Source: a virus
Reading direction: 5' to 3' (one strand)
DNA: 64,000 nt
IMG/VR virus record: IMGVR_UViG_3300046820_001062
Location: 32,001-96,000 of that record
Shown: piece after piece, positions 1-64,000 of the stretch
Position numbering within the stretch: position 1 is the first letter of the stretch
How the letters are laid out: the number at the start of each line of letters is the position of its first letter
Program-made: the position numbers and the translations under genes
The notes under the pieces: generated by a model
Databases searched by the model: none
What the model was told of the DNA's origin: nothing
The model's input: the letters and a program-made list of their open reading frames with translations, nothing else

Positions 1-3000
1 TTCCTTAATCAATGTATCCATTGTTGTACCAGTAATTCTACTTCCAGGCATTGACATTTGATACTTTCTCAAAGCCACAAAGCTTGTAATAATTTTTGCA
101 ATGTTTGCTTGATCTGTAAATACAGTTTCAAATGACTTTTTAATTGGAGCAAAGAACTCTGTTCTTTCTAAGAATATTTTAGACGCTTGAGTATTTAAAT
201 CTTCTATTGCCTCAAGTAATTGTGGCCATACTTGATTATTTTCAAAAATCTTATCACTTGACTCTTTTGTAAAAATACTTTCACCAGCTTCTAAGTTTCT
301 TACATTAGTCAATAGCTTATCAAAATTAACAAAAGAAGGATTAAGCTTTTTAAATAAATCAATAATTGAACCTGCACGTTTGATATCAAATGTTTGTTGT
401 GCTTGCTCTTTGTAAAGTTGTAACAAAATCATTTTTTGCTCAACTTCAGAAAGTTCTGTTCTGTTCAATACTTTTTCTGCAGCATTTTCCTCTGACTTAG
501 ATTCTACAATAGCAGATACCTTATAACCAATATCAGTAGAAGATAATGTATTGTTAAGAATTGCTTTTGGATCTAGAGCTTTAGCATTAAAATCAATTAA
601 GAGTTTATTCTTATTGATAATAATGTTATAAGGATTTGATCGTGGAGATATTAAACCTGCACTAATTAAGTTTGGAATAGCATCTTTATTTTCAGCAGCT
701 AATAACTTTATCTGTTCTGCTACTTCATTATTTAAGAATTTGTATGCAGTAGCCATTGACTCACTGATAGCATATTTTGTAGACTGAACACTTTGCACTG
801 CTTTTTTAATTTCAGGTATAAAGTTAAATCCAATAGCGAACTCAGGTGACATACCTACACCTATCATGGCAAGTGTAACACCAGCGTTTACTTCATTCAT
901 TTGTAATGCTGCAGGAATAGGTTTCTTAGCACCATCCGCAAACATACCAAGAATGTTACCAATCAATGCTATAACACGTTGATCTTCAATGTTTAATGTA
1001 CCAAACTTATTAAAGTTTACTTGTTCTAAATTTGCATTTTTAAATGCCCAAACAACATTCTCAGGTTTTAATTCCAATCCATATTGAGATGCAAGAGCTA
1101 AGAACTTATTAATGTTTGCTGTAATACCAATACCATCTTTGTTCATAGCATTTCCTACTTTAGTAGAAACCACACCATCAGTTGTATACATATTGTACTT
1201 GGTAGAAAAATCTTTAATGTCAATACCAAATGCTTCTAAAATATCCTCAAAACGTTGAGTAGAAGATCTTTCATGAATGTACAAGAATTTATGTACAGCT
1301 TCGTTAGATACAATGTTTAACTTAGCTTGTAAGTTTTTGTTTTGGAATACAGGACGTACTGATAAAGCATAATTAGGATTTGCTTCAAATGCTTGAGCAC
1401 TTGTTGGTAATCCTAGTTTACTAAATGCTTGCAAAGTTGCAGCAACCTTAAGTCCTGCAAATGTAAAGCGTTTTGCTCTACTTACTTCTCTACCATATTT
1501 ATTTCTTTGATCACGTTTCTGTCCTAGTTCTTCATTATATTCACCTACCTCTTTACCTAAATCAATTCTATCTTGCAATGCTCTTCTGTCTGAAGGATTA
1601 ACTTCATTTCTTCTAATAGCATCAACAAATTCTTCTTTAGCTTCATCTCTTATCTCCATTAATTCCTCAATATCAATAACAAGATTGTCATAAGATTCTT
1701 TAAGTTCTGCAAAATTCATTGCACCATTGTAGTCAGACTCATCAAATCCTGAATGGTATAGAATACTTAAAGCTTCTTCAGTTATGTTGTAAGAATTATT
1801 TTCAAGCAATGCTTTTGTTTCTTTTTTAATTAAAGCTTTTAAGTCTGCATCCTTACTCATATACTGAACAAACTCAGCATACTTATTTAAGTTTGTGTTC
1901 TTTCCATCTTGATACTCACCATATAACTTAGGATTACCTGATAAGTCAAAGTAATGTGCAAATGTTTGACCATACAAAGCATCAACGTCAAAGTCAGAAC
2001 CTGCAAGTAAGTGTACAAAATGTGGTACAATTACACCATTAAGATTAGAACTATCAATAAAATCAACAACTTTGATTGCAATCATAGAACGCTTGTCCTC
2101 TGTAGGAATACGTACACCAAACATCTTAGTTAAGTTCTGCATGTAGAATCTCTCATGTGCAGCACTTTTAAACAAAGGTTTAGGCATAATTGCTTCTACA
2201 TAGTAAGTCTTAACTCCATTTACTTCTTCAACTGTTACACCAAGAGGTCTTGATTTTACATTAGGATAAGCTGAAGGATTCTTACGATATTGTTCTGTAG
2301 TAATAACATTTCCATTTTCATCTTCAAGTACATTATAACCAAAAGAAGAGATATGTATATTTTTGAAACCAGAACCTTTTTCATCTGTAACATGTTTTGA
2401 ATATTGTGAAAAGAAATAATACTCAAGCATGTTACGCACGCCAGGAAGATTTGCACTATGAACTGGCTTACCAGAAGCATCTACATCAAATAATTTTAAT
2501 GTTGCTGTAGGTGCACCTTGTTCTTCTAAACTTGTACGTATTAATGTAAATATTTTACCAACCTCAAAGTCACCATCTTTTCTCAAGATAGTTTTTAAGT
2601 TAGCTAAGTTAGATACACCAATTTCTTTTAATGTACTTTGATATTCTTCAAGAACACTTGCAATATTATCAATTGCTTTTTGCTCTGAAGCTGTAATACT
2701 TAAACCGCTTGCTTTAGCAATTTCTGCAAGATTAATTAAATCAGCAGCAATAAGGGCCTTGCTTTGTACAGAAAACTTAGCTTTATCCTTAACACCAGAA
2801 GTCTCTACTTGTAAAAACTTAAATTTATTATCTACTTGTAAAGAAGACATTGCAAGATTGATATAACTATCTGTGCCTGCAATTCTTTCTGCCTCTATCG
2901 CATAGTCAACAGGAAGCATTGTAGCATTTTTAGATGCAGTAGTATCCATAAGTTGATCAACTTGATGATACTCCATAGCATTTAAAATGTTATGTAATGT

Positions 3001-6000
3001 TTGACGATGAGGTAATGCTTTAAAGTATGTATGAATTTCTTCTACGTTCTTTGTAATTGCATTGTCAATATCTGTAAGTGCACCTAATTCACCAGCAAGA
3101 ACTAAATCTTGACGTTGTCCACGTAAAGAATAAATATCCATGTACAAACCATGAAGTGCATTATGAGCATCTTCTAAAGTTTGCCCAGCTTTTGGTGTAA
3201 GAATGCTTACATCATTTCTGTCAATATAGTTTTCAGATTGTTTATGATAACTATTTCTTGCTGCTGTAACAGTTTTCTTAGGGTTGTTTACAACCTTACC
3301 TGCTTCCATTACGCGTATTTCTGTTTCAGAAAGCTCACGGTAATGCTTAGCAATGAGAGAATGCAATATCTCAGGACTCAATCTACCCATAGATTCATGC
3401 ATATCAATTTGATGCATCAGCGATGAGATACTTTGTCCATCAAATATATCATACATTGATGTACCATAATCCTTAAGAATTTCTTCTCTTACAGATTCTG
3501 ACTCAATGCTTTCATCATTTATAACCTCCTGCTCAGAATAGTAGGGACCATATTGAGGATAGCTTTCATTTATGTAACCCTGTATGGTATTTAAGAACGC
3601 AACTTTGTGGTAACCTTCTTTCATTGTACTACCACCAGCTAATAACTTCTTATTACGCTTAAAGTAGTCAGTTGCATCCTTAACATTCATTGCAATATCA
3701 CCATCAATTATTTCATTGAAATGTAAAGCATTCATCCAGTTGTTAAAGAAAGCATCAGCAACTAATCCTCTCAAATCTGTTGCTGCTTCTAGTTTACCAC
3801 CAGCCTCATTATAATTCTCCTTTGTTTTCTGATAAAGGCCATCAATTGAAACTGCAGGCGCACTGTCAACTCTCAATACAGAAGGTATAAGAGTTGATGT
3901 ATAATAAGTAATAGGTTCTACTTCTGGACCACCAACACCTCTTGTGATTAATTCACCTTTGGCATTTCTTTGTTTTTGAGTAGTTTTTTGTAATATACCT
4001 AAATCAATAAGTTTGGTAGCATGCTTGTTTAATTGTTCTTTAGCATAATTTTCTAAAGTATCCAGTAATGCATCTTTTATTTCTTGATCAAGATCTTCAA
4101 ATGCAATACCCGCTTTTGCAAAATCTGCCAAACCAGTTTTAGTTTCATTAGATTCTAATTCTGGATTAGCACTGAAAAAATCTGCTATCTTATTAAACTT
4201 ATATGCTCTTAAAGATGAATCATCTGTAATAGCTTTAGATTTATCTTGACTATCTAACTTACCATTGTATTTATCAATTATTTTATTAGACTCTTTGTTG
4301 TCAAAGTTTTCTTTGTTCTCAGCACTTCTAGCCCACTCTTTAGCAATACGGTTGTATTCTTGTTTAACAACAGCTTCAAGAGTATCAACAATTTTAAGAC
4401 GTTTGTCAGCATTTAAAACTAATCCTTTAGAATTAGCAAATTGATTATATAATGCTGTTACCAAGAAGTTTGTTTGAGATGCTTCTAACTGAGAAAATGA
4501 ACGTACATAGGTTTGAATTTTTGTAGCTACATCTTTTACTTTTCCATTTTCATCTAACTCTTGTCTAAAACTAGACTCAGTTGTTCTCTGTAAGAACGTA
4601 AGAATGTTTGTAATGTATAAAGACTTCTCATCAATATTTTTAAAACTCTTTCCTTCTTTTTGTTTTTCACCAATAGTTTGAGACACACCTCCAAACAATG
4701 ATACTTTGAAGTTGTCCATAAACAATTTCATTTCTTTTGCCTTTTGGGTATCTAATCCTTTAAGTAAATCACCTAACATTGCATTATCTGCATAGAATGA
4801 TTCTAAGAAATCTGCATAAAAAGGATCTTCTTTTAAAGTTTCAAGTAAACCTTTTGTACGTATTGACTGAGCAATAATAGTTGCAGGTGTGTAACTTACA
4901 TATCTATAGATAGGTTTACCCTCTGCATTACGTACAGTACTTGGTAATTCATTAGGATCATATTTAACAATGTACTCTGCTGCTTTTTTAATAATGGAGT
5001 TAAAGCGATTAACTGTATCACTCTTGCTGTTCTTTTCATCTAGTAATACTGCAAAGTCATTTGAAGAGATTTTGTTTATACTTATCTTTTCAAAAATATT
5101 AATTACATCAGTAAAGAAATCCTTTTCCAAATACTTCTTCTCAGAAATAAATTTAGAGTGATTATTGTAATGTGTAAGTGGAGTACCTGTAATATTTAAA
5201 GTTGCTTTATTATCAACTTGATCAATTGCCATAATTGACATTCTAATCAAAGATTTAGGAAACTTCATGCCTACATCTTCAAAAGCTTTTTGTAACTCAA
5301 TAGTAATACTTTCTAGTTTTGCATTTTGAGATGTAACATCACTTAAAATAAAACTACTAGTTTTAATTGTACGTGATAACTGTAACAGTTTATCTACAGC
5401 AGCTAAGTACTCTGGATTGTTTTTATTTTCTTTGTACTTCTGAATAACAGAAGTAACTAAATTTCTTTTCTTATTATTAACATCCTGAGAATGTACTTTA
5501 TCAACAAGAGTAAAGTTTCTTGTATCAGTAAGAACTTCATCACCTTCTAAGAATGTTTGAGTTGTTTTAACATCAATCATGACATAATCAATCTCAGTCT
5601 TGTGTAAGACATCAACTATCATGTTGTATAATTGCTTGTTAGATTGAGGCACTCCTGACTCATCCATTTTTGTGTAGCGATTCAACTTATCATAGACAGC
5701 CATTAAATCACTACCAGCACTTGTATAGCCATCCTCAATTTGTTGTTGAGCAATAACTTTGATGTGCTCAATAATATTCTTAGGATCTATTTCAGCAGAT
5801 ATTTTAATAAGAGAACCAAATACTTGTTCACCAGCAATCATTCTAGGAACTTTAATTCCTAATGTTGGATGAACTTGGTCATATCTTACTACCGCTAAGA
5901 ACTTTCTAATCTGTCTTGGTAAAGACTCTAAAGCGTTGATCTCATTAAATGAAGCATCAAAATCAGAAGATTCTGGAACTTCTTGTTGGTCTTCAGCATC

Positions 6001-9000
6001 GTCATTTGCAATAGTATTTTCATTTGCACCTGACAATTCTTTTTCAATAACATCTTTATCAGAAGATTTTTCACTACCGTCAAGAATTGAATTAATTTTA
6101 TCAACTTGTTCTTTGACCTGCTTTTTAAGCATTTCATAAGATACTTGACCCAGGTGATTGTCTTGTAATTCTTCTTCACCATATACTTTAACAGAATTGT
6201 TTTTGTTAAATCTGTTATCATAAGATGGATTATCAGTTGTATTTAAATCATACAATGCTTCACCTTTTGCTCTAGCTCCCAACATAAATCTGTAGTTAGC
6301 ATACAAAGGGCCCATTGTTTTAATTACCTTTTCTTTTAATTCAGGATTAGACTTAAACAATTCTGCATTTGTCCTTAGCAAAACATCCATGTTATACTCA
6401 TAGTCCAATACAAGTTGAGCAATCCTATCAAACTTAGTAGAGAATGATTCTTTTTGCCCATCTTCTATTACATAACCCGCTAACATGTTTACAAGTTGAT
6501 CTTGGTCTGCTTTAGACAAGACACTTGTTTTTTGACCAACACCAGCTGGTGTGGATACAATTTGTTTAAGACCTGGAATCAACTCATAAGCAACCTGTCC
6601 ATCATATATACCAGAAGAGATTACTTCATTTCTGTATTGACCATTTTTAATTTTACCATAAACATTGTCAATGTAGTCTCCTTTAGATGTAAACATTGCC
6701 AATAGCTTTTTAAGCATAGCCATAAACTGACCAAGAATACCTTTTGGTTTAGTATTCTTTAACATATAGTTTTGGAATCCATCAGCTAGAATCTCTTCTG
6801 CTTGCAGGCGCGTCATTTCTTCTTTGTTATAAACATAGTTACGTTGACGTGCAAACTCTTTTAGAGCACCTTCAGTAAACTTATTAGCATGCTTTTTATT
6901 ACTTGTAACTGCATTAATAAGATTTTGTCTTTCCTCAGAATTCATTAAGAATCTGAATACACCATGAAAAGCTTCATGATAAATTACACCTTGTCCTTTT
7001 AGTGCATTATTCAAATAAATAACTTTATCTTTAAATGCACCTAGTACAGTTCCGTCTAATTTAGTAAGATCAATTACATCAGCTAAAGATTCATTATCAA
7101 TTAAGAATTGTGGTAATGCTTGTGCTAACCATTCAGAAGCAGCAAGTCTTTGTTCAGCTGTTTCAACAATAACATTTGCATCATCTGTTAAAGAGAACAC
7201 CTCAATGTCAGGAATATCTGTAGTGTCTTCTTCAATTGTATTTAAAGGTTCTTGTTTGTGAATCTTTTCACTCTCTACAATTGGAGCAATTACTTCTTGT
7301 GTTTTAGTAACCTGTGCAACAGCAGCTTTTGGAACTACTGTAAATTTCTTACTACTAGCTTGTAATATTTTAAAGTTTGCAAGATCTTCACGATACTCTT
7401 TACGCTGAGCAGGTTGAGCATATTCTATTCTAGGATATAATACACCAGACTCATCAGTATCAGCTACTAATAGCTCAGGTCTATAAACCCCATTAAATGT
7501 AAAATCTCTTTTTAATTGTTGTACAAACTCTGGGAACATTGTTGTTCTTTCAGCAAGTTTGTTTATAATATTATCAACTAAATATTCTGCAAACTCTTTT
7601 TGAGCTTTTTCAATACTATCACTTAATTGTTTTAAAATAAGAAGAGCTGTTTCTGAATTACTCAACTTATTTACTTGCTCATAGAATGCAACTAAATCTG
7701 TGGTGTTTGTTAAATCTAAAGTTTTTAAAGCAGGATATGCTTCTCTTACTTGATTTACAAGAGGACCTTTTCCAATTAATGCTTTAGCTAAATTTGTTAT
7801 AACAGCTTCATTAACAGGAAAATTAAACTGATTTTTATTTTCAGGTTCAGCAATAAAACCATAAGGACCTTGTTTGTCCATTGGTCTAATTTCTATTTGT
7901 AACTGTCCTGCTTTTGATGTTGCAAAGTTTACACGCAATGGTGCTTTGTTATCATCATTTGGTCCTTGTTTTGCTTTGTTGTAAAACTTGAATCCATATG
8001 CATTTCTATCAAAATTTCTGATATCACCAGCTCTGTTTGCTGATGTTTGAAGAATATTTGCTAGAGATACAATAAACTTTGCAAACTCTACTTGCTGAGA
8101 CATCTGTAATACAGGAGCAATACTTCTGTATCCAATTGTTCCATCAGCATTAAAACGCAACAGGATATTTAACTGATTACCATGTTCTGGTTTAACTATT
8201 TTACCTTGTATCTCAGAAGGATTGATACCTAATACATCACTTGCATACACCTCTTGAGAAACTGTAGCACCATTCTCTAATTGAATTAGTTGTCCTTTTG
8301 CTAAAAATGGTTTAAGTATGTAAGGATCATTTTTAACTTTTGTATAAATAAAAGGAACACTGATTACTTCTGAGTTTACTATTGCACCATTAACCATTGT
8401 TACAACTGTCAATGGTTTTGACAAAGTTGTATCTAATTCTATCTCATCTTTTAGTAATTGCTTTTTGCTGATATCTGTTCTTTTTGAATTAGCTTCATAA
8501 GAATTAAAAAATTCAGTAGTAACATCAATTGAGTTATCAGATGTACCAGCAACCTTATCAGAAATACTTGATTTAAAAACTTGAAATAATTTGTTAGACT
8601 CAGACATTGACATAACATCTGTATCAGTTAAGGATTTATTTCCTTCTTTTGTATTCTTTACGGCAAGAGTTTTAACCAATGCCAAATGTTCTGGGTTTGA
8701 AAAGTCAACTCTCTCTGTTGTATTATCACTACTAACAAATACAAAGTTGTCAGAAGAATACATGTAAAATTTTTCACCGCTGCCAATAATCTCACCAACA
8801 AGAACAAATTGTTGTTCACTTGCTTTAGGTCTAGAAACAGTCATGATCTTCTTAGTGGAAGATGCTTGCAACGCTTTTATTTGTGTAGCGTTTTCAAATG
8901 TTTCATGTTCTCTGTTTTCAAGGGAAGAATACTTTGGATTTTGTTTTGCTGCTTCCTGGATACGTTCAACCCTTCTATCTGCAACATCACTTAATTTAAC

Positions 9001-9927
9001 TGCATGAATTTTAATACCAGCTTGTGGATTTTTCATGTTAGCTAATTTCTTTTCTAATTCAAATTGATCAGCTGAATCAACTGCTTTAATTGAAAAACTA
9101 GAAAGAAGTGTGTGTTCTTGGAATACTTGTTCCCCAGCATTACTTTTTGAGTTATCTGCAACGCGTGCGTCTTTTGCTGCAAGAATTTGTGAAGAATCAA
9201 TTGTTTGCAAAGATCCATCACTTGTAATAACTTTAAATTGTTCATCTTGTCTTACTCCTTCAACCATTTGACCATTTGTCAAAGTGATTAATACATTATT
9301 CAAATCTGCTAGATTAGCAATATCTGACAATGGAATAAAACTAGATGATTTCCTTAAAGAGTTTATCGCTTCATCAACCTGCTTGATTAAAAAATCTTTA
9401 TGAGCTTGAGGAGAATCATGTTCTATAATTGCGTTCTTAATTGCTGTAGAAAATTCATTTAGCAATTGTTCTCTTTCCTCATTTGTTGGAAAAGCTGTAA
9501 TACTAAAATAGTTTTTAACAGATGTAAGAATACCTTCAGAAGAAATTAAGTCCTGACGTGTTATGTTCTTTTTAGTAGATAATTTGTCAATTGCTTTAGA
9601 AATGCTTTCAACTTTTAAAGGTGAAGGCTTTTTAACGCCTAACATTTCACTGACTGTTGATACATAATTTGATGCATCATCCATAAGTACTACAGCACTG
9701 ATAACGCCTTCAGCATTTCCAGGATTGTAAAACTCACTATCAATACCTGCTAAACCCTTATAAATATAAGCCATGTTATGCAGTGACATCATCTTTTGTT
9801 CAGGAGTCAGTGCACTACCAAGTATAAACTTTGAAGCATTATCAAAGTTATTATATACTGAAGGGTCTAGTTTAATTAAGTTAAGTACAACTGAAGTGTA
9901 CTTGTCAGTTTGTATTTGACATGCCAT
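1..9927 (-). CDS. Giant virion-packaged RNA polymerase of crAss-like phage (>3309 aa, 3' end beyond window) with N-terminal-half zincin domain
   Basis: ATG at 9927 (MACQIQTDKY...). The same frame is open wherever I translated it, including the window edge. It contains MFGVRIPTEDKRS...VPHFVHLLAGSDFDVD (DFDVD at 1995-1981, ~aa 2645), the DxDxD catalytic motif with the upstream R-I-P-T signature of crAss-like virion RNAPs, plus D..KR at ~3670-3655 and HEAFH...EEILADGF at 6978-6964. Missing from the ORF track presumably because it has no stop in the window. Confidence 0.93.
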   Translation of the reverse strand, partial: MACQIQTDKYTSVVLNLIKLDPSVYNNFDNASKFILGSALTPEQKMMSLHNMAYIYKGLAGIDSEFYNPGNAEGVISAVVLMDDASNYVSTVSEMLGVKKPSPLKVESISKAIDKLSTKKNITRQDLISSEGILTSVKNYFSITAFPTNEEREQLLNEFSTAIKNAIIEHDSPQAHKDFLIKQVDEAINSLRKSSSFIPLSDIANLADLNNVLITLTNGQMVEGVRQDEQFKVITSDGSLQTIDSSQILAAKDARVADNSKSNAGEQVFQEHTLLSSFSIKAVDSADQFELEKKLANMKNPQAGIKIHAVKLSDVADRRVERIQEAAKQNPKYSSLENREHETFENATQIKALQASSTKKIMTVSRPKASEQQFVLVGEIIGSGEKFYMYSSDNFVFVSSDNTTERVDFSNPEHLALVKTLAVKNTKEGNKSLTDTDVMSMSESNKLFQVFKSSISDKVAGTSDNSIDVTTEFFNSYEANSKRTDISKKQLLKDEIELDTTLSKPLTVVTMVNGAIVNSEVISVPFIYTKVKNDPYILKPFLAKGQLIQLENGATVSQEVYASDVLGINPSEIQGKIVKPEHGNQLNILLRFNADGTIGYRSIAPVLQMSQQVEFAKFIVSLANILQTSANRAGDIRNFDRNAYGFKFYNKAKQGPNDDNKAPLRVNFATSKAGQLQIEIRPMDKQGPYGFIAEPENKNQFNFPVNEAVITNLAKALIGKGPLVNQVREAYPALKTLDLTNTTDLVAFYEQVNKLSNSETALLILKQLSDSIEKAQKEFAEYLVDNIINKLAERTTMFPEFVQQLKRDFTFNGVYRPELLVADTDESGVLYPRIEYAQPAQRKEYREDLANFKILQASSKKFTVVPKAAVAQVTKTQEVIAPIVESEKIHKQEPLNTIEEDTTDIPDIEVFSLTDDANVIVETAEQRLAASEWLAQALPQFLIDNESLADVIDLTKLDGTVLGAFKDKVIYLNNALKGQGVIYHEAFHGVFRFLMNSEERQNLINAVTSNKKHANKFTEGALKEFARQRNYVYNKEEMTRLQAEEILADGFQNYMLKNTKPKGILGQFMAMLKKLLAMFTSKGDYIDNVYGKIKNGQYRNEVISSGIYDGQVAYELIPGLKQIVSTPAGVGQKTSVLSKADQDQLVNMLAGYVIEDGQKESFSTKFDRIAQLVLDYEYNMDVLLRTNAELFKSNPELKEKVIKTMGPLYANYRFMLGARAKGEALYDLNTTDNPSYDNRFNKNNSVKVYGEEELQDNHLGQVSYEMLKKQVKEQVDKINSILDGSEKSSDKDVIEKELSGANENTIANDDAEDQQEVPESSDFDASFNEINALESLPRQIRKFLAVVRYDQVHPTLGIKVPRMIAGEQVFGSLIKISAEIDPKNIIEHIKVIAQQQIEDGYTSAGSDLMAVYDKLNRYTKMDESGVPQSNKQLYNMIVDVLHKTEIDYVMIDVKTTQTFLEGDEVLTDTRNFTLVDKVHSQDVNNKKRNLVTSVIQKYKENKNNPEYLAAVDKLLQLSRTIKTSSFILSDVTSQNAKLESITIELQKAFEDVGMKFPKSLIRMSIMAIDQVDNKATLNITGTPLTHYNNHSKFISEKKYLEKDFFTDVINIFEKISINKISSNDFAVLLDEKNSKSDTVNRFNSIIKKAAEYIVKYDPNELPSTVRNAEGKPIYRYVSYTPATIIAQSIRTKGLLETLKEDPFYADFLESFYADNAMLGDLLKGLDTQKAKEMKLFMDNFKVSLFGGVSQTIGEKQKEGKSFKNIDEKSLYITNILTFLQRTTESSFRQELDENGKVKDVATKIQTYVRSFSQLEASQTNFLVTALYNQFANSKGLVLNADKRLKIVDTLEAVVKQEYNRIAKEWARSAENKENFDNKESNKIIDKYNGKLDSQDKSKAITDDSSLRAYKFNKIADFFSANPELESNETKTGLADFAKAGIAFEDLDQEIKDALLDTLENYAKEQLNKHATKLIDLGILQKTTQKQRNAKGELITRGVGGPEVEPITYYTSTLIPSVLRVDSAPAVSIDGLYQKTKENYNEAGGKLEAATDLRGLVADAFFNNWMNALHFNEIIDGDIAMNVKDATDYFKRNKKLLAGGSTMKEGYHKVAFLNTIQGYINESYPQYGPYYSEQEVINDESIESESVREEILKDYGTSMYDIFDGQSISSLMHQIDMHESMGRLSPEILHSLIAKHYRELSETEIRVMEAGKVVNNPKKTVTAARNSYHKQSENYIDRNDVSILTPKAGQTLEDAHNALHGLYMDIYSLRGQRQDLVLAGELGALTDIDNAITKNVEEIHTYFKALPHRQTLHNILNAMEYHQVDQLMDTTASKNATMLPVDYAIEAERIAGTDSYINLAMSSLQVDNKFKFLQVETSGVKDKAKFSVQSKALIAADLINLAEIAKASGLSITASEQKAIDNIASVLEEYQSTLKEIGVSNLANLKTILRKDGDFEVGKIFTLIRTSLEEQGAPTATLKLFDVDASGKPVHSANLPGVRNMLEYYFFSQYSKHVTDEKGSGFKNIHISSFGYNVLEDENGNVITTEQYRKNPSAYPNVKSRPLGVTVEEVNGVKTYYVEAIMPKPLFKSAAHERFYMQNLTKMFGVRIPTEDKRSMIAIKVVDFIDSSNLNGVIVPHFVHLLAGSDFDVDALYGQTFAHYFDLSGNPKLYGEYQDGKNTNLNKYAEFVQYMSKDADLKALIKKETKALLENNSYNITEEALSILYHSGFDESDYNGAMNFAELKESYDNLVIDIEELMEIRDEAKEEFVDAIRRNEVNPSDRRALQDRIDLGKEVGEYNEELGQKRDQRNKYGREVSRAKRFTFAGLKVAATLQAFSKLGLPTSAQAFEANPNYALSVRPVFQNKNLQAKLNIVSNEAVHKFLYIHERSSTQRFEDILEAFGIDIKDFSTKYNMYTTDGVVSTKVGNAMNKDGIGITANINKFLALASQYGLELKPENVVWAFKNANLEQVNFNKFGTLNIEDQRVIALIGNILGMFADGAKKPIPAALQMNEVNAGVTLAMIGVGMSPEFAIGFNFIPEIKKAVQSVQSTKYAISESMATAYKFLNNEVAEQIKLLAAENKDAIPNLISAGLISPRSNPYNIIINKNKLLIDFNAKALDPKAILNNTLSSTDIGYKVSAIVESKSEENAAEKVLNRTELSEVEQKMILLQLYKEQAQQTFDIKRAGSIIDLFKKLNPSFVNFDKLLTNVRNLEAGESIFTKESSDKIFENNQVWPQLLEAIEDLNTQASKIFLERTEFFAPIKKSFETVFTDQANIAKIITSFVALRKYQMSMPGSRITGTTMDTLIKE

Positions 9928-9955
9928 ACTTTTATATTCTTTGATTTTACGAAGA

Positions 9956-12900
9956 TCAAGAGAAACAATCTGTTATCTTCCTCAATTCATCTAAAATTGA
10001 TTCTTCAGTAACAATACCTCCCTCTACAAATTTACTACTTTTTTCTGATACTTGCTGCATTTCAGCGGTACTAATTACACCTTGAATTTGCTTATGTAAT
10101 GTTTGTAAACTTTCAAGAGTTAAACTTGCAGAAGTTGCAGGTGATACAGTTGTGTCAAACAAAGTTGGTTGTGATTCATCAGACTTTGTTACAATAACAG
10201 CTTTTGGTTTACCATACTTTATAGGTTGACCTGTAATAACAGATTCTCTAATTGCAGTTAATAACTCTTTACCTTTTGGTGTTTTATAATACTCCTCAAG
10301 AGTTTCAAAACTTGTTTTGTTCATGCTGTTAAATCTTTTCATTGATTTCATAGCACGATCATGCATTTCAACAATCTTAGAGTTTTCTGAAAGATCTTCT
10401 AACATTGGAGAAATGAATTGTTTAGCAAACTCAAGATTTAATCTTGTAGCATTCAAACTGTCAGAAAGCTGTTGAGCTTCTTGTTCACTTTCAAACTTTT
10501 CAGATGTTACAGGAGTATTGCTTTTATCTACAACATCAAAACCAGACTCAGTTGTACCATCTACTACAAATGGTTCTTCATTTTCAACAGGTTGAACACC
10601 CATTAATCCAGCAAGCATGCTTGATACATCTTGAGCACCTACACCATCTGTACCCTCTTCTGTCACAGGTTGAACTGCAACAGGTTGTTCTACAGGAGTC
10701 AATGTTTCAACTTCTGTTTCAATAGGAGTTGGTTCTTCAACAATCTCACCGTTCTCATCTACAAAAGGAACAGGAGCTTCTTCTTCTACTTGATCACCAC
10801 CGTTTATAGGAACTCTTGAAATCAACTCACCATCAGGTCCAACCTCTGGTAAATCTTCTTGATTTGCAGTAATGATTGGTTCTTCTGTTACAGGTTCCTT
10901 AGATTTTTGCTCTTTAACTTCATTATCAAAGTCATCTTTAAACATGTTATAAACCTTTTCTTCATTAGGAAGTAAAGGTTGATTCTTAACTAGTTTGTCA
11001 AGAATAACAAATTTTCTAACACTTGCATCATCTAATGCTCCGGCAGCAATGATTTCATCTAACTCTTCTACTGACAAATCAGATAAGCCATCAGATTTAT
11101 ATTTTGCAATACCTTCTTTAACTGCAGTTTTAATAGTTTCATTTATCTGCTCTGATAACTTTTGAGCATACTCAGCATTTTCAATACCAACATTTGGATC
11201 TACAGCTAACGTGAGGATATTGTTATAAGCCTCACTAGAAGTTACAGCTGTTTCAATATCAGCTAGAAGATTTACATACTCTTGTTGATTTAAACCTAAT
11301 TCAATAGCAGCTGTCATTGCTGCAGTAGAGTAGCGTGCTGATACAGTATCTACATAAGTAATCAACTTATGCTTGAACTTACCATCAGCCATTCTTGCCA
11401 ATGCTCTTTGAAAGTTTTCTGGATTCATCAATACATCTACTGACCTCATATAGTCTTTAGTATCTTGATCCAATCTCATGTAATCATAGACTTTCTCAAA
11501 AGAATCTCTAACAGTTTGTTCTGTCAATTCAGTGTTGTTACCAGCTTGTTTGTTTTTAATAGCCATTAACTTTCTGAATGTATCTAAAACTTCAGGATGA
11601 TCTATGCTATATACTTCCTCATTTCTTTTTGTTTTAACGCCATTTTCATCCTCCTGTTCAGTTGTATCTAAATACTTCTGACCAACAAATAAGTTAGATT
11701 CATCTTCAGTAATATCTTCACCTTCAGCATTTTTACCTATAACATTTTTTCTAGTATCCCAAAATGTTTTCCATTTGTTAACTAATGCAAGTTCCTCCTG
11801 TTTATTTTTAATTTGTTCAGCAAGTGCTTTTTTAGCTTCAGGTTCAATACCTTCAGCCTGTATGTTTGTATTTAAAATTTTAAGTTCAGCTATAATATTT
11901 CCCACTTCAGCATCTACTGATCCAGCATTTGTCAATGTTCTTAATGCAAAGTCAGCTGAAACACCCATGTTAGGCATTGCCAATATTTCACTGGCTACTT
12001 GCTTTGCACGATTTGAAGTCATCTCACCTTTTACAGTATTCAATGCAATTACCTGAATCGCATCTTCTTGAGCTTGTCTTGTTATACTTGTAACATATCT
12101 ACCTCTTGATCCTTCTGAATAAGCTATAGGATTAGCTAGTTTATTTTTAACATGACTTGTCACGTTATCAATAGTGTCAGAATACTTTTTAATATCTCTA
12201 GCTACTGCTTCAGAAAACTCTTGAGCTGTAGCATATTTTGTGTTTTCTAATTTATAACCAAATGATTTTTCAAAATCTTCTGCAGTCATGTCTACACCCA
12301 TATCTTTAACAGCTTTGTAAAGCATGTCAATTGAATGTGTACGTTTAGCACTTGCTACTGCAGATAATAATGAATTGTCTTTACCATTTTCAAAATCATA
12401 TCTTGAACCTTGTGCTGCTGCTTGTGCGACTTCTTGAGCAGCAGTCATTTGAGCATTAAAGTTAAATACTTTTTGTTCAAACTTACCTTCGTGAGCTTGT
12501 TTGAACAATGAGTTCATTTGTGATAAATCATCATCTAATTGTTTTTCAGCCTTTAAAATAGGATTTGAAGTAGGATCATTTTTGTATTGATTACTTATTA
12601 CAGCCCTATTTGCAGCATCCAAAGATCTTGATGCTACAGCTGTTGGGAGTCTAATAACAGAACCTGTTAACGCACCCATTAAGAATGTTTTTAAACCTTG
12701 TTTTGTAAACTGCTCTTCAGCTCCTTTTTCAAATGCTTCTGACAATGCGTACTTTGTACCATTCATTTGCCCAGCATAATAATCACGCCACCCAGCAGCA
12801 GTTGTTTCTTGTAAGTTTTCCTGAAGACCTTCTACAATTTCAAACTTAAGAGCATCTTTAAAGAACGCTTTACCAAATTGGTATGCTGCTTCTTTTTTGC

Positions 12901-14380
12901 CAAAATCTTTTGCTACTTGACCTAAGACACCATAAGCACCAGTAAATCCTTTTTTGTATAATTTGCTAGCAGCTGCTTTACCTTCAACTCTAAGAATCTG
13001 TTCAGCAACATCACTAGCTATCATGTTTGCTGGTAAGAACTTATTAAATAAAGTACCAAACTCAAGTTTGTTTGTAGCTAGTAGGACTGCCATGTTTGTG
13101 TTAAAGTTAGAAGAACTTGCATTCATAGCTAGTCCTCTCATTCTTTCAAACTCTTCAGCTGTAGGCGGAACACCATTGTTATCAATCTTATGCTGCTGTA
13201 CCATTTTATCAAGTGTATCACCATAAGATGTTACAGCTTCAAAACTTGCTTCAGTAGCAGCCATGTTCATTTCTTGACCAACACGTCTTAATCCTTGTAA
13301 TCCTAATCCCACCAATTGTCCAGCAGATGCACCACCTTTTGCAGCAGCAGCAACTCTTTCACCATATCTGATACCAGTACCAACTAAAGGAGTACCTTTA
13401 ATAAAATTTTCTCCAAACTCTGCAAAGGATTTAGACTTTAAAGTCTTTAGCCAACTATAGTTAAATGCTTCAAAGGTTTGAGCAACAGTAGATCTTAGTG
13501 GTGAAGCTGATGCATTTGCAATTTTAGCAGCCTCATCCATTTTATTTAAAACAGAAAGTTCTTCTACACTCTTAGCTCCAAGTCTACCAAAACCTTGTAA
13601 TACATCTTTACCAAAGACTCTTGCACTACCCATAAAGCCTTCTTTTACTCCAACTCTTGTAGCAGTTGCTCCAAAAGATACAGCTCCAGCGCCCCCTGTT
13701 AATGCTGTTATAGCTATGTCAGCAGCAATCTCAATACCAAGACCAGCAAATGTGCCCAATGCAAAACCAGCATTACCTACAAATTCTGATACTGTTCTTT
13801 TGCTAAAAATACTATCTTCATTTTGAGGTTGTTCAAACACAAAGTTTTTCTTCATGTCCAACTGATCTTTATAATAAGTCTCCATCATTGTAGTCTCATC
13901 TGGTTTCATTTTATCCCAGTCAAGAGTAAACAATGCTTCAGCCATACGTCCATAACCTTTCCAGTAATCTGAAAATGTATTACCAAACTTATATCCAAAT
14001 GAATCAAAACCTTTACCTAATGCAGTACCCCAAGTTTCTTTGTCAGCAAACTTCTGATAGTTTGTAGTATCAAATGGATTGAAGTGTTTTGCATCAAATC
14101 CTTCCTGATACATATATTGATCTGTTAAAGACTCAGGTGCATATGCTATGCCACTAGGTCCAACAGGTCTATTTACTTTTTGTAGTAAAGTTTGTGGTTG
14201 ATCATCAAAGTATACATCTCTTGTGCTTTGAGCATTAAGAGAATCAAAGTTGCTACTAAAGTTATTCTTACCTTTCTTAGGAGGATCAAATGCAGTTCCT
14301 AGTGCTGTTGAAATAGGATCAACAGCTACACTTTGATCTTGCATGCCTTGATTAAAATCAAATGTTATATTCTCTGCCAT
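9956..14380 (-). CDS. Large virion cargo/ejection protein (1474 aa)
   Basis: Long ORF immediately upstream of the vRNAP, the position of internal virion proteins in crAss-like phages. Has Gly/Ala-rich hydrophobic segments (GFALGTFAGLGIEIAADIAITALTGGAG), predicted helical regions and an acidic Pro/Glu linker. Confidence 0.7.
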   Translation of the reverse strand: MAENITFDFNQGMQDQSVAVDPISTALGTAFDPPKKGKNNFSSNFDSLNAQSTRDVYFDDQPQTLLQKVNRPVGPSGIAYAPESLTDQYMYQEGFDAKHFNPFDTTNYQKFADKETWGTALGKGFDSFGYKFGNTFSDYWKGYGRMAEALFTLDWDKMKPDETTMMETYYKDQLDMKKNFVFEQPQNEDSIFSKRTVSEFVGNAGFALGTFAGLGIEIAADIAITALTGGAGAVSFGATATRVGVKEGFMGSARVFGKDVLQGFGRLGAKSVEELSVLNKMDEAAKIANASASPLRSTVAQTFEAFNYSWLKTLKSKSFAEFGENFIKGTPLVGTGIRYGERVAAAAKGGASAGQLVGLGLQGLRRVGQEMNMAATEASFEAVTSYGDTLDKMVQQHKIDNNGVPPTAEEFERMRGLAMNASSSNFNTNMAVLLATNKLEFGTLFNKFLPANMIASDVAEQILRVEGKAAASKLYKKGFTGAYGVLGQVAKDFGKKEAAYQFGKAFFKDALKFEIVEGLQENLQETTAAGWRDYYAGQMNGTKYALSEAFEKGAEEQFTKQGLKTFLMGALTGSVIRLPTAVASRSLDAANRAVISNQYKNDPTSNPILKAEKQLDDDLSQMNSLFKQAHEGKFEQKVFNFNAQMTAAQEVAQAAAQGSRYDFENGKDNSLLSAVASAKRTHSIDMLYKAVKDMGVDMTAEDFEKSFGYKLENTKYATAQEFSEAVARDIKKYSDTIDNVTSHVKNKLANPIAYSEGSRGRYVTSITRQAQEDAIQVIALNTVKGEMTSNRAKQVASEILAMPNMGVSADFALRTLTNAGSVDAEVGNIIAELKILNTNIQAEGIEPEAKKALAEQIKNKQEELALVNKWKTFWDTRKNVIGKNAEGEDITEDESNLFVGQKYLDTTEQEDENGVKTKRNEEVYSIDHPEVLDTFRKLMAIKNKQAGNNTELTEQTVRDSFEKVYDYMRLDQDTKDYMRSVDVLMNPENFQRALARMADGKFKHKLITYVDTVSARYSTAAMTAAIELGLNQQEYVNLLADIETAVTSSEAYNNILTLAVDPNVGIENAEYAQKLSEQINETIKTAVKEGIAKYKSDGLSDLSVEELDEIIAAGALDDASVRKFVILDKLVKNQPLLPNEEKVYNMFKDDFDNEVKEQKSKEPVTEEPIITANQEDLPEVGPDGELISRVPINGGDQVEEEAPVPFVDENGEIVEEPTPIETEVETLTPVEQPVAVQPVTEEGTDGVGAQDVSSMLAGLMGVQPVENEEPFVVDGTTESGFDVVDKSNTPVTSEKFESEQEAQQLSDSLNATRLNLEFAKQFISPMLEDLSENSKIVEMHDRAMKSMKRFNSMNKTSFETLEEYYKTPKGKELLTAIRESVITGQPIKYGKPKAVIVTKSDESQPTLFDTTVSPATSASLTLESLQTLHKQIQGVISTAEMQQVSEKSSKFVEGGIVTEESILDELRKITDCFS

Positions 14381-14398
14381 CTGGATGGTTTATTTTCT

Positions 14399-17023
14399 TT
14401 ATTGTCCTAATTCGTATTGTTTTCTCATATTGATGTAGTTATCAAAAGTTGAGTTAATTATCTCATTAGCTTTTAATAAACTGTTTACATCACCTGGTCT
14501 AAAAGGAATATATGATATTTTTTGCTCACGCTGTTTAGTTTGTGGATTGTAAATATCCATATTAAAAAGCAAAACAGGATTACCAGATGCATCTTGAGAA
14601 CCTTGGAGATTGTAATCAAAGTCATATCCTTTAAATGACTGTTCACCTTTCACATTAGCACCAGGATTAGTTAAGAACTCATCTAATAAACCTAATGACT
14701 GTGAAGATACAGAATTAATAGTTGCATATCTATTGATTCTACCCAATGCACTATTTGCACTTGCAGATTCATAAGGTAATACAAAGGTTAATGTACCTGG
14801 ATTTTTGATTCCAATCTTTTTACCAATTGGTGACTTCTGAGAAATGTTAACTTGAATATTTGCATTTTGACCATCATAACTAACAATAGCTTGATCCCCA
14901 AATAGGTCTGCTAAATCTGAAGTATTAAGATTTCTCAAAACACTCATATCAATTGTTGAACCATCAGATGATGTAATTGATTTAACAGCATATGGATTTC
15001 TAACCAATGTTTCAATTTCAGCAGCATTTAATTTGCTAAACTTGTAATTATTAGTTACAGGTCTTGTTCTACCTGCATATTCTGAAGTAACCAAAGTACC
15101 TAATCTTTCTTTTGCAGCAGGAGTTAAGTTTGTTAAATCTAAATCATAAGCTCCGTTAGCAAGTCTTCCTCTAATGACTGCACCTGCGTATTGTGATTTA
15201 ATTTTTCCGTCAGCATCCACAACTTCTTGAGATAATCTCAACATGTTTTTGTTAAGATTAATTCTTTCTGATTCTAATGTTTTAAAAGCATTTGATGCAC
15301 CTCTGAAACTTTCTACATATTTAGCAGAATCACCTGTTTTGTGCAACCTTGAATAAATTGGAAGTTTTTCAGTTGCTGCTTTGTAAGTATAACCAGCTAA
15401 TCCATCAACCAATCCAATAGCTTGTGCAGCTGTTGTTGGAGGTTGAATATTAATGCCTAGTTTATCACCAAACATTTTTAGAGTAGCTTTATCTTCTGCT
15501 GTCAAAGTAATTTTTTGACCAGCACCCATTTGTTTAATTCTGTTTATGGTATTATAAACATCAGAGTATGCTTTAGCATCTTCATTCAATACAAGTTTAA
15601 CCAAACCATTTTCTGCATTAAACGCTGTTGCAAAAGCTTTCTCTCTATTTACATTCATGCCTTTAGAAACAAGTTCAGCTCCACTTTGTGGTGTACCTAA
15701 ACCTTGTCCAATAAACTCTTCTGATGGTAGGTATCCTTTACCTTTTAATTCCATCATTTTAAGTTCAGTGGTAATACCAAACTTTTCTTTATCCCAAGCA
15801 AGTTTTTGTCCTTGCATTGCTAAGTTTGCTGCAGCAATTCTTTCACTAGATGCAATATGTGCTTTTGTAGCCCAAGTTGTATCTCCTCTATATTCAATAG
15901 ATTGTTTTGCAGTTGCAAATGTATTACCAAATACTTGTGCTGTATTTTCTCTTGCTTCTCTTGTAAACAAAGAATAAAGATTTGATGCTACATATTGTGG
16001 TCCTTCCTGTTGCATTTTTGCAATATCTGATTTAGAACCATCAAGTGTATTTTTATAATCATCTCTCTTTTTAAGCAATTCTTGGTAATCATCTTTAATG
16101 TGAGGCAATGATGGAGGAAATCCATTAGGATATTTCTTCTCATACAAAGCTATTTCATCATCAAGTTTTTTAAGTTCTTTATCTGCAGTTATTCCTTGTG
16201 TTGCAACCTTTTCATTTATAACTGGAAGTAGTTTCTCAGAAACTCTTTTAACAGCTTCTTCTCGTGAAATACCACTTGCAGACATTTCATTTCTTATTGT
16301 TGTTTCAGCTGCAACACGTCCCATTACTTGAAACTGTCTATCAAATCTGGTTCCCATTGTAGCTTTAGCCCACTCACTAAAAATAGGAGCAACGCCTGCA
16401 CCATTTACACGCTTAATTATATAACCTTTTCCATCAGGAGTAGCTTGTGTAATTTCTAAACCTTGTTCTTTTGCAGCTTTTCTAAGATACTCCATTGTAT
16501 CTTCAAAGGGAACAAACTCACGTGGTTGTACACTTTGCAATGAACCATCTCCTCTTTTAGCATTTCTCAAATCTTCTTCAGCAAAAGCAATATCCATTTT
16601 GCTATAGTCACTATACATAGCACGTATTTTTGGATCAGTACTATTTTTATACTGGTCCATCTTTTGTTTTTGTGCTTGATGGAATCTAGTTACTGCCATA
16701 TCATATGCTAAATCTTGATCCTGAGAAATAGGATCAATTAGACTTTGTGCACGCATGATATTGGTAGGATTAGAAAGGTCAACATTAGAAACACTTTTTA
16801 ATGCTCCTTGTAATTTCTTGAAAGCTTCTTGTCTAAACGATTCATTGTCTGAATTTGTCAATGAGCTATTCAAAACAGAATTGTAAAGATTTTTGACCAT
16901 GCTAAAACCACGATCATATTCAGCCTGTCTTGTGCCATATACCTGAGTCAAAAACTGATAATCAGGTTTGTACAACTGCATTGGACCAAATTGATCAGTA
17001 AGTCCTTTTATAAATGTTGCCAT
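14399..17023 (-). CDS. Virion cargo protein (874 aa), largely helical
   Basis: Long ORF in the cargo block between the muzzle and vRNAP genes. No catalytic motif recognised. Confidence 0.6.
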   Translation of the reverse strand: MATFIKGLTDQFGPMQLYKPDYQFLTQVYGTRQAEYDRGFSMVKNLYNSVLNSSLTNSDNESFRQEAFKKLQGALKSVSNVDLSNPTNIMRAQSLIDPISQDQDLAYDMAVTRFHQAQKQKMDQYKNSTDPKIRAMYSDYSKMDIAFAEEDLRNAKRGDGSLQSVQPREFVPFEDTMEYLRKAAKEQGLEITQATPDGKGYIIKRVNGAGVAPIFSEWAKATMGTRFDRQFQVMGRVAAETTIRNEMSASGISREEAVKRVSEKLLPVINEKVATQGITADKELKKLDDEIALYEKKYPNGFPPSLPHIKDDYQELLKKRDDYKNTLDGSKSDIAKMQQEGPQYVASNLYSLFTREARENTAQVFGNTFATAKQSIEYRGDTTWATKAHIASSERIAAANLAMQGQKLAWDKEKFGITTELKMMELKGKGYLPSEEFIGQGLGTPQSGAELVSKGMNVNREKAFATAFNAENGLVKLVLNEDAKAYSDVYNTINRIKQMGAGQKITLTAEDKATLKMFGDKLGINIQPPTTAAQAIGLVDGLAGYTYKAATEKLPIYSRLHKTGDSAKYVESFRGASNAFKTLESERINLNKNMLRLSQEVVDADGKIKSQYAGAVIRGRLANGAYDLDLTNLTPAAKERLGTLVTSEYAGRTRPVTNNYKFSKLNAAEIETLVRNPYAVKSITSSDGSTIDMSVLRNLNTSDLADLFGDQAIVSYDGQNANIQVNISQKSPIGKKIGIKNPGTLTFVLPYESASANSALGRINRYATINSVSSQSLGLLDEFLTNPGANVKGEQSFKGYDFDYNLQGSQDASGNPVLLFNMDIYNPQTKQREQKISYIPFRPGDVNSLLKANEIINSTFDNYINMRKQYELGQ

Positions 17024-17052
17024 GTGATATTTCTACTTTACTTTTAATTAAA

Positions 17053-20000
17053 TTATTGTTCTTCCCAAGGAGTAGCGTTAAAAGATGCTGGTAAGGTTGA
17101 ACCACTCATGTATGCTTGTTGAAAATTATTTCTCCATGTAGGTGTTTGTTTTGCAGTTTGCAAATACATATTAGACACCTGATCTGCATATTTTCTTGCA
17201 CTTTCTTCTCCTCTTGTTCCAACAGCTTCATCATATGCTTGCTTCCATGCTGCATTTGCAGTTTGTGTCATTGCAGCTGGGTTATATCCAGTCCCAACAC
17301 CACCTCTTCCTGCACCATATGGATTTTGATATACGTCAGGAGCCATACCAGTTCCTTCATCACCAAACATTTGTCTACCTTGCCCAGAAAAATCTACATC
17401 ACCTAAAATAGGATCAATATAAACTTGCGGGAATAATACATTCTCCATTTGTTTTTTTCTGAACCAGTTAGTTGTTCCATTATTAAATGCTGCAATTTCT
17501 CTCCATTTCTTTTGTTGTAAAGCATTGTCATATTGTTGATTCATGGTTGCCATGTCTTCAACATATTTTTGACGTGCTGTTTCATTACCAACAATTTCTT
17601 GGTTTTGAACTTGTGCACTATTATTGTAAGCTTGATTTACAATTCCAATATTTGCAGCCTCTGTTGTATCTAAAACATTTGCAGCATTAGCAAATCCTTC
17701 TCCAGATGCACCAAGCATTGTTGCTAGTCCCACATTACCATCAGCAGTATTCTCTACTTGATTTTGGTATCTTGCCATCTGTTCTTGATTAGCAGCAAGT
17801 TTTCTTGTAGGATCTAATAAGTCATATCCAGGTGTAACTAAATCAATTTTACCTTGTGTAGGTTCATAACGATTTACTTGATCTGTTACTGTACCAACAT
17901 AGTTTACAATGTCTTGTAGCCACCAAGGTCCTTCTTTTTTAGGTTGCTTTTCAAAAGTTTTAGTAGGAGTACTAATACATTGACCATCAACAACACCTTT
18001 ATCTTTTGAAGCAGCACCTACAGCTTTAATATTTGAACCAGAAGGTGCAACAGGTTGTTCACCTGTTTTATGAGAAACAGAAACAACATTCTTAGTACCA
18101 TCTGTATACTCAACACAGAAATAAGCAACTTCTTGTCCAGGTTGTTCTGGTGGTTTTGGAGCATCAAAAAATCTAGGTACAGAATAAGTTACTTGTCCAA
18201 ACTTAGAATCTCTATAATAAGGATTGTCTTCTTTTTTACCTTGACCTAGTGGTGTAAAGTATGGAACACCAAACTGCTTCATTGATTTTTCATTGATAGC
18301 ATCTTGGAACCAACCTGAAGCTTTATCTCCAGTAGCTTTTCCTGCTTTTAAATCTTTTTGAAATTGAGCAAAACCTCCAGCATATTGAGCATCAATCCAG
18401 TCACCATGTCTTCTTTGAAAATCAGACCATTCTTGTGGAGATAAATCTCCTGACTGTCTTGCTGCTGCATTACCAGATGATAAATAAATACCAGTACCTT
18501 TTACATTAGGTTGATTAGCAAATGAACCAAAGTTTGTTTCTGTATATAATACATTAGGGGAACCAGCTAAAATCTTATTAATGTTGGTAGAACCATATTG
18601 TTCAAATTGAGTATCAGTTCTAGGACCAGACATAATGATTGTACCATTGGCATCTTTCATTATTTTAGTTGCTCCTTTGTAGAAAAGATATCTTACTTCA
18701 CCTTTATCATTTGTAACAGTACCAACAGCAATTTCTTTATTTGGATCAATACGTTGATTACCAGCAGCTTGTGCTTGTTGCTGTGTTCCAACAGTAGTAT
18801 TTAATGTACCTGGTTGTGTTTGTTGAGGAGTACCTTGAACTGTTCCAGCATCTTGATACTGATTCAGTGTAGAACCACCATATCTAAATGATTTAAAAAT
18901 ATCAGCGTCACTTTTACCATTTACATTTTGTACTGGTGCTTTTTTAACTGGTTGTTCTGTCTCAGTTTTTGTTTTTGGTGGTGTTTCAGGTTTGTTTCCT
19001 GACACTTGCTTATTTAAATTAGCAACACTTTCAGAATTTGTTACATCACCCGTATTGCCACTTGTGTCTACATATGTCCATCCAGTTGATGAATTAGCAT
19101 CTTTATAGTAAGTGTATTTATCTCTACCAGCAATTTTATATTCTGTTCCAGTTGGTTTTGCTTTTTCAGTAATTCCATTACCATAAGGACCATATGCATC
19201 TGTTGTATTACCTGTTGCTTGTGCTGCAGGTTTTTGATTCATCCAATCCTTTTTAAAAGTAGCTAAAGGAATTACCTTGTAACCTCCATAAGTATCTGCA
19301 TATGAACCAATATTTTTATCAGGGTCTGAAATTTGTTTTACCTGTACAACAGCTCCGTCACTATCTGTTAATTTATTTTGAGTGACTTTATACTTTTTGT
19401 TACCTACTGTATAAACATCTCCAATTTTTGGCATTGTAGGATCTACAACTGGTTGTGTTGAAGCTGGTGCTGTAGCACTGTAATTTAAAGTATAGTATTT
19501 ATTACCTTGACCTGGAAGTGATACTGCTTGATTCATCCAACCCAAGTTTTTTATACTTGTGTAATAGTCAGGATCAATTAAAGCTTGACCTGCGTTATAA
19601 CCCAAATCAAGTTTTCCATTTTTTTGCATTTCAAGATAATCCTTTAAAGGAAGTTCTGTTATGGTGTCGCCATTTGATAGTTTAATAGCTTTATCAAAAG
19701 TTACCCATTCATCAGAACCTGCACCTGCAGTATCCCAAAAACCTTCATAACGTGATTTAATTTTGTATTCTTTACCATCAATGTAAAACTTCTCACCTAC
19801 TTTACCACCATTTTGATAATTTCTAACAAAGCCACCACGTTTCATTTCTTCTTGTCCTTCAAGAACTTCATGAGCAACACCTTCACTTTTTTCCATACCA
19901 GGCATTTGTGCACCTTGTAAACCAGCCATTACAGATTCAGCAATAGCAGGAACACCATCAGGAAATCCTTTCATTGATTCCTGTACTAAAGCAAGCATAC

Positions 20001-20493
20001 CCAATTTTTGAGTATTCTTTTTTAGCATTTCAGCAGCAGAACGTTTTTGAATAGCATCAGTGTCATCACTTTTTAAGTCTTGAACATACTGATTAATTTG
20101 ATATTTCTTTGCAATTTCCGCAGGAGTGTATCCACCTTTCTTTTCCTTCAATCCAAAAATAGTCTCAAGAACTTCTTTGTCTTTGATTCTTAATTTTTTA
20201 GTATCAGAAAATATAAAGGAACCTTCAGGAATATTTACAGGCATACCACCTTTAGAGTGACGTTTTCCAACAAATGTAAATTGTTCTAGAAAACCATCTC
20301 TATTGATATCACCAACTACTGTTTCACCACCCTCTACTTCAATGTTTGCTTCTTCTTTAGGAACAGCACCCATAGTATTTTTAACATTACTTGTGCCTTC
20401 ACCAGAATTAGTGAAACTAACATTTCTACCAACTAAACTATAATCTTGTTGGTCTCCAGGTTTTGGTGCTTTTTTGATTCTAATCTTTTGCAT
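17053..20493 (-). CDS. Virion cargo protein (1146 aa) with N-terminal EVEGGE...G.RH..GG...FSD module
   Basis: The N-terminal NIEVEGGETV...VGKRHSKGGMPVNIPEGSFIFSD resembles a module I associate with crAss-like cargo proteins. Also has low-complexity P/T/Q linkers, xxxGG motifs and a Q/N-rich helical C-terminus. Confidence 0.62.
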   Translation of the reverse strand: MQKIRIKKAPKPGDQQDYSLVGRNVSFTNSGEGTSNVKNTMGAVPKEEANIEVEGGETVVGDINRDGFLEQFTFVGKRHSKGGMPVNIPEGSFIFSDTKKLRIKDKEVLETIFGLKEKKGGYTPAEIAKKYQINQYVQDLKSDDTDAIQKRSAAEMLKKNTQKLGMLALVQESMKGFPDGVPAIAESVMAGLQGAQMPGMEKSEGVAHEVLEGQEEMKRGGFVRNYQNGGKVGEKFYIDGKEYKIKSRYEGFWDTAGAGSDEWVTFDKAIKLSNGDTITELPLKDYLEMQKNGKLDLGYNAGQALIDPDYYTSIKNLGWMNQAVSLPGQGNKYYTLNYSATAPASTQPVVDPTMPKIGDVYTVGNKKYKVTQNKLTDSDGAVVQVKQISDPDKNIGSYADTYGGYKVIPLATFKKDWMNQKPAAQATGNTTDAYGPYGNGITEKAKPTGTEYKIAGRDKYTYYKDANSSTGWTYVDTSGNTGDVTNSESVANLNKQVSGNKPETPPKTKTETEQPVKKAPVQNVNGKSDADIFKSFRYGGSTLNQYQDAGTVQGTPQQTQPGTLNTTVGTQQQAQAAGNQRIDPNKEIAVGTVTNDKGEVRYLFYKGATKIMKDANGTIIMSGPRTDTQFEQYGSTNINKILAGSPNVLYTETNFGSFANQPNVKGTGIYLSSGNAAARQSGDLSPQEWSDFQRRHGDWIDAQYAGGFAQFQKDLKAGKATGDKASGWFQDAINEKSMKQFGVPYFTPLGQGKKEDNPYYRDSKFGQVTYSVPRFFDAPKPPEQPGQEVAYFCVEYTDGTKNVVSVSHKTGEQPVAPSGSNIKAVGAASKDKGVVDGQCISTPTKTFEKQPKKEGPWWLQDIVNYVGTVTDQVNRYEPTQGKIDLVTPGYDLLDPTRKLAANQEQMARYQNQVENTADGNVGLATMLGASGEGFANAANVLDTTEAANIGIVNQAYNNSAQVQNQEIVGNETARQKYVEDMATMNQQYDNALQQKKWREIAAFNNGTTNWFRKKQMENVLFPQVYIDPILGDVDFSGQGRQMFGDEGTGMAPDVYQNPYGAGRGGVGTGYNPAAMTQTANAAWKQAYDEAVGTRGEESARKYADQVSNMYLQTAKQTPTWRNNFQQAYMSGSTLPASFNATPWEEQ

Positions 20494-20599
20494 AATAAAC
20501 TTGTGAAGTTTAAACTTTATTATATGGTAAACCTCCTACATTTAGAATTTACAAATTTAATTTGATTTTTCCAATTTTAGAAGGGTTTTTCTATGTTTT

Positions 20600-23500
20600 T
20601 TAGTCAAGATATTCTATCTCTCCTCCCATTGCAAGAATGCGCTTAATCTCTTCTTCATCAGCATAAAACTCACCGCCTTCAGCATAGTGTCTAGTTGCTG
20701 GAATGAAAGGAATTAAACCACCATATCTAGCAGATGACATCTTAGTTCCAAAGTCTTGAATAGGGGTATTGGCAACTAAACCAAAATTAGAAGCAGGTCC
20801 TGCGTTTAATGTGTAATTACCAAAAGGATTAATAGCATTTTGAGGATTGTATCTGTTCATTGTGTTGCCAATTTCCTTCAATCTTTGTTCATATTCTTTT
20901 TGATAATCTTTAGCACCAAGTACTTGATTAACCATTCCTAATCCAGCAAGTGCATTATTAGCAGCAACAATACCTGCAGTATCACCACGTTTTGTTTGAG
21001 TAAATCCATTTGCTGTTGGTGAAGTAGTTCCAGGTTGTGCATTACCACCAGGTGTTTGAGCTGTTTCTACACCTCCCACACTTGTAGCTGTTGCAGGTGT
21101 GTTTGCAGCTTTAAAGCCAGCAAGATACTGCTGATAATCATTCATATCTCTACCTTCTTCACCCATAAGACCTCTACCATTTTGAGCCATCCATTCATCA
21201 TATGTTAATGGTGTATCACCACCATCTTGATATCTACGCATAGTACCACCATATCTAGCTAAATTCTCATAAGAAGGACCAGATGGATATCCACCATCAA
21301 AATCACCAGGACCCATAGGACCTGAAGGAATCATGTTATCTTTTCTTCTTTTCTCATTAAGAGGAGAATCCTGATACATTTCAGGAGATGACCAATCTTT
21401 CATAATAGCATCTTGTTTTTCTTTTCTTGCTTGTATTACATCTTGAAGTTTACCTGATTCTTGTGTTTCAGGGTTTACAACATATTCTGTGGTCTTTGGT
21501 TTTGCAAACAACTTCTCATAACCAAGAACTGCACCAGATAATCCAGCAGCAGCGCCAGCAATGCCTTTTACTGTACCAAGCAAACCTTTGTTAGGTAAAG
21601 CCCAAACCATTGATCTTGGATCTCCAAGTGAATTTGCTGCAGCCAAGCCTCTGTTCCAAGAATTATTCTTTAATGAATTAAGAGTATGTGATTCAGTTAC
21701 ATCAGTTCTTTGATCTCCTGCTGTATATGTATCATAATCATATGCTCCACCATCTTGCATTTTAGTTTTAGCCATTTCTAAAAACTTTTGCAAATCATAC
21801 TTAACACCTTCACGTTCAAAATCAGCCATCATGTTTTTAGCAATTTTTTGCCTGTTCTGTGGATCATTAACTTGTGTCAAGATATTTGCAATTCCTTCTA
21901 CCATTTCAACATCGTTTTCACCACCTTCTGCCCATGTACCAAAACGTTTATGCCAGTATAATGGACTGAATGGATCTTTTGCTTTTGCAGAATCTCTTCC
22001 ACCCATTCTATCCCAGAATCTGTCTTTGCGTTTCTCAGAACCATGTTGTTTAAAATCTTGCATTCCTTTCCATCCGCCATGCACCACTTTATACTGATCA
22101 CCTTTCTTTGCAAGAACCATCCATTTTTTACCAGGACGTGTTGACTGTTTTTTAACACCAACTTTTGTAAAGCCCATATTCTTATAGCGTGAAGGAATAG
22201 TTCCTCCTTCTGCCATTTCATAAAGTTGACCACCAAGTTCTTTTGCAAAGTTTCTAGCAAAGTTTGCTTTCTTAACCATTTCAGGTGAGTACTCTTCTTT
22301 ATTATTTAAAATATGTTCAGCAGCTTCTTGCACAGACATTCCCATTTTAGTTGCTTGTGCTTTAAATGTACCTTTTTTTCTAGGGTTTATTTTAATACCA
22401 CCATATTTCATTTCATCATCTGACTCTAATAATTCAGAAGAAGTATCTTCAATGTCTTCTGTATCTAAAGGAACATCTTCTTCTTCCATATCAGATTCTG
22501 CAATATCATTCATTGCTGATTGAATTATTCCTTGTCCTTGTTCTTCTGACAAACCTTGTTCCATTAACATCTTAAGAATATCATCAGGATTAGTTCCACC
22601 TTCTAACATCATGGAGATTTCTCCTAATGCATCATCAATATTTCCTGTCTTTTGTGATTCTTCAGATTCTTGTTGTTGAGGTTGCATTTCTCCACCATAT
22701 TGTTTTACATAGAAACCACCATCTGGTGCAGGCGCCCATGATTCACCACTTGCTAAAAATTCTTGATAGTTTGCAGGATTATTAGGATTACCAGAAGTAG
22801 CTACAGGTTTTCTTACTTGTGCAGCAATCTCTTGTTTCTTTCTAGCTAACATTGCCTCATCAAAAGCTTGTTGTTGTTGTGCTGTTGCGTTATCATAGTT
22901 TACAAACTTTTTAAGATTATCTGCTTGAGGTCCTGCAAAGTTTCTATTTGCAGATGCAAAATCAGAACCATAATCAGTTCTTACACCATTAATCTCAGTA
23001 CTAACTTTTGGTACCATTTGATTAAGAGTTTTTAATCCTAAGAATCCATCTACTCTAGAGATACCATTCTTAAAACTATTTGCTGTTTTAACACCCATTT
23101 GACCAGATGCAGTATTACCTGCAGCCATGTTTAAAAAGTAAGATTGATAGTCTTTTACTTTGTTACTATCAATTGCAGCATTAGGATTTTCTTGATTGTA
23201 TTTTTTAATCAATTCATATCCTAGTTTTTTATCATGATTGTATCTATCATCAGAAGCAGCACCACTTTTCTTTGCATACTTTACAAACTGATTCCAATTA
23301 TTAAGATCTTGTGGAGACAATGAATTTGTTTCAGGTTCTCCACCATATTCCATTTGACCACCACATTCCATACAACCACCATTCATCATTTCTGGAATAT
23401 AACCACCAAATGCATAATCACTTACTTCCATACCAAATTCTGCTTTTCTCCAGCTTCCACCTTTTTCTTTATACCATTTTGCAGCATAACCATTTGCGTA

Positions 23501-25132
23501 TGCAGAAGGATAGACATCATATTTAGATTTGGCAGCAGCCTTAGCTCTTGACCATAATTCAGGATTAGTAGGAACATTTCCTCCTTTTGCCATCATGTCT
23601 AGTTCATTATAATCTTTCATTGTAAAGTTGTTTTCTATTAAATTTTCTCCACCAAACTCATTTCTTTTATGATTATAGTCAATGCGTTTACTTGAAGTTT
23701 TTGATCTTTTAAATTTATCTTTTTCAGATTGACTTAATTCTGAAGCTGTTTTTGGTGTGTCACTGTTTACTCTTTTTGAAGGTCTACACGCAGGATAACC
23801 AGCACGTTTTTCTCCTTCTTGTCTTCCACACTCTTTTCCTGTTTTTACATCAATCCACTTCTCAGCAAACCATCTATCTAATCCACCATGTTGTCCTCCA
23901 TCTTTAGCGTAAGGACTAAATTGATTAGTTTCTTTTTTAGATATAGTATTTAACATGTCTACAATTTGTTTATCATTGTAAACATCTCTTAATTGTTCCA
24001 ATGGATCATACCCTGTTTTAATATGATCTTTATATTTTTTTAAAATTTCAAGTGTAACTTTTTGATTAAATGGATTATATAATCCTTGATTTTTTGCATT
24101 ATATCTAAAATTCAAAAGTCTAGCTCTTGTTTCTGTAGGATCAGCTACATAATTTTGAAACTCACTTAACTGTCTTTTTCCATCCTTACCATATGCATAG
24201 GTTTGTATTTTTTTCAAATCTGAATCTGGCATTAAATAACCAGATGCATCTGAAGCATGACCAAGTTCATGTACTAAAGTTTGATTAGCAGCATCTAAAT
24301 AAGACTCATCATGTAAATGTATATCATAATTATTTTTTGGAATAAGGGCTGCAATGCCTGCATACTTTTGAGAAGGTGCAAAAATATAACTGTTTAAACC
24401 AGTTTTACTAAACAAATCATTTGCACCTGTTAATTCATTTTTTCTTGTTGCAAAACCTGCCGTACCTGAATTTGGATCACTACTAGATTCTTTACTATCT
24501 AACTGTTTATTAAAGTTTTTAAATGTATGTACATTTACATTAGCTTGTTTAATTAAAGCGTTTCTGTCATTAATAATTTTATCAGCATATATGTAGTTTA
24601 TTCCAGAAGGATCATCTTTATCTACACTATCATATAACATTTGCTTACCCATGGCAGAGTTATTCCAATTGGTTAAAAACTGTCTTTCTGCAAATGCTTG
24701 ATTTGTTAATGGAGGCAGCATTCCTGCTTGTCTAAGTTTTCTTGTATCTGCATTTGGATTCAATGAGCTAGCACCACCATACTGCATTTTCCAATTAGAA
24801 GATGGTTGCTCTAATTCAGGTTGCATTGTATAATCAGTAGTTATTTCTGAACCTACAGGTAAATCTTGTGCAGCAACTAAATATCTTTGATTACCCTGTG
24901 CTATGCTAATAGCATTTGGTTCAAAAGAATGATTATGAAATTTTCCTATTTTACCAACAGGTTGTCCATTTGAATGAGCAAGTCCTATAACTTCACCTTC
25001 TCTTATGTTTTTATTTGTAAAAAGCCCTTTACCTTGAATTTTACTTTTATCAACAAAAACATTATTTTCTTCTTGAGCTTCTTGCGCCCTAGAAGAAATA
25101 AACTTCATCAATATTTTATTCTTATCATTCAT
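20600..25132 (-). CDS. Modular cargo polyprotein (1510 aa): SET domain, zincin-like domain, small basic modules, repeated xxxGG junctions
   Basis: SET motifs GKGLFT / FHNHSFEPN / EITTDY (aa ~25-101). HELGH at aa 288 with downstream ETRAR. About 18 (M/Y/W/A/K/L)-x-x-G-G motifs between modules. Start overlaps the muzzle stop (TAATG). Confidence 0.75.
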   Translation of the reverse strand: MNDKNKILMKFISSRAQEAQEENNVFVDKSKIQGKGLFTNKNIREGEVIGLAHSNGQPVGKIGKFHNHSFEPNAISIAQGNQRYLVAAQDLPVGSEITTDYTMQPELEQPSSNWKMQYGGASSLNPNADTRKLRQAGMLPPLTNQAFAERQFLTNWNNSAMGKQMLYDSVDKDDPSGINYIYADKIINDRNALIKQANVNVHTFKNFNKQLDSKESSSDPNSGTAGFATRKNELTGANDLFSKTGLNSYIFAPSQKYAGIAALIPKNNYDIHLHDESYLDAANQTLVHELGHASDASGYLMPDSDLKKIQTYAYGKDGKRQLSEFQNYVADPTETRARLLNFRYNAKNQGLYNPFNQKVTLEILKKYKDHIKTGYDPLEQLRDVYNDKQIVDMLNTISKKETNQFSPYAKDGGQHGGLDRWFAEKWIDVKTGKECGRQEGEKRAGYPACRPSKRVNSDTPKTASELSQSEKDKFKRSKTSSKRIDYNHKRNEFGGENLIENNFTMKDYNELDMMAKGGNVPTNPELWSRAKAAAKSKYDVYPSAYANGYAAKWYKEKGGSWRKAEFGMEVSDYAFGGYIPEMMNGGCMECGGQMEYGGEPETNSLSPQDLNNWNQFVKYAKKSGAASDDRYNHDKKLGYELIKKYNQENPNAAIDSNKVKDYQSYFLNMAAGNTASGQMGVKTANSFKNGISRVDGFLGLKTLNQMVPKVSTEINGVRTDYGSDFASANRNFAGPQADNLKKFVNYDNATAQQQQAFDEAMLARKKQEIAAQVRKPVATSGNPNNPANYQEFLASGESWAPAPDGGFYVKQYGGEMQPQQQESEESQKTGNIDDALGEISMMLEGGTNPDDILKMLMEQGLSEEQGQGIIQSAMNDIAESDMEEEDVPLDTEDIEDTSSELLESDDEMKYGGIKINPRKKGTFKAQATKMGMSVQEAAEHILNNKEEYSPEMVKKANFARNFAKELGGQLYEMAEGGTIPSRYKNMGFTKVGVKKQSTRPGKKWMVLAKKGDQYKVVHGGWKGMQDFKQHGSEKRKDRFWDRMGGRDSAKAKDPFSPLYWHKRFGTWAEGGENDVEMVEGIANILTQVNDPQNRQKIAKNMMADFEREGVKYDLQKFLEMAKTKMQDGGAYDYDTYTAGDQRTDVTESHTLNSLKNNSWNRGLAAANSLGDPRSMVWALPNKGLLGTVKGIAGAAAGLSGAVLGYEKLFAKPKTTEYVVNPETQESGKLQDVIQARKEKQDAIMKDWSSPEMYQDSPLNEKRRKDNMIPSGPMGPGDFDGGYPSGPSYENLARYGGTMRRYQDGGDTPLTYDEWMAQNGRGLMGEEGRDMNDYQQYLAGFKAANTPATATSVGGVETAQTPGGNAQPGTTSPTANGFTQTKRGDTAGIVAANNALAGLGMVNQVLGAKDYQKEYEQRLKEIGNTMNRYNPQNAINPFGNYTLNAGPASNFGLVANTPIQDFGTKMSSARYGGLIPFIPATRHYAEGGEFYADEEEIKRILAMGGEIEYLD

Positions 25133-28100
25133 TACCTTGAACTATTGAGATGTTTTGAATTTGTTAGTTTTAAAATCATTTTTTTATCACCACTTACATT
25201 CTTACGCAAGATTACTTTGTTACCATAGTGTCTAAACTTCTTATGTTCAGTAGGTGTCTTAAAGTAATTTACATAATCAGGATTAATTGTTCTTTCATAA
25301 CCTGAACATTTTGTAATCCACATAGGTGTGTCATTACCAGAAAACTCACCTCTATCTTTTGTAACATCCCAGAATTGATTAAATCTAAATCTATTTTCTT
25401 CTTTAGAATAAAGAATATCAATACCTGTTGTTGTTGCTTGTGGATAGTTTACTAAATCTAAAGGATTATTTTTACCTTTAAGTTTCAGTTTAAGTAATCC
25501 AGACATTTGCTCAGAGTTATGTATAATAGCTCTGTCAAAGTTTTCATCTAAGATATGATTAAAATCTTTACCATCATTGAAGAATTTATAAACGTCTAGT
25601 GTGTATTCAATACTTCTTAATGTAGTGATGTTATTAGGTGTTGTCACAGGGTATTCTACTTCCCATGGATAATCTACACCATAGTAGTTAGCAAAACTAT
25701 CCCAGCGATCATTGTGTTTCCAAAATCCTCTACCTTTAATTGTAAAGAAGTGTTCATGTGACGGCATCAACAAACTAGGTTTCCAATCATGGAAACTAAT
25801 CCATAACTTTTGTTTAGGATCATAACTGATAGTCCAACCACATGGTTTAAAACATTTAGGATCATCATAAGCACAAGGGCATTTGATAATTGTAGGCTTA
25901 TTTACAATAACTTCTAATTCACATATTGTACTTTGATCTCCTCTAACACTAATCAAACTATAAGTAGTAGTTGCTGTTGGTGTTACAATCATTGAATCTA
26001 CAGGGTTAACTGTATAATTACCAGGCATCAATGTAACTGAATCTGGATTACCTGTTACAGACCAAGTTAAATTGATTGATTCTCCTTCATTTATAACATA
26101 AGGAACAGAATCAAATGTGCACTCTAAAGTAACAGGAGGACATGGAACATTTAAAATTGTATCTGATATAATACTACCTACTATACCAGTTGCAGCTTGA
26201 CTTTTTGTACCACCTGTAGTATTTGCATAGATGTCATGAATTAAAGATATGGTAGGAGCAACTGATGGACTAGTTACACCAACACCTGTTGCAATTGGAA
26301 ATATTTTAATATCTGCTGCTGCAGCATTGTTTGCAATAGTCTGTGCATTAACATCGTCTTGACCAACAACATAGTAATCATCTGTACCAGATGGTCTAGC
26401 ATCTGTAATCATAATGATTAACTTAATAGCATCTGTCCTAAATGTACCTGCGTCACCATCAACTGCCATTTGAATACCAACATCTGTTGGTTCTGGTTCA
26501 TTACAACCATTACCTAAAGTTACTGCTTGTAATGCTGCATTAAAAGCTGTTATGTTATTAGCTGACATTGAATGCCTAACCACGTTGTCTAATGCACAAG
26601 TTTGATTTACAGTGATTAATCCAAATCTGTAATCATTGTTTGATTTTGTTACAGCATCTGCAGCAATGTTTGATATACTAGTTTTTAAGTTATTCAATAC
26701 ACCACCCATACTACCAGTAATATCTAACACAAAAACCAAATCTAATGGTGCAGTACAGAATACAGGTTCTTCAGCCATTAGCATCATAGCTGGTCTACCA
26801 GCAACAGATATTTCACCTAATGTTCCTTGTAATGATATTGATGGTGTTTCTCCGCATGAATACACAGGAGTAACAGAAATTTTATAATGTGAATCTAAGT
26901 TTAGGGTTTCACTTTGTGGAACAGAACCTGAAAAATAGTTTATAGTTGAAGGTATAGTATAAGTATTTGCAGGATAACTTAATGTTTCTCCTTTCATAAA
27001 TGTACTATAGGTATAGTCACCCATAAAGCTATCATAAGTTCCTAACCAAATCTGAATAAGATATTGCTGTGGATTTTCTTGATTTGATGCTAATGTGGGA
27101 TGACTCCAATCTACAGTAACAGTTCCATCTTCATTTAGCCCACCTACAGTCATAGATGTAATTTGTGTTGGTACACATTCAGAAGGAGTACTACCGCCAC
27201 CTGTAGTTCCACATATGTAATATGGTACACCAGATGGATCATCAAAATGTAAATCTGATCTCAAAGGAACGTAGTCTTTCTTAGTAAAGTATACTAATTC
27301 ATACTGAGGATCATAAATAGACTGTACACCAATACCTGCAACAGGGTTGTCATAAAGTGGATAATCAGGATATTGACGTAGTAACTCTGAAGGTAAGTTT
27401 TCTGCAAACCAGAATTTCATACCATTTCTAGATATCTCATCAAGACTGCCGGCATAATGCATAATTTTACCTGACTTCTGAGAAGCATAAAATAAACCAT
27501 GTGGAGTATTTACAGCTGATCTTGAAGAAATACATGCACCATATTCTAATGCGTCATCAGCATTAGTAAGACTTTGCATGTTTTGTTGGAATAATCCACC
27601 ATCACCAATTGTAATTTTAACACCACCTTTAGTCTGTAATTGATCAACACCTACAAATTGTGTAGGTTCTGCATTCTCAAATAATATTACAGCACCTGTG
27701 CCATTTAAAGATTTTATTGTGCTGATTTTTCCTCCAAAATCTTTATAGTTAAGTGGTAAAAAGTTTCTCCAGTTATCTCGTTTGAGACCTGACTGCTGTT
27801 GGAGAGAGTACACTCCACGTTTAGGGTAGTACTCAAAACATGTGCTATATATGGTTGGGTCATAGTCTCTTGGGAGAATTTGTCCCCAGGTAGCAAAGTT
27901 GTTGAACAGTTTGGATGTGCTAAGTGATAAGTCATACTTGTTATAAATTGGTTTGGTAATCAAATCTGATCTGAACATCAATTGCTCATCATTAAATGAA
28001 TTACCATATACATCATAGAACTTTTGAAAATCTTCCTCACCATAGTCTCTAAAAGCCATGTTAAGTTCAGACTCTGTGTAAAAATCTCTGATACCATTAT

Positions 28101-31100
28101 GAAATAAATATGCAAAACACTTTCTTAAAGTCCATGTACCAGTTCCACCAGCTCTGTCCATTCTATGAAAACTACTTGGTGTTGTAAAATTTAATTGTGG
28201 TACAATTCCCAAAAATCCTCCTAATGATATATTCATGTCAAAGTCTGTTGTATCAAACTTATCATAATCAATCCAATATCTTGGAGCAGGGCCATTTACA
28301 TAATTTCTATAATTGTACTCAGTAGTATTTGGCATGTCAAACATCCATGTGTTAAAGAACATGTATGGATTTTTTTCAGTGTATCTGTTAATATAGATAT
28401 CACCACCAAATATAACAGAAGTGTTATACTTTGTTATTAACTGAGGAGTTGTTGAATATATACATGAATCTGTTGGCAATTGAACAATAGAACTCAATTG
28501 ACCATACTGATTTTCAAAATCAACTTTTAATGCACCATAATAAGCAACAGTATTTGTTGTAATAGAATCTTTAACAGGATTAGAACGATCAATGCCACCA
28601 TCCTGAACTCTATGTTTTGTATTATCAGTAGTTGAAGAAACATCTGGTAAATCTGATGTTAACTTGACAGCTACATATTTGTTTCTATTTAGATTGTTAA
28701 TTCTATATGTGGCATCAAAATCATGAATACCTGAACCAATATATTTAGCTCCTGAATCTGCAACTTTTCTTCTAAAGGCTCTTGGTAAACCAGAAGGAAC
28801 AGATGAGTTAGAAACAGGTGAGTATGAATCATAAAAACCATGACTGTTATATTGAAGCATGTACTGTCTTTCTTTACCAAGTTTTCTAAAAATTTCTAAA
28901 ACTTGATCTGTACCTTGCCCCCAATAGTATGCTCCTGAAGCAATCATCACAGCAATACCTGCAATTGTTGTTGCCACACTACCAGATCCCCAAACACTCA
29001 ATGCACTTGTTGCTCCACCTAAAATAAGATCTCCTATTGCAGAAGCTGGTCCTGATTCTCTTGATGCTTCAGCGCCACCCAAATAAGCACCTGTACCTAG
29101 AGCTAATGCCCAAGGATCATTTTTTGCAGTGTATGTAGTTTTACCTACAGCTGCTACTAAAGCAATACCTAAACCAATAATTCCAGCAGTTACAAAAGCA
29201 CCATCTGTTAAGATTACATGTTTAGGATGTTTATGAGGATATTCAAACTTACCAATTACTTTACCTCTTTCCTCTGTGTATATTTTAACATAGTTTGAAC
29301 CAATGTATGGTTTAACAAAATTTGTTTCTACAGCATGAAATGATAAATAATTTCTCTTATGAGTATCTAATTTTGATGCAGATTCTACGCCAGATTGACT
29401 TCCTTTTCCTTCATCAAGAATAGAATAGTCATTACTTAAGAAGTTATCAGGTCTAATATCATTGTAAGGATAGTTTTGAAATAATCCTTTTCTACCAGTA
29501 CTACCTTGAATATCAAACTCAAACATGTTGTTAAATAAACCTTTAGCAACAATAGTTCTATTTCCTTCTCTTGAACCCCTTAATATCTCATAACCTACAA
29601 TATCTTTGATTGCTTTTAAATCCTCGTCAACTGGATGTTGTATGTTTGAAAATTGAACACCAAGATTATAAATATAATCACCACCTTGACTATGAATATG
29701 AATTGTTTCATTAGAAGGCATTTTGTGGTGTCTAATTGGTTTACCACATAGTGTACCCCATACTTCAGGTTTATCATCTGGATATTTTTCAGTTGATTCC
29801 CAGTATGCCATATCACCTTTAGCAATAATAACACCGCCATCTTTGGTTGTACCAGATGCTAAATATTTTGTAGCAGTATCATATACTTGCCAAACTTGAG
29901 TTTCGTTTGAATAAACAACATCTGATGTTGACACAGAAGCTGTATCAGCAGGAGTTGCTAATCTACCAGGAATATGAAAAGAAGCACTTCTTGCACCAGT
30001 TTTGTATACCCATCTAATAAAGAATGCATACACTTCATCACGCATGTATCCTGTAACATTACCGCCATTGTGATAATATGAAGAAGGATATTGTGCAGCA
30101 ACCCATTCTACTTTGATATCATTTGCTTGTTTCTGATAATTAAAATAAGGTTGAGTAGTTACCCCAGTTCTGATAAGATAGTTATTGACAGAGTGCATTT
30201 TCTCACTCTTTTCATAAACTACAGATTTTAAAGGTATTACTGCAAGTTCAACTGTTGGTAAACTTTGATTATATAAGTCAAGATGTACTGATGTTTGTCT
30301 AATTGAATAGTTACCAATTTTTTTAGCAATAGTTTGCTGATTAATTACAGCAATAACAACAAGTTCATATTCATCATAATCCTTGTCTAAGTTCTCTATT
30401 GTAATATCTAATGCACCACCTATTCCAGTATGATCCCACAATGCTTGTGGTTGACTTGGAATAGAATAGTCAGTAAGTCTTATTCCATTTTCAGAATAAG
30501 CTACAACAGCCATGTAACTACCATTATTTAACTGACCAGCTCCTTGAGCCTTTTTTACAGTAACGCAAGGTTGTGTTACAAGAGGATGTAATCTTATAGC
30601 ATCGCAATCTAGCTCTGTGGTATATTCAGGAATAAAACAATCCTCATCTTGTGATAAGTTGTTACCTGTAGTTTTATATGGAACCCTATCAAGATTTAAT
30701 ACTCTATCAGGATTTAAATTGTCTTGAAAATATGTTGAATAAGTACAGTCATAGTTTTCCTTTGTGACTGCAGTAATCAAATGTGTTTTTTTAAAACCAA
30801 GACATGGATCATTTACAACTTTTGTATATGAACAATCTCTTTCATCAAAGATACCTATCTCTGATGAAACATCATTTGTAGAGAATATAACCCAAGATGT
30901 TTTAGACTTGTGAGAAATACCAATAACATCATAAGTTGCGTTTACACAAAACTTATTAGAAGGTTCATTTCCTATGGAACCAGTCTCACCATAGTGAGCA
31001 TTGTTAATAGCATTTACCGCATTAGTCCAAAGACCTTCTGAAATGTAAATATCAGTATAGTCTTTGACCATACCTTTATTAAAGGCATTTGTCTTGGCAG

Positions 31101-31128
31101 CACTTGTATTTGTAAAATTCTCGCTCAT
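25132..31128 (-). CDS. Muzzle / tail stabilisation protein (P22 gp10-like position) with inserted FN3-like, VWA and Ig/PKD-like domains (1998 aa)
   Basis: Starts with NAFNKGMVKD, typical of tail-stabilisation beta-propeller proteins. Ends with WTISY...WISFHDW.P and FNQFWD. Lies after the ring/tubular genes and before the cargo genes as in crAss-like phages. VWA MIDAS-like DLVFVLDITGSMG at ~26742-26704. Confidence 0.8.
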   Translation of the reverse strand: MSENFTNTSAAKTNAFNKGMVKDYTDIYISEGLWTNAVNAINNAHYGETGSIGNEPSNKFCVNATYDVIGISHKSKTSWVIFSTNDVSSEIGIFDERDCSYTKVVNDPCLGFKKTHLITAVTKENYDCTYSTYFQDNLNPDRVLNLDRVPYKTTGNNLSQDEDCFIPEYTTELDCDAIRLHPLVTQPCVTVKKAQGAGQLNNGSYMAVVAYSENGIRLTDYSIPSQPQALWDHTGIGGALDITIENLDKDYDEYELVVIAVINQQTIAKKIGNYSIRQTSVHLDLYNQSLPTVELAVIPLKSVVYEKSEKMHSVNNYLIRTGVTTQPYFNYQKQANDIKVEWVAAQYPSSYYHNGGNVTGYMRDEVYAFFIRWVYKTGARSASFHIPGRLATPADTASVSTSDVVYSNETQVWQVYDTATKYLASGTTKDGGVIIAKGDMAYWESTEKYPDDKPEVWGTLCGKPIRHHKMPSNETIHIHSQGGDYIYNLGVQFSNIQHPVDEDLKAIKDIVGYEILRGSREGNRTIVAKGLFNNMFEFDIQGSTGRKGLFQNYPYNDIRPDNFLSNDYSILDEGKGSQSGVESASKLDTHKRNYLSFHAVETNFVKPYIGSNYVKIYTEERGKVIGKFEYPHKHPKHVILTDGAFVTAGIIGLGIALVAAVGKTTYTAKNDPWALALGTGAYLGGAEASRESGPASAIGDLILGGATSALSVWGSGSVATTIAGIAVMIASGAYYWGQGTDQVLEIFRKLGKERQYMLQYNSHGFYDSYSPVSNSSVPSGLPRAFRRKVADSGAKYIGSGIHDFDATYRINNLNRNKYVAVKLTSDLPDVSSTTDNTKHRVQDGGIDRSNPVKDSITTNTVAYYGALKVDFENQYGQLSSIVQLPTDSCIYSTTPQLITKYNTSVIFGGDIYINRYTEKNPYMFFNTWMFDMPNTTEYNYRNYVNGPAPRYWIDYDKFDTTDFDMNISLGGFLGIVPQLNFTTPSSFHRMDRAGGTGTWTLRKCFAYLFHNGIRDFYTESELNMAFRDYGEEDFQKFYDVYGNSFNDEQLMFRSDLITKPIYNKYDLSLSTSKLFNNFATWGQILPRDYDPTIYSTCFEYYPKRGVYSLQQQSGLKRDNWRNFLPLNYKDFGGKISTIKSLNGTGAVILFENAEPTQFVGVDQLQTKGGVKITIGDGGLFQQNMQSLTNADDALEYGACISSRSAVNTPHGLFYASQKSGKIMHYAGSLDEISRNGMKFWFAENLPSELLRQYPDYPLYDNPVAGIGVQSIYDPQYELVYFTKKDYVPLRSDLHFDDPSGVPYYICGTTGGGSTPSECVPTQITSMTVGGLNEDGTVTVDWSHPTLASNQENPQQYLIQIWLGTYDSFMGDYTYSTFMKGETLSYPANTYTIPSTINYFSGSVPQSETLNLDSHYKISVTPVYSCGETPSISLQGTLGEISVAGRPAMMLMAEEPVFCTAPLDLVFVLDITGSMGGVLNNLKTSISNIAADAVTKSNNDYRFGLITVNQTCALDNVVRHSMSANNITAFNAALQAVTLGNGCNEPEPTDVGIQMAVDGDAGTFRTDAIKLIIMITDARPSGTDDYYVVGQDDVNAQTIANNAAAADIKIFPIATGVGVTSPSVAPTISLIHDIYANTTGGTKSQAATGIVGSIISDTILNVPCPPVTLECTFDSVPYVINEGESINLTWSVTGNPDSVTLMPGNYTVNPVDSMIVTPTATTTYSLISVRGDQSTICELEVIVNKPTIIKCPCAYDDPKCFKPCGWTISYDPKQKLWISFHDWKPSLLMPSHEHFFTIKGRGFWKHNDRWDSFANYYGVDYPWEVEYPVTTPNNITTLRSIEYTLDVYKFFNDGKDFNHILDENFDRAIIHNSEQMSGLLKLKLKGKNNPLDLVNYPQATTTGIDILYSKEENRFRFNQFWDVTKDRGEFSGNDTPMWITKCSGYERTINPDYVNYFKTPTEHKKFRHYGNKVILRKNVSGDKKMILKLTNSKHLNSSR

Positions 31129-31499
31129 TACTCTTTGATGTTGTAATTTTTCTGACGTAATACTTTATAAATTGTCTCAGTCAAGTGACCAACTAACCAT
31201 GCAGTAGATTCTTCATCTGTGATGTTAATGTCAGTTAATATTCTAACTGCTAAATGGTATACCTCATGTGATATAAGATTGATTGTAAGTTTATCTTCTT
31301 CATATACAATGTAGTATTCTAAACCATTTTTACCAGGCATATCAAACACACATCCATAACTATCTGTAACATCAACTAATGACTTAGTTTTTTTATCAAT
31401 ATAGTCTTGCATATCCTGCATGCTTTCTACAACACGTAGATTTACTACTGCATCATAAATAGCAAGGTTTATTTTTTTTTTAAATATTTTTGCAGCCAT
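31128..31499 (-). CDS. Small HExxH metallopeptidase-like protein (123 aa)
   Basis: LISHEVYHL followed by DEESTAWLVGHL, a zincin-type HExxH plus downstream Glu. TAATG-coupled to both neighbours. Confidence 0.55.
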   Translation of the reverse strand: MAAKIFKKKINLAIYDAVVNLRVVESMQDMQDYIDKKTKSLVDVTDSYGCVFDMPGKNGLEYYIVYEEDKLTINLISHEVYHLAVRILTDINITDEESTAWLVGHLTETIYKVLRQKNYNIKE

Positions 31500-32599
31500 T
31501 AGATATTGCTCTTAAACATGTTATAGTAATTATGATACTGAGCTTTTCTATTTAACTCCCACGTTTTCTTTAGTTCTCTAAAGTCTGGTGTGTTGATAAA
31601 TGATAAAGCGTTGTTTCTAGCCACTCTTAGTTTTTGTTCTACTAATTGTAGATAGTTAATGACATTCTCTCCAGACATATATAAGTTTTCATATATTCTC
31701 TGTTTTAATGCATACTCATAAAATTCATTTACTAATGGATGTTCCATAACCAAAAGGTTACCTTTGTCATCCTCCATTAAACTTTGATAATTAATATATA
31801 CAACACCCTCATCAAAGTTTGTAACTAAAAATCCATTTTTGATATAAGCTACATTTGGATCATGACTATTCAAATTAAAACAATCAGCAGATACTGATTT
31901 GCTTTTTTCTATTCTTAAAGGAATCAAATGTGAATGCTCATATCTTCTTCCATTTAGATTATATGCTACAACTTTTTTACCACTTGCATCACTTACAATT
32001 TCAGCACTAGTTCCGCCACTTGTTGTAGCAATAGTGTTACCACCCATAACTACAAGTCTAACTTCTGTAATTACTTCATTTGATTCAGAAATTAACTCAA
32101 AACTATTATTGTCTAGATGATGAATTTCAAATGACAATAAGTTTCCATCCACGCTTAATGCTTGAACTAATATATTTGCTGTACCAATATTGTGGTTAAT
32201 AACGTTGATTCCAGGAAGAATATTTCTAATAACGCTGTATTGTCTTACATTACTACCTCCTGTTAACTTGAACATTTTTTGTGCAAGAAGAACACCTTCT
32301 AACATTCCCTCTGTATATGTCTTAGCTCTTTCTTGTAAATAGTATGAGTTATGGCCTTCACATACAAGAGCAAAGTTTAAAACATAAAAGTCTTGTGGTA
32401 ATTTACCTTTACCTTTATGTATCTCAATTGCTTTTGAACGTGACTGATTAACTTTAAGACCTAACTCATAGTTTACTTTCATAGCAACTTTGATTAGTTG
32501 CTGTGGATCTATTGAACTTTCTAAGTCATAAGTTCGCATGTCTATCTTGACACTCTCAAGTAGTTCATCAAATTCTTTATATTGTACTTCAGTCAACAT
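31499..32599 (-). CDS. Tail ring / tubular protein (366 aa)
   Basis: Position before the muzzle. Contains GKGKLPQDF and YIKNGFLVTNFDEGVVYINYQSL...DDKGNLLV, consistent with crAss-like ring proteins. Contains an internal ~100-aa beta-rich insertion. Confidence 0.62.
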   Translation of the reverse strand: MLTEVQYKEFDELLESVKIDMRTYDLESSIDPQQLIKVAMKVNYELGLKVNQSRSKAIEIHKGKGKLPQDFYVLNFALVCEGHNSYYLQERAKTYTEGMLEGVLLAQKMFKLTGGSNVRQYSVIRNILPGINVINHNIGTANILVQALSVDGNLLSFEIHHLDNNSFELISESNEVITEVRLVVMGGNTIATTSGGTSAEIVSDASGKKVVAYNLNGRRYEHSHLIPLRIEKSKSVSADCFNLNSHDPNVAYIKNGFLVTNFDEGVVYINYQSLMEDDKGNLLVMEHPLVNEFYEYALKQRIYENLYMSGENVINYLQLVEQKLRVARNNALSFINTPDFRELKKTWELNRKAQYHNYYNMFKSNI

Positions 32600-32613
32600 A
32601 GCGTTTATATTAA

Positions 32614-33285
32614 TTATCTAGCTGTGTGTTTAAGATCTTGTGCAGCATCTTGTGGAACTTGCATCATCAATCCTAAATCTCTCATAGCTAATTGTTCAAT
32701 TTCTGGGAATAAATGTTCAGGTACATTGTAAGGACTATCTTGAACATACTGACAGTCATCAGCTGGGTCACAGTTATACTTAGAGATATCTCCTTCAAAT
32801 ACACCTTCAATTCTTACAGCATCCCACTCTAAATTTGGAAAATATAAGTAACCATCTAAGTACCAATAGTATTTTTTCTTATTGTACTTAAATGTTTTTT
32901 GCCTTTCCATTTGTTGATATGTAGTAGGATATGTACTTGTTAAGTCTTCTGATAAATCTAATGAGGTAACTGCTCTAATCAAAGGTCCCCAGTAACCATC
33001 ATAAAGTTCAGGTAACTTATCTTTTGTTCTTTTAAAATAACAACCTGTATCAATACCAACACATTGAGCTTGTGCTCTATCTACTTCAATCAACTCTACA
33101 AAATCTAGAGTCTGAAACACAGATTGATATTTCATGATGCGATTCAAGTTATCTTGTCTACGCATCAATAATTTTGCATGTTTATTAACAAGAGAATACA
33201 AGAAACGGTCAGTCAGGAAAGCATCCTGCTTAACAGCTTTTACTTGGTTACGCACCCTTGATAATACTTCACCTATTGTAATCAT
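32614..33285 (-). CDS. Tail ring/adaptor protein (223 aa)
   Basis: Helical N-terminus (TIGEVLSRVRNQVK...LTDRFLY) and YYWYLDGYLYFPN...VRIEGVFE, typical of crAss-like ring proteins. Confidence 0.6.
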   Translation of the reverse strand: MITIGEVLSRVRNQVKAVKQDAFLTDRFLYSLVNKHAKLLMRRQDNLNRIMKYQSVFQTLDFVELIEVDRAQAQCVGIDTGCYFKRTKDKLPELYDGYWGPLIRAVTSLDLSEDLTSTYPTTYQQMERQKTFKYNKKKYYWYLDGYLYFPNLEWDAVRIEGVFEGDISKYNCDPADDCQYVQDSPYNVPEHLFPEIEQLAMRDLGLMMQVPQDAAQDLKHTAR

Positions 33286-33288
33286 TTG

Positions 33289-33870
33289 TTATAGTTCAAA
33301 TTCGTTATACATTGATATGTCTTGTTCAACTTGCTCAGTCTTGAAAGATTCATATCCTTTAGTTCTGAACATGCTTGATATTTTAATTTTAGGATCAATC
33401 TCCACATATTGCTTCCATTTCTCAGGATATGTTTTGCTGACCATTCTTTTAAATGCTCTTGTAGGTTTGAATCCCCAAAGTTCATGATTCTTAAACCTAT
33501 ACTTTGTACCATAGGTTGTGTAAAAAATCTTTGCTAAATGTTGATCACTTTCCCAGTTGCGAAACTCTATGACTTTCATATATTGAGCACTGGTCTTGTA
33601 GTCAACATTAGGACTACGCTTTGGTTGACAAGTTCCTATGAAGAGATGTCCTATTTGCTCAGGAATCTCAACACCATCTCTGTTTTCAATCACAGTAGAC
33701 CAAAGATTTGTGTTGAACGTGTGAATGATTTTCTTCACATCAGCAGCACTTAGGTCTTTTGCAGAAGGTACTTTTTGCTTTAGTAACTCAATAAATTCTG
33801 AGTTTAAAGTTCCTTCAGCACTGGGTCTGAAACGAGGCGCATTGAGATTTGGTTTTCTTGCATCTTTCAT
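33289..33870 (-). CDS. HU/IHF-like DNA-binding protein with C-terminal extension (193 aa)
   Basis: Helix-helix (LNSEFIELLK...DVKKIIHTFNTNLWSTV) followed by G-V-E-I-P-x-x-I-G-H-L, an HU-like arrangement. crAss-like phages carry an IHF-like gene in this module. Confidence 0.55.
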   Translation of the reverse strand: MKDARKPNLNAPRFRPSAEGTLNSEFIELLKQKVPSAKDLSAADVKKIIHTFNTNLWSTVIENRDGVEIPEQIGHLFIGTCQPKRSPNVDYKTSAQYMKVIEFRNWESDQHLAKIFYTTYGTKYRFKNHELWGFKPTRAFKRMVSKTYPEKWKQYVEIDPKIKISSMFRTKGYESFKTEQVEQDISMYNEFEL

Positions 33871-33932
33871 ATGATACCTACAATAAGAATTTACTAAATT
33901 TTTGGGACATTATAAAGAACTTCTTTGATTAA

Positions 33933-35279
33933 TTAGACTGTATATGTAAATTCACTTATCAATCCTTTGCTTGAATCATGAATGTGCATAATAGCTGAAC
34001 GCGTATTTCCCACATATTTGTTGTGGTAATGGTAATAATCAGAAGAAGTTAAGGCAGGTATAATTCTAGTAACAAAGCCATTTTGTTCATTTTCAGTCAC
34101 AAACTGTGTTGTTTTACGTCCATGATAATGACCTGTGTAAAGCATTCTATATTTAGAAGATCCCCATTCATTTGGAAATTCAACAGCATATACTAATGGA
34201 TTATTCTTAGCAGTCACGTCCCCATGTTCAAAACAAAGCATGTTTAAACCATAAGTTAATACCTTTCTCTCTGCATAGGTAACATTAAAATCTATATCTT
34301 CCCAAGTCTTAAATGCTTGAGAAACAGCATGTAGCAAATGGAATGAACTAAGTCTGTCATGGTTACCTGGAATAAACAATACCTCAAGTTTCTCACAAAA
34401 CTGTTTAGCTGTTCCAATTGCCTGGCAGATACCATCAAAAGCTTTAATGTAAGCTTCAGTTGCCATCTCTGAGTTCTCTACTGGAGTTCCCTTTGTAGTT
34501 GTACCACCAAAGGTGTCCATATTAAGTGTATCTGGGCCTATTACAAAGACTATCTTCTCTAAGACATAGTTTCTATTAGCTTTGTCAATTAAGTAGCTTA
34601 CAGAGTCATTTAAGATCTCTGCCATGTCTTCGTTCCCTACTTTACCAAAGTGAAGATCCTGTAAAGAAAGAACCCCACAAACTTTTTCTTGAGAACTTGT
34701 GTTCTGCCAAAAAGCTGCAGGGTCTAATGGAGTTATTTGTGGAACCTGATATGTTTCAAGTAACTCTAAAAATGTACTTTGTATTTTTTCTTCTTGTGGT
34801 ACTCTGCTTACTAGCGCAGATACTAACCACTTGGTTCCTTTTTCTTTATTCCAGTATTGAGATAGTTTCCACTTCTTTGTGTCTATCTTCAGTAATGCAA
34901 TAATTTCTTCAGCACTACGCGGCTCTGTTGCAGACAGGCCAACAATCTTACTGGTTCCTGATTCCAAGTCTTCATGAATTTCAATTCTCTTAGAATCTTC
35001 TTCTTTATTGTGCCATCTGTCTTTAGCATCAATTCCTAGTTGTTGTTCTAGTTCAAATAAAATTTCTTCATTTGATGCAACATCTGATTTTTTTGTTAAC
35101 TTTGCTTCAACCATTTTAATGATGACAGAATCTATTTTTGAACCTGCTTCATTTAAAACTTTGATTACTTCTTCTTTTATCTTTTGGTAATAAGATAGTG
35201 AAATACCTAGTCTTTGAGCTTCAGCTTCTGCTGACTTTTTTCTTTTTAAGCTATGGTATACTGATGATATAATATTCAT
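33933..35279 (-). CDS. Calcineurin-like metallophosphoesterase with N-terminal HTH-like region (448 aa)
   Basis: All five motifs are present: QDLHFG, GPDTLNMD, PGNHD, EHGD, GHYH. Confidence 0.85.
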   Translation of the reverse strand: MNIISSVYHSLKRKKSAEAEAQRLGISLSYYQKIKEEVIKVLNEAGSKIDSVIIKMVEAKLTKKSDVASNEEILFELEQQLGIDAKDRWHNKEEDSKRIEIHEDLESGTSKIVGLSATEPRSAEEIIALLKIDTKKWKLSQYWNKEKGTKWLVSALVSRVPQEEKIQSTFLELLETYQVPQITPLDPAAFWQNTSSQEKVCGVLSLQDLHFGKVGNEDMAEILNDSVSYLIDKANRNYVLEKIVFVIGPDTLNMDTFGGTTTKGTPVENSEMATEAYIKAFDGICQAIGTAKQFCEKLEVLFIPGNHDRLSSFHLLHAVSQAFKTWEDIDFNVTYAERKVLTYGLNMLCFEHGDVTAKNNPLVYAVEFPNEWGSSKYRMLYTGHYHGRKTTQFVTENEQNGFVTRIIPALTSSDYYHYHNKYVGNTRSAIMHIHDSSKGLISEFTYTV

Positions 35280-35431
35280 AGGTTATTTTTTGTATGGTTA
35301 AACTAAGCAAAAATAGGAAATTAATTTATTATTTCTTAGAAATGCAATGGTTTTTAAAAAGATACCCCCAGCTTTCGCCAGGGGCACTTCTCTAACAAGC
35401 AGGAAAACCAACAAACCTACTTATCAAATTT

Positions 35432-36202
35432 TTAGATTATAATAGTATCTACAGTGTTATCATGCCCTGTAACTGCTGCTGAACAAATATCTGCTCCAGA
35501 AGCAAAATAAGCACCTTGTGAGCAAGCATTGATGCTTCCATAATTAGTACCAGCAGCCACAAGAACTGTAAATGATTGTGTCGTAGTATTAGTACATCCT
35601 GCACCTCTTGAGGTCCAATAAACTTCAACATTAAAGTTAGTATCTACTGATACAGGAGCATCTAAAGAAACACTTGCACCCATGTGATCATCAATAGTGC
35701 CACCAATACAAGGTTCCATTGATCCATAAGCACCTATTACATTAATAGTAGTTCCTTCACCACAAGCACCATTAATAGTAAGTTCAGATTCATTACCTAA
35801 TATAACACTTCCTTCTCTAGCACAAAATGTAGTTGCATCGTATCCACTAACACCTCCAACAGTCACTTGTTGAATCTGACCTCCACAATCTATATAAGCT
35901 GTAGTTTGTGCTTGAGCTGAACTAGTTGATACTGTATAAGAAATACAGTTTTCAGCAGGACAATCTAATGCAGTGGCTACAGTTGATGCTGCAGTGCTCT
36001 GATCAGATTGATATTCTCCTGTAGGGCAATTTGTTTTTACTGTTACATTATATGATACTCCACATTCAATACCTGTTGTAATAACCACAGGTGAAGAAGA
36101 TGCCGTTGTACATGTTGGAGTACCACCAGTTGTAGGAACATAACAAACTTCATAGCTTGTTATTCCAGGTACTGGTGTGAAATTTACTGTTAATTGTGCC
36201 AT
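35432..36202 (-). CDS. Cys-rich fibre tip protein with N-terminal FN3-like domain lacking strand A (256 aa)
   Basis: MAQLTVNFTPV...YEVCY...GIECGVSYNVTVKTNC is FN3-like. C-terminal beta-rich domain follows. Confidence 0.55.
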   Translation of the reverse strand: MAQLTVNFTPVPGITSYEVCYVPTTGGTPTCTTASSSPVVITTGIECGVSYNVTVKTNCPTGEYQSDQSTAASTVATALDCPAENCISYTVSTSSAQAQTTAYIDCGGQIQQVTVGGVSGYDATTFCAREGSVILGNESELTINGACGEGTTINVIGAYGSMEPCIGGTIDDHMGASVSLDAPVSVDTNFNVEVYWTSRGAGCTNTTTQSFTVLVAAGTNYGSINACSQGAYFASGADICSAAVTGHDNTVDTIII

Positions 36203-36227
36203 ATTAATATGATTTTTTATAATTCTT

Positions 36228-36761
36228 TTAAGATACTACAGCTGATAGATTTGTTGGTGCAGGACATGCAGGTGCGTCATTAATTGTAACTGAACCTGAA
36301 CAGTTTGCAACATTAGTACCAACAGCAATAGTAAAACTATAGTTGTAAGTAACACCATAATCACCTACAAAATTTATTACAGTTCCTGTAGGTCCTTCAG
36401 CAACATTATATGGAGCTTGTCCATCAACGTTAATGTCGCCAGAATAGATAGCATCTCCTGTCAAATCAGGAAAACCAAGAGTTACATTTCTACCTTCTAC
36501 AAATTCTCCAACACTTGGACAAACTGCTTTACCAGCTTGAACATCTGTTGAATCTGTAGGACCACCAACTTCACATAAATTTACAATTTGATAAGTATAT
36601 AATACATTATCTAATGCAGTAGTATCTGAATAGTTAGAGGTAGCAGCGGGTAAAACAGAGCTGATATCTGCAAAAGAACCAGCTCCTGATTTTCTTTGAA
36701 CTTTCTGACCTGTACTGTTTGCATCATTTACAGGTGTCCATGAAAGATTTATTGTTGCCAT
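36228..36761 (-). CDS. FN3/Ig-like fibre protein (177 aa), C-terminus CPAPTNLSAVVS
   Basis: MATINLSWTPV...LDNVLYTYQIVNLC is an FN3 core. A second Ig-like domain follows, then a terminal FN3 A-strand-like peptide. Confidence 0.6.
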   Translation of the reverse strand: MATINLSWTPVNDANSTGQKVQRKSGAGSFADISSVLPAATSNYSDTTALDNVLYTYQIVNLCEVGGPTDSTDVQAGKAVCPSVGEFVEGRNVTLGFPDLTGDAIYSGDINVDGQAPYNVAEGPTGTVINFVGDYGVTYNYSFTIAVGTNVANCSGSVTINDAPACPAPTNLSAVVS

Positions 36762-36793
36762 TTTATTTTAATTTTTTATTTTAATTATTTTAG

Positions 36794-38257
36794 TTATGAA
36801 ACTGTTGCTGTTAAGTTTGTTGGTGCAGGACACTCTTCAGGAGGTCTACATGCATTTTTTACAAATGATATTTCTACAGTTGTAGATTCACCAAAGTTTT
36901 CACAAATTGTTTTAGCTTTAACTTTATATGTATCACCTGCAATTAATCCTAAACCAAAGAAGTTAGCACTTGCGGAACCTCCACCAGGTACACTTATAGT
37001 TTGGGTATCAACATCTACGTTACCACCTGTCACATGTACCAATGTAAACTGAATGCTTAATGCAGTTGGATCACTAACTGTAGCAGTTGCTGTAATTCCA
37101 CTTTCAGTTTTAGTACATACCTCTTCGTATCCTAAACCTGTTGGTACTGGACATTCAGATACACATTCTAAAGTTGTAGTTGAAGCAGTAATCCAAGCAG
37201 AATCACCACCTGTACATTTAGTTTTAACTCTTACATTATAGTTTGTTAATTGAGTCAAACCAGATACTGTAATTGTATTTGGACCACTAAGAGTAGTTGT
37301 CAACATTCCACCTGCAGTCCAGTTTGCAGAACCTGCAACTTGATATTCTAATGTTACATTAGGATTGCTAGGAATATGAGCTATATCTGCAACAAATGCT
37401 TCACAGTCTACATTAGTAATACTAAATTCTGGAGCAGGACAAGGAGCAGGACAAGCAATAACAGTAACAGGTAATGTTGTAACAACATCACAAAGACCAA
37501 ATGCACTATTTTTAGTTACTTTAACGATATAAGTGCCAGGAGCAACACCACCAAAGTTATACATATAACTAGATGACATACCTGTTGGTGTAAATGTGTG
37601 TGATTGTAAAACAACAGTAGGACTAGAAGTACTAACTAATTCAGCAAGTAAACTTGTAGCAGTACCATCATCAGAAAAAGAAACTTCAAATGAAGCACAT
37701 ACTAATGATCTACCAAAAATGTTTGTAATGGGATTACATGAAGTACATGATTCTGTTTCTTCTAATGCAGGGCATGGTGTTCCATCACATGATGCTGGAG
37801 TAGTAATGGTTCTTGTTCTAGTTCTAACTCCTCCTACACAATCTGACCAAGGACCCCAAGCAGATACAACACAGTTAACAGGCAAACAACATTCTCTAGT
37901 TTCTTCTAGATCAGGACAAGCTGCTCCACCATTTTGAGGTGCTTGAATAACTGTTCTTGTTCTAGTTTGAACACCATTTAAACATTCTGACCATTCAGAC
38001 CATGCTGATACCTCACAATCAACAACTGGAGGTGTACCATCGCAACAATCACAAAGTTTGTTTGCAATGATTTGCAATACTTGATTAAGATTAGCACCTG
38101 TAGTAATTCCAAGACATGGAATTGCAGGTCCTGTATATCTAACACATGTGTCAAGAACTATCTCTTCACATGGTTCTCCAGTACAATCTGGTGGTGCAGG
38201 AAGCTCAACACAAGGTTCTGGCTCGTTGCACTGATGACAATATTGATTAGGATACAT
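36794..38257 (-). CDS. Cys-rich fibre protein with two thrombospondin type-1 repeats and FN3-like domains (487 aa)
   Basis: Two repeats of C-x-VSAW-x-x-WS-x-C...QTRTRT/RTRTRT...CP-x-LEET-x-x-C (aa 80-123 and 128-171). FN3-like repeats follow (YNVRVKTKC, YKVKAKTIC). Ends CPAPTNLTATVS. Confidence 0.72.
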   Translation of the reverse strand: MYPNQYCHQCNEPEPCVELPAPPDCTGEPCEEIVLDTCVRYTGPAIPCLGITTGANLNQVLQIIANKLCDCCDGTPPVVDCEVSAWSEWSECLNGVQTRTRTVIQAPQNGGAACPDLEETRECCLPVNCVVSAWGPWSDCVGGVRTRTRTITTPASCDGTPCPALEETESCTSCNPITNIFGRSLVCASFEVSFSDDGTATSLLAELVSTSSPTVVLQSHTFTPTGMSSSYMYNFGGVAPGTYIVKVTKNSAFGLCDVVTTLPVTVIACPAPCPAPEFSITNVDCEAFVADIAHIPSNPNVTLEYQVAGSANWTAGGMLTTTLSGPNTITVSGLTQLTNYNVRVKTKCTGGDSAWITASTTTLECVSECPVPTGLGYEEVCTKTESGITATATVSDPTALSIQFTLVHVTGGNVDVDTQTISVPGGGSASANFFGLGLIAGDTYKVKAKTICENFGESTTVEISFVKNACRPPEECPAPTNLTATVS

Positions 38258-38286
38258 TATATTTTAAATTTTATTTGTTCTATTAA

Positions 38287-39849
38287 TTAACAAGTTACTT
38301 CACCTGCGCATGCCACAGCTCTATTTGTAGAAATTGCACCTAGACAATCATAAGTTTTATACTTAGGAGTACATGGATCAACTCCACATTTCACATATCT
38401 CTCCATTTCATAAATATGATCTACTGAAGAAACACCTGTTGCAAATGTTTTTGTAATTGATTCAGACACAGCAAGTGAACAATCTCCATCAACTGTATAA
38501 TTAATTACTGCTGTAAATGGAGCAAGTGAGTTTGCTACAGGATTTCCAGTAACAATATCTTTCAATGTAAGTGTAGTTTTTCTTCTCTTTGTTACATAAG
38601 AGTCACCATCACATACTGTTGTAATATCATCAAGTGATACATCAGTTACACTAACACAATAAAGTACAGTTGTCAAAGCTATTTTACCTACAATTGTTGC
38701 AACTGTTGAATCATCACAGCTATACTCTGCTACAATTTGTACTTGATAATCTTTTGCAGGATCAGGAACAACTGTTATATCATGGAAATTAGTTCCAAAA
38801 GGTTTTACAACATTTAAAATTGGTGAACCAACTGTTGATGAACCATTCCATTCATACACTTTAACAGTATATTGTAATGGAGCTTCTGATACAGTGCCTG
38901 TAGCTGGAGCTGACCAAGTTATTTTAGAACCTGAAGATGTTAGATTTGTAATCTGAATATTTGATACAGGAAGTGGTACACATGGTAAAGTAGTATTTGA
39001 ACTATTAACAATTGCAGCTCTCATATCACAAATTGTTAACCACATGTTTACTATAGTTTCTGACAAAGTAGTTGGATTTGCAACCCAACCTGGTATCAAT
39101 GACATTGATGCCGCAGGATTACTTAAAGGTTCTGCAGAATCTAAACTTGCACATTCTGTTCCAATTGCTGTTGATAGTGCAGCATTAGTTCCAAGTAATG
39201 TTGTCAATTGACAGAATTTACTTTCAAATGCTGAAAATGCAGTACCAATTGGCACAACAGTTCCTGGTGTTGATGAACTTGCACATTGAGATACAACAGA
39301 AATTGAAGCTCCTGTTCCACCTCCACCACCTGAATTTGCTTCAAGTGCTGCAACTCTTCCACCTAAGTTGTCAAGAGTTGAGTTAATGCTAGTTATATCA
39401 TCAATGATTTCACATATTTTAGATGCTAAATAAGCACTATATTCATTTGGCAATAATGCTGTAACTTCATCACCATCCTCTGTAAAATATAAACAAGCAG
39501 GTAATGAAATAGGTGTTGGTGTTGAACCACCTCCAGAACTTTCACCACAACAAGTAGAAGCAATTTGACATTGCTTATCTATCATTGCTTGTAAAGCTCC
39601 AAGAATTGTTGTAGGTTCTGCTACACCTGGAGCAAGAATACATTTAAAATCAAGTGTACTTAAATCAATAACACCTGAAGTTATTTCACACAACTTGGTT
39701 GCTAGATCAAAAATAACATCTGTAATTGTATCTCCTTTACAAAGATCAATACAAGGAATATCTGGACCTTGCCAAATAACACAAGAAGATGATGTTTTTG
39801 TACATCCATCTTCAGGTTTTAATTTTAAGTTGCTGTGTAATGGTTTCAT
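38287..39849 (-). CDS. Cys-rich fibre/spike protein with coiled-coil and FN3-like domain (520 aa)
   Basis: N-terminal CVIWQGPDIPC module, heptad segment (ITSINSTLDNLGGRVAALE), FN3-like PVSNIQITNLTSSGSKITWSAP...YQVQIVAEYSC. Confidence 0.6.
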   Translation of the reverse strand: MKPLHSNLKLKPEDGCTKTSSSCVIWQGPDIPCIDLCKGDTITDVIFDLATKLCEITSGVIDLSTLDFKCILAPGVAEPTTILGALQAMIDKQCQIASTCCGESSGGGSTPTPISLPACLYFTEDGDEVTALLPNEYSAYLASKICEIIDDITSINSTLDNLGGRVAALEANSGGGGGTGASISVVSQCASSSTPGTVVPIGTAFSAFESKFCQLTTLLGTNAALSTAIGTECASLDSAEPLSNPAASMSLIPGWVANPTTLSETIVNMWLTICDMRAAIVNSSNTTLPCVPLPVSNIQITNLTSSGSKITWSAPATGTVSEAPLQYTVKVYEWNGSSTVGSPILNVVKPFGTNFHDITVVPDPAKDYQVQIVAEYSCDDSTVATIVGKIALTTVLYCVSVTDVSLDDITTVCDGDSYVTKRRKTTLTLKDIVTGNPVANSLAPFTAVINYTVDGDCSLAVSESITKTFATGVSSVDHIYEMERYVKCGVDPCTPKYKTYDCLGAISTNRAVACAGEVTC

Positions 39850-40073
39850 TATATTGTCTTGATTTTTTCCTCAATACTAATTTTTGAACAACCTCCACCA
39901 AACGTTAAACCACAAGTATTCATTTCAAGAGTTCTTAAATAAAGTTCTCTCAAATCATTTGCATATTCAGCTTCTACAGTTGCTTTACAAGATTTTAAAC
40001 CATAACGCGTTTTCTTGTAAGAAACAAAAACTGAATCAGCAAATACTTCACTTATGCGTTCTATTGGGTCCAT
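39849..40073 (-). CDS. Small virion-module protein (74 aa)
   Basis: ORF tightly packed between neighbours, TAATG overlap with the downstream gene. Confidence 0.55.
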   Translation of the reverse strand: MDPIERISEVFADSVFVSYKKTRYGLKSCKATVEAEYANDLRELYLRTLEMNTCGLTFGGGCSKISIEEKIKTI

Positions 40074-40075
40074 GT

Positions 40076-40264
40076 TTATGTGTTGCTTGTTTTATTCATA
40101 TCTGTAGTCAAAGGATATTTATTCAATTGGCTAGCAGCGTGTTCTTTCAATTTAAGTTGATTCTCATAGTTTGCAGCACAAGTGCTACATACTTCTTTAC
40201 CATCAGATGCTACTCTCTTTTGACATCCACATGATAGTTTTGATCCACAATTTTGACAGTTCAT
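40076..40264 (-). CDS. Small Cys-rich protein (62 aa)
   Basis: CQNC-GSKLSCGC...CSTC pattern, in-operon position. Confidence 0.55.
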   Translation of the reverse strand: MNCQNCGSKLSCGCQKRVASDGKEVCSTCAANYENQLKLKEHAASQLNKYPLTTDMNKTSNT

Positions 40265-40291
40265 ATTATATTTGGTTTTAAATAGTTTGTC

Positions 40292-40900
40292 TTAGTGATG
40301 ATGACCATGAGATCCGTGTGTATAACCACCATGAGATCCATTGCAACTTACGCAGCAACCAGTCATGTATTTTTTTAGCAATTTGTCAGCATAAGCCAAC
40401 ATTTCAACACCTTGCTTTGGTGAGTGACAATATTCTGTCTTTGCTTTTGCAGCATCTATATACATCTTAATATAACGTAAATCATGTAATTTTTGATGTT
40501 GTTCTGCAGAAGGTTCACAAGGTTCTAATTGTACTTTACAAAGTTCCTTGTAGTATGCATTCATAATTGTTGTTGTTCTCAGATGATAGTATTCTACATA
40601 AACTTTATCATTTGGAGAAACACTATACTTGATAGTATAAAGTCCATCAGGCAAAGAAATCAAATGCTCTGCTTGAGGATGTTGTAGATGAAAATCTTTT
40701 GCATTCAAATTAAGTGCAAAACCTGGAGCAATCTTTGGTTCTGTAATATATAAAGGTTCTGCAAAACCAGGAAAGAATATATCTAACCTAGGGCAGTCCA
40801 CAGGTAACGTCTCAGCATAACTAGAACTATCCCATATTTTTAGGATAGTGTCACATGCTGTGTCTGGGATATCTAATGCCAGAATATGTTTTATTGCCAT
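40292..40900 (-). CDS. Virion structural protein, possible tail-fibre hub (202 aa), His-rich C-terminus
   Basis: First gene after an intergenic motif. Contains LPDGLYTIKYSVSPND. Ends CCVSC...HGGYTHGSHGHHH. Hub role is inferred from position only. Confidence 0.45.
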   Translation of the reverse strand: MAIKHILALDIPDTACDTILKIWDSSSYAETLPVDCPRLDIFFPGFAEPLYITEPKIAPGFALNLNAKDFHLQHPQAEHLISLPDGLYTIKYSVSPNDKVYVEYYHLRTTTIMNAYYKELCKVQLEPCEPSAEQHQKLHDLRYIKMYIDAAKAKTEYCHSPKQGVEMLAYADKLLKKYMTGCCVSCNGSHGGYTHGSHGHHH

Positions 40901-40962
40901 TGTTTGAGTTTATTATAAGAGAATCTCTACACTTAAAATTTACAAAAAATATCTAACAAAAA

Positions 40963-41003
40963 CAAAAAAAGGAGGGAAGAGTTGTCCCCTTCTCCTCCTT
41001 CTT
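40963..41003 (-). terminator. Intrinsic terminator after the 384-aa gene
   Basis: Minus-strand hairpin aaggaggagaag...cttccctcctt followed by ttttttgttttt. Confidence 0.65.
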
Positions 41004-41031
41004 TGCAATGTATGGAAAGCAAGATCAGTTA

Positions 41032-42186
41032 TTACAACTGAACTTGTAGTTGTACGTGGTTACCAGAACTCAACAACAACGCGTCAATGTATGATTCAAA
41101 AGCTGCATCGCGAGCGTCTACAACAATTTTAACCAAGTATTGATCAGCATCCATCATACCAGTTGGGTTGCTCTTGCGAGGAACACTGTGTAAAATGTGG
41201 TAAGTGTAGTACTTAGCAGAACGAGACAACTCAGTAAGAGTAGTGTCATCCAACACTTCACGCAAACGTACATCTTGAGTCCAAGGCTCTTGTTGGTATC
41301 TTTTAGCCAAGATCAACTCTCTAACTAAAGTTTCACCATAACCTTTTCCTTGGTAAGCAGCAGTTACTTCAGCAACGAAGAAACAAGACTCAGCACAAGG
41401 ATCACCTGTAGAATCAACAGCAGATGCGTAGATGTAAACTGGCTCAATTTCAAAATGATCTTTAGGATCAAAAGAGCAGTTACCAAACTTAGTGTCTACA
41501 TAAGCACCAGTCAATTTCAATTGTACCCATTTGTCACCCAAAGCAATTGTGTCCCAGTTAGCAGGCTTAGTAGTAGTAACTACAGGGCTAGCACCAGAAT
41601 TGTCAGTGTACAACAAAGAAGGAGCAATGAATTTACCTAAGATAGGATCAGCAGCAATTGCAGCAGCCCATGCTTCGTAAACAATAGCTGAATCAACCAA
41701 AGTTCCATCAACATCACCTTCGCAACATCCTGTGAAAGCATCAACAGTTTTGTAAGCGTTGTGAGTTAAGAAACGCAATGCAGCAGAACCTTTAACATCT
41801 ACACGTAGACGGTAAGTTGTGTTACATTTGATATCACAAGGAGCAGCAGCACCAACAGTGATAACGTGGTTTACAGCGTTAGCTGGTTCAGTTACGTAGA
41901 ATGCACTAACGTACTTAGGGTTGATACCTTTAGACTTTACAGTCTCTTTGTATCCACCATGGAAAGGACCAATCTTGTCATTAGCGTGGAAGCTACCTTG
42001 AGCAAGATAAATTAATGGTGTAGTAGCATAGGTAGGTGCAACAGTTAAGTCTTGGATCAAGTTGTCTTGTGCAGACACTACACCAATCTCACCAGCAACT
42101 AATGCTAATGTGTTTTGCCCGTCTTTAGTAGAGAAACCATCAGTTCCTACTAAGAGTTTTTGGAAGGCGTGTGGAAAGTAAGCCAT
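41032..42186 (-). CDS. Auxiliary capsid / structural protein (384 aa)
   Basis: Codon usage resembles the major capsid gene (more C-ending codons), consistent with high expression. Position downstream of MCP as for crAss-like auxiliary capsid proteins. Confidence 0.55.
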   Translation of the reverse strand: MAYFPHAFQKLLVGTDGFSTKDGQNTLALVAGEIGVVSAQDNLIQDLTVAPTYATTPLIYLAQGSFHANDKIGPFHGGYKETVKSKGINPKYVSAFYVTEPANAVNHVITVGAAAPCDIKCNTTYRLRVDVKGSAALRFLTHNAYKTVDAFTGCCEGDVDGTLVDSAIVYEAWAAAIAADPILGKFIAPSLLYTDNSGASPVVTTTKPANWDTIALGDKWVQLKLTGAYVDTKFGNCSFDPKDHFEIEPVYIYASAVDSTGDPCAESCFFVAEVTAAYQGKGYGETLVRELILAKRYQQEPWTQDVRLREVLDDTTLTELSRSAKYYTYHILHSVPRKSNPTGMMDADQYLVKIVVDARDAAFESYIDALLLSSGNHVQLQVQL

Positions 42187-42237
42187 AATGTTTAAAATAT
42201 TTAAGGTTAATAAAAATTAATTTTTGTTTTGTTTTCT

Positions 42238-42681
42238 TTATTTTAAGAAAAGCAGTTTATACTTAATAGAGTTGATAGTACTTTTAACGTTATCCAGGTC
42301 ATTGACAATCTCACTGTAAGGCATAATTGTTTGTAAACCAGATACCATTTCTTTCATCTCTCTTAAATAAGATACAGCTTCTTCTACAGAATTCAAAATT
42401 CTTGGTGCAGAATCTTCATAATTTAGCAATTTTTCTGATGCACCTTGGAATCCTTCAGCAACAGCATCTGCATGTCCAGGTAATGCATCATACAATTCAT
42501 TTAACGCTTTGTGTGATGAAAATGAACCTAAACCTGTAACTTTCAAGTGTAACTTATGAAAGCTTACAGAAGCGTTCATTAATTCAGTAACACATGCTGC
42601 AGTTTGAGCCTCACATGAAGATCCTGCAGGATATCCTGTAGTTGTTCTTTTTAAAGTTTTATATTGTCCAGCAAAATCCAT
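42238..42681 (-). CDS. Dps/ferritin-like four-helix protein (147 aa)
   Basis: FHKLHLKVTG.GSF..HKALNELYDAL..HADAVAEGFQG matches the Dps-like H...W/H...H..L.E.Y....D..AE pattern. Confidence 0.7.
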   Translation of the reverse strand: MDFAGQYKTLKRTTTGYPAGSSCEAQTAACVTELMNASVSFHKLHLKVTGLGSFSSHKALNELYDALPGHADAVAEGFQGASEKLLNYEDSAPRILNSVEEAVSYLREMKEMVSGLQTIMPYSEIVNDLDNVKSTINSIKYKLLFLK

Positions 42682-42683
42682 AC

Positions 42684-43382
42684 TTAGTTATTTAATGTTG
42701 CTTGTTGTTTTAATCTTGAGTATTGGTTGAATAATTCAATGTCTCCTGCTAAAATTGAACATGTTTCATCAATGATCATCTCAATAATGTCATCCTTCAA
42801 TTCACATTCAACATCAACATCTGCAGTACCAGTTGATGGGTTAATACAACCTAAGAAAGAAATATTTCTAGGTTTTCTGTAATAAACCAACTTAGGAGTG
42901 CTAAGATCAAATTCACCATTTGTGTAAATTCTAAACTTATCACTTTGCACTGTTGAGAATGTTTCACCCCACTCTGCACTAGGTTTTCTGAAATCATCTC
43001 CTAAAAGAGAATCAACGTCAGCAACTTGTGCTAAGTAAACAATTAAAGGTCTTTCAGGACAACACTCAGTTACAGCATTTACAGATATTCTTTTATAAAA
43101 CAAGTAATCTGTAGGAATAATAGCTGTTTCATAATACAAAGGAAACTTGGTAGCAGTAATGTTTTGCTCTACAATAAGTATCTGCAAATCATCAATATTC
43201 ATAATTGTTTGTTCACTACCTTCTCTACCTTGGTTATGACCATGAACTTGCCTACGTACCCATTCCAGCTGAGCCTTATTAAAAGCCTCAACAATCTGCC
43301 AACACTCAATGTTGTCATAGTCTTGAGAAGACAGTTTATTCAGTCTCTCTTTAACTTTGATTTGTAGTAGGTTATTGTTCAT
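42684..43382 (-). CDS. Ring / head-tail adaptor protein (232 aa)
   Basis: ERLNKLSSQDYDNI..WQIVEAFNKAQLEW and YYRKPRNI, typical of a conserved crAss-like ring protein encoded near the MCP. Confidence 0.65.
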   Translation of the reverse strand: MNNNLLQIKVKERLNKLSSQDYDNIECWQIVEAFNKAQLEWVRRQVHGHNQGREGSEQTIMNIDDLQILIVEQNITATKFPLYYETAIIPTDYLFYKRISVNAVTECCPERPLIVYLAQVADVDSLLGDDFRKPSAEWGETFSTVQSDKFRIYTNGEFDLSTPKLVYYRKPRNISFLGCINPSTGTADVDVECELKDDIIEMIIDETCSILAGDIELFNQYSRLKQQATLNN

Positions 43383-44398
43383 TAGTTATTCCAGTATTTT
43401 TCTACATTCTTAGTTATATCTACCAATGTCTCTTCATTCAATGGGTTCTTCAAATATTCTACAACATCAGAAGAGTTTTTACCCATCAAGCTACTGCTCT
43501 TCATGTGATAGATAAATCCATCAGCTCTAGTAGCAATAACTTTATAGAAATTAGCATCTTTAACAAGAGACCTCAATTTCAATGTTTCCATATCCATTGA
43601 ACACACATCAAGGAATCTTTCTGCAGTTTTACGTTTGTCTTTATCTACAGTTTCACCATTAATGTACTTATCCATGTTGTCATAAAGAATGTCAAGTGGT
43701 GTAGACTTTTTGTACTGCGTTGAGTTACCATCTACCACTTTACAAACGTAGAACAACTTGTTTGCGTTCTTATCAAATAGCTTTTGCAATTCAGCCAAGG
43801 CTTTGTTGCGTAATTTTTTAACTTCAGTTCTTACAGAAGCAGTTTCTTCATACTTGTCTAAGTAAAACTTAGGAGGTACAGGAGCTGTTCTTGCAACTTC
43901 TAGATTCTTTACAACAGCAGAAAAACCTCCAGCTTCAATAGCTTTTAGTTTAATCAAGTCATAAGGATCATTAGCAGGATCTAAATAGATTGGTTCATTA
44001 CCAAATCTCATAACAATCTTGCTCCAAAACTCATCATTGTCTGGTCTAAGTAATTTTACTTTGTTCCAGAATTGTTCATCAGCAGGATCAAGTACATTGG
44101 ATGCAAGTTCTTTTTCAAGTTGAGCAACAGTAATACGAATCTGTTTAATTGCTGCTTCTCTTTCATCCTCATCAAGTTGCTTGATTTCAGGAGCAAACTC
44201 ATTCAATCCTGTTACATACCTTTTGATGCCATTGTTTTCCAAACAAGCTAATTGTTCCTCGTGGAACACTCCCTCAAAAAGTACCATGTCATACTTTTCA
44301 AGTCCCATGTTTGAATTCCTTGTGTCAATGAACGGACGTACTGCTAAAGTACTTGACCTTTTAAAGGTCTGATGTTTTTCAATCATTGTTACTTCCAT
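43382..44398 (-). CDS. Conserved crAss-like protein downstream of MCP (338 aa)
   Basis: Long ORF in a conserved syntenic position. FW..(K/V)..(L/F) and LD...P.DLI.L..IEAGG motifs. Function not assignable. Confidence 0.55.
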   Translation of the reverse strand: MEVTMIEKHQTFKRSSTLAVRPFIDTRNSNMGLEKYDMVLFEGVFHEEQLACLENNGIKRYVTGLNEFAPEIKQLDEDEREAAIKQIRITVAQLEKELASNVLDPADEQFWNKVKLLRPDNDEFWSKIVMRFGNEPIYLDPANDPYDLIKLKAIEAGGFSAVVKNLEVARTAPVPPKFYLDKYEETASVRTEVKKLRNKALAELQKLFDKNANKLFYVCKVVDGNSTQYKKSTPLDILYDNMDKYINGETVDKDKRKTAERFLDVCSMDMETLKLRSLVKDANFYKVIATRADGFIYHMKSSSLMGKNSSDVVEYLKNPLNEETLVDITKNVEKYWNN

Positions 44399-44460
44399 AA
44401 TTTGTTTTTGTTGGTTAAATAATTTTCTTCTTTTTCTTTCTGTTTTTTAGCAACTTCTAG

Positions 44461-44604
44461 TTTAAAGCTCCTGAACCACGTCAAGGTAGTTGCTTCTCAG
44501 GAGAACCTGGGATAAACCCAGGCAAGTATTGTCAAGTGTTACCCTGACGTGAGGAGGTGGAGTCTTGTTTAAAGCAGTGACCTAGGGGCTATTACACCCC
44601 TAGG
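44461..44604 (-). ncRNA. Candidate structured cis-RNA (possible pseudoknot) downstream of the MCP stop
   Basis: 12-bp helix 44477-44488/44540-44551 (G-U only on the minus strand), 7-bp helix 44468-44474/44497-44503, hairpin 44506-44522, 8-bp hairpin 44581-44604. Confidence 0.5.
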
Positions 44605-44628
44605 TTTGCTTAGTGCCTTCAAGGATCC

Positions 44629-46278
44629 TTAGAATGATCCTCCAGTGATAGGATTTCTCATAACAATTTTGAGAACTTTAGTAGGGTCTTTAACCCAGAT
44701 AGAAGGCATAGTCTGAGTCATGAATACTCTATAACCATTGAAATTACCTGAAGATGCAAAACCTTGAGTTCTTCCCATGTAGTCCATAGTTCCATTTTGG
44801 TAGAACCATTTCATTTCACTATCCCACTTCAATTTCAACAAGTAAATGTTGTCATTGGTGTTGTCAGTGATATCAAACACGATGAAGTTATAAGAAGATA
44901 ATGGGAAACCATCAATGATAGGATTCTCAATATCATTAGTGTGTACGTTGTCAAAAGCAGGGTTCAACACAAACTTAACGTTAGCTAAGAAAGGAATAGT
45001 GTAGCTAGTGAAAGCAAATCCAAAATTCAAATCCATTGCGTTAGTACCAGAGATTGCGCCTAAACCAGCTTTGCTCATGTCAGCAAATAAAGAAGTACCA
45101 GAACCAGCAGTGCTGAAAGCTTCTTTCTTAATTGCCTCATTTACCATCTTCATACCAGCCATACCAGTTTGAACAATAATTTGGCGGTTAGGATCTGGTC
45201 CTTTGAAATCAACTTTACCATTGTAGAAGTTAAAGATTTCAGAACGGAACAACTCCAAGTTGAAGCTTGATTTGTTGTAGATTCTCTTGAAAGAGTTATC
45301 CAACTGTGCCCAAAGACCAGTAGACAATCTGATATCATCTGGACCATCTTGCTTAATGCGACCACCTTGTCCCCACATCAAGTAGGTTTCAATGTCATTA
45401 GCAATTTTGCTCAAGTGTGCAGATTCCATTTTGGTTACAAATGAACGAGTCAAAGTACCATTGTCATAAGCTTTCTTGATGTAGTCTTTACCCATCTTAG
45501 CTACCATTGCATCAATGTTAGTCAAAGAAGGATCTTTTGCGATGTTAGCGTCAAATGACTTCCAGATCTCAGTTACAGGAACTGTACCATCTGCATTCAT
45601 TCCACCTTTCATCATCATCTCTGCGCGAGAAGAAACTGAGTAGTGTACGTGAGCCTCAGCACCACCAACGTAGTTGTAGTACTCACGGAAACCTGCACTC
45701 AATTCACCAATGTCAGAGAAACGCTCACCATACTCACCACGAGCAGAACCTTTTCTGAAGAATTTAGTACCTGGTTTCAAGTATTTTTTGTCAAGAGCCT
45801 TAGTGTTGTCATTGTTCACTAATTGAACAGTGTACACAAAACCATCACCTGAAGGAAGAATATCTTCTGCAGTGATGTAAAGTTCAGCTCCTTTGTACTT
45901 GTCATAAGTGATGATATCACCATGTCCAAATACACGCTTGTTAATTTTGATTTTGAAGGTAGTACCATCTTGACCTAAAACAGCTACGCCTGGCTCAACA
46001 TCTTCTACAACGTAAGGAAGATCCTGTACGATAGGAGTTTGCCATTTGTACTCACCACGAGGGTTGTCTACAAGAATAGTGTTTTTACCACCAAAAGAAG
46101 CCATCTGATAAAGAGGCATTTCTACCTTTTGGGTCATTGCCCATAAGTCAACTGGACCCAAATCCATAGGGTCAGTACTCTTAAGCATGTTCACCAAATG
46201 GTAAGAATCTACGTGAGAACCAACTTTGTAGTTAGTGTCGCGTAAGAACAGTCCATTGTTTAATACGGGTGTACTCAT
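44629..46278 (-). CDS. Major capsid protein (crAss-like, HK97 fold expected; 549 aa)
   Basis: Terminase-portal-scaffold-MCP synteny. Contains IETYLMWGQGG, STGLWAQLD, NVKFVLNPAFDN and IWVKDPTK, as in crAss-like MCPs. Strong codon bias. Confidence 0.85.
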   Translation of the reverse strand: MSTPVLNNGLFLRDTNYKVGSHVDSYHLVNMLKSTDPMDLGPVDLWAMTQKVEMPLYQMASFGGKNTILVDNPRGEYKWQTPIVQDLPYVVEDVEPGVAVLGQDGTTFKIKINKRVFGHGDIITYDKYKGAELYITAEDILPSGDGFVYTVQLVNNDNTKALDKKYLKPGTKFFRKGSARGEYGERFSDIGELSAGFREYYNYVGGAEAHVHYSVSSRAEMMMKGGMNADGTVPVTEIWKSFDANIAKDPSLTNIDAMVAKMGKDYIKKAYDNGTLTRSFVTKMESAHLSKIANDIETYLMWGQGGRIKQDGPDDIRLSTGLWAQLDNSFKRIYNKSSFNLELFRSEIFNFYNGKVDFKGPDPNRQIIVQTGMAGMKMVNEAIKKEAFSTAGSGTSLFADMSKAGLGAISGTNAMDLNFGFAFTSYTIPFLANVKFVLNPAFDNVHTNDIENPIIDGFPLSSYNFIVFDITDNTNDNIYLLKLKWDSEMKWFYQNGTMDYMGRTQGFASSGNFNGYRVFMTQTMPSIWVKDPTKVLKIVMRNPITGGSF

Positions 46279-46318
46279 TGTGTTTAAAATTAAAGTTTAA
46301 AGTTATAAATTGTTTTTG

Positions 46319-47575
46319 TTATTGTCTTTTAAAAATATTAGCAGCCTGGCGAGGTATTCTTCTTGGTGCTGGTTTGTCATCTTCCTCATCTTTTACAGTT
46401 GATGCAATTTTACGTGCTTCTTCTGTTTTGAGTTTTCTAACAGTATCCTGCGTTACCTCATTCTTTGCTTGCTTTCTGATGTTTTCCTTATAATCATCAG
46501 GGTCAGATAGCAACCAAAGTGTCTCAGCAATCAAGTCATATCTTGGTGTCTTTCCAAACTGATGGTCTTCTAAAAGTTTACCAAGCAAGTTTGTAGGACG
46601 TCCAGTCATACTTTCATACTTAACTGTTGTTAATTCATCCCATAAGAACTTCTGACGTTTACTATCAATCTTTACACCATTTAATTCAGCAGGTTTCAAA
46701 GTGTTATATATGTTTTCCATATACTCTTCTTTTTTCTTTTGCTGCTCTGCGCGGAATTGTTCCTGCTGTGCAATTTTTGATTGAACTACTTCTTCTTGCA
46801 TTTGATCCAATTTTGGTTTGAACTGTTGGGCTTTTTTACCAATTGTTCCAGCTTCAACCCATTCTTGCAATTGATCTTCAATCAACTCATTGTCACCATT
46901 ACCAAAGTTTGTAGCTTGTAGGTATTGACGTGCAATGATTTCTTGATGCTCTTGATTAGTAGGATCTAATGATCTTACTTCTTCAGTTTGAGCTAATGCG
47001 CGAAATAATCCTTTTATGTCAGTGCCACCTTTTGCAACATATTCTGCTGCATATTGTAGTTCTGATGGAAGTGATTCAAAGAACTCTTTTGGAGTTTGCT
47101 CTCTTAGAGCTTTTTCTCTCTCATCAAAGTTTGCCTGGATCAAGTCCTTCCAATCTTTAATAGAGTATTCCTCCATTGATTTATCATCCTCAAATGGAAC
47201 TAACAAACCTTCCTCAATCAATTTTGAGAATGTTTCTACCATTCCACTCTTGTCAATTTTTTTGCGTCCTTGTTTTTTCTCAGGGTCATCTTGACCTTCT
47301 GTGTCTTCCAAGTCAGCATCTAATTCAGCAATTGCTTCATTAGTTTCAGCAGTCGTTACTGCTTTCTTTTTATTTGGATCTTCTGTACCATCATCATCTA
47401 AGAATGACATGTCTACAGGTTTTCCAGTTGAGAAAATTGTAGGCTTCTCTCCGCCTTGGTCATCATCATCAGATGTAACAATGCTCTCAGCTCCTGGCAT
47501 TGGTAGAAAGTCATCAATGCTTTCTATTGTTACATTACTAACAGATGTTTGTTGGTTGTTGTCTGTTGTACTCAT
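46319..47575 (-). CDS. Acidic scaffold-like protein between portal and MCP (418 aa)
   Basis: Highly acidic N-terminus and helical/coiled-coil C-terminus, in a conserved position. Confidence 0.65.
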   Translation of the reverse strand: MSTTDNNQQTSVSNVTIESIDDFLPMPGAESIVTSDDDDQGGEKPTIFSTGKPVDMSFLDDDGTEDPNKKKAVTTAETNEAIAELDADLEDTEGQDDPEKKQGRKKIDKSGMVETFSKLIEEGLLVPFEDDKSMEEYSIKDWKDLIQANFDEREKALREQTPKEFFESLPSELQYAAEYVAKGGTDIKGLFRALAQTEEVRSLDPTNQEHQEIIARQYLQATNFGNGDNELIEDQLQEWVEAGTIGKKAQQFKPKLDQMQEEVVQSKIAQQEQFRAEQQKKKEEYMENIYNTLKPAELNGVKIDSKRQKFLWDELTTVKYESMTGRPTNLLGKLLEDHQFGKTPRYDLIAETLWLLSDPDDYKENIRKQAKNEVTQDTVRKLKTEEARKIASTVKDEEDDKPAPRRIPRQAANIFKRQ

Positions 47576-47701
47576 ACTATTTTTTGTTTAGTTGGTATTA
47601 TTTCTAGTTCTTCTTCATATATAATCTACAAATAAACTTTGAAGATTTACACCCTCAAAGTGTATAGGCTACACATTTTTTGTATTATATAGCTATGACA
47701 G

Positions 47702-50431
47702 TTATTTACCGTCATATTTATTTTTATTTGTTTGTGCAATTTGTAATTCTTTTTGAGCAATTCTTTCTTTTGAAAGTAATTCCTGACGTTTTAACTCAAG
47801 TTTAGACTGCTCAGTAACTTGTTTATTCACTTCTTTTTCTCTTGCTAAAGATTGATCTGCTTGTTTAGCATTCTTTTTATCAAGATATTCAAGGGTGTCA
47901 ATATAATCATTCTGAGCATTTGCATCTCTATCCTGCATTGCTGTGTAACCAGCAGAGCGAATTTCAGCAACTCTCTCATCAGATTCTCTATCAAGTGCTT
48001 TCTGTTCAGCGTCAAACTTAAGTTTAGCCTCAAGACGTTTGCTTTCACCTTCTTGGCGCATTTTCTCAGTTTCTTGCATTGCTTGCATTTCTTGTTGTTT
48101 AGCAGCAGATGTTTTCTCTTCAATAGACTTCATAACATGAGTAATTTCAGCCATAGAATCAGCCTTGATAATATTACCCAAGTCATAGATGGATGCACCT
48201 GAAGTATTATTAGAAATTGCAAGTGAGCGTATTTGCTCAATTACTTGTCTCTGATTAACCTTTGTTGAGATAAAAATGTTCAAGTCTCTAGCCAATAATT
48301 CAGTACCATTAATTTCAAAGTTAACCTTTTCATCCATGGTAGTCAAATATTGCAACCTTAAACTTGGTTTATTTGAATGGTAATACTGAGAAAGGTCTGT
48401 ACGCATTTGATGTACACGTGGCATCAAATACTCAGAGTGTTGAGTAAAGTAAGGTTCAGTTTGAGAATAACTCATGTTGATTGCTTGCTCTATACCCTGT
48501 GCGGTTTCTTGTGCATTTACAGCACCCATACGCTGAGGTGATAAACCAATTGCTTCAAAACACTGATTCTTAAAGTAGTTAGATAATTGAATACGTGACA
48601 TCAAACGGTTTGTTTGTTCAAGATTCAATACTTGGTAATGTTGGAAGTTTAAGGCATTTTCTGTATTTGTAATAGAAGTATCCAATGGTAACATTTGGAA
48701 GTTCTTCATTGCCACATACGCTTTAGAGAAATTATCCTTACCCCAATCTTCACCCATTGAGTGACGTGGTAAAGCATTCTGATCCAACATGATAACTGTA
48801 CCTAATTCATCTACAAGGATATCAGCTATCTGGTTATTGACCAAGTTATAACCAACTTGATAAGGTTTCATTTTGTCTACAAGAGACATAGATTTTGTAT
48901 TTCTATCAGAGAATACAGCACCTTCTACTGGGAGTTTACAGCCATATAGTGTAAAATCTCCTTTGAACTGGAAACGTACAGGTTTTACATCAAGATACAT
49001 TGGAGCAAATCCAAAGATATCATGATTGCCATAGTAAGCTGGTCTGTTGGGACCAATCTTGACACCTCCCCAAGTTTCATTAATCCAGATCCAATCAATG
49101 TGTTCTCCATATACTAATGTTTCTCTATTTTTATTTTTGATAACTGTAGTATCATAAACAGGCTTATCTGTAACCTTATATGACTCATCTACAATCATGT
49201 CAATCAACATACCATTTTCATCAATTCTTGATAAGTGACCAACCATGCGTTGTGACTTCCAGTATACAGTAGTCACACGTAACATACCCATATCTTTAAA
49301 CTCTTGTAAGTCTTCTGACTCATTTAGAATTTTAAAGATAATGTCATCACCTGTATTCATGTGCATTTCACTAGCACTTAGGAATTGACGCATTCCTAAT
49401 GATGGACCATTTGTATTCCAATCATGAGATCTTGTTGCGTCATAGAATGAACCATCATTCTGAACGCCAGGGATATTATAACCAGCTGATTTTACAGGAT
49501 AGATTGCCTCCAAACTTTCAAGTTGATCTTCATCCATCATGTAACCATACTTATCAATAACATCAGCCAATGTAAGTAAGTCAACTCTACCAACCCAATT
49601 AGATTGTGAAATATATCTTGCTTCAGGAGATTTATGATAGAATGTTAAAAGTGGATTCCACAACTCAACTTCATAATCATCTTCTGTCATTTTGAAATGC
49701 CAAAACTCTCTATCTGTAATAAGCATATCTCTAAAGGCCATATTCTCTAATTCTTTCATAGAGAATCTTTCCTCATCCACATTATGCTGGTGTGTAGCCC
49801 ATTCTTCTACAAGTGATCTATAATCCTTTTTAAAGAAAGCTTCAATTTCAGGTAAAGATTTAATACTCTCAGGAGACATTAATTGTTGAGCTTGAGCTGC
49901 TTGTTCTTCATCTTCAAGATTTAATCCCATTTTCTCAATGGTTTCTTGCATCTTTTTTTCTGCTCTAGCAACAAGAACTTCTTCTACCATTGCACGTTTT
50001 GCTTCAATCATCTCATTATATGAGATATCATCAACTGCGCGGTATGTGATTTTGTCATTACGTTTAGCAAATTCTCCTGTGAGAACATTAATAACATTTG
50101 GTACAATAGGAAAGAACTTAAGTTCAAACGCACTCTGATCTTCTTTTGTCAGAACATCAATAAGTTCAGCTACTTCATTGTCTTCTTCTACAATGTAGTC
50201 TGACTTGTCAATAATACCATTTGCAAGCTTGTAATTTTTCAACAACCTTCTGGCATTTCTGCGTATCTGCTTAAGACCTTGCATTTCAAACCAGTCTAGG
50301 TTCCATGCTCCCCAAGCTTCATCTTTATCTTTTCTACGCAGAAATTGAACAGGCTGAGTTAGAGTACCCATTTTATTGTTCTCTACCTTAGCTCCATTTT
50401 TAAGCTGCATTGCGTTAACTACTGTTGGCAT
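47702..50431 (-). CDS. Portal protein (909 aa)
   Basis: Directly follows terminase. Contains FFPIVPNVINVLTGEFAKR, DMLITDREFW, GVKIG, SLVDKMKPYQ..YN, GLSPQRMG and a C-terminal coiled coil, as in crAss-like portals. Confidence 0.88.
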   Translation of the reverse strand: MPTVVNAMQLKNGAKVENNKMGTLTQPVQFLRRKDKDEAWGAWNLDWFEMQGLKQIRRNARRLLKNYKLANGIIDKSDYIVEEDNEVAELIDVLTKEDQSAFELKFFPIVPNVINVLTGEFAKRNDKITYRAVDDISYNEMIEAKRAMVEEVLVARAEKKMQETIEKMGLNLEDEEQAAQAQQLMSPESIKSLPEIEAFFKKDYRSLVEEWATHQHNVDEERFSMKELENMAFRDMLITDREFWHFKMTEDDYEVELWNPLLTFYHKSPEARYISQSNWVGRVDLLTLADVIDKYGYMMDEDQLESLEAIYPVKSAGYNIPGVQNDGSFYDATRSHDWNTNGPSLGMRQFLSASEMHMNTGDDIIFKILNESEDLQEFKDMGMLRVTTVYWKSQRMVGHLSRIDENGMLIDMIVDESYKVTDKPVYDTTVIKNKNRETLVYGEHIDWIWINETWGGVKIGPNRPAYYGNHDIFGFAPMYLDVKPVRFQFKGDFTLYGCKLPVEGAVFSDRNTKSMSLVDKMKPYQVGYNLVNNQIADILVDELGTVIMLDQNALPRHSMGEDWGKDNFSKAYVAMKNFQMLPLDTSITNTENALNFQHYQVLNLEQTNRLMSRIQLSNYFKNQCFEAIGLSPQRMGAVNAQETAQGIEQAINMSYSQTEPYFTQHSEYLMPRVHQMRTDLSQYYHSNKPSLRLQYLTTMDEKVNFEINGTELLARDLNIFISTKVNQRQVIEQIRSLAISNNTSGASIYDLGNIIKADSMAEITHVMKSIEEKTSAAKQQEMQAMQETEKMRQEGESKRLEAKLKFDAEQKALDRESDERVAEIRSAGYTAMQDRDANAQNDYIDTLEYLDKKNAKQADQSLAREKEVNKQVTEQSKLELKRQELLSKERIAQKELQIAQTNKNKYDGK

Positions 50432-50453
50432 AACCTTATGTATTTACTTTTAT

Positions 50454-52652
50454 TTATCTAATGTTTTTGAAAGGATTTCTAGGCTTTCTCAACTGTGTAG
50501 ATGATGTGTGCTCATTCCCAAAATGGCGGAAAGGGCTCACTCTTAATTTAGCATTTTTATTTGATTTATCCAAATTAGCGTCATCTCTTTCAACACGTTT
50601 TGAGTATCCTCTGTTTGACTCTTGAACTTTGGCAAATGCGACTAAAGCACAGAATGCTACAAGTCTATCCACGTTTAGTCCTTCTTTGTATGCTGCCATT
50701 TCTCTTAACAGCATGATATCTGGTATTCTTTCAATACCATATGTTTGTTTTACTATAGTACCATCTGCCATGGTTTCTTGGTCTAATTCTTCCTCCAGAA
50801 ACTGTATAGCATATGAGATTAAGTTTGTTTTAAATAGTGTTCCTACGTTTCTCCAACCATACTCTTGATAAACGTTTGTATTGCTGGACAGTTCTTTCAG
50901 AAATAAGATCTGATTTTTGGGAACCAAATATCTTTGTTTTCTTCTAGAAATCATATACTGAATAAACAAGCTAATGTTATTCTCCACAATAGTCCATGCA
51001 TTGTACCATTCTATGATCATTTCAAGACGCTCATGTGTTTTATTAAGGTCATCAAAACGCCCACACCAACTAGCTACAATTTTATCTCTTTCTATGTGCT
51101 GTTCAATAGTACCATCTGCTTTGTGTTTAGTAACCTCTTGTGCTGTCTTATAAACAAAGATAGAACAGAGTGAATCTGATGTGGTTGTTTTTCCTTCTGA
51201 TACAGGGTCAATAGAAGCATAATACGCCCCAAACTGTGGATCTTTTGATGGTCTTTCGTAGACAACTATAACACCTTCTTTATCAACTGTTTTTGGAGAT
51301 ATAGGAAACTCTGATATAGGAAGTTTGCGTGATTCTTTTGCAACAATCTTACCATGCTCATCTCTAGATAAGTCTACAAATTCTCTAAAGTATTCTTGAT
51401 CTTCAATTCTTCTTATCTGTTTTGTAACAAGATGTAATGGAAATTTAGAAACTTTTCTATACGCAAATGCTTCTTCAATGTTAATAGGTTTCTGAGAAAT
51501 ACGTAACTGATAGTCTTCTGGTTTAAGATTTCTTTTCCATTCTTCTCTTTCAGCAAGAATCATTTCTAATGCCTTGTCAACCAATGAGTTACCAAATTCA
51601 TCTATGCAAGGAAGCATTGACCATTGCTCAGGAATAAATAAGCCACACTCAGCAATCTGCCCTTCAGCATTTACAAGATTTGTTTCTACTGCAAGTACAT
51701 CTTTAGAAATAGGATTCATGATCATTTCTTTCAATGGCTCACATTGTTCCAAGTCACCCACAGATCCTGCAGCCACAAACATACCTGTGTATGTCATACC
51801 TGATTTCATTGCAGGTAATAAATACTCCACTGTCTCATTCATCTTAGGGGCAATACCTGCCTCCTCATGATAGAATAATGTACAAGGACCCCCTACACCA
51901 TTTGTTGGATCTTTCTCAAGAGCAAGTCCAAATATTACAGACTTTAAACCAACATCACGTTTTTTACCTCCTTGATTAACTTCAATCTTTTGTTCCCAGT
52001 TCAAAACTTTATCAGGATTACAAGGTCTATACCATGCAGTATGTGTATTCAAGAAGTTTCTATATTCTTCTAGAAAACGCCAAGTACCTTTTTCATTTAT
52101 ATAATCCTTCAGGGAACCAGCCATTTTGTTTATAGCACCTTCCTCAAAGTAAAACAGGTTAATCATTTTTCCTGCGTGGAAATAAGAGGATGCAATCTGA
52201 CGTTTCTTTAAAATAGCAGCGTGCTTAGAAGATTGCTTTGCAATTTCCTCATACAATGCCATATGGTATTGGGCGTCCCTTACATCAGCAAATGTAAACT
52301 TTGCTACTTCCTTATTGTAAATAGGTAAAAAGTTAATCCACATGTAGTAGTCTCTTGCTAAAAACCATGTGTTCTTTTTGCCTTTAAAAATAACTCCTTT
52401 TCTACATTTTTCTTTTTGGTCATCCCAATATTGAATGTAGTCTTTTGATCTTAATGGAGCTGTGCAAAATAATCTAAACTTATTAAACTTTCTAGCTTCT
52501 GCGTTAAACAACAATGATGTTTCATCAAACTCATATTTTCCTGGTTCTTTAAAAATGGACCATAGAAATTCTACATACGCTTCTTTTGTCTCAAAGTCTG
52601 TGTGAGACCATGATTCAGTTTTAACATCATATGTTGGTATACTCAAATACAT
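50454..52652 (-). CDS. terL: Terminase large subunit (732 aa)
   Basis: Walker A variant ILKKRQIASSY, Walker B LFYHEEAG, coupling AAGSVGD, RNase H-like nuclease ASIDPVSEGK...SDSLCS, IVENN, NVDRLVAF. No intein or intron visible. Confidence 0.92.
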   Translation of the reverse strand: MYLSIPTYDVKTESWSHTDFETKEAYVEFLWSIFKEPGKYEFDETSLLFNAEARKFNKFRLFCTAPLRSKDYIQYWDDQKEKCRKGVIFKGKKNTWFLARDYYMWINFLPIYNKEVAKFTFADVRDAQYHMALYEEIAKQSSKHAAILKKRQIASSYFHAGKMINLFYFEEGAINKMAGSLKDYINEKGTWRFLEEYRNFLNTHTAWYRPCNPDKVLNWEQKIEVNQGGKKRDVGLKSVIFGLALEKDPTNGVGGPCTLFYHEEAGIAPKMNETVEYLLPAMKSGMTYTGMFVAAGSVGDLEQCEPLKEMIMNPISKDVLAVETNLVNAEGQIAECGLFIPEQWSMLPCIDEFGNSLVDKALEMILAEREEWKRNLKPEDYQLRISQKPINIEEAFAYRKVSKFPLHLVTKQIRRIEDQEYFREFVDLSRDEHGKIVAKESRKLPISEFPISPKTVDKEGVIVVYERPSKDPQFGAYYASIDPVSEGKTTTSDSLCSIFVYKTAQEVTKHKADGTIEQHIERDKIVASWCGRFDDLNKTHERLEMIIEWYNAWTIVENNISLFIQYMISRRKQRYLVPKNQILFLKELSSNTNVYQEYGWRNVGTLFKTNLISYAIQFLEEELDQETMADGTIVKQTYGIERIPDIMLLREMAAYKEGLNVDRLVAFCALVAFAKVQESNRGYSKRVERDDANLDKSNKNAKLRVSPFRHFGNEHTSSTQLRKPRNPFKNIR

Positions 52653-52654
52653 AA

Positions 52655-52870
52655 TTAGTCTTTAGGTTCTTCTACAATCAACTTCAATGTGCTACCATCA
52701 CTATAGTTCCAGATTCTTTGTTTTACAACATATGTATCTGATCCAATAGAAATCCAGTCACCTTTTGATGGTGTATTTTTTACAAGTCTTGATGTCAAGT
52801 ATCCATCAGATACATGCACAATTTCTACTCTTGTAGTTCTATTTCTCTCCAGTTCTTCGTGTAAGCTCAT
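52655..52870 (-). CDS. Hypothetical protein (71 aa)
   Basis: ORF tightly abutting the terminase start. Confidence 0.5.
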   Translation of the reverse strand: MSLHEELERNRTTRVEIVHVSDGYLTSRLVKNTPSKGDWISIGSDTYVVKQRIWNYSDGSTLKLIVEEPKD

Positions 52871-53099
52871 CTAATAATTTTTTGTCACCATTAGTTTTCT
52901 TAATTATTTCTTGAACAGTTTCAATTTTACTTGATCTGATTATAGCGTGTTTTGATTCACTGCCATTCCAGTAAGCAAAGTAATCATCTCTGTGGAAACC
53001 TGTCCAAGTAGAAGAATAGGCATTATAATGGAACACCCAATCGTAGCATGATAAATCCATATATAGTTGTTGTTGTTTTAATTTTTTATCCTTGATCAT
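52839..53099 (-). CDS. Hypothetical protein (~86 aa; real start probably ATG 53099 or 53060, not 53435)
   Basis: The C-terminal part of the 198-aa ORF-track call fills the gap downstream of the 171-aa gene. The upstream part is an out-of-frame overlap. Confidence 0.5.
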   Translation of the reverse strand: MIKDKKLKQQQLYMDLSCYDWVFHYNAYSSTWTGFHRDDYFAYWNGSESKHAIIRSSKIETVQEIIKKTNGDKKLLDELTRRTGEK

Positions 53100-53601
53100 A
53101 CGCAAGGTGTTGACCTCCGCGTACCTGACTCTTCTGCTCTTCCATGAGATCTTTGTACGCCCCTTTGAACGATAGACGTATCTGCTCAAACTTTGCTGCA
53201 GCATTAACCAAAGAATTGATGTTACCATCCCTGCCGTGCTCAATTGTAGTCGTCTCCATGTATTTTGCCAAGCCATCAAGCATGTGCTTAATACCCATAA
53301 AAGCCCTGTATGTAGGAGTCTCATAAAGTTTTTTGCATAACTCAAGAGCTGCGATAATTGCATCATCTTCTGTAGAAAAATCTGCATTAATTTGTGAAAG
53401 TATAAGTTCTTCTTTTTCATTTTCTGGTGTATCAAAAAAGGGATTTAAATCTGGGTTAGGGCAGGACATGTAGAATAGATATGCATAGACATTCATGTAA
53501 CTATCAGGGTACTCTACCATGATTCTTTTTAAGTATGATAGTGTATGACAATGTTCTGTTGGAACAAGTACACCATTTTCTAAGTCAAATAATTTTACCA
53601 T
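53086..53601 (-). CDS. Conserved helical protein upstream of terL, possible terminase small subunit (171 aa)
   Basis: AYLFYM..P...NPF, helical C-terminus, position upstream of terL. Small-subunit role is inferred only. Confidence 0.45.
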   Translation of the reverse strand: MVKLFDLENGVLVPTEHCHTLSYLKRIMVEYPDSYMNVYAYLFYMSCPNPDLNPFFDTPENEKEELILSQINADFSTEDDAIIAALELCKKLYETPTYRAFMGIKHMLDGLAKYMETTTIEHGRDGNINSLVNAAAKFEQIRLSFKGAYKDLMEEQKSQVRGGQHLAYDQG

Positions 53602-54446
53602 TAGTGTTTCTTTTTAATTACTTTATCTGCATTATTCTTGTACCAAGTCATAATTGCAAGTACCTCATCCTTTAGGTAAGGAAGTTCATATGGTACAATC
53701 TCTTTTATGATAGGTTCTCCATCTGCATTTAATTTAGAAACAGGGTAACCAAATTCATCTTTTTCATCTTCTTCCTCAAAAGAAATATGATGTATAATTA
53801 GTTTACCAGGTTTCAAGTTTGGGTTGTGTTTAAGAATCATGTACATGTAAATTGATAACTGCAAATTATAATGATTCAAATTGCAATCATCAAGGTGTGA
53901 TACTGGTGCATTCATTCTCTGAGAAACACCTTCCCAATTCTTAAAAGATTCTGTTTTAATTTCTTTGTTTGTTTTGTAGTCTGTGATGTGAACATATCCA
54001 TCAGCCACTTCTACTAAATCACTCTGTCCACAAATGCCGGCAGATCTCATGTAAACCATATGCTCAGGATAAATACCATCCATAAGTTTCTGAGAAGGTG
54101 CAACTTTCAAACCATGCTCATCTTGCATAGGTTTAATAACTGGCAATGTTTTGTCATAGCGAACTATGGTATCACAATTTGTGATATCTTGTTCTCTTTG
54201 GTCATGATACCAGTTACCTAATGTGCATGCTCTATCAGCTTCTTTCTTCCACGCTTCTTGTATTTGTTCTACTGTCATTCCAAACCATTTACTTTTTTTA
54301 CTTGTAGATGATTTCTTTGCAATATTTGTAGAATCAAATGGTTGTTTTAACGCACTGATTAATGTTGTTACACTTATCCATCTGGTATTATCAGAAGGAT
54401 CTACTGAAGTATAACTGTGGGTTTTTGGTTCAAATACTAAACTCAT
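53601..54446 (-). CDS. PD-(D/E)xK family nuclease (281 aa)
   Basis: ISVTTLI, GNWYH, PEHMVY, ICGQSDLV...ITDYKTNK and YNLQLSIY motifs of Cas4/RecB-like phage exonucleases. Confidence 0.82.
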   Translation of the reverse strand: MSLVFEPKTHSYTSVDPSDNTRWISVTTLISALKQPFDSTNIAKKSSTSKKSKWFGMTVEQIQEAWKKEADRACTLGNWYHDQREQDITNCDTIVRYDKTLPVIKPMQDEHGLKVAPSQKLMDGIYPEHMVYMRSAGICGQSDLVEVADGYVHITDYKTNKEIKTESFKNWEGVSQRMNAPVSHLDDCNLNHYNLQLSIYMYMILKHNPNLKPGKLIIHHISFEEEDEKDEFGYPVSKLNADGEPIIKEIVPYELPYLKDEVLAIMTWYKNNADKVIKKKH

Positions 54447-54453
54447 ACTTAGT

Positions 54454-54765
54454 TTATTTATTAATACTCTGTCTAATTAAATCTTCTTCTTCCTGTGATG
54501 TTACAGCAAGCCAAAATCCTTTTGGACATGCTGATGATAAAGATCTTGTCTTTAACTTTAATGAACATCCACATTCAGAACAACATGGTTGTGTACCAAT
54601 AACAGCACACTTGTCTCCTTTCAAATCAATGTAAGGACACTTTACGCAAACTTCATTTCTTGAGAATGCAATCTCTTCAATGTGTTCTTTCTTGAAAATG
54701 TTATTCTTAACACCTTCAAAAATCTTGTTGCGTTCTTTCCAGATTTTAATTGTATTATTCAACAT
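54454..54765 (-). CDS. Small Cys-rich (zinc-binding-like) protein (103 aa)
   Basis: R.EVCVKCP...C...CCSECGC.LK.KTR..S..CPKGFW. Confidence 0.6.
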   Translation of the reverse strand: MLNNTIKIWKERNKIFEGVKNNIFKKEHIEEIAFSRNEVCVKCPYIDLKGDKCAVIGTQPCCSECGCSLKLKTRSLSSACPKGFWLAVTSQEEEDLIRQSINK

Positions 54766-55138
54766 TGTCTAAATAGTTTTCTTTTAGTTTAATTACTTCT
54801 TTTTTTCTCTGTTGTTCTTGATCCATCTTTTCTAATATTGCTGTGTATTTTTCAATATCAGCTTTTACCTGTAAAGATGTCTCATACATTCTGATTGACT
54901 CAGAAGGATCTATCTTATTTAAAAAAGCAGTGTACTTTTCTAGTTTCTTCTCAACACGCTTTCTCATAAGCACAAAAGTTCCCATGTTGGGAACATTGAC
55001 AGATGGTGAAGACACTGCACTTAATTTCTTTTGTGTGGTTCTATAAAAGAACGCTACTACATCATCTACTACAAGATGATCTAGCCCCAATGACTCTGCT
55101 GTCTTTTTGGTAATTTCCTTACGCTTTGTTGGATTCAA
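54755..55138 (-). CDS. HU/IHF-like protein (127 aa)
   Basis: KEITKKTAESLGL....VDDVVAFFY......LS.....SVNVPNMGTF is an HU-type helix-turn-helix plus beta strand. Confidence 0.6.
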   Translation of the reverse strand: MNPTKRKEITKKTAESLGLDHLVVDDVVAFFYRTTQKKLSAVSSPSVNVPNMGTFVLMRKRVEKKLEKYTAFLNKIDPSESIRMYETSLQVKADIEKYTAILEKMDQEQQRKKEVIKLKENYLDNVE

Positions 55139-55514
55139 GTGCTAATATGTTATAGTCTAACAATACATTTCCTTTGCCATAAATGTTTAGTGATGGAGCC
55201 AATTGTATTTGTCTCTTTCCATCATTAATCTTTTGTACAATACCACGCTTTTCTAGCTTGGCCATTCTGTTACGCACGTTTTGTGCACGCACAGAAAACT
55301 CTTCCATTTCAATGTTCTTGTACAATCTTTTGGCAGCAGCATTACAGAACTTACCTAACTCAATAGGACCCCATAATGCAAGTAGTGTTAACAGTTCAAT
55401 ATCAGATGGTATTAAATGTTCTTTTTTGAAGAATATTAATTCTGTAATGATCTGATATTTAACCAATTCATAAGAGCTAACTCTAATCTTTTTTTGAACT
55501 CTGTTTACTTCCAT
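55119..55514 (-). CDS. Winged-helix-like protein (131 aa)
   Basis: DIELLTLLA...AQNVRNRMAKLEKRGIVQK resembles a wHTH recognition helix and wing. Confidence 0.5.
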   Translation of the reverse strand: MEVNRVQKKIRVSSYELVKYQIITELIFFKKEHLIPSDIELLTLLALWGPIELGKFCNAAAKRLYKNIEMEEFSVRAQNVRNRMAKLEKRGIVQKINDGKRQIQLAPSLNIYGKGNVLLDYNILALESNKA

Positions 55515-55537
55515 GGTTTTTTAATTTTTTAATTATT

Positions 55538-55660
55538 GTACCAATCACTCAGGAATTTCACCTGAACTACTCTCTCAACTTAGAACTGCGATTCTTTTGT
55601 TGATCTGTTCCACCAAACAGAATGAGTAATGCTTTTTCTACGCTTACATCAGTGTGGTAC
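55538..55660 (-). ncRNA. Candidate small structured RNA downstream of tRNA-Met
   Basis: Terminal helix gtacca-atcac (55538-55548) with gtg-tggtac (55652-55660). Internal hairpins tcagg/cctga and ctgtt/aacag. Confidence 0.35.
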
Positions 55661-55690
55661 TGGCGACTCCTGCATGGCATGCACCTTTTG

Positions 55691-55765
55691 TTGCGGGGGT
55701 AGGATTTGAACCTACGTTGTTTGGCTTATGAGACCAAGCTGGGACCTACTCCAGTCTACCCCGCC
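55691..55765 (-). tRNA. tRNA-Met(CAU), initiator-like, atypical D arm
   Basis: GGCGGGG...TTGGT CT CAT AA GCCAA...GTAGG TTCAAAT CCTAC CCCCGCA A. 1:72 mismatch. CCA not encoded. Confidence 0.85.
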
Positions 55766-55771
55766 AAACCT

Positions 55772-56026
55772 TTAATCCAGAATATTCTGAATCTTTGAAA
55801 TGGTCTTCTGAGTACTACTAAGAACCTTCTTAGTGCGATCAGCTTCAGCCATCAAATCATTGATTTGATTATTGACCATGTCAATATGTTTTACTTGTTC
55901 TTCTTCTAAAGATTGTAAACTAGTCAATGTAGTTACAAATCCTGCAAGGATAGCGTCTTTTCTTTCTTGAAATGATCTAGATGAACTTGACGTACCTGTA
56001 AACTTGCTAATGATGGTTTTTAACAT
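55772..56026 (-). CDS. Coiled-coil hypothetical protein (84 aa)
   Basis: Helical ORF between the GroES-like gene and tRNA-Met. Confidence 0.6.
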   Translation of the reverse strand: MLKTIISKFTGTSSSSRSFQERKDAILAGFVTTLTSLQSLEEEQVKHIDMVNNQINDLMAEADRTKKVLSSTQKTISKIQNILD

Positions 56027-56043
56027 AGTAATAAGTTTTAAGG

Positions 56044-56331
56044 TTACCAGATAATTGCAATATCTCTTTCTGCAATCATTAATTTTAAATCTTCTCCAAT
56101 AGAAACTACTCCAGCATTCTGAAGTGAATATGTTTCTACAAATACTTTGTCTCCTGCTGCAACAAGAGTAACCTCATCACCCACAGCAAATACTTCTAAT
56201 GCTGTCCATTTTGCCATCATTTCAGCTTCCATTGCTGCTTCAGCTTCAGGTGATAACAACACCTTTGATTCTGGTTTTTTTGGTTTAGTAAGTAACACCC
56301 TTGTTCCTACTAGTTTTTTAAATTCTGCCAT
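56044..56331 (-). CDS. groES: GroES/Cpn10-like co-chaperonin (95 aa)
   Basis: KLVGTRVLL...SKVLL...VFAVGDEV..VAAGDKVFV...LMIAERDIAII follows the Cpn10 pattern (PL.DRVLV...V.AVG....V..GD.V......E.DILA). Confidence 0.75.
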   Translation of the reverse strand: MAEFKKLVGTRVLLTKPKKPESKVLLSPEAEAAMEAEMMAKWTALEVFAVGDEVTLVAAGDKVFVETYSLQNAGVVSIGEDLKLMIAERDIAIIW

Positions 56332-56361
56332 TGTTTATATTTATTTGGTTATTAAAATTTG

Positions 56362-56434
56362 AGCCTTCTGTAGGAGTTGAACCCACAACCTGCTGAGTAC
56401 AAATCAGCTGCTCTACCAATTGAGCTAAGAAGGC
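56362..56434 (-). tRNA. tRNA-Thr(UGU)
   Basis: GCCTTCT TA GCTC AATTGGTA GAGC A GCTGA TT TGT AC TCAGC AGGTT GTGGG TTCAACT CCTAC AGAAGGC T. Confidence 0.92.
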
Positions 56435-56439
56435 TTTTG

Positions 56440-56513
56440 TGATCCCACTAGGATTTGAACCTAGAACCTACAGCTTAGAAGGCTGTTGCTCTATCCAATT
56501 GAGCTATGAGACC
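56440..56513 (-). tRNA. tRNA-Arg(UCU)
   Basis: GGTCTCA TA GCTC AATTGGATA GAGC A ACAGC CT TCT AA GCTGT AGGTT CTAGG TTCAAAT CCTAG TGGGATC A. Confidence 0.93.
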
Positions 56514-56522
56514 TCATTGTAA

Positions 56523-56824
56523 TTGATTTGTTGTTTGGTGGGACTACTGAATACCCACAAGTCCAACACACGCCCCTTTTCACCCATAGCCCAAGCAGAT
56601 GATCAGTCAGCTTGTTAATGACTAGCTGGATTGACTACCAGCACCTGCTGCGGAGATCAGATAGTATATGTCTTCACAGGACCTCAGAGCTTATTGGTTA
56701 CGCAACCTTTAAGATGAGTGGTTTTAACTCACGTGCTTGACAGCGTCCCCCTCAAAACTTTTCAGTATTGGAAAAACCACATTAACCCCTCTCAAGAGTT
56801 TTTTCTGTCACAAACACAAATCAA
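56523..56824 (-). ncRNA. Candidate ~300-nt structured ncRNA in the tRNA operon
   Basis: No ORF >=60 aa and GC-richer than flanks. Closed by a near-perfect inverted repeat ttgatttgttgtttggtg (56523-56540) / cacaaacacaaatcaa (56809-56824). Internal helices such as gtggtttt/aaaaccac and gtggg/cccac. Confidence 0.55.
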
Positions 56825-56836
56825 ATGTCAAAGAAC
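56825..56836 (-). promoter_or_regulatory. boxA-like antitermination element GTTCTTTGACAT
   Basis: Resembles the rrn boxA consensus (GYTCTTT[AG]A[AC]A). Lies immediately 5' of the ncRNA-tRNA array. Confidence 0.55.
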
Positions 56837-56873
56837 AATGCAAGTTAGTTTAAACTTGCAAGGTTTAGTTTTT

Positions 56874-57095
56874 TTACTCTGAAGTCTCAGCTCCACCTGG
56901 TCCGTCAGTTGCCTCCGCATTGTCAGGGCTTGTCATGTTAGCTATCATAATGGTAGCTTGAATACGCTTAGCTTCCTCTTGTACAGCCTTAGACTGTAGT
57001 TCAGCAAGCTCAGCACGTAGAGCAGCAAGTTCAATCTGGCTTTTATACCATGAAATCACTTCCTCTCTTGTTGGTTCTTTGGTTTCTTCTGCCAT
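56874..57095 (-). CDS. Small coiled-coil acidic protein (73 aa)
   Basis: First ORF after the Bacteroidota-type promoter, with an A-rich leader. Confidence 0.6.
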   Translation of the reverse strand: MAEETKEPTREEVISWYKSQIELAALRAELAELQSKAVQEEAKRIQATIMIANMTSPDNAEATDGPGGAETSE

Positions 57096-57136
57096 GTTTT
57101 TAATTTTTAAAGTTTATTTTAATAGTAACCTCACTA

Positions 57137-57168
57137 CAAATATACTCCAAAAGTTTAACTTTTACAAA
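57137..57168 (-). promoter_or_regulatory. Bacteroidota housekeeping-sigma promoter TTTG-N20-TATATTTG
   Basis: -33 TTTG at 57168-57165 and -7 TATATTTG at 57144-57137 with a 20-nt spacer, matching the established TTTG-N19-21-TAnnTTTG consensus. An overlapping plus-strand TATTTTTG at 57177-57184 may drive the divergent island. Confidence 0.65.
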
Positions 57169-57203
57169 TTTTTTATTATTTTTGTTGCATCCAAATTTAA
57201 ATC

Positions 57204-57686
57204 ATGTATATAACAAGAGAAAAAGAGTGGGAAGCTATTGAGAAAGTTTGTAGTATTCTGGATAAGAATCCTACATTAACTCCAAAAGATGCTGTTGTTG
57301 CTATGGTTAGTCCTGATTATAGCGCAACTGCAGCTATGCATGTTGCTCATCATCTTAGTAAAGATGGTGAAATGCTAAATATCATACCTGTTGAGGTTCC
57401 TTTTCCAGATGAAGATTCTGAACCCTACAGAAGAACCTTTGTCAAAAGAACTACTTATGAGTTTTATCCTTACAAAACAGTCATTCTAGTTGAGGCAGGT
57501 ATAATTACAGGAGGAAACTACAGATTTATGGTAGACCATCTTATAGATTTAGGATTTAACATTGTCACAGTTGCACTGTTTGAAAATAAAAACAGCCAGT
57601 TTAACTGTGACGTTGTTGGAGAATATTATGACAGCAACGTTCAAGAATTAGAATTTTATTATGAGCGTTACAACAAACATTGGTGA
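57204..57686 (+). CDS. Phosphoribosyltransferase-like protein (160 aa), degenerate PRPP-binding motif
   Basis: VILVEAGIITGGNY corresponds to the type I PRTase VLLVDDVIDTG.T loop, followed by VALF.N...F.CD.VG.YY. Confidence 0.6.
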   Translation: MYITREKEWEAIEKVCSILDKNPTLTPKDAVVAMVSPDYSATAAMHVAHHLSKDGEMLNIIPVEVPFPDEDSEPYRRTFVKRTTYEFYPYKTVILVEAGIITGGNYRFMVDHLIDLGFNIVTVALFENKNSQFNCDVVGEYYDSNVQELEFYYERYNKHW

Positions 57687-58101
57687 TATGGAAGGGATGC
57701 AATTGATTACAACCCACCCTATAAAAAAGTCAGACCTAGGATTTCATGGTAATCTTTTTGGGGGTAAACTCTTAGCTTGGATGGATGCAGCAGCAGCTGG
57801 TTACGCTATGGAAGTATGTGATACTCCACGCATGGTCACTGTTCTTATAGACAAATGTGTATTCAAAAAACCTGCAAAGGAGGGACAGCTTGTTAAAATT
57901 TATGGCAAAGTTATGCTTGTAGGAAATACTTCTGTAACATTGTACATGGAAGCAAGAGCACACAATGTGTATTCAGGGACACAATCTGTAATCTTACACA
58001 CAAACATGAGGTTTGTAAGAATTGATGAAGCTGGTGATCCTCTTCCTATAGGAGATAGAACAAGAAATAAATATACTAATAATGGAGAAAGCAATCTTTA
58101 A
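57661..58101 (+). CDS. Hotdog-fold acyl-CoA thioesterase (YciA-like; start probably ~57688-57697)
   Basis: PIKKSDLGFHGNLFGGKLLAWMDAAA, F.KP...G.LV...G.V..VGNTS and FVRIDE.G.P.P. Confidence 0.85.
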   Translation: MSVTTNIGDMEGMQLITTHPIKKSDLGFHGNLFGGKLLAWMDAAAAGYAMEVCDTPRMVTVLIDKCVFKKPAKEGQLVKIYGKVMLVGNTSVTLYMEARAHNVYSGTQSVILHTNMRFVRIDEAGDPLPIGDRTRNKYTNNGESNL

Positions 58102-58552
58102 ATTCAACGGTGGCCTAGGAGCATTATTATGTTCCAAGTGTCGTGCAATCATTAAGACAGGGGCTACTATGTCTCAGTTTGAAAAAGACGCAATGATGGG
58201 TAAGCAAGAAATGTTACCCAAGTATTGTTTAACATGCCGAACAGGTGTCCAATATTCTCTTATGAGAGTGGAGGATGGTAAACTGTTTATGGCTAAGTCT
58301 ATCAAATGGGTTAAGTGGAAAGAGAATGGTAGGTTTGATAAACTATATGCTAGGCCAAAAGTTGGTTATTCATGTATAGCAGATCCTGAGCTAGGTGAGG
58401 CATTTACATGGTTAACTACACAAGTGACAAGTATTGATAAGGTATCAGCTCATGAATTACGTTTCAAGACTAAGAACTCAACCTACATATTAAACAAAAT
58501 AAAAGTTCAACCCTCAAAGACATTCATTCATGACGATCCATTCCAAGATTAA
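58082..58552 (+). CDS. Hypothetical protein with CxxC pairs (156 aa)
   Basis: GGLGALLCSKC...YCLTC followed by a beta-rich domain (FTWLTTQVT). Confidence 0.55.
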   Translation: MEKAIFKFNGGLGALLCSKCRAIIKTGATMSQFEKDAMMGKQEMLPKYCLTCRTGVQYSLMRVEDGKLFMAKSIKWVKWKENGRFDKLYARPKVGYSCIADPELGEAFTWLTTQVTSIDKVSAHELRFKTKNSTYILNKIKVQPSKTFIHDDPFQD

Positions 58553-58799
58553 ATTATTACTAACAGGTGTACTTCAAGTTTACTTTGTTGCTATAAACAC
58601 ATGCTTCTTAGCTAAAGAGATTTATTTGGGTGTGGCTTTTGCAGCATTTGCAATTTCCATGGTCTGGTCCTATAACATTAAAAAAATTGTGTTTGGAACT
58701 TTCTCAGATAGAGTATATTATTCAATTGGTGCAACCATTGGTAGTCTACTTGGGTTATACACAAGTTCCTTTTTTACAGATTTTTTTAGTAAATTGTAG
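58530..58799 (+). CDS. Small membrane protein (89 aa)
   Basis: Three hydrophobic segments. Confidence 0.55.
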   Translation: MTIHSKIKLLLTGVLQVYFVAINTCFLAKEIYLGVAFAAFAISMVWSYNIKKIVFGTFSDRVYYSIGATIGSLLGLYTSSFFTDFFSKL

Positions 58800-58819
58800 T
58801 GTAACCATAACCCACTTAT

Positions 58820-59467
58820 ATGAGAGAGCCTAATAGACCACGTAAAAACGAAATCAAGTACCAAGTAGAGTTAAACGCAGAACAGAAGGAAGCAAAAAGG
58901 CTAATCATAGATAATCAAATTGTAATTGTAACAGGAAGAGCAGGATCAGGGAAATCCCTTGTGTCTGCTGTAACAGCATTGGACTTCTTATTTAAGAAGC
59001 AGTGTGATAAGATCTATGTTACTCGTGCTACAATTGAAGTTGGTAATTCTTTAGGATTCCTACCAGGTTCTCTAGATGAGAAGTTTAATCCTTACTTAGA
59101 AGCATTCATGGAGAATCTAACCAAATGCTACGATAGCGTAAAGGTTGGAGACATGATCAAGGATCAGAAGATAGTTGCTTATCCTGTACAGTTTATTAGA
59201 GGAAAGACTATTGATGATGTTCTTGTAGTAGAAGAAGCTCAAAACTTATCTAAAGCACAGATGTTAGCTATTCTGACAAGGCTTGGTAAGTTTGGTAAGA
59301 TTATCATCAACGGTGATAATGAGCAGAAAGATATCAAGGACGAATACAATGGCTTAAGTTATGCCATAGAACTCAGCAAGAAGATTGATGAGATCAAATG
59401 GATCAAGCTTAAGGAAAATCACAGAAGTGATGTAGTAGGAAAGATATTGGATTACGAATATAAATAA
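58820..59467 (+). CDS. phoH: PhoH-family ATPase (215 aa)
   Basis: GRAGSGKS Walker A, LGFLPG.LDEK..PY, FIRGKT, VVEEAQN, LTRLG, GDNEQ.D. Confidence 0.92.
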   Translation: MREPNRPRKNEIKYQVELNAEQKEAKRLIIDNQIVIVTGRAGSGKSLVSAVTALDFLFKKQCDKIYVTRATIEVGNSLGFLPGSLDEKFNPYLEAFMENLTKCYDSVKVGDMIKDQKIVAYPVQFIRGKTIDDVLVVEEAQNLSKAQMLAILTRLGKFGKIIINGDNEQKDIKDEYNGLSYAIELSKKIDEIKWIKLKENHRSDVVGKILDYEYK

Positions 59468-59472
59468 TAATT

Positions 59473-59676
59473 ATGGTTATAAACAATCAATTTGAACTTG
59501 GGTCTATTGTCTATTTGAAGACAGACCTTTTGCAATTGCCACGCATCATTACTGGAATCCAGGTATGTGCAGATGGTGGCATGCTCTACAAATGTGCTCA
59601 AGGTCAAGAAGTTGATTGGCATTATGAAGTAGAACTCTCAGAGAATGTAGATATAGTTCTCAAAACTTCCAATTAA
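59473..59676 (+). CDS. Small SH3-like hypothetical protein (67 aa)
   Basis: F.LG.IVYLKTD..Q.PRIITGI...HYEVELS pattern. Ends at the terminator. Confidence 0.55.
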   Translation: MVINNQFELGSIVYLKTDLLQLPRIITGIQVCADGGMLYKCAQGQEVDWHYEVELSENVDIVLKTSN

Positions 59677-59708
59677 AAAGAAACCCAGGTTATTAGCCTG
59701 GGTTTTTT
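59676..59708. terminator. Bidirectional intrinsic terminator between convergent genes
   Basis: aaaaag-aaacccagg-ttattag-cctgggttt-ttt. Confidence 0.8.
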
Positions 59709-59728
59709 ATTTGGGGTTAATCTTTCTT

Positions 59729-60130
59729 TTAGTCAAGTATCAAATTGACACCAGCGTTTTGAATTGTTCCAACAAAACTTTTTACAATAAAAAGCTCATC
59801 TCCTACAAATTTAAACTGAACTATTGAACCAAGAGTTTCATTCAAGCTCTTTAAGAAACTTGCTTTTGTGAAACGCTTGCCTGTGTAGAACCACCCCAAA
59901 GCAACAGGAAGGTAGGTATCTAACTCTAAATTTCTTGCAGTAAACAATACTTGATAAGTATCAGTATCTGCAAAGGTCTCTGTATTGTTTAAGAAAACAT
60001 ACTCAACAGGAACCTTACAATCTACCCCAGGGATAATAGGAGTACTCTTACCACTTCTAGGTTTTGAACCTTGTATAGGACTTCCTAATACAGGTTTGCC
60101 ATTTTTTGTAAATGCATAATAATTTGCCAT
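59729..60130 (-). CDS. Hypothetical protein (133 aa)
   Basis: Isolated ORF with A-rich leader, ends at the bidirectional terminator. Confidence 0.6.
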   Translation of the reverse strand: MANYYAFTKNGKPVLGSPIQGSKPRSGKSTPIIPGVDCKVPVEYVFLNNTETFADTDTYQVLFTARNLELDTYLPVALGWFYTGKRFTKASFLKSLNETLGSIVQFKFVGDELFIVKSFVGTIQNAGVNLILD

Positions 60131-60183
60131 AGTATATATTTTTTAATATTGAACAATCTTACATATACAATATAGGAAATTCT

Positions 60184-60250
60184 GCTGACTTTATCGCTCA
60201 CATGTGTAACAAATGTAGATCAAATTTGTGACAATCTGAGCGATAAACAG
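60184..60250. repeat. Long imperfect palindrome in the divergent intergenic region
   Basis: tttatcgctca...tgagcgataaa outer arms with inner tgtaacaaat...atttgtgaca. Confidence 0.7.
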
Positions 60251-60287
60251 TTTGCCCTTGAGCTATAAATGTGTCTACTGGAACTTG

Positions 60288-60369
60288 CCCCCATGTGTGT
60301 AGTAGAGAGGGTGTACCCCCTACAGCAACATCCCCCCGCCACTCACGCCAACACCTATACCCCCATGTG
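60288..60369. repeat. Four C5-6 tracts with direct repeat cccccatgtg
   Basis: C-runs at 60288-60292, 60316-60320, 60332-60337 and 60360-60364. cccccatgtg occurs at 60288 and 60360. Confidence 0.75.
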
Positions 60370-60631
60370 ATTCAGCACAATAAAATTTAGCTTATGTATC
60401 ATTGGTATTTAATTTCTGGACATCAAATCCTTGCTAAGTCTCTCAGAGAAGCTTACAAGTACTTCATGGAGTACTGCAAGGAAGACAGACACTGAGAAGT
60501 GTCACCAGAGCAGGACCACACAGAGATATTCTAACAAAGAGTGTCTCTGTGTTTTATTATATAAGCCTCTGATACAACAGCTAAACCCCTTACTCAATCA
60601 GTATTTATTAATCACTCTAAATAACAATCAA

Positions 60632-60859
60632 ATGAAGAATCTAAAAAGAATGGTACTACCTGTACAAATCATTGCTTGGCTATGCTTACCAATGATTATG
60701 GTCACAATCATCACAGCTGTGTTTGCTGGATGTATCTCTATGTTAACATCACTGACTTTCCATGATGTTACTCACTCTACACCTATGTGGGTGTTCAATG
60801 TCATTGTAGGCATTGGCTCTGCTATTAGTGTAGGCTCTTGGTTGTGGGATGAGAAATAA
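60632..60859 (+). CDS. Small membrane protein (75 aa; ATG 60632 preferred over TTG 60431)
   Basis: A-rich leader ataacaatcaa-ATG and two hydrophobic helices. Confidence 0.55.
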   Translation: MKNLKRMVLPVQIIAWLCLPMIMVTIITAVFAGCISMLTSLTFHDVTHSTPMWVFNVIVGIGSAISVGSWLWDEK

Positions 60860-60923
60860 TCTCCCACAACCTTCAACAACTGTAATCCCTTTATTAATCA
60901 ATAACAATTTAAATTAAACAATC

Positions 60924-61415
60924 ATGAACAAAGTTCAAATCAAACCAACTGAAACTGGTGCATTAGTTAGCACCTACAAGAACAATCCTGCTTACGGTTA
61001 CATCACACTTCAATCAGAAGAGATGAGTGTTGACGGTGGCTGGGTTAGAAACTCTGTACGCACTGCATTACTACGTGCTGAAACAAGCTTGCTTGAAAAG
61101 TTTGTTAGCACCTTTGGTAAGTCTGGTAACATTCCTGGACGCATTGTTGTAAAAGAATTCACAGAGTCTCAATTACCTGAGAACTATATGTCACGCCTTA
61201 ACAAGAACTTAGACTATGAAGAGTCTATTGCTCCTTACATTAAGCGTGCTGGTAAAGACGGTATTGAATTGACTCTTGGTGGTGAGCGTATCTTGCGCTT
61301 TACTGACTATGATGCATCTGGTGCTGACCAAGATGTACGTGTAGCTCACGACAACACCACTGCTATATCTGCTTCACGCAATGTGAACGCTAATACAGCT
61401 GCGTTACCTGCTTAA
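60924..61415 (+). CDS. Hypothetical protein, paralogue 1 (163 aa), possibly ssDNA-binding
   Basis: Clear paralogue of 61619-62110. Shares KRAG.DG.EL..GGERILRFT.YDASG.D.DV.VAHDN. The ssDNA-binding guess is weak. Confidence 0.55.
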   Translation: MNKVQIKPTETGALVSTYKNNPAYGYITLQSEEMSVDGGWVRNSVRTALLRAETSLLEKFVSTFGKSGNIPGRIVVKEFTESQLPENYMSRLNKNLDYEESIAPYIKRAGKDGIELTLGGERILRFTDYDASGADQDVRVAHDNTTAISASRNVNANTAALPA

Positions 61416-61423
61416 ACTTAGAA

Positions 61424-61464
61424 GAACTGCTGGCTGGGGATAAACTCCTCAGCCTCAGTTTTTT
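61424..61464 (+). terminator. Terminator-like hairpin after paralogue 1
   Basis: aactg-c-tggctgggga-taaa-ctcctcagcc-t-cagtt-tttt. Confidence 0.6.
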
Positions 61465-61618
61465 CCAAATAAACAAGTTGGGGTGGTTGCTGTGAGGTAA
61501 GACAAAAACAACAGAACAGTTTTTTTCTCAACCCTTACTCAACACCTAAATTGCCCCTGACTAAAACAACACCTAAACCCCCAAATCATTTTAGTATTAA
61601 CAATTAAAAATTAGATTT

Positions 61619-62110
61619 ATGTCTCAAGTACAAATCGTCCCAAACTCAAAGACAGGCAGTGTAATCACAGCCTACAAAAACAACGCTGAATATGGTTATG
61701 TTCAGCTTCAACAAACTGCAATCACCGTTGATGGTGGTTGGGTAAGAGAGAGCAAACGCTCTACTCTTTTGCGCGCAAAGATGGACTTGTTAACCAAGTT
61801 TGTTGCCGCTCACAAAAGTCTTCAATTGCCAGGTGCAATTGTAGTAAAAGAATATCTTGAGTCTGAAGTGCCTCAAGATATGGCTGACAAATTCTTCAAC
61901 AAAGAGTTAGCTTATGAAGATGCAATTGCTCCTTACGTAAAACGCGCAGGTGCAGATGGCATTGAGTTAACTGTTGGTGGTGAAAGAATTTTACGCTTCA
62001 CAAGTTATGATGCTAGTGGTTCTGACACAGACGTTAAGGTAGCACATGACAACGTAGTTGCTGTGGTAGAGAGTAAAGTACAATCTACAAGCAACGCAAT
62101 GTTAGGTTAA
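61619..62110 (+). CDS. Hypothetical protein, paralogue 2 (163 aa)
   Basis: Roughly half identical by eye to 60924-61415. Confidence 0.6.
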   Translation: MSQVQIVPNSKTGSVITAYKNNAEYGYVQLQQTAITVDGGWVRESKRSTLLRAKMDLLTKFVAAHKSLQLPGAIVVKEYLESEVPQDMADKFFNKELAYEDAIAPYVKRAGADGIELTVGGERILRFTSYDASGSDTDVKVAHDNVVAVVESKVQSTSNAMLG

Positions 62111-62121
62111 TTGATTTAAAT

Positions 62122-62167
62122 TGTGGTAAGTATGGGGAATTATTCCCTGTACTTGCTGCAGTTTTTT
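62122..62167 (+). terminator. Terminator-like hairpin after paralogue 2
   Basis: ggtaagtatgggga-atta-ttccctgtacttgct then gcagtttttt. Confidence 0.6.
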
Positions 62168-62361
62168 CTATTTAACCACAAGAAAACTTAGGTGTTGATT
62201 GACAAACTTACAAAGACAAACAAAACTTCTTTGTTAACTCATTGATTAATAATAATTTGTGTGCGTGAGAGTGGGTGACAGACCTACTCTCCCACATATT
62301 TTAGTCAAAAAAAATCCTCTCAAAAACAAGTTCTAGTGTATAATAAATAGCTATAATAGTC

Positions 62362-62466
62362 ATGAAGACAGAAAAATATCAACTTGCTGTACTACTATGT
62401 TTCATACTTACCATAATTGGTATTGTTGTTTACAATGTATGTACTTATGGTGTTTCTTCTATATAG
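62362..62466 (+). CDS. Possible 34-aa single-pass membrane peptide
   Basis: MKTEKYQLAVLLCFILTIIGIVVYNVCTYGVSSI, below the ORF-track size cutoff. Confidence 0.35.
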   Translation: MKTEKYQLAVLLCFILTIIGIVVYNVCTYGVSSI

Positions 62467-62545
62467 TAAGTGAGACATTTAGTGTTATCTCTCTCTATAG
62501 TATAAGAGCATCCGCTTTCTTCTAAAACCCTCAAAATCAGCCAAA

Positions 62546-62860
62546 ATGAAAAGTTTAGTTGCCTTACTCATTTTTGCATTGACAATCAGTTCTTGCAAGA
62601 ATACAAAGTATGTAGATTGTGATGCTTACAAGACACACTACAAACCTGTTAAAGCAGAAAAGCATAAACACGCTAAGTGTGATGCTTACTCCTCTATTAT
62701 TATTGTTCCTTCTGATACTACTGATGGAAGACCTACCTTTACTGTTTACTTCAGTGATGGTAAAGCTCTTGACTATATGTATCCAGAAGAGATCGCCCAA
62801 AGCCTCAATACAGGTAAATGGGATTATGATGAAACTTTAATGTTAACTCACCAAAACTAA
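62546..62860 (+). CDS. Putative lipoprotein (104 aa)
   Basis: MKSLVALLIFALTISS-C lipobox-like signal peptide, CDAY occurs twice. Confidence 0.6.
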   Translation: MKSLVALLIFALTISSCKNTKYVDCDAYKTHYKPVKAEKHKHAKCDAYSSIIIVPSDTTDGRPTFTVYFSDGKALDYMYPEEIAQSLNTGKWDYDETLMLTHQN

Positions 62861-62866
62861 CACAAC

Positions 62867-63040
62867 ATGGAAGCAATGCGTTCTTTCCCAATTCAGGTAG
62901 TTATGCCTGATGGTCAAGTATACAGACAATCTGTTTATGCTTGTACCAAATGGCACGCTATTGAGCTTCTATACTCTAAGATGTGTCAGTATCAAAACAA
63001 CCGTTCTATGTATAAACTTGTACGTAGAAAGAAAAAGTAA
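62867..63040 (+). CDS. Small hypothetical protein (57 aa)
   Basis: MEAMRSFPIQVVMPDGQVYRQSVYACTKWHAIELLY...RRKKK. Starts 6 nt after the previous stop and ends 7 nt before tRNA-Leu. Preferred over the overlapping 62910-63101 call. Confidence 0.55.
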   Translation: MEAMRSFPIQVVMPDGQVYRQSVYACTKWHAIELLYSKMCQYQNNRSMYKLVRRKKK

Positions 63041-63047
63041 AATTAGA

Positions 63048-63133
63048 ACCTCAGTGGTGAAAGTGGTAGACACGAGGGACTTAAAATCCCTTGGCCAGTG
63101 ATGGCCGTGCAGGTTCAATTCCTGTCTGAGGTA
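63048..63133 (+). tRNA. tRNA-Leu(UAA)
   Basis: ACCTCAG TG GTGAAAGTGGTAGACAC G AGGGA CT TAA AA TCCCT, long variable arm TGGCC-AGTGA-TGGCC, GCAGG TTCAATT CCTGT CTGAGGT A. Confidence 0.92.
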
Positions 63134-63378
63134 CAATATTTTGTGCTGAAGGTGTAGTCCTGTTGGTAAGCTAAAAGCATTTTATTAGAGTGGAGTGCTT
63201 GCTTTTAAATTCACACACATTTGCTCTGGTTAGTGGCAAGGAGTGAAGCCAATAAGGGTTACAAAAAGACTTTGTTTCAGGTAATGAAAAGCTCCCTTGG
63301 GAACAAAGCAAACCAAATCAGGTTCTGACATGATAGATAAACCGTTATCTTGAAAGCTCCTGTAATTATATCTTTTTA

Positions 63379-63954
63379 TTGTTTCACATAATTTCTCAGA
63401 AAATGATTTACAAATTTAACAAAACAACACTGAAATTTGAGGGCGTCTTCCTCAAAACAAGTCTCTTTGTTATTGTTGCAATTGTATTTGCATCATTAAC
63501 TTCTTACATCATAGGACACTACAAAGGCTATTATGATTATAAACATGCCATTGTTAGTCCTGAAGAACGTATGATTGTCATTCAAGAGAACGACAAGTTC
63601 ACAAAAGAAAAGTTTAAAGAGTATCTTTTGCAACTGAATATTAAGTTTCCTCACATAGTGTATGCTCAAGCTGTACTTGAAACAGGTAACTTTCAGTCAA
63701 AGATTTTTTCTGCAAACCACAATCTCTTTGGTATGAAAGAAGCACGTGTACGTGCAACCACAAACCTTGGAAGTGAACTAGGTCATGCAATTTATGGTCA
63801 CTGGCGTGAAAGCGTTGTTGATTACGCATTATTTCAATGTGCCTTCTTGACAAGTGTTAAAACTGAAGAAGGTTATTATCAATACTTAAAAGAAAACTAT
63901 GCAGAAGCTCCAAATTATGTCGCAAAAGTTAGAGAACTCTCTAAAAACTTTTAA
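63379..63954 (+). CDS. GH73/glucosaminidase-like peptidoglycan hydrolase with N-terminal membrane anchor (start probably ~63403)
   Basis: AQAVLETG...NHNLFGMK...Y.HWRESVVDY...NYAEAPNY..KV, preceded by hydrophobic LFVIVAIVFASLTSYIIG. Confidence 0.78.
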   Translation: MFHIISQKMIYKFNKTTLKFEGVFLKTSLFVIVAIVFASLTSYIIGHYKGYYDYKHAIVSPEERMIVIQENDKFTKEKFKEYLLQLNIKFPHIVYAQAVLETGNFQSKIFSANHNLFGMKEARVRATTNLGSELGHAIYGHWRESVVDYALFQCAFLTSVKTEEGYYQYLKENYAEAPNYVAKVRELSKNF

Positions 63955-64000
63955 AGAGAGTGTCTCAGAGTTTATCAAATCAATCAAAGAAGTTGATAAT

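What the first reader, a model, noticed from the sequence alone, without database searches (positions are those of the whole stretch)
20600..25132. Cargo polyprotein punctuated by ~18 xxxGG motifs at module boundaries
Seen: MQYGG, AKDGG, NEFGG, MAKGG, YAFGG, MMNGG, MEYGG, KQYGG, MKYGG, KELGG, MAEGG, WAEGG, MQDGG, ARYGG (x2), YQDGG, YAEGG and LAMGG. They fall immediately before or after recognisable modules (SET, zincin, basic modules, acidic helical blocks), often in tandem pairs, and one sits 6 residues from the C-terminus. Established: Gly-Gly is the cleavage signature of adenain ((M/L/I)xGG), ASFV polyprotein processing and ubiquitin/SUMO-type proteases. Inference: this is a virion-packaged cassette of independent effectors released by a GG-specific protease, or the motif is a repeated capsid-loading/ejection signal that lets the phage add or swap payloads.
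Basis: partly seen in the sequence, partly recalled or inferred. Interest (0 to 1): 0.85.

Follow-up and report, generated by a model that had tools for sequence, protein, structure and literature searches.

The report
Gly-Gly seams in phage cargo protein
A 1510-residue protein that this crAss-like phage most likely packs into its particle and injects is a string of small swappable modules (including a SET methyltransferase and a zinc protease-like domain) joined by one short, strongly conserved peptide ending in Gly-Gly; the pattern is real and apparently undescribed, but nothing yet shows that the joints are cut.

Summary
ORF 20600-25132 (-) has 28 GG dipeptides against 14 expected, and all 18 listed motifs are present. 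They share a consensus: hydrophobic (mostly Met) at -3, then x, x, G, G, then often Glu/Gln and [IV]-Pro. No other ORF of the 123.7-kb genome has such a series.

Local-alignment ends against 150 relatives fall on the motifs (67% within 6 residues, 20% expected). Modules occur in different orders in relatives. AlphaFold places the junction motifs in low-confidence stretches between confident modules. The junction glycines are 88-100% conserved where their neighbours are 3-50% conserved.

The gene follows a muzzle-like gene in a crassvirus tail module, which is the position of PhicrAss001 cargo protein C1 (gp45). gp45 carries the same motif.

The protease reading is not supported. No CE-clan, C39 or prohead protease was found. 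In the published PhicrAss001 structure one such motif (425-428) is ordered and uncut at the edge of the portal-bound domain. Three HExxH domains, one inside this protein, remain candidates for cutting after ejection.

My best reading is a carrier-plus-passengers cargo protein with uncut junction or handle peptides. This scan has met the same tag in at least seven other genomes, and the docking-versus-cutting question was left open each time.

The parts
20600..25132 (-). Whole ORF, 1510 aa (P0001): modular cargo protein at the C1 position
   Evidence: synteny
25067..25132 (-). N-terminal leader (res 1-22), shared with orthologues that lack SET and zincin
24788..25066 (-). SET domain module (res 23-115), closed by the junction at 116-120. 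It travels as a unit in P0008 and P0092
   Evidence: Pfam PF00856 E 3.8e-7
23909..24772 (-). Zincin-like metallopeptidase module (res 121-408, HELGH at 288), absent from orthologue L001
   Evidence: AF2 pLDDT 70-97; VIA Z 6.4-6.7 to PepO, Zmp1, PPEP-2 and lethal factor
23663..23893 (-). DUF5872 basic module (res 414-490, net charge +9); a free-standing small ORF in other phages
23417..23578 (-). phrog_27331 helical module (res 519-572); a free-standing ORF in L005 and cyanophages
23339..23416 (-). Cluster of four GG in 26 residues (res 573-598); pLDDT 31-42
22730..23338 (-). Block 599-801, absent from L001. The indel is bounded by junction motifs at 594-598 and 810-814
22412..22690 (-). Acidic helical block (res 815-907, net charge -28)
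22244..22396 (-). Module 913-963 (phrog_20603), shared with C1-position proteins of gut Crassvirales and weakly with crAss001 gp45 374-419
21935..22201 (-). DUF5754 basic module (res 978-1066, net charge +16); the commonest shared unit
21761..21919 (-). Helical module 1072-1124. It lies at the N-terminus instead in P0002, P0004, P0006 and P0007
20603..21745 (-). Conserved C-terminal carrier block (res 1130-1510). It has two Gly/Ala-rich hydrophobic helices (1184-1202, 1387-1405) and a conserved 20-residue C-terminal tail
17053..20493 (-). Neighbouring 1146-aa protein with two tandem junction pairs of the same kind
   Evidence: synteny
25132..31128 (-). Upstream muzzle-like protein (1998 aa) that fixes the cargo position
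   Evidence: phrog_37948; weak match to crAss001 gp44; VWA insert

Best explanation
P0001 is the C1-type cargo (ejection) protein of a marine or aquatic crAss-like phage, built as a carrier with passengers.

The carrier is a short N-terminal leader plus a conserved C-terminal third. That third has two Gly/Ala-rich hydrophobic helices and a conserved terminal peptide. I infer that it provides packaging near the portal and membrane insertion on ejection.

The middle is a string of small, independently folding passenger modules: SET methyltransferase, zincin, the basic DUF5872, phrog_27331 and DUF5754 modules, and acidic helices. Each joint is a standard junction peptide, single or as a pair 6-7 residues apart: hydrophobic, x, x, G, G, then often E/Q and [IV]-P.

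I take the junctions to stay uncut in the virion. They would act as flexible seams and probably as short recognition handles, so that any module inserted between two of them is carried into the capsid and threaded out bead by bead.

Shown: the motif, its conservation, its place at module borders, module shuffling, and the gene's position.
Inferred: virion packaging, the handle function, and the lack of cutting.
For: - The motif is real and specific to this protein. It recurs across 150 relatives: 2485 GG against 1274 expected, Met at -3 enriched 5.3-fold.
- Alignment ends fall on the motifs. Modules are reordered, gained and lost exactly there.
- AF2 gives pLDDT 31-60 at junctions and 85-96 at in-module GG.
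- Junction glycines are 0.88-1.00 conserved while the -1 and -2 positions are 0.03-0.5 conserved. This argues for recognition rather than a mere spacer.
- The crassvirus context is supported by CrAss_Ring_2, a muzzle-like gene upstream, and conserved synteny.
- C1-position proteins of crAss001, cr127_1 and Rudgehvirus are also GG-enriched, while their neighbours are not.
- In crAss001 the resolved gp45 segments start at or just after such motifs (214-245 after GG 209-210; 425-552 including AFGG 425-428). The authors model one chain spanning tail and capsid (PMC10172136).
- 111 of 151 relatives end in one of two conserved C-terminal peptides whatever their modules.
- The same modules are separate small ORFs in unrelated phages. 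This fits passengers that do not need the carrier for their own function.
Against: - No binding partner for the junction peptide is known or predicted.
- Strong conservation of G-G with a preferred Glu/Gln after it, and depletion of N-degron residues at +1 (16% against 29%), would also suit a cleavage site.
- Three HExxH domains lie in the same late module.
- The crAss001 argument rests on one site, in a distant relative, in the virion state only. P0001 has no PF25725 portal-binding domain.
- Packaging of P0001 itself is inferred from position alone.
Confidence: 0.5

Rival explanations
1. The junction peptides are cleavage sites. The protein would be packaged whole and cut into free effectors, most plausibly after ejection, by a virion-borne zincin or by a host protease. 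Candidate zincins are the domain at residues 121-408, the HExxH domain of the 3773-aa giant protein, and the 123-aa HExxH protein. This is the self-processing proposed for polyvalent proteins with MPTase domains.
For: - G-G is near-invariant with variable flanks.
- Glu/Gln are preferred and N-degron residues depleted at +1.
- A zincin fold with HELGH lies inside the protein, and two more HExxH proteins lie in the late module.
- The modules exist as free small proteins in other phages, starting where the junction ends.
- Iyer et al. 2017 propose MPTase-driven processing of polyvalent proteins (PMC5512222). Drobysheva et al. expect cleavage of fused vRNAP polyproteins.
Against: - No cysteine or serine protease family known to cut after Gly-Gly, or to mature proheads, is found.
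- The orthologue L001 keeps every junction but lacks the in-cis zincin.
- The giant HExxH protein itself has no junction motifs.
- gp45 AFGG 425-428 is ordered and continuous with its domain in crAss001 virions.
- No zincin is known to prefer Gly-Gly at P2-P1.
- 16% of sites would still expose Y, F, L, K or R.
Confidence: 0.3
2. The motif is a passive evolutionary and structural seam. It would be a glycine hinge plus a hydrophobic cap that lets neighbouring mini-domains fold independently. It would spread because cassettes are copied together with their flanks, and nothing would recognise it.
For: - Junctions lie in low-confidence, probably flexible segments.
- Cassettes move with their flanking motifs, and indels are bounded by duplicated motifs.
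- There is no DNA-level signal beyond ordinary Gly codon usage.
Against: - A plain hinge would tolerate G-S, S-G or Pro/Thr-rich linkers, yet both glycines are 88-100% conserved.
- Positions -3, +1 and +2/+3 carry information across hundreds of diverged sites.
- Pairs have a fixed 6-7 residue spacing with their own consensus.
- Half-motifs occur at protein termini, where no hinge is needed.
Confidence: 0.15

Closest known systems
Cargo protein C1 (gp45) of Bacteroides phage PhicrAss001 (PMC10172136; PDB 7QOG, 7QOI, 7QOJ, 7QOL, 8CKB)
   Same: - Same gene position after the muzzle protein.
- GG-enriched (21 against 13.3), with motifs of the same kind at 209, 263, 332, 373, 427, 447 and 562.
- One shared module (P0001 911-961 with gp45 374-419).
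- A Gly-rich hydrophobic helix.
- The resolved segments begin at the motifs.
   Different: - No PF25725 portal-binding domain.
- Pairwise similarity is marginal (E 0.011).
- The hydrophobic helices are C-terminal here and N-terminal in gp45.
- gp45 carries no SET, zincin, DUF5872 or DUF5754 module.
- The junction motif is not mentioned in the paper (no 'cleav' or 'proteol' in its text).
Polyvalent proteins of phages and conjugative elements (Iyer, Burroughs, Anand, de Souza, Aravind 2017, PMC5512222)
   Same: - Many unrelated effector-type domains in one polypeptide.
- Encoded among virion genes.
- Highly variable architecture between relatives.
- A zincin-like peptidase among the domains.
- Proposed delivery with the DNA.
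   Different: - That paper describes no conserved junction peptide ('glycine' has 0 occurrences) and does not treat crAss-like phages.
- Most modules here are tiny (50-90 aa) basic domains of unknown function, not the enzymes catalogued there.
Gly-Gly-processed virion polyproteins of adenovirus (adenain) and ASFV (pS273R on pp220/pp62)
   Same: A virion-packaged precursor with many sites ending in G-G, a hydrophobic residue upstream, and basic core-type modules between sites.
   Different: - Hydrophobic residue at P5, not P4.
- No CE-clan protease in the genome.
- No evidence of cutting.
- Different virus realm.
T4 internal proteins with capsid-targeting sequence cut by the gp21 prohead protease
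   Same: Short terminal peptides that address passenger proteins to the capsid interior for injection. Some relatives start with a 12-residue peptide that ends in G-G.
   Different: - No S77, S78 or S49 protease.
- The T4 signal is N-terminal only and ends in Glu.
- Here the peptide is mostly internal and repeated.

Membership tests
Crassvirus cargo protein C1 (crAss001 gp45, Pfam PF25725 crAss_CARG1) | Gene lies directly after the muzzle gene in a crassvirus tail/cargo module | tested here: met
   CrAss_Ring_2 at 32614-33285; the 1998-aa upstream protein hits phrog_37948 and crAss001 gp44; the order is kept in L001 and L030
Crassvirus cargo protein C1 (crAss001 gp45, Pfam PF25725 crAss_CARG1) | Portal-binding domain matched by PF25725 | tested here: not met
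   No hit in P0001 at E <= 1, nor anywhere in the genome at E <= 10
Crassvirus cargo protein C1 (crAss001 gp45, Pfam PF25725 crAss_CARG1) | Sequence homology to gp45 or to C1-position proteins of classified Crassvirales | tested here: inconclusive
   One 50-residue module only: E 0.011 to gp45; E 1e-6 to 2e-11 to cr128_1, cr108_1, cr127_1, Rudgehvirus and Dulem virus 41
Crassvirus cargo protein C1 (crAss001 gp45, Pfam PF25725 crAss_CARG1) | Protein is present inside the virion | not testable with these tools
   Uncultured IMG/VR genome; no proteomics
Polyvalent proteins (Iyer et al. 2017) | Several unrelated domains in one polypeptide of a phage, with architecture varying between relatives | tested here: met
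   SET, zincin, DUF5872 and DUF5754 plus at least 6 further modules; reordering in relatives
Polyvalent proteins (Iyer et al. 2017) | Zincin-like (MPTase-type) peptidase domain | tested here: inconclusive
   HELGH and a zincin fold at Z 6.4-6.7, but no Pfam family at E <= 1. Membership of the MPTase clade itself was not tested
Adenain/ASFV-type GG-processed polyprotein | Site consensus (M/L/I)-x-G-G with the hydrophobic residue at P4 | tested here: not met
   Hydrophobic residue at P5 (three before the first G) in this protein and in 150 relatives; P4 is A/Q/K/E/R
Adenain/ASFV-type GG-processed polyprotein | Virus encodes a CE-clan cysteine protease | tested here: not met
   PF00770 and PF02902: no match at E <= 1 in the 98%-complete genome. 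A very divergent member cannot be excluded
Adenain/ASFV-type GG-processed polyprotein | Precursor is cut after G-G in particles | not testable with these tools
   The only indirect data are from crAss001: gp45 425-428 is ordered. Peptide-mass fingerprints of its gel bands did not detect gp45
Double-glycine leader / C39 peptidase system | C39 peptidase domain encoded with the substrate | tested here: not met
   PF03412: no match at E <= 1
Prohead-protease-processed internal proteins (T4 IP, phiKZ inner body) | Prohead protease of the S77, S78 or S49 type in the genome | tested here: not met
   PF03420, PF04586 and PF01343: no match at E <= 1

The most novel reading that the evidence does not exclude
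The junction peptide is the recognition site of a virion-carried zincin that stays silent in the capsid and fires after ejection. That would make crassvirus C1 proteins self-processing effector polyproteins. It would be the first Gly-Gly-type polyprotein processing system in a tailed phage, and a plug-in platform by which these phages deliver interchangeable early effectors, here a SET methyltransferase and several small basic DNA- or RNA-binding modules.
Probability: 0.25. Interest if true: 0.85.

Novelty: new variant of a known kind. Interest (0 to 1): 0.6.

Why it matters
Crassviruses are among the most abundant phages known. How they load and deliver their roughly 5 MDa of cargo protein is an open question raised by the PhicrAss001 structure.

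A conserved junction peptide that marks every module border gives three things:
- a sequence rule for parsing these otherwise unannotatable proteins into modules;
- a catalogue of what such phages inject, here including a SET-domain methyltransferase, a zincin, and families such as DUF5872 and DUF5754 that are also found in cyanophages and giant viruses;
- a sharply testable hypothesis (cut or uncut, handle or hinge) with simple experiments.

It also suggests a natural way to load foreign proteins into phage particles.

Tried and rejected
1. Peptide-mass fingerprinting of the published PhicrAss001 gel bands (PMC6235969, supplement 14). The method worked: bands 3-9 resolve to gp50+gp47, gp49, gp20, gp26+gp22, gp22+gp25, gp25 and gp23. 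However, gp45 never exceeded chance (4 peaks in band 5, about 2.5 expected), and bands 11-13 are not held. This gives no evidence on the size of gp45.
2. The supplement of PMC10172136 holds no peptide table.
3. Foldseek of both AF2 models against the PDB found nothing at E <= 0.001. Only VIA-align gave the zincin series.
4. The ESM Atlas search on the zincin part gave only unnamed viral clusters and a weak LPD23 lead at 0.86.
5. Pfam scans of ten small structural-module ORFs found no protease.
6. A DNA-level signal was rejected. The GG codons follow the ORF's ordinary GGT/GGA usage and have no shared flanking bases, so this is not a recombination or Shine-Dalgarno-like element.
7. An N-terminal connector as an enriched signal was rejected. 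GG occurs within the first 25 residues in 36 of 159 relatives, against 32 expected.
8. P0127 as a 'free-standing' 242-aa form was rejected. Its contig has a masked run, and the true ORF is longer.
9. Megablast of the structural block found no near relative among deposited phages.
10. The SET part folded poorly because few homologues were aligned, so its assignment rests on Pfam and its motifs only.


Full report
**What is there.** The window is the late (virion) arm of a 123.7-kb, 98%-complete uncultured virus genome. All large ORFs lie on the minus strand:
- terminase (50454-52652), portal (47702-50431) and major head protein (44629-46278);
- a CrAss_Ring_2 tail-barrel protein (32614-33285);
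- a 1998-aa protein (25132-31128) that matches phrog_37948 and, weakly, the muzzle protein gp44 of PhicrAss001, and carries a VWA insert;
- then five very large ORFs.

The finding's ORF (20600-25132, 1510 aa, P0001) is the first ORF after the muzzle-like gene. That is the place of cargo protein C1 (gp45) in PhicrAss001 (PMC10172136). The order muzzle, P0001, 1146-aa, 874-aa, 1474-aa is kept in related contigs L001 and L030.

**The observation.**
- All 18 listed motifs are present.
- GG occurs 28 times against 14.1 expected (sd 3.5).
- The sites share more than G-G. Met is at -3 in 9 of 28 sites (background 3.6%), Tyr/Asp/Glu is at -1, and Glu is at +1.
- No other ORF of the genome shows such a series.
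- There is no common DNA word behind it.

**The family.** A full HMMER scan with residues 393-1510 found 4064 proteins at E <= 0.001.
- In the best 150, GG is twice as frequent as expected (2485 against 1274).
- The consensus is the same: -3 is Met (5.3-fold), Tyr, Trp or Phe; -2 is Ala, Gln, Lys, Glu or Arg; +1 is Glu (3.6-fold at junction-type sites) or Gln; +2/+3 is [IV]-Pro.
- Motifs often come in pairs 6-7 residues apart, with their own consensus.

**Are they at module borders?** Yes, by three independent lines.
1. Alignment ends. Of 524 internal BLAST alignment ends, 67% lie within 6 residues of a GG, against 20% for circular shifts (4 of 2000 shifts reach this). Every heavily supported border (408, 572, 601, 909, 972, 1072, 1129) is at a motif; only 1097 is not.
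2. Module movement.
   - Residues 1069-1131 are N-terminal in P0002, P0004, P0006 and P0007.
   - The SET unit 1-120 ends at its motif in P0008 and P0092.
   - Orthologue L001 lacks SET plus zincin and the 599-801 block, and both indels are bounded by motifs.
   - L002 spreads the same modules over two adjacent ORFs.
3. Predicted structure. AlphaFold of residues 393-1135 gives pLDDT 31-60 at the junction motifs and 85-96 in the modules. Four other GG (558, 845, 1019, 1044) are turns inside confident modules.

The junction glycines are 0.88-1.00 conserved among relatives below 75% identity. Positions -1 and -2 are 0.03-0.5 conserved, and non-junction GG (1280, 1353, 1362) are not conserved.

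**The modules.**
- SET: Pfam E 3.8e-7, with the NHS and C-terminal Tyr motifs visible.
- Zincin: HELGH at 288, AF2 pLDDT 70-97. Nearly all of the top 50 VIA-align matches are zinc metallopeptidases or related HExxH metallohydrolases (the top three, PepO, Zmp1 and PPEP-2, at Z 6.5-6.7).
- DUF5872, DUF5754, phrog_27331 and phrog_20603.
- The basic modules carry net charges of +9, +3, +5 and +16. An acidic helical block carries -28.
- In an unrelated phage type (L005 and about 15 similar contigs) the same basic modules are separate small ORFs in a row. They begin where the junction ends here.
- The last 380 residues are collinear in about 30 relatives. They contain two Gly/Ala-rich hydrophobic helices and a conserved tail.
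- 111 of 151 relatives end in one of two conserved C-terminal peptides regardless of module content.
- The GG six residues from the end belongs to this tail. It is G-Y or G-A in other clades.

**Link to known crassviruses.** Module 911-961 matches C1-position proteins of cr128_1, cr108_1, cr127_1, Rudgehvirus and Dulem virus 41, and weakly gp45 374-419. Those proteins are GG-enriched while their neighbours are not:
- cr127_1: 14 against 6.7;
- Rudgehvirus gene49: 16 against 4.1;
- gp45: 21 against 13.3.

In PhicrAss001 the two resolved gp45 segments are 214-245 (tail barrel) and 425-552 (portal-bound). With the PDB numbering confirmed, the first starts four residues after GG 209-210. The second includes the motif A-F-G-G at 425-428.

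**Cut or not.**
- I found no CE-clan, C39, S77, S78 or S49 protease in the genome.
- The hydrophobic position differs from the adenain rule.
- The ordered A-F-G-G in crAss001 argues against cutting after that G-G in the virion. So does the authors' single-chain model spanning tail and capsid.
- Cutting after ejection is not excluded. HExxH occurs in exactly three proteins, all in this module (P0001, the 3773-aa giant and a 123-aa ORF).
- Residues that would create N-degrons are depleted at +1.
- Processing by zincins has been proposed for polyvalent proteins and for fused vRNAP polyproteins.
- Against an in-cis role: L001 keeps all junctions without the zincin.
- My attempt to size gp45 from published MALDI peak lists was inconclusive.

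**Verdict.** The cassette and payload-swapping reading is supported. The GG-protease reading is unsupported but still possible.
- Best reading (0.5): a carrier-plus-passengers C1-type cargo protein whose junction peptides remain uncut in the particle and act as seams and probably handles.
- Rival (0.3): cleavage sites used after ejection.
- Rival (0.15): a passive seam that nothing recognises.

I found no description of the motif in the papers read. Earlier follow-ups of this scan reached the same open question on other genomes.

Noticed in passing
window 25132-31128 (-): The muzzle-like 1998-aa protein carries a von Willebrand A domain (residues about 1463-1615) not present in crAss001 gp44. 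It may be an adhesin insert at the tail tip.
   Followed up: partly
window 31128-31499 (-): A 123-aa ORF with an HExxH motif (HEVYH at 78) sits immediately upstream of the muzzle gene and has no Pfam family. With P0001 and the 3773-aa giant protein (HEAFH at 984), it is one of only three HExxH proteins in the genome.
   Followed up: partly
window 17053-20493 (-): The 1146-aa neighbour has two tandem junction pairs of the same kind around a variable centre. The second G-G of one pair is A-G.
   Followed up: partly
L005:5807-6789 (and L003-L020): In an unrelated, higher-GC phage type, four of the small basic modules are separate ORFs of 56-109 aa in a row, just after a scaffold-like gene. This suggests they are internal or early proteins there too.
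   Followed up: no
relatives P0002-P0151: Most relatives end in one of two conserved C-terminal peptides: a helix, then G-[GYA], then a strand ending in an acidic residue; or an N-W-L-D-x-Y type. Four relatives start with the N-W-L-D-K-[FY] peptide followed by G-G, so the same short peptide can cap either end.
   Followed up: partly
window 33933-35279 (-): A 448-aa ORF inside the tail module matches phrog_704 'DNA repair exonuclease' (E 1.7e-47). That is an odd place for a nuclease, so it may be a calcineurin-like phosphoesterase fold used structurally.
   Followed up: no
L028:4497-5941: The contig has a masked N run inside the cargo gene. The 242-aa 'protein' P0127 in the public collection is therefore an artefact of a broken ORF.
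   Followed up: yes
genome G000 14331-19058 (outside the window): A 1575-aa Gly-rich protein carries 6 motif-like sites, but its GG count equals expectation (28 against 27.5). This looks like composition, not the junction tag.
   Followed up: no

Follow-up and report, generated by a model that had tools for sequence, protein, structure and literature searches.

vSET, the A612L protein of PBCV-1 (PDB 3KMA/1N3J), has been called the smallest histone methyltransferase. This protein of a eukaryotic virus is free-standing and 119 aa long, with a very small SET core and without a post-SET zinc cluster, and its target is histone H3; PBCV-1 packages vSET in the virion, and host H3K27 is methylated early in infection (PMC7019647). 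Of the eukaryotic KMT2/MLL-type SET domains, that of MLL1 (PDB 7U5V, 2W5Y) carries a SET-I insert some 35 residues long together with a Cys-rich post-SET region, and MLL1 depends on the WRAD partners. Small SET proteins of bacteria and archaea, such as chlamydial NUE and Methanosarcina Go1-SET, methylate chromatin or nucleoid proteins.

In phages, large virion-associated proteins in which unrelated enzymatic and binding domains are strung together and shuffled between relatives are described as polyvalent proteins (PMC5512222). Zincin-like HExxH modules are common in these proteins and were proposed to be polypeptide processors (PMC5512222; Iyer, Burroughs, Anand, de Souza, Aravind 2017); a SET domain is not mentioned in the text of that paper. 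In PhicrAss001, the gene next after the muzzle gene gp44 is gp45, which encodes cargo protein C1 (PMC10172136), and the four genes that follow the muzzle homologue of Cellulophaga phage phi4:1 encode virion proteins proven by MS/MS. Enzymes that phages are known to deliver from the virion include RNA polymerases, ADP-ribosyltransferases, cell-wall hydrolases and nucleases; the literature that we found contains no characterised virion-delivered protein-lysine methyltransferase of any phage, and "SET domain protein" appears there only in annotation tables.

Here we describe a very short SET module (mini-SET) at the N-terminus of P0001, a 1510-aa phage protein encoded in the window, which is the whole stretch of 64,000 nucleotides that was analysed. 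The reading that we prefer, with a probability of roughly 0.55, is that the module works as a SAM-dependent lysine methyltransferase and is an accessory cassette of a cargo protein that is polyvalent and ejected.

Gene Organization and Neighborhood

The P0001 gene shares one base of its ATG with the stop codon of the muzzle gene (TAATG), so that the SET module is truly N-terminal, with only a leader of about 22 aa before it. The features of the locus are as follows.

32614-33285, minus strand: tail ring protein CrAss_Ring_2 (Pfam PF25702, 80.2 bits)
31499-32599, minus strand: tail ring protein CrAss_Ring_1 (Pfam PF24228, 38.7 bits)
25132..31128, minus strand: muzzle protein, 1998 aa, with a VWA insert (phrog_37948; BLASTP; VWA domain)
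20600..25132, minus strand: multi-cassette cargo-position protein P0001, 1510 aa (ORF and translation; Pfam SET, DUF5872, DUF5754)
25067..25132, minus strand: N-terminal leader, aa 1-22, with the "ILMKFIS" helix (conserved in orthologous cargo proteins)
24803..25060, minus strand: mini-SET core, aa 25-110 (Pfam SET, AF2 model, VIA-align)
25025..25033, minus strand: GxG motif G34-K-G36, the SAM-binding turn of SET-N (aligned with G-R-G of MLL1)
24926..24937, minus strand: NHS motif, H66-N67-H68-S69 (aligned with NHS of MLL1 and vSET)
24830..24847, minus strand: ELxxDY motif, E96-I-T-T-D-Y101, with the predicted catalytic tyrosine (aligned with ELTYDY of MLL1)
24803..24832, minus strand: family-specific C-terminal flank, Y-(R/T)-x-Q-P-E-L-E-Q-P (residue conservation)
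24773..24790, minus strand: cassette joint K-M-Q-Y-G-G, aa 115-120 (GG conserved in most family members; natural-variant junction)
23894..24772, minus strand: optional cassette, aa 121-413, putative zincin (HELGH, aa 288-292, 24257-24271)
23648..23893, minus strand: DUF5872-type basic cassette, starting QHGGLDRWF (Pfam DUF5872, 71.8 bits)
20603..22702, minus strand: conserved C-terminal scaffold, aa 811-1510 (identity to SET-less relatives)

Residues 3-15 of the leader are modelled as a helix at low confidence (AF2), and the scaffold contains a single Gly/Ala-rich hydrophobic segment, at aa 1184-1202.

CrAss_Ring_2, CrAss_Ring_1 and the muzzle gene stand directly upstream of the P0001 gene, and the same ring-muzzle-cargo order is found in about 35 crass relatives in IMG/VR. 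By BLASTP, the muzzle protein matches phi4:1 gp042 (1e-51) and PhicrAss001 gp44 (3e-4), and the giant ORF of the window matches PhicrAss001 gp47 (1.6e-7). P0001 and PhicrAss001 gp45 occupy the same slot, after the muzzle and before the RNAP-related giant proteins, although gp45, unlike P0001, has no reported SET or other enzyme domain; their equivalence is positional only, because BLASTP finds no match between them at E <= 0.01. The sequence-only reading had called P0001 a virion cargo protein. The gene slot after ring and muzzle, the phi4:1 virion proteins and the peptidoglycan hydrolase and ART-PolyVal domains found in homologues support this indirectly, and P0001 is probably packed in the virion and then shot into the host. 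Homology of P0001 to phi4:1 gp041 was considered and set aside; the alignment is confined to the HExxH region of P0001 and the HELNH region of gp041 and is weak (E 0.15).

The Mini-SET Module

The three SET motifs proposed earlier from the sequence were all located in one minus-strand frame, that of P0001: SKIQGKGLFT at aa 30-39 (25016-25045), FHNHSFEPN at aa 65-73 (24914-24940) and QDLPVGSEITTDY at aa 89-101 (24830-24868). Pfam SET (PF00856) scored 38.6 bits (E 1.6e-9) for aa 1-123 and 30.9 bits for P0001 in full, against a cut-off of 22.4, with an alignment to P0001 that covers profile positions 55-104 only. A profile of the mini-SET family matched the SET domains of MLL1 (2e-11) and vSET (2e-8) in the PDB; a search of NCBIfam returned no family for the mini-SET. 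The AF2 model, with a block-mean pLDDT of 89-95 across aa 31-100, was superposed by VIA-align on MLL1 SET with Z 13.9 and an rmsd of 1.4 A over 86 residues (33% identity) and on vSET with Z 12.2, and Foldseek gave vSET as the best match (E 3e-7, TM 0.66), all top matches being SET domains. The Pfam E-value, the PDB profile matches and the structural Z of 13.9 place the match beyond chance, and with Pfam, profile and fold searches all returning SET, the earlier assignment holds. Judged by profiles and predicted structure, aa 25-110 are a genuine, radically shortened SET-fold module of about 86 residues.

KMT2/MLL-type domains, the best matches in sequence and structure, have the same GxG, NHS and ELxxDY motifs, but the SET-I insert, post-SET region and WRAD dependence of MLL1 are absent from the mini-SET. 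The (R/K)FxNHS motif is present as K64-F-H-N67-H68-S69, and E96-I-T-T-D-Y101 corresponds to ELxF/YDY, with Thr or Val at the Phe/Tyr-switch position, as in the vSET counterpart "EITISY". That the domain is minimal, without I-SET or post-SET, was also borne out. Fourteen profile positions stand against 47 residues in MLL1 where the I-SET would be, a place that the AF2 model fills with a 5-residue turn, S54-N-G-Q-P58, and no cysteine occurs within aa 1-123, hence no Cys-rich post-SET zinc cluster. Such a cluster is not universal, vSET, SET7/9 and SET8 also being without one, and since I-SET length varies across SET families, its absence makes the mini-SET a variant and does not exclude it from SET. 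The N-terminal position of the module was confirmed, whereas MQYGG (aa 116-120) does not, strictly, follow it directly, as had been stated, but begins after Y101 at a distance of 14 residues.

The resemblance to vSET is close in that the family profile aligns with it end to end, but the mini-SET core has 80 profile positions where vSET has 103 residues, a shortening by about 23, lies within a 1510-aa phage fusion protein and carries a YRxQPELEQP flank that vSET does not have; the host of the phage, moreover, is a bacterium without histones. Loss of the I-SET is predicted to leave the peptide groove short of a wall that it usually has, and the module may be unable to function by itself. Prediction of a homodimer with SAM (two copies of aa 18-116) scored 0.02 against a mark of 0.42, which neither supports nor opposes a vSET-like dimer.

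The Mini-SET Family

Sequences of this kind form at least 266 clusters and are almost entirely viral; among cellular genomes of 185,579 species there was one match, on a 4.4-kb MAG contig, so that the family, unlike the small bacterial and archaeal SET proteins, is almost absent from cellular genomes. The GenBank phage collection contains no close homologue and only three weak matches (E 1e-3 to 5e-3), from a spring-water podovirus, Pelagibacter phage Kolga and phage zth2-2. Across 151 representatives (40-70% identical), G36, N67, H68, E96, T98, Y101, Q104, L107 and Q109 are invariant; G34 is conserved in 125 of them and in at least 90% of a 40-sequence alignment. Q104, L107 and Q109, together with the nearly invariant P105 and P110, belong to the acidic flank Y-R-x-QPELEQP, which occupies the would-be post-SET region and has no counterpart in the canonical SET sequences aligned (e.g., MLL1, vSET). 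Most members also have a GG at a matching distance past the SET domain.

In SET domains, formation of the substrate groove and closure of the cofactor pocket normally depend on the I-SET and post-SET. The absence of these two parts, and a pLDDT that falls past residue 100, would fit a catalytically inert SET-fold remnant with a role in binding, spacing or packaging. This is improbable in our view: the invariant residues are the SAM-binding and catalytic ones of characterised SET domains (GxG, N-H, the ELxxDY tyrosine), free-standing mini-SET genes of 100-101 aa exist, and vSET is established to function without I-SET-rich or post-SET elements (PMC7019647). Conservation of SAM-binding and catalytic residues suggests selection for function, with activity itself a prediction.

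In other proteins, the mini-SET is joined in one polypeptide to SLT, GH24, Amidase_2, VanY, YkuD or ART-PolyVal (PF18760), the last of which ties it to polyvalent proteins. In other phages it is fused to an NTase or to a DHH phosphoesterase, for which a sequence search of the PDB gave nothing meaningful; virion delivery is not intrinsic to the family, because the DHH fusions sit in non-structural gene neighborhoods. Recurrent fusion to nucleotide phosphoesterases, an active site opened by loss of the I-SET and an invariant His53, which, judged from alignments, would coincide with or adjoin the lysine-channel SET-N tyrosine of MLL1, might point to an active methyltransferase with a target other than lysine, either histidine, as in SETD3, or a small or non-protein amine. 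No specific alternative substrate is indicated, however, and all SET enzymes characterised to our knowledge modify protein side chains, nearly all of them lysine, so that we regard such a target as very improbable.

Cassette Exchange among Relatives

P0001 is laid out as a leader, variable cassettes joined at xxxGG motifs, whose ends coincide exactly with the cassette borders, and a conserved 700-aa scaffold. The leader is kept in five relatives (L086, L087, L088, L099 and L004) regardless of the SET cassette following, and the scaffold is 61-71% identical in L086, L087 and L088, all of which are without SET. In the closest relatives (muzzle 71-89% identical), leader and scaffold are kept and SET is missing, and none of the approximately 25 members of the near clade has it; this count is restricted to the near clade, the only interpretable set, because tandem c1146 paralogues in the more distant c1146 relatives push the cargo gene past the 10-kb flank. 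The SET cassette is thus dispensable in the nearest relatives, as far as their gene content tells, and is best read as an accessory, swappable first module of P0001.

Other cassettes behave alike. The putative zincin cassette is missing in frame, exactly between GG joints, in contigs of two other freshwater studies and in P0153, and the zincin-less variant joins exactly at the KMQYGG joint; a DUF5872 cassette comes directly after the SET cassette in L004 and P0153. Module combinations differ among L004, L086-L088, P0153 and the zincin-less contigs in runs X3 and X8. Eight of 10 nucleotide differences among natural variants are synonymous, in a comparison that covers the parts of the stretch under contig cover in each run, and this too speaks for selection for function. 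In its SET, HExxH, DUF5872 and DUF5754 modules and scaffold, with cassettes swapped among L004, L086, L087, L088 and P0153, P0001 resembles polyvalent proteins; the xxxGG-jointed layout and the crassvirus cargo slot are features of P0001 not described for them (PMC5512222). The HExxH motif of the cassette (HELGH) is present without a Pfam, PHROG or PDB sequence match to the cassette; the sole PDB hit, a superantigen at E 0.18, looks like chance. No GG-specific cysteine protease of the Peptidase_C5 (adenain), C48 (Ulp1) or C39 type was matched in the phage genome; cleavage at xxxGG is unsupported by this search, and divergent proteases or HExxH modules could make the cut.

The same relatives bear on whether the SET module acts before packaging, in the producing cell, on phage proteins, namely its own Lys-rich cassettes, other cargo or the capsid. 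Several P0001 cassettes are indeed very Lys-rich (15-21% Lys), the gene is part of a late structural operon, and SAM is present only in cytoplasm. Yet close relatives with Lys-rich DUF5872-type cassettes and the scaffold have no SET, the DHH-SET and NTase-SET fusions of other phages are without Lys-rich cassettes, and sporadic presence is more like an accessory effector than a maturation enzyme; we consider action on phage proteins unlikely.

Proposed Mode of Action

The shortened module retains the SET-N part, the NHS loop and the strand bearing ELxxDY, with a 5-residue turn replacing the I-SET and the acidic flank standing in for the post-SET region. P0001 would be synthesised late, directed by its scaffold into the capsid or tail cargo space, and ejected before the DNA. 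In the host cytoplasm, which would supply SAM, the SET module, possibly cut free beforehand at the GG joint, would methylate lysines of a host nucleoid, translation or defence protein and so favor take-over. A precedent is PBCV-1, whose virions carry vSET. Neither a SAM synthetase nor an MTA/SAH nucleosidase was found encoded in the phage genome, which is uninformative for the SET reading.

More tentatively, and with some doubt, the core, which at about 86 residues is shorter than vSET, may be a self-sufficient, virus-only lysine methyltransferase that several phage lineages inject as crassvirus cargo or express fused to nucleotide phosphoesterases and that methylates a bacterial nucleoid, translation or immunity protein. 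If so, phages would have in protein-lysine methylation a new kind of chemistry for take-over or anti-defence. An active mini-SET would define the minimal catalytic SET unit and provide a tractable 100-aa enzyme for probing bacterial lysine methylation during infection.

The naturally varying arrangement of leader, GG-jointed modules and scaffold offers a natural experiment on the diversification of injected crassvirus cargo. The window's stretch is present in runs of about nine studies beyond the possible source, nearly all of them freshwater or aquatic. The source phage is itself a freshwater crAss-like phage.

Late Operon and Cargo Slot

The IMG/VR record around the window is 123.7 kb long and 98% complete, and the minus strand carries a single long late operon with the following genes:

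(−), TerL, portal and MCP
32614–33285 (−), CrAss_Ring_2
31499–32599 (−), CrAss_Ring_1
(−), 123-aa gene between CrAss_Ring_1 and the muzzle gene
25132–31128 (−), muzzle protein, 1998 aa, phrog_37948, with a VWA insert (aa 1463–1615)
20600–25132 (−), P0001, 1510-aa ORF, after the muzzle gene
(−), ORFs of 1146, 874, 1474, and >3309 aa, following P0001 in this order

The start codon of P0001 (ATG) shares one base with the stop codon of the muzzle gene (TAATG). The muzzle protein matches gp44 of the crassvirus PhicrAss001 (3e-4), and the >3309-aa ORF matches gp47 of that phage (1.6e-7). In ~35 of the 80 top-ranking IMG/VR loci, and also on a Logan contig, ring2 is followed by ring1, the muzzle, the SET protein, and homologues of the 1146-aa and 874-aa ORFs, in this order.

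In PhicrAss001 the gene next after gp44 is gp45, which encodes cargo protein C1, located partly within the tail and poised for ejection (PMC10172136). Because BLASTP detected no similarity between P0001 and gp45, their equivalence is positional. The muzzle of Cellulophaga phage phi4:1 is homologous to that of the window (1e-51), and the four genes that follow it encode virion proteins proven by MS/MS. P0001 is probably packaged in the virion.

In another crass-like contig, a free-standing 101-aa mini-SET gene directly follows the CrAss_Ring_1 gene (L169:885-1190), thus the mini-SET also exists as its own gene within the tail module. A spring-water podovirus (MW202744.1, L002:5521-6282) has a gene for a 253-aa protein carrying SET at its C-terminus, and this gene sits between a "stabilization protein" and further virion genes, the slot of P22-like ejection proteins; this is a second, independent SET in an ejection-protein position.

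A Minimal SET Domain

The three SET motifs recognized in the sequence-only reading lie at aa 30–39, 65–73, and 89–101 of P0001, ahead of MQYGG (aa 116–120), and the absence of post-SET cysteines noted there holds, with zero Cys in residues 1–123. Pfam concurs, scoring SET at 38.6 bits on aa 1–123 (cut-off 22.4) with an alignment that covers the C-terminal half of the model only. A single-sequence phmmer search of PDB matched the SET domains of KMT2/MLL proteins, as two separate pieces, and the chlorovirus minimal SET (vSET). A profile from a 40-sequence family alignment matched the MLL1 SET (2e-11) and, end to end, vSET (2e-8); the gap between the two MLL1 pieces comprises 14 profile positions vs. 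47 residues in MLL1, so the I-SET insert is deleted in the mini-SET. AlphaFold2 run on the same alignment gave block-mean pLDDT values of 89–95 for residues 31–100. Foldseek against PDB returned vSET as the best match and SET domains for all the rest, and VIA-align superposed the model on MLL1 (Z 13.9, rmsd 1.4 Å, 86 residues, 33% identity) and on vSET (Z 12.2). SET homology and fold are therefore virtually certain. The core, V25–P110, has 86 aa and is shorter than vSET, which at 119 aa was called the smallest histone methyltransferase in a review (PMC7019647).

Family Distribution and Conservation

An exhaustive HMMER search over 1.84 billion representatives found the mini-SET in 266 clusters at E ≤ 1e-10, rising to 797 when the limit is relaxed to E ≤ 1e-3. 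Among the best 150 matches the module is mostly N-terminal, in proteins of 500–3300 aa; in some it lies internally or at the C-terminus, and now and then it stands alone (~100 aa). IMG/VR holds 101 confirmed matches; among prokaryotic genomes, 1 of 185,579 species has one, located on a MAG contig of 4.4 kb. Residues that are invariant or nearly so include S30, I32, G34, G36, G50, H53, G63, H66, N67, H68, R83, E96, T98, and Y101, and a family-specific flank, Q104-P-E-L-E-Q-P110, is as conserved as the motif residues. Judged from these sequences, the family is large, almost purely viral, and under selection.

The conserved GxG, NH, and ELxxDY tyrosine, mapped via MLL1 and vSET alignments, correspond to the SAM-binding and catalytic residues of characterized SETs. 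The mini-SET is probably catalytically competent; an inert SET fold is unlikely, and a substrate other than lysine less likely still.

Cassette Exchange at GG Joints

The closest relatives of the window (L086, L087, and L088; muzzle 71–89% identical) have P0001 orthologues that share its N-terminal leader (M..N.ILMKFIS) and are 61–71% identical over the C-terminal 700 aa. None of the three contains the SET or the adjoining HExxH cassette (aa 121–413, a putative zincin with HELGH); other short cassettes, e.g., a Zn ribbon or an "MMPGGEYLFGG" element, stand in their place. SET was found in the P0001-orthologous gene of 0 of ~25 near relatives. In locus L004 the leader is followed by SET, MKSGG, and then DUF5872. 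The ~20-aa leader (window 25067–25132, −) is common to orthologous cargo proteins whatever follows (L086:6883, L087:6319, L088:7299, L099:6322, L004:10001) and is a possible signal for packaging or anchoring.

Contigs from two freshwater studies, together with the NCBI protein P0153 (1217 aa, 95% identical), keep SET and lack aa 121–413 in frame (window 23900–24785). The missing cassette is 293 aa long, and the SET–DUF5872 junction falls exactly between ...xxxGG and QHGG; the HExxH cassette is thus dispensable in natural variants, in whose SET cassette 8 of 10 nucleotide differences are synonymous. Cassette borders in relatives likewise fall right after GG, and [MYWF]xxGG occurs 13 times in P0001 vs. 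1.7 ± 1.3 in shuffles, with no comparable excess in other late proteins of the window (1146-aa protein, 3 vs. 1.5; MCP, 2 vs. 0.7; rest, 0–2). Release of SET by cleavage at a GG joint is plausible, though unsupported: a search of the phage genome for C5, C48, and C39 proteases came back empty, and natural variants do without the neighboring HExxH cassette.

Partners and Function

Mini-SET polypeptides also carry SLT, phage lysozyme, GH24, Amidase_2, VanY, YkuD, ART-PolyVal, DUF5872, and DUF5754, as would be expected for polyvalent proteins and for internal virion proteins that are ejected (PMC5512222). Some 45 of the 80 top-ranking IMG/VR loci belong to non-crass phages and place the mini-SET at ~aa 480–530 of 650–750-aa proteins, between an N-terminal DHH/DHHA1 phosphoesterase and a conserved ~120-aa C-terminal domain (L025, L028, L033, L039, L057, L058, L064, L068, L071, L075, L084, and others; e.g., L084:8564-10630). 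The DHH/DHHA1 motifs are clear (DLDG, VDFAHG, DHHD, GGHK); Pfam DHH scores are below threshold, and the fold resembles RecJ/Cdc45, pAp phosphatase, PggH, and GdpP with modest confidence and weak matches. The L075 gene adjoins DNA methyltransferase and thymidylate synthase genes, not structural genes. A 446-aa form (L006:1870-3207, L007, L008) joins a C-terminal mini-SET to a Pol-beta-NTase-like N-terminus (phrog_36119; weak Pfam Polbeta/NTP_transf_2 matches). These DHH and NTase fusions indicate that the mini-SET is also employed away from the virion, and so speak for a cytoplasmic target. That it acts in the newly infected cell is about as likely as not; methylation of phage proteins prior to packaging appears unlikely. 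We favor, at a probability of roughly 0.55, an accessory SAM-dependent lysine methyltransferase cassette of an ejected crassvirus cargo protein.

SET enzymes, packaged vSET, and polyvalent cargo proteins are already known, and relatives are already labeled in databases (UniProt automatic name "SET domain-containing protein," uncultured virus or Caudovirales phage). The novelty lies in a virus-only SET subfamily that has lost I-SET and bears a C-terminal signature of its own, for which we found no publication giving a description or test; crassvirus cargo proteins use it as an accessory cassette with GG joints, and in other phages it is partnered with phosphoesterases.

Host, Occurrence, and Other Observations

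Among cultured phages, the muzzle best matches the Leptolyngbya cyanophage Lbo-JY46, which ranks above Cellulophaga and Flavobacterium phages; an epsilon-type gut crassvirus is also among the best matches, and given this spread, a Bacteroidota host is a guess. The stretch occurs in freshwater/aquatic metagenomes, and runs of ~9 further studies hold part of it; in 6 of these a run covers half or more of the sampled words.

Within the tail-gene block lies a gene for a 448-aa exonuclease of DNA-repair type (33933–35279, −; phrog_704, 1.7e-47). The segment at 19924–20493 (−) is tandemly duplicated in more distant lineages (L125-L164) and weakly matches the phi4:1 virion protein gp040 (1e-3 to 1e-4).

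Follow-up and report, generated by a model that had tools for sequence, protein, structure and literature searches.

Putative fibre proteins of a crAss-like phage probably joined by FN3 domains split between neighbouring chains

Three adjacent genes of a crAss-like phage appear to encode the polypeptides of a single fibre, joined by FN3 domains that are split between neighbours at the turn between the A and B strands; we give this reading a probability of about 70%. The upstream protein of each pair would bring the A strand as a 12-residue C-terminal tail (Cys-Pro-x-Pro-Thr-Asn-Leu-x-Ala-x-Val-x), and the downstream protein, probably after removal of its methionine, would open at the B strand of an FN3 domain with six strands instead of seven. 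After translation, the tail would slot antiparallel to the exposed B strand and complete the sandwich. The chains would follow one another head to tail in the order anchor, shaft, and tip, as beads of an ordinary tandem FN3 array. A conserved cysteine just before the tail would adjoin a conserved cysteine at the end of the acceptor F strand, and this pair may become an interchain disulfide once the virion is extracellular. Since the cut is conserved exactly between the first and second FN3 strands, the separate proteins most likely snap together by rebuilding the domain from two chains. We infer the binding itself, the disulfide, the order of assembly, and the position in the virion from the anatomy and conservation of these genes, with support from a complex model.

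Gene layout and genomic context

The window is the whole 64,000-nt stretch that was analysed (positions 32,001 to 96,000 of IMG/VR record IMGVR_UViG_3300046820_001062). The features discussed here are as follows, in window coordinates; the genes of the three proteins were taken from the ORF list.

38287..39849 (-) gene of a 520-aa fibre-like neighbour, with an N-terminal anchor motif in common with the 487-aa protein and without a donor tail
36794..38257 (-) gene of the 487-aa proximal fibre protein
36797..36832 (-) donor tail 1, aa 476-487 of the 487-aa protein, equivalent to an FN3 A strand and with a Cys before it
36762..36793 (-) A/T-rich spacer of 32 nt between the 487-aa and 177-aa genes
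36228..36761 (-) gene of the 177-aa shaft protein
36522..36761 (-) acceptor domain 1, N-terminal FN3 domain of the 177-aa protein, beginning at the B strand
36231..36266 (-) donor tail 2, aa 166-177 of the 177-aa protein
36203..36227 (-) A/T-rich spacer of 25 nt between the 177-aa and 256-aa genes
35432..36202 (-) gene of the 256-aa distal (tip) protein
35963..36202 (-) acceptor domain 2, the N-terminal FN3-like domain of the 256-aa protein, with the A strand missing
35362..35387 (-) terminator-like hairpin (11-bp stem, then a run of T) closing the operon downstream of the 256-aa gene

CrAss tail ring proteins beside a giant muzzle protein characterize a Crassvirales-like context, and this arrangement was found here. 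A 223-aa protein matches CrAss_Ring_2 (PF25702; 80.2 bits, cut-off 27), a 366-aa protein matches CrAss_Ring_1 (PF24228; 38.7 bits, cut-off 27), and a 1998-aa protein comes after the two. Around the cluster lie genes for capsid, exonuclease-like, ring, and muzzle proteins. The GenBank phage collection was searched at the DNA and protein levels with the region and with the 520-aa and 177-aa proteins as queries; this gave no matches and no cultured relative, and a scan of IMG/VR with the 177-aa protein alone as query gave none either.

In the 487-aa protein, a Cys-rich N-terminal anchor (approximately aa 1-75) is followed by two TSP1 repeats (aa 77-173), then by Ig/FN3-like domains and the C-terminal donor tail (...ECPAPTNLTATVS). 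The Pfam search identified TSP1_spondin in this protein (E 3.2e-21) along with a weak fn3 match, and PHROGs gave a weak match to "minor tail protein" (E 6e-4). The 177-aa protein starts with MATINLSWTPV. Its acceptor N-domain (aa 1-80) is without an A strand; a second, complete FN3-like domain (aa 81-160) comes next, and the chain ends in a donor tail (...ACPAPTNLSAVVS). The 256-aa protein starts with MAQLTVNFTPV and has an acceptor N-domain (approximately aa 1-80) and two more beta-sandwich domains, without a donor tail. Intact domains of the cluster open with CPAP, CPVPTGL, or CVPLPVSNI, as the earlier sequence-only reading had pointed out and as the ORF translations bear out. Across the whole 123.7-kb genome there are exactly two donors and two acceptors.

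The 520-aa neighbour shares the anchor motif with the 487-aa protein (aa 22-59 against aa 37-74; BLASTP, E 2e-05). It has no donor tail and therefore stands outside the chain in this genome; its homologues in a second phage group (approximately 406-498 aa) end in a donor tail, and an acceptor gene comes next. Searching PDB sequences with the 487-aa and 520-aa proteins returned TSP1-type matches only, none of them from the solved crAss001 virion.

Both spacers are low in G+C (3-8%; 3% for the 32-nt spacer) and contain stops, in all three frames in the case of the 32-nt spacer, and the frame offsets are 2 and 1. Upstream of each acceptor ORF, an in-frame stop is reached before any other possible start codon, and a longer version of the ORF that includes the missing strand is therefore excluded. 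No terminator-like sites were found on the coding strand between the three genes, and relatives have a hairpin equivalent to the terminal one within a spacer of 150-165 nt. From the sequence, the three genes are a predicted single transcription unit closed by the terminator-like hairpin. The layout originally proposed, with an A-strand tail upstream, an FN3 lacking that strand downstream, gaps of 32 and 25 nt, and different frames, was confirmed by the ORFs, the models, and the profile described below.

Conservation of the split and fit to the FN3 family

Homologues of the shaft and tip proteins are useful for judging whether the split is maintained. The 177-aa protein has about 28 homologues (45-85% identity), in which M1, A2, L6, W8, P10, C63, and C166 are invariant. 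Conservation in this family is 0.91 for the B strand, 0.77 for the tail, and 0.58 for domain 2; many synonymous differences in the tail codons among relatives indicate that conservation acts on the protein. The 256-aa protein has 50 homologues, and most of the full-length ones (approximately 255-263 aa) open with MA/MP..(L/I).(I/V).F. Its Cys59 is invariant (n = 33 sequences). At more than 20 loci, taken from independent metagenomes and in part from a second phage group without synteny, a donor-ending gene is directly followed by an acceptor-starting gene. The order of donor and acceptor expected of gene triplets with a terminal CPAPTNL-type tail is thus kept in distant relatives, and recurrence of the layout in independent metagenomes rules out a sequencing or assembly error as the cause of the split. 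As judged from these sequences, the split is old and maintained, not a recent break.

The proteins on either side of the joint vary widely. Upstream donor proteins of relatives are very different (91-560 aa) and have equivalent tails; the smallest (91-94 aa) comprise an anchor domain and the tail, nothing more. Tips are between 80 and 384 aa long, and a chain comprises two to four proteins. The 35 junctions extend from overlapping genes to a gap of 54 nt, with 34 of them at 34 nt or less, in any frame and with a TAA stop in every case. In relative L004 and in the first gene of the second phage group, the acceptor is without an adjacent donor-ending gene, and in relatives L002 and L007 the donor is a stub of only five residues. 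The connector appears to be generic, with different anchors, shafts, and tips carried on the same joint in relatives, and it therefore probably serves as a plug-and-socket for exchanging fibre modules as whole genes.

Some relatives have natural fusion proteins of 346-349 aa, composed of shaft residues 1-159 and tip residues 85-254; the tail and the tip acceptor domain are both absent. In relative L028, the 347-aa fusion, which has an acceptor and no donor, comes after a 488-aa gene that ends in a donor, and the cluster is syntenic with the one described here. Sequence comparison thus points to a physical link between shaft and tip in the fusion, with the split FN3 as a dispensable connector, and the 347-aa relative indicates that a fixed one-shaft fibre works. 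No fused form of the 487/177 junction was found in the search for longer relatives of the 177-aa protein, which is weak evidence.

The FN3 fold is a beta-sandwich of seven strands (A, B, C, C', E, F, G) with a conserved Trp in B and a Tyr in C or F. The modelled acceptor N-domain has only strands B to G, and according to the profile and the complex model the tail of the upstream protein supplies A. In phmmer, the 177-aa acceptor domain had 3312 matches; of the 150 proteins listed, all except one align from query residues 1-6. Across 986 intact repeats, the 13 residues preceding the B strand have the consensus P-A-A-P-T-(G/N)-L-T-A-T-A-V-S, which agrees with the donor tail. Using an FN3 family profile (250 intact repeats, 90 positions), the 487-aa tail joined to the 177-aa N-domain aligned unbroken from position 4 to position 81, apart from a single residue deleted at the joint, and scored 72.0 bits, compared to 60.4 bits for the N-domain by itself (aligned from position 17) and 61.0-64.9 bits for the N-domain with five shuffled tails. 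The real tail therefore gained 11.6 bits and shuffled tails 0.6-4.5 bits, and on this sequence measure the fit of tail and N-domain exceeds chance. The shaft's own tail is nearly identical to that of the anchor and scored 70.0 bits on the same acceptor; with scores so alike, there is no visible basis for pairing order. Pfam fn3 had no match to the 177-aa protein at E 1 or better, and the fn3 (PF00041) scores of the 487-aa protein (22.9 bits) and the 520-aa protein (17.5 bits) are under the 25-bit gathering cut-off. Assignment of the 177-aa protein to FN3 is based on predicted structure and the family profile, and its homology to FN3-like repeats on the phmmer matches.

Structure models and alternative explanations

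Structure prediction was in agreement with the proposed anatomy. The AF2 model of the 177-aa protein (pLDDT 95) has strands at residues 2-7, 16-25, 43-49, 55-63, and 74-76, then at 85-159; the first domain is without an A strand, and the tail (160-177) is coil. Foldseek matched this model to tandem FN3 structures such as fibronectin 7-B-8 and tenascin (probability 1.00). The model of the 256-aa protein (pLDDT 83) resembles a string of three FN3-like domains, and Foldseek matched it to FN3-like strings only, with no lectin or enzyme fold. Because AF2 folds the 177-aa acceptor domain with high confidence despite the absent strand, this domain might be stable alone. Complete folding of the N-domains without the peptide had been named as an outcome that would count against a strand-exchange joint; the confident model of the 177-aa acceptor without its strand points in that direction.

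The 177-aa protein was modelled in complex with the first 85 residues of the 256-aa protein, one of the pairings suggested by the sequence-only reading, from custom alignments in three runs and with three controls. The 177-aa tail sat as the A strand of the 256-aa N-domain, with an ipSAE of 0.81 in the three runs compared to 0.00 for the best of the three controls. All three runs had the same contacts, and partner pLDDT was 91-92. In the calibration of the tool, 58 of 80 complexes with solved structures reached the mark, as did 2 of 110 mismatched pairs; these figures are only roughly valid with custom alignments. The interface involves residues 162-177 only on the shaft side, and residues 2-11 (B strand) and 47-79 on the tip side. 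The strands form an antiparallel ladder with touching pairs 172:8, 173:7, 174:6, 175:5, and 176:4. Invariant Cys166 of the shaft touches invariant Cys59 of the tip in the model, and an interchain disulfide lock between them is therefore possible. The high ipSAE may reflect a memory effect in which a familiar FN3 fold is rebuilt from two pieces, so the model supports binding of shaft and tip and is not proof that the chains meet in the cell.

The joints could instead be scars of modular evolution, with the tail and the incomplete domain as tolerated leftovers and the proteins attached in another way or not at all. Modules are plainly shuffled at these boundaries, as the variety of anchors, tips, and chain lengths illustrates, some acceptors have no neighbouring donor, and the confident model of the acceptor without its strand fits as well. 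However, a useless 12-residue tail should decay, whereas this one is conserved like the best domain, at the protein level, and is retained on unrelated upstream domains. Natural fusion also removes donor and acceptor together, and the controlled complex model places the tail as an A strand, so we regard scars as unlikely. Back-folding of the shaft tail onto its own N-domain, giving a circularly permuted closed monomer, is conceivable in that the 177-aa protein contains both halves, and exclusive back-folding had been put forward as a refuting outcome. It was not seen: the tail is coil with no strand in the monomer model, and in the complex model it bound only the partner even though the shaft's own acceptor was available to compete. 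Furthermore, the 487-aa protein has only a donor and the 256-aa protein only an acceptor, and FN3 topology suggests that a tandem arrangement puts the end of domain 2 far from the A-strand site of domain 1. We consider a closed monomer very improbable.

The sequence-only reading had proposed that the shaft also polymerises head to tail into a variable-length fibre like a pilus, with the tip as its cap. The near-equal profile score of the shaft tail on its own acceptor is compatible with this, as is the modelled interface, which consists of the tail only and has little apparent specificity; in the second phage group, the first protein with acceptor and donor has no upstream donor gene. On the other hand, the L028 shaft, fused to its tip and lacking a donor, cannot polymerise although its cluster is otherwise the same, and donors equal acceptors in number in this genome. 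Virion appendages usually have a fixed composition, which also counts against a polymerising shaft, and we doubt that one exists. Fusion of the ORFs into one chain with an intact FN3 by recoding (readthrough, frameshift, or ribosome hopping) or RNA splicing is hardly credible, even though joining both ends restores the domain almost exactly and the gap at a few second-group loci is one in-frame TAA and one codon, followed by ATG. Frame offsets 0, 1, and 2 are about equally frequent in the 35 junctions, and gaps span everything from overlap to 54 nt. Spacers have 0-25% G+C (up to 50% in four second-group junctions), are unconserved, and often have stops in several frames. The last sense codon has no repeat at the landing side, every stop is TAA, for which we know of no reassignment in phage codes, and no suppressor tRNA was present in the window. 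Met1 is invariant, and in almost every acceptor a small residue (Ala, Ser, or Pro) comes next, as at real starts. With neither a conserved frame relation nor junction signals, programmed recoding was rejected; the earlier view that simple stop readthrough cannot join the genes stands, and frames, gaps, and stops exclude frameshift as well.

Relation to known systems and significance

Strand complementation is an established way of connecting proteins, and the joint proposed here has precedents in the Tuc2009 BppU-BppA joint and in the donor-strand systems of pili. In the crystal structure of the Tuc2009 baseplate tripod, a C-terminal beta-hairpin of BppU completes domain 2 of BppA, and the composite domain is titin-domain-like (PMC4742702). 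The crAss-like joint would resemble it in that a C-terminal extension of one adhesion-device protein would complete a beta-sheet in the Ig-like sandwich of another virion protein, with fragment complementation as the connector. For the crAss-like joint, this is a prediction from the profile (72.0 against 60.4 bits), the ipSAE (0.81 against 0.00), and the conserved tail. The two differ in that Tuc2009 adds a two-strand hairpin to a C-terminal domain, whereas the crAss-like phage would add a single A strand to an N-terminal domain that is incomplete from residue 1. In addition, the crAss-like joint is arranged in series, with acceptor and donor combined in one protein, serves many module types, and has a conserved Cys pair. 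It occurs in crAss-like and other uncultured phages and is known from sequence and models, Tuc2009 from a crystal structure. A literature search on donor-strand or strand-complementation joints in phage fibres did not turn up this system; the initial statement that no description in phages was known was nevertheless too strong, with the BppU-BppA composite sandwich as a precedent (PMC4742702).

Type V pili of Bacteroidota (FimA, Mfa1) assemble by protease-mediated strand exchange (PMC13655056). As in the modelled joint, a C-terminal donor strand replaces the N-terminal strand of the next subunit to give a head-to-tail fibre; the complex model has this topology, a likeness of mechanism only. 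In type V pili, however, the N-terminal strand is present and is released by Rgp cleavage of an exported lipoprotein, whereas in the crAss-like phage it is absent from the gene. The acceptors open at the B strand after Met-Ala, without a signal peptide or lipobox. Type V pili are homopolymers, whereas the crAss-like chain would be a defined set of different proteins, and the folds are unrelated. Bacteroidota, the phylum that bears type V pili, also includes the likely hosts of crAss-like phages.

Chaperone-usher pili (Fim, Pap) use an N-terminal donor extension to fill a missing C-terminal G strand, with a periplasmic chaperone and an usher. The analogy drawn to them at the outset holds in principle, in that an incomplete Ig-like fold is filled by a strand of another subunit. 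It fails in the details: here the donor strand comes from the C terminus, the strand that is missing is the N-terminal A strand, and neither a chaperone nor an usher is present. SpyTag/SpyCatcher is an engineered split of the CnaB2 domain locked by a Lys-Asp isopeptide bond. There too, a terminal strand of 12-13 residues docks in the rest of an Ig-like domain and a covalent lock is possible; the crAss-like split is natural, and its candidate lock is a Cys-Cys contact seen in the model only. Tandem FN3 arrays of giant cellular surface proteins, which are among the phmmer matches, belong to the same family, and the donor tail plus acceptor aligns end to end with one repeat. These arrays differ in being one continuous chain that is nearly Cys-free (0.47%), and the position of shaft Cys63 is Asn in 685 of 986 repeats. 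A bolder, speculative extension is a natural generic tag-and-catcher, shared by many uncultured phages, in which any tail pairs with any acceptor under a disulfide lock, giving combinatorial fibres of separately encoded modules, and proteins with both halves polymerise like pilins in some phages.

For genome annotation, ORFs that start or end inside an FN3 domain are not necessarily pseudogenes or assembly errors, and adjacent "hypothetical proteins" can be assigned to a common physical fibre. Protein-assembly tools could start from this natural pair of a 12-residue tag and a catcher of 80 residues, whose covalent lock, if there is one, may be under redox control. If the proposed joint is real, it would carry donor-strand assembly over from the pili of cells to virions, in a form both serial and heteromeric. 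It would also account for the way in which crAss-like and other uncultured phages construct and vary their receptor-binding appendages, with whole genes swapped and the connector kept constant, and would bear on the evolution of host range in an abundant phage group.

Gene cluster and genomic setting

The window belongs to one 123.7-kb contig, and the split fibronectin type III (FN3) domains are encoded by three consecutive ORFs:

38257..36794, minus strand: 487-aa ORF (anchor; donor only), ending ...ECPAPTNLTATVS
36761..36228, minus strand: 177-aa ORF (shaft; acceptor and donor), beginning MATINLSWTPV and ending ...ACPAPTNLSAVVS
36202..35432, minus strand: 256-aa ORF (tip; acceptor only), beginning MAQLTVNFTPV

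These ends and starts, the spacers of 32 and 25 nt (nearly all A/T), and the differing reading frames are as described in the sequence-only reading. Both acceptor ORFs start at the earliest start codon past an in-frame stop; thus, no missing strand is concealed upstream within either ORF.

A 384-aa gene and three small genes precede the cluster of 520-, 487-, 177-, and 256-aa genes, and the major capsid gene presumably lies further upstream. No terminator-like site was found on the coding strand between the 487-, 177-, and 256-aa genes, and an 11-bp terminator-like hairpin (35387..35362, minus) closes the cluster. This hairpin is contained in a 152-nt spacer (35280-35431, minus) after the 256-aa gene, and its flanking sequence recurs in 150-165-nt spacers of relatives; the spacer may be a conserved operon boundary or an RNA element. 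Downstream on the same strand, genes with above-cut-off Pfam matches to crAss tail ring proteins 2 and 1 are followed by a 1998-aa protein, which by sequence identifies the source as a crAss-like phage. The GenBank phage collection contained no cultured relative. Between the fibre genes and the ring genes, where structural (tail hub) genes are expected, is an exonuclease-like gene encoding a 448-aa protein (33933-35279, minus) that matches PHROG 704 "DNA repair exonuclease" (E 1.7e-47) and has a weak metallophosphatase Pfam match. Genome-wide, two donors are balanced by two acceptors. The sole other member of this FN3 family in the genome is a 303-aa ORF outside the window (contig 13418-14329, minus), which has an intact FN3 domain (profile positions 4-90, 21.4 bits).

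The 487-aa protein has two thrombospondin type-1 (spondin-like) repeats (aa 77-173, window 37745-38020, minus; Pfam PF19028, E 3.2e-21), which are also present in relatives and which match complement C8/C9 and F-spondin among PDB sequences. Its FN3 matches are weak. It shares a Cys-rich N-terminal motif (aa 37-74) with the 520-aa fibre-like protein (aa 22-59; E 2e-05), and the same motif makes up minimal anchors of 91-94 aa in two metagenome loci (L011 and L016). This motif is probably the virion-attachment domain. Neither the 487-aa nor the 520-aa protein matched the solved crAss001 proteins among PDB sequences.

Donor tail and conservation of the split

A phmmer search with residues 1-80 of the 177-aa protein matched 3312 proteins, mostly giant and multi-repeat, and the alignment begins at query residues 1-6 for 149 of the 150 matches listed. 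The 13 residues preceding the B strand in 986 intact repeats have the consensus P-A-A-P-T-(G/N)-L-T-A-T-A-V-S, which at the sequence level is the donor tail. Constructs were scored on an FN3 profile made from 250 intact repeats.

Scores of tail and N-domain constructs on the FN3 profile
487 tail + 177 N-domain: 72.0 bits; profile 4-81, one-residue deletion at the joint
177 tail + 177 N-domain: 70.0 bits; profile 3-81
Five shuffled tails + 177 N-domain: 61.0-64.9 bits; profile start at 8-15
177 N-domain alone: 60.4 bits; profile 17-82

The 256-aa domain behaved the same but more weakly (5.8 bits at positions 4-85 with tail, 0.6 bits without). The gain from 60.4 to 72.0 bits and the 986-repeat consensus bear out the earlier proposal that each upstream protein ends in a lone A strand and each downstream protein begins with an FN3 domain lacking it.

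Four long contigs and 23 metagenome loci contain homologous gene sets with a conserved terminal tail, for which the sequence-only reading suggested a search: a gene ending in the tail is directly followed by one starting at the B strand. The donor partners are highly dissimilar (91 to 560 aa), and the two smallest anchors (91-94 aa) are barely more than the Cys-rich domain and the tail. Tip proteins are 80 to 384 aa long, and each chain has two to four members. The 28 homologues of the 177-aa protein (177-206 aa, 45-85% identity) all retain M1, A2, L6, W8, P10, C63, and C166, with conservation extending to the Cys-Pro-x-Pro-Thr-(Gly/Asn)-Leu tail. The mean majority-residue fraction in this family is 0.91 for the B strand, 0.77 for the tail, and 0.58 for the second domain. 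Many differences among tail codons are synonymous, indicating constraint at the protein level. The same joint occurs in a second, non-syntenic phage group, there also after homologues of the 520-aa protein. Conservation this strong in sequence indicates that the split is not accidental. Met aminopeptidase removes Met before a small residue, and the invariant Met plus small residue of the acceptors is consistent with genuine start sites whose Met is then removed.

Two variants were observed. In the second group (L013, L018, L019, L022, and L023), acceptors outnumber donors, and the first acceptor-plus-donor protein (185-189 aa) is preceded by a small acidic protein of 92-99 aa without a donor tail; the unpaired first acceptor could be filled by self-polymerisation or by a strand from another virion protein. 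In L002:5580-6696 and L007:678-1497, the tip is divided into two genes 4 nt apart; where the 12-residue tail would be, the upstream gene carries just five residues, the stub Cys-(Ser/Ala)-Pro-Leu-Ile.

Structure models and candidate disulfides

Modelled with AF2 (pLDDT 95), the 177-aa protein folds into two sandwiches, and its Foldseek matches are tandem FN3 structures. The first sandwich comprises strands 2-7, 16-25, 43-49, 55-63, and 74-76, a set from which the A strand is absent; the second spans residues 85-159, and 160-177 are coil. For the 256-aa protein, the model (pLDDT 83) shows three FN3-like sandwiches in a row. The shaft-tip complex, suggested for modelling by the sequence-only reading, was predicted from the full 177-aa protein (28-row alignment) and residues 1-85 of the 256-aa protein, whose alignment was self-built from 33 sequences (31 rows as counted by the tool). 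The ipSAE was 0.81 in all three runs, compared to 0.00 for the best of three controls. In calibration, the tool's mark was reached by 58 of 80 solved complexes and by 2 of 110 mismatched pairs, counts that are only rough here because self-made alignments were used. The three runs were concordant in contacts, with partner pLDDT of 91-92. The tail lies along the partner's B strand: only residues 162-177 form the shaft side of the interface, and pairs 172:8, 173:7, 174:6, 175:5, and 176:4 line up in an antiparallel ladder like that of FN3 strands A and B. The shaft's own vacant acceptor domain is left unused. The model supports shaft-tip binding and is not proof of it, and its score may in part reflect memory of the FN3 fold.

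In the same model, shaft Cys166 contacts tip Cys59, both invariant, and an interchain disulfide between them is possible. By analogy, Cys476 of the 487-aa protein would pair with shaft Cys63, a position occupied by Asn in 685 of 986 intact cellular repeats, which are nearly free of Cys. The crAss001 virion is reportedly disulfide-stabilised (PMC10172136).

Proposed strand complementation, alternatives, and known systems

Strand complementation in trans, which would link anchor, shaft, and tip, is the best explanation (probability about 0.7). Recoding was rejected over 35 junctions, in line with the earlier argument that stop readthrough cannot join these genes: frame offsets are evenly spread, gaps range from overlap to 54 nt, and spacers are unconserved, frequently with stops in several frames. 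Matching take-off and landing codons were not found, and no suppressor tRNA is encoded in the window. The donor-gene stop is TAA at all 35 junctions examined (the window and L001-L023), which may merely reflect A/T-rich genomes.

Natural shaft-tip fusions bear on the remaining alternatives. Four related proteins of 346-349 aa (P0060, P0062, P0063, and P0065) join shaft 1-159 to tip 85-254, without donor tail or acceptor domain, so the entire split FN3 connector is gone. In L028:4001-5044, a 347-aa fusion gene occupies an otherwise syntenic cluster behind a 488-aa gene that retains the donor tail. The fusions indicate that shaft and tip are parts of one object and that the split domain acts as a connector, which can be lost after the two chains become one covalent unit. 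They also indicate that fibres need no more than one shaft unit to be viable. Joints that were pure recombination scars do not explain all of this, since both the protein-level conservation of the tail and the joint loss of both halves are left unaccounted for. The shaft may self-polymerise, as the 487 and 177 tails are near-equivalent on the profile and acceptors lacking an adjoining donor occur in some relatives; a defined chain is favoured, however, by the L028 fusion and by the equal numbers of donors and acceptors in this genome (two each).

The polarity of chaperone-usher pili is opposite to that of type V pili. In type V pili, a C-terminal donor strand takes the place of the N-terminal strand following proteolysis (PMC13655056). 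Literature searches found no description of this split-FN3 system; the earlier remark that none was known in phages is too strong as regards the principle, for which the Tuc2009 tripod is a solved phage precedent: the BppU C-terminal hairpin completes a sheet of BppA domain 2 in a titin-domain-like composite (PMC4742702). In contrast to these three systems, the donor here would be a single A strand and the acceptor would lie at the extreme N-terminus, with a candidate Cys lock. The arrangement would also be serial, through one protein that is both acceptor and donor, and one connector would be reused generically across module types.

What the first reader, a model, noticed from the sequence alone, without database searches (positions are those of the whole stretch)
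56523..56836. ~300-nt structured non-coding RNA candidate heading the tRNA array, preceded by a boxA-like element
Seen: an ORF-free, GC-richer segment closed by a long terminal inverted repeat (56523-56540 with 56809-56824), with several internal helices. It lies immediately downstream of GTTCTTTGACAT and immediately upstream of tRNA-Arg and tRNA-Thr on the same strand, under a host-type promoter at 57137-57168. I see no RNase P (GAGGAAAGUCC), tmRNA or tRNA hallmarks. Established: large phage ncRNAs (GOLLD, ROOL) sit next to tRNAs, and boxA drives Nus antitermination. Inference: an undescribed ncRNA class expressed from an rrn-like antiterminated operon.
Basis: partly seen in the sequence, partly recalled or inferred. 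Interest (0 to 1): 0.7.

Follow-up and report, generated by a model that had tools for sequence, protein, structure and literature searches.

The report
Enlarged manA-like RNA heading phage tRNAs
The flagged stretch is a real, intricately folded non-coding RNA of about 300 bases. It is an enlarged, uncatalogued cousin of the known manA RNA, which a 2026 preprint reports to build RNA-only cages in the test tube, and uncultured phages carry it among their tRNA and tmRNA genes; what it does is not known.

Summary
On the minus strand, 56824-56523 is a protein-free, GC-richer segment closed by a 14-bp helix. It lies behind GTTCTTTGACA and 9 nt ahead of tRNA-Arg and tRNA-Thr.

It is a genuine structured RNA. 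I collected 34 distinct homologues from two phage lineages that share no detectable capsid or terminase similarity. On these, 97% of pair cells are standard pairs (30-45% when partners are slid), and 36 pairs show changes on both sides (7-13 when slid).

It is not a wholly new class. Rfam manA (RF01745) matches it end to end at 30.9 bits, below the 55.2 cut-off. My own model's only foreign hit is a true cyanophage manA. It keeps manA's closing helix, junction nucleotides, P3, the GNRA-capped P6 and P9. It lacks P1, P5 and P7, and P8 has grown from about 35 to about 170 nt.

A loop in P8 covaries with the P9 loop, matching manA's L8-L9 kissing contact.

It always sits in tRNA/tmRNA arrays and has no expression platform. 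So I read it as a stand-alone stable RNA that probably self-assembles; that last step is inferred.

The boxA-like leader recurs, but antitermination is untested.

This scan already found enlarged manA-like RNAs on other phage DNA.

The parts
56523..56824 (-). Whole RNA, from the 5' end of the closing helix to its 3' end (302 nt). The conserved core UGUGAC...CCCACCA is 56812-56536.
   Evidence: Model R1 scores 307 bits here and finds one copy in the genome. There are 34 distinct homologues with cores of 272-278 nt.
56811..56824 (-). Closing helix, 5' strand (UUGAUUUGUGUUUG). It corresponds to manA P2.
   Evidence: It pairs with 56537-56523. Relatives carry GUAUUCUG/UAGAAU, CUGAUUUUCAU/AUGAAAAAUCAG, AAAAGAAUCUG/CAGAAUUUUUU and AAGAUCUUUG/CAAGAUUUU. 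The helix is short and weak where the RNA follows a tmRNA.
56523..56537 (-). Closing helix, 3' strand (CAAACA-A-CAAAUCAA).
56779..56808 (-). Junction GUGAC.GAAAAA, then the manA P3-type hairpin with invariant loop UUGAGAG, then UAAUGUG.
   Evidence: It aligns to the manA consensus GUGaCUGAAUAA...UAAgGug. Seven of its 10 pairs show changes on both sides (helices 2 and 3).
56745..56777 (-). The manA P4+P6-type hairpin, capped by a GNRA tetraloop (GAAA).
   Evidence: Ten of 12 pairs covary (helix 4). The loop varies only within GNRA: GAAA, GCAA, GUAA.
56568..56736 (-). Enlarged P8 domain of about 170 nt: base stem GCACGU/GCGUGU, J-strand GAGUUAAAACCAC, four sub-hairpins, and the strand CUAUGGGUGAAAAGGGG.
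   Evidence: The manA model leaves by a local end here: 169 nt stand in place of 22 model positions. Five of the 6 base-stem pairs covary (helix 5). Much of the domain is invariant across the 34 sequences.
56681..56718 (-). Three-tier hairpin inside P8 (CUCA/UGAG, CUUA/UAAG, GGUU/AACC).
   Evidence: Separate MFE folds give the same shape in 34 of 34 homologues, with different sequences: CCA/UGG, CACU/AGUG, ACCG/CGGU, AGAUU/AAUCU.
56644..56680 (-). Helix X (CCUGU/GCAGG) with a 27-nt loop that holds CUGAUCUCCGCA.
   Evidence: All 5 pairs are standard in 34 of 34 sequences. Four compensated versions occur: CCUGY/GCAGG, CCCGU/GCGGG, ACGCY/GGCGU, ACACC/GGUGU.
56657..56660 (-). CUGA in the helix-X loop: one side of the covarying loop-loop (L8-L9-type) pairing.
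   Evidence: CUGA/UCAG, ACGA/UCGU and AUGA/UCAU occur. Two pairs change on both sides in 12-13 sequences, and 99% of cells are paired.
56538..56558 (-). The manA P9-type 3' hairpin, GUGGG-UAUUCAGUAGU-CCCAC. UCAG (56550-56547) is the other side of the loop-loop pairing.
   Evidence: It is near-identical to the manA consensus ugGGUAuacAguAAUCCca. Three of 5 stem pairs covary (helix 14).
56587..56642 (-). Two further P8 hairpins: GCUGG-UAGUCAAU-CCAGC, and UAGUC...GGCUA with an inner stem.
   Evidence: Nine of their 16 pairs show changes on both sides, for example UAGUC/GACUA to CUGUC/GACAG (helices 11-13).
56826..56836 (-). boxA-like leader GUUCUUUGACA.
   Evidence: [AT]TCTTT[AGT]A lies just 5' of the first RNA gene in most arrays, whether that gene is the tmRNA or this RNA. 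The 9-mer alone occurs 14 times in the genome against about 4.6 expected.
56839..56860 (-). Conserved 8-bp hairpin after the 73-aa ORF. It is terminator-like; in the rrn reading it would be boxB-like.
   Evidence: Terminator scan. Compensatory change UGCAAGU/ACUUGCA to UGUAAGU/ACUUACA in L011.
56874..57095 (-). Upstream 73-aa ORF of unknown function.
   Evidence: Relatives are 58-89% identical. No PHROG match.
57137..57168 (-). TTTG-N20-TATATTTG, a match to the Bacteroidota-type promoter consensus.
   Evidence: It is kept in L010. Function is not shown.
56361..56513 (-). tRNA-Arg(UCU) and tRNA-Thr(UGU), directly downstream.

Best explanation
This is the gene of a stand-alone structured RNA of about 300 nt. 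It is an enlarged, uncatalogued relative of the manA motif RNA.

**Transcription and release.** It is transcribed on the minus strand together with tRNA-Arg and tRNA-Thr, behind a boxA-like leader. It is probably released when the flanking tRNA (or, in other phages, the tmRNA) is processed: RNase P cutting at the tRNA 5' end would leave a short 3' tail after the closing helix. This step is inferred.

**Fold (shown by covariation).** It has a manA-type core: closing helix, P3, GNRA-capped P4/P6 and P9. Helix P8 has been expanded into a domain of about 170 nt with four extra hairpins.

**Loop contacts.** One large P8 loop carries CUGAUCUC. Its CUGA covaries with UCAG in the P9 loop. Its UCUC is complementary to the invariant GAGA of the P3 loop.

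**Likely mechanism (inferred).** These contacts correspond to the L8-L9' and L3-L8' kissing contacts that hold canonical manA RNAs together as RNA-only pentamers and cages in vitro. So the most likely mechanism is self-assembly into a homo-oligomeric RNA particle in the infected cell, not gene control in cis. Covariation cannot tell a contact within one molecule from a contact between molecules. The biological role of such a particle is unknown. The RNA is dispensable, because a near-identical phage has deleted it.
For: **Structure**
- On the 34-sequence MAFFT alignment, 97.4% of pair cells are standard pairs, against 30-45% with partners slid by 1-3 columns.
- 36 pairs show changes on both sides, against 7-13 when slid. 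No shuffle out of 500 reaches the observed values (the 28-sequence version is).
- Helix X and the three-tier hairpin hold in 34 of 34 sequences.

**Link to manA**
- RF01745 aligns end to end at 30.9 bits, E 5e-6. It gives 31.7, 23.5 and 29.4 bits on relatives.
- Model R1's only foreign hit in 464 kb is the true manA of cyanophage S-CREM1: 10.7 bits, E 0.36, at the same coordinates.
- Shared features are GUGRC.GAAUAA...UAA.G, the P9 hairpin and its 11-nt loop, and a GNRA P6 loop.
- The kissing tetranucleotide sits at the same P9-loop position as manA's acAg, whose L8 partner reads CUgu. In S-CREM1 the pair is UGUC/GACA.

**Stand-alone RNA**
- In every locus it lies in a tRNA/tmRNA array with spacers of 8-42 nt. 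It can be before, between or after the other RNA genes.
- In the second lineage it follows the tmRNA by 8-12 nt and is followed by a plain intrinsic terminator whose sequence is not conserved.
- S-CREM1 manA lies flush between tRNA-Leu and tRNA-Asn.

**Assembly**
- Ren et al. 2026 (bioRxiv 10.64898/2026.07.01.735769) report manA 60-mers, decamers and octamers. They are built from pentamers through L5-L7', L8-L9' and L3-L8' kissing loops and an L6-P6' GNRA contact.
- ROOL and GOLLD, also phage RNAs near tRNA islands, form RNA-only cages (PMC12286853).
Against: - The manA match is far below the gathering score, and most second-lineage members gave no manA hit at E 0.01. The reciprocal hit is weak.
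- Three manA helices (P1, P5, P7) are missing, including both partners of the L5-L7' contact, so any assembly could not be built in the same way.
- The cage result is an unreviewed preprint on in-vitro transcripts of canonical manA RNAs. Nothing has been measured for this RNA.
- The loop-loop pairing may simply be an internal pseudoknot.
- The L3-UCUC pairing is invariant and so cannot be tested by covariation. UCUCC could instead pair with the invariant GGGG of GAAAAGGGG.
- No expression or end-mapping data exist.
- The hairpin upstream looks like a terminator, so how transcription reaches the RNA is unclear.
Confidence: 0.7

Rival explanations
1. It is a wholly new class of large phage ncRNA, unrelated to manA, expressed from an rrn-like antiterminated operon.
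For: No Rfam family reaches its threshold. About 60% of the molecule, the P8 domain, has no counterpart in manA. Blastn finds nothing in 50,697 GenBank phage records. The boxA-like leader recurs.
Against: There is a full-length, reciprocal match to manA and to no other family. The helices come in the same order. The junction and P9-loop nucleotides are the same. The L8-L9 pairing sits at the same loop position. The tRNA-array context is the same as for a true manA.
Confidence: 0.15
2. It is a cis-acting riboswitch, as manA was first proposed to be. It would sense a ligand and control read-through into the downstream tRNAs and genes.
For: manA is listed as a riboswitch candidate (PMC2864571). 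There are many invariant unpaired nucleotides. In the second lineage an intrinsic terminator follows the closing helix directly. Sugar-metabolism genes lie downstream in one locus.
Against: Here only 9 nt separate the helix from tRNA-Arg, with no terminator, anti-terminator or RBS. The terminators in the other lineage differ in sequence and do not overlap P1, so no conserved switching helix exists. The RNA may be first, in the middle or last in an array. Its immediate neighbours are RNA genes.
Confidence: 0.1
3. It is a tRNA- or tmRNA-like molecule closed by an acceptor stem with an encoded ACCA end. This is the other first-stage note on the same stretch.
For: The sequence reads CCCACCA after the 3' hairpin, and the RNA neighbours tRNAs and tmRNAs.
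Against: The CA of ACCA is paired in the closing helix and lies 13 nt inside the RNA. The second lineage reads AUCA. The P9 loop has 11 nt and no conserved T-loop. ARAGORN and the Rfam tRNA and tmRNA models do not match. Phages that carry it also have a normal tmRNA next to it.
Confidence: 0.02
4. It is a chance inverted repeat or a decaying spacer with no function.
For: The MFE is no better than that of shuffled sequence. One close relative has deleted it.
Against: There are 36 covarying pairs. Identity is 70-75% between phages that share no detectable capsid or terminase similarity.
Confidence: 0.01

Closest known systems
manA RNA motif (Rfam RF01745; Weinberg et al. 2010, PMC2864571; cage structures in Ren et al. 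2026, bioRxiv 10.64898/2026.07.01.735769)
   Same: - Same order of helices around a closing helix.
- Junction GUGRC.GAAUAA...UAA.G.
- GNRA-capped P6.
- P9 hairpin with an 11-nt loop.
- Complementary L8 and L9 tetranucleotides at the same loop position.
- Found in phages, flush against tRNA genes.
   Different: - Scores 30.9 bits against a cut-off of 55.2.
- Lacks P1, P5 and P7, so it has no L5-L7 contact.
- P8 has about 170 nt with four extra hairpins, against about 35 nt in manA.
- The P3 loop is invariant.
- Found in freshwater and estuarine uncultured phages of two non-cyanophage-like lineages.
- Oligomerisation has not been tested.
ROOL and GOLLD RNAs (Rfam; Kretsch et al. 2025, PMC12286853)
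   Same: They are large phage or prophage ncRNAs, often near tRNA islands. No protein partner is known. They form RNA-only homo-oligomeric cages.
   Different: There is no sequence or secondary-structure similarity, and neither was reported in the Rfam scans. They are much larger, about 580-800 nt and more.
Phage T4 stable RNAs rnaC and rnaD (species 1 and 2) in the tRNA gene cluster
   Same: They are small stable RNAs of unknown function, co-transcribed with phage tRNAs and cut out by tRNA-processing enzymes. This rests on my own knowledge and was not checked here.
   Different: They are much shorter (about 120-140 nt), and no relationship was tested.
rrn/lambda boxA antitermination signal (E. 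coli rrn boxA UGCUCUUUAACAA, as printed in PMC2724277)
   Same: The leader reads GUUCUUUGACA here, GUUCUUUAACAUAU before the tmRNA in L080, and GUUCUUUGAAAAA in L117. It shares CUUU(A/G)A(C/A)A with boxA and sits at the head of stable-RNA operons.
   Different: Binding of NusB/NusE and read-through were not tested, and the host's own boxA is unknown. In this window the motif is also the T-tract of a terminator-like hairpin. In other loci it recurs just before an RBS.

Membership tests
manA RNA (RF01745) | Score at or above Rfam's gathering threshold (55.2 bits) | tested here: not met
   30.9 bits here. The whole-window scan at gathering thresholds shows only tRNAs. Relatives give 12-32 bits. 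A true manA scores 96.6.
manA RNA (RF01745) | Multi-helix junction closed by P2, with conserved junction strands GUGaCUGAAUAA and UAAgGug around P3 | tested here: met
   The sequence is GUGACAGAAAAA...UAAUGUG here and GUGGCCGAAUAA...UAAGGCA in the second lineage. The closing helix and P3 covary.
manA RNA (RF01745) | 3' hairpin P9: UGugGGUA-uacAguAAU-CCcaCC | tested here: met
   The sequence is UGUGGGUAUUCAGUAGUCCCACC. This piece alone gives 16 bits. The stem covaries.
manA RNA (RF01745) | P4 domain holding three hairpins: P5 (GUGGUG loop), P6 (GNRA loop) and P7 (ACCA loop) | tested here: not met
   Only the GNRA-capped hairpin is present. The model positions for P5 and P7 are deleted.
manA RNA (RF01745) | P8 as a single interrupted hairpin of about 35 nt | tested here: not met
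   It is replaced by a domain of about 170 nt with four hairpins.
manA RNA (RF01745) | Complementary L8 and L9 loops (the L8-L9' kissing contact of the cage structures) | tested here: met
   CUGA/UCAG, ACGA/UCGU and AUGA/UCAU covary. The manA consensus has CUgu/acAg and S-CREM1 has UGUC/GACA. Whether the contact is between molecules is not testable here.
manA RNA (RF01745) | 5' hairpin P1 (uguuggGAcgccaaca) | tested here: not met
   It aligns poorly (CAUUU-G-AUUUG). That stretch is instead the outer part of the closing helix.
manA RNA (RF01745) | Homo-oligomeric RNA-only assembly | not testable with these tools
   It is reported for five canonical manA RNAs in a preprint. There are no data for this variant.
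boxA antitermination site | boxA-like sequence in the leader of a stable-RNA operon, conserved in position | tested here: met
   Present before at least 10 of about 15 distinct array leaders, against a background of 0.017 per 30 nt.
boxA antitermination site | NusB/NusE binding and terminator read-through | not testable with these tools
   The host is unknown and no host rrn leader could be fetched.
Riboswitch | An expression platform (alternative terminator/anti-terminator, or an RBS-sequestering helix) coupled to the closing helix | tested here: not met
   There are 9 nt from the helix to tRNA-Arg. Terminators in other loci are not conserved and do not overlap P1.
tRNA / tmRNA | Match to ARAGORN, RF00005 or RF00023; a free 3' ACCA | tested here: not met

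The most novel reading that the evidence does not exclude
Phages of unrelated lineages exchange a family of enlarged manA RNAs whose 170-nt P8 domain gives the assembled particle a new geometry or a binding surface. Made in the same operons as tRNAs and tmRNA, the particle could capture or shield a component of the translation apparatus during infection. That would give RNA-only cages their first biological role.
Probability: 0.2. Interest if true: 0.85.

Novelty: new variant of a known kind. Interest (0 to 1): 0.6.

Why it matters
manA has been filed for 16 years as a riboswitch candidate. A 2026 preprint reports that it builds RNA-only cages in vitro, but nothing ties that to biology.

This variant adds three things:
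- The manA core tolerates loss of three helices and a five-fold growth of P8.
- The L8-L9 loop pairing is the contact that evolution preserves.
- The RNA travels between unrelated phages as a stand-alone gene inside tRNA/tmRNA operons with a boxA-like leader.

That points to a trans-acting particle. It also gives a natural, divergent test case for which contacts are needed for assembly.

The RNA is not essential, since a sister phage has deleted it. It should therefore be open to knockout tests once a host is found.

Tried and rejected
- **Thermodynamic test.** The single-sequence fold is uninformative (z -0.15).
- **Blastn against GenBank phages.** With the tRNAs included, only tRNA hits came back. 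With the RNA alone, from either lineage, there was no match.
- **Distant crAss-like relatives.** Those whose neighbouring protein is 39-53% identical have no manA-type hit and no R1 hit.
- **Three cyanophages chosen through tRNA hits.** None has manA.
- **S-CREM1 manA by blastn.** It finds only itself.
- **16-mer scan.** It gave about 15 loci that neither blastn nor R1 matched, which I take as chance hits. The GTDB genome scan gave only two unrelated archaeal hits.
- **RNAalifold helices 7-9** (A3 columns 117-165). I rejected these. MAFFT misaligns the region, and L112 and L115 break helix 8. Separate folds and anchored counts support the three-tier hairpin and helix X instead.
- **Anti-terminator idea.** Pairing between GAUCUCC and the terminator stem fits some second-lineage loci such as L081, but the terminator sequence is not conserved.
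- **GACAUUUG as a -7 promoter box.** I rejected this as the conserved feature, because relatives keep GUUCUUUGA but not CAUUUG.
- **Conserved protein partner.** None was seen next to the RNA in the two lineages.
- **Literature.** Searches found nothing on a Bacteroidota boxA. The supplements of the 10,006-csRNA survey are not held, so I could not check whether this RNA is listed there.

Full report
**What is there**

All tRNA genes near the site are on the minus strand: tRNA-Arg 56513-56439 and tRNA-Thr 56434-56361. Read on that strand, the order of features is as follows:
- a TTTG-N20-TATATTTG promoter-like site (57168-57137);
- a 73-aa ORF (57095-56874);
- a conserved 8-bp hairpin with a T-rich tail (56860-56839);
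- GUUCUUUGACA (56836-56826);
- a 302-nt segment (56824-56523) closed by a 14-bp helix with one bulged A;
- tRNA-Arg, 9 nt further on.

The segment has 0.44-0.455 GC against 0.346 for the genome. Only chance ORFs overlap it. The minimum free energy is no better than that of shuffled sequence (z -0.15), so the case for structure rests on comparison of homologues.

**The genome**

The window lies in a 123,730-bp virus record that is 98% complete. It has 4 tRNAs, no tmRNA and one copy of this RNA. Its terminase, portal and capsid genes are phage-like. By capsid protein, the nearest isolates are very distant: Leptolyngbya phage Lbo-JY46 at 27% and crAss-like cr10_1 at 23%.

**Homologues**

Searches through a neighbouring protein and through conserved DNA words gave 34 distinct full-length copies, with cores of 272-278 nt.

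- *First lineage.* These are relatives of the window phage. Their copies are 77-99% identical to the window's, or about 70% for L115.
- *Second lineage.* Its copies are about 70-75% identical over most of the RNA. It includes a complete 173-kb genome with terminal repeats. The three second-lineage records searched (G024-G026) show no detectable similarity to the window phage's capsid protein or terminase.

Nothing matched in 50,697 GenBank phage records. A sister phage with a 98% identical capsid protein has cleanly deleted the core. It keeps only the closing-helix strands and the 3' hairpin. The RNA is therefore accessory.

**Structure**

On a MAFFT alignment of the 34 sequences, a 66-pair structure has 97.4% of cells as standard pairs, against 30-45% when partners are slid by 1-3 columns. 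It has 36 pairs with changes on both sides, against 7-13 when slid. No shuffle out of 500 reaches the observed values (the 28-sequence version is).

The closing helix exists in at least six different sequences. It is short where the RNA directly follows a tmRNA.

MAFFT misaligns one region, and RNAalifold's three small helices there are wrong. Separate folds show the same three-tier hairpin in 34 of 34 sequences. An anchored count shows helix X (CCUGU/GCAGG) with 5 of 5 pairs in 34 of 34 sequences, in four compensated versions.

Helix X closes a 27-nt loop that holds the invariant GAUCUCCGCA. The four bases CUGA in that loop covary with UCAG in the loop of the 3' hairpin: CUGA/UCAG, ACGA/UCGU and AUGA/UCAU.

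**Relation to manA**

Rfam at permissive thresholds gives one meaningful hit. manA (RF01745) aligns over all 192 model positions at 30.9 bits (cut-off 55.2, E 5e-6), with 169 nt inserted in one hairpin. Relatives give 12-32 bits.

My model R1 was built from 28 members. Searched over 464 kb, its only foreign hit is the true manA of cyanophage S-CREM1, at the right coordinates, though weakly (10.7 bits, E 0.36).

With the nine helices of the Rfam consensus numbered 5' to 3', the comparison is:
- *Kept:* P2 (the closing helix); the junction strands GUGRC.GAAUAA and UAA.G around P3; P4 with the GNRA-capped P6, whose loop varies only as GAAA, GCAA or GUAA; and P9 with its 11-nt loop.
- *Missing:* P1, P5 and P7.
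- *Enlarged:* P8, from about 35 to about 170 nt.

The covarying UCAG occupies the same P9-loop positions as manA's acAg. The L8 consensus in manA reads CUgu, and S-CREM1 has UGUC/GACA. The variant therefore fails the formal membership test, but it shares the core and one specific long-range contact.

**Context and likely mode of action**

In every locus the RNA lies in a tRNA/tmRNA array, in any position:
- ahead of tRNAs, as here;
- 8-12 nt behind a tmRNA and followed by a plain terminator, in most of the second lineage;
- just ahead of a tmRNA (L117);
- between tRNA-Arg and tRNA-Asn (L115).

No conserved terminator/anti-terminator pair or RBS follows it. A true manA lies flush between tRNA-Leu and tRNA-Asn in S-CREM1. 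This argues for a stable RNA that is cut out, not a riboswitch.

Notes from earlier follow-ups in this scan pointed me to a 2026 preprint, which I read. It reports that canonical manA RNAs form RNA-only 60-mers, decamers and octamers in vitro. These are built from pentamers held by L5-L7', L8-L9' and L3-L8' kissing loops and an L6-P6' GNRA contact. That helix numbering fits the Rfam consensus: L6 is the GNRA loop, and L5 GUGGUG complements L7 ACCA.

The covarying pair here is of the L8-L9 type. The adjacent UCUC is complementary to the invariant GAGA of L3, which would be the L3-L8 type, but that pairing is invariant and cannot be tested.

I therefore think self-assembly is the most likely mechanism. 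Three cautions apply. This is inference. Covariation cannot separate contacts within a molecule from contacts between molecules. The L5-L7 contact is absent. ROOL and GOLLD set a precedent for phage RNAs near tRNA islands that form cages.

**The boxA-like leader**

The 9-mer alone is not rare in this genome: 14 copies against about 4.6 expected. Its position, however, is conserved. [AT]TCTTT[AGT]A lies directly before the first RNA gene in at least 10 of about 15 distinct array leaders, against a background of 0.017 per 30 nt. It is found there whether a promoter, an ORF or a tRNA lies upstream.

Examples are GUUCUUUAACAUAU abutting the tmRNA (L080) and GUUCUUUGAAAAA (L117). In L061 and L105 a TACATTTG box lies 6 nt upstream, which would place the motif at the 5' end of the transcript.

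It resembles the E. coli rrn boxA, UGCUCUUUAACAA (sequence as printed in PMC2724277). Nus binding is untested. In this window the motif doubles as the tail of a terminator-like hairpin. In the second lineage a copy also precedes an RBS.

**Verdict**

This is a real RNA and a new variant of a known kind. The boxA-like leader is supported as a conserved signal, not as a shown antiterminator. This scan has already reported enlarged manA-like RNAs next to phage tmRNAs on other DNA. The present case adds the lineage without a tmRNA, a corrected model of the P8 domain, and the L8-L9 covariation.

Noticed in passing
L010:2905-2950 (virus record G003): A sister phage with a 98% identical capsid protein keeps only the closing-helix strands and a UGGGG...UCCCAC hairpin. 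The RNA core and both tRNAs are deleted.
   Followed up: partly
L010:3294-3369; L096:2291-2366; L117:6638-6713: ARAGORN calls a tRNA of undetermined identity with an odd anticodon loop ('ct' at position 34). In L096 and L117 it lies just upstream of the RNA. Rfam tRNA gives it only 39.7 bits.
   Followed up: no
L080:2103-2487; L117:7045-7420; L083:2215-2610; L105:1755-2143: Phage-encoded tmRNAs with unusually long tag peptides (for example AEELSSFTFEDAMSFVGADYAVAA) lie directly next to the RNA.
   Followed up: no
L054, L069, L081, L103, L111, L114, L122 (downstream of tRNA-Met): A second copy of the leader motif, GTTCTTTGACATAT, sits just before the AAGGAG ribosome-binding site of the next ORF. 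The motif is therefore not confined to RNA genes.
   Followed up: partly
L087:1-176 (same as L007): This copy carries a 20-nt insertion (GTGGATTGGGGTGTCCCTGG) in the tip of one P8 hairpin. That tip tolerates expansion.
   Followed up: no
L081:1190-9132: Two glycosyltransferases, an aminotransferase and a nucleotide-sugar epimerase lie 3-10 kb downstream of the RNA on the same strand. This recalls the sugar-metabolism genes linked to bacterial manA RNAs.
   Followed up: no
L100:2032-2068 (Synechococcus phage S-CREM1): An abiF RNA (52 bits) lies 30 nt behind the tRNA that follows manA. This cyanophage tRNA array therefore holds several unrelated small structured RNAs.
   Followed up: no
window 57137-57204: This is a divergent intergenic region. 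A TTTG-N20-TATATTTG site faces the minus-strand unit, and the plus-strand ORF at 57204 starts 36 nt away. The site is the only one of 11 pattern matches in the window that I placed in an intergenic region.
   Followed up: partly
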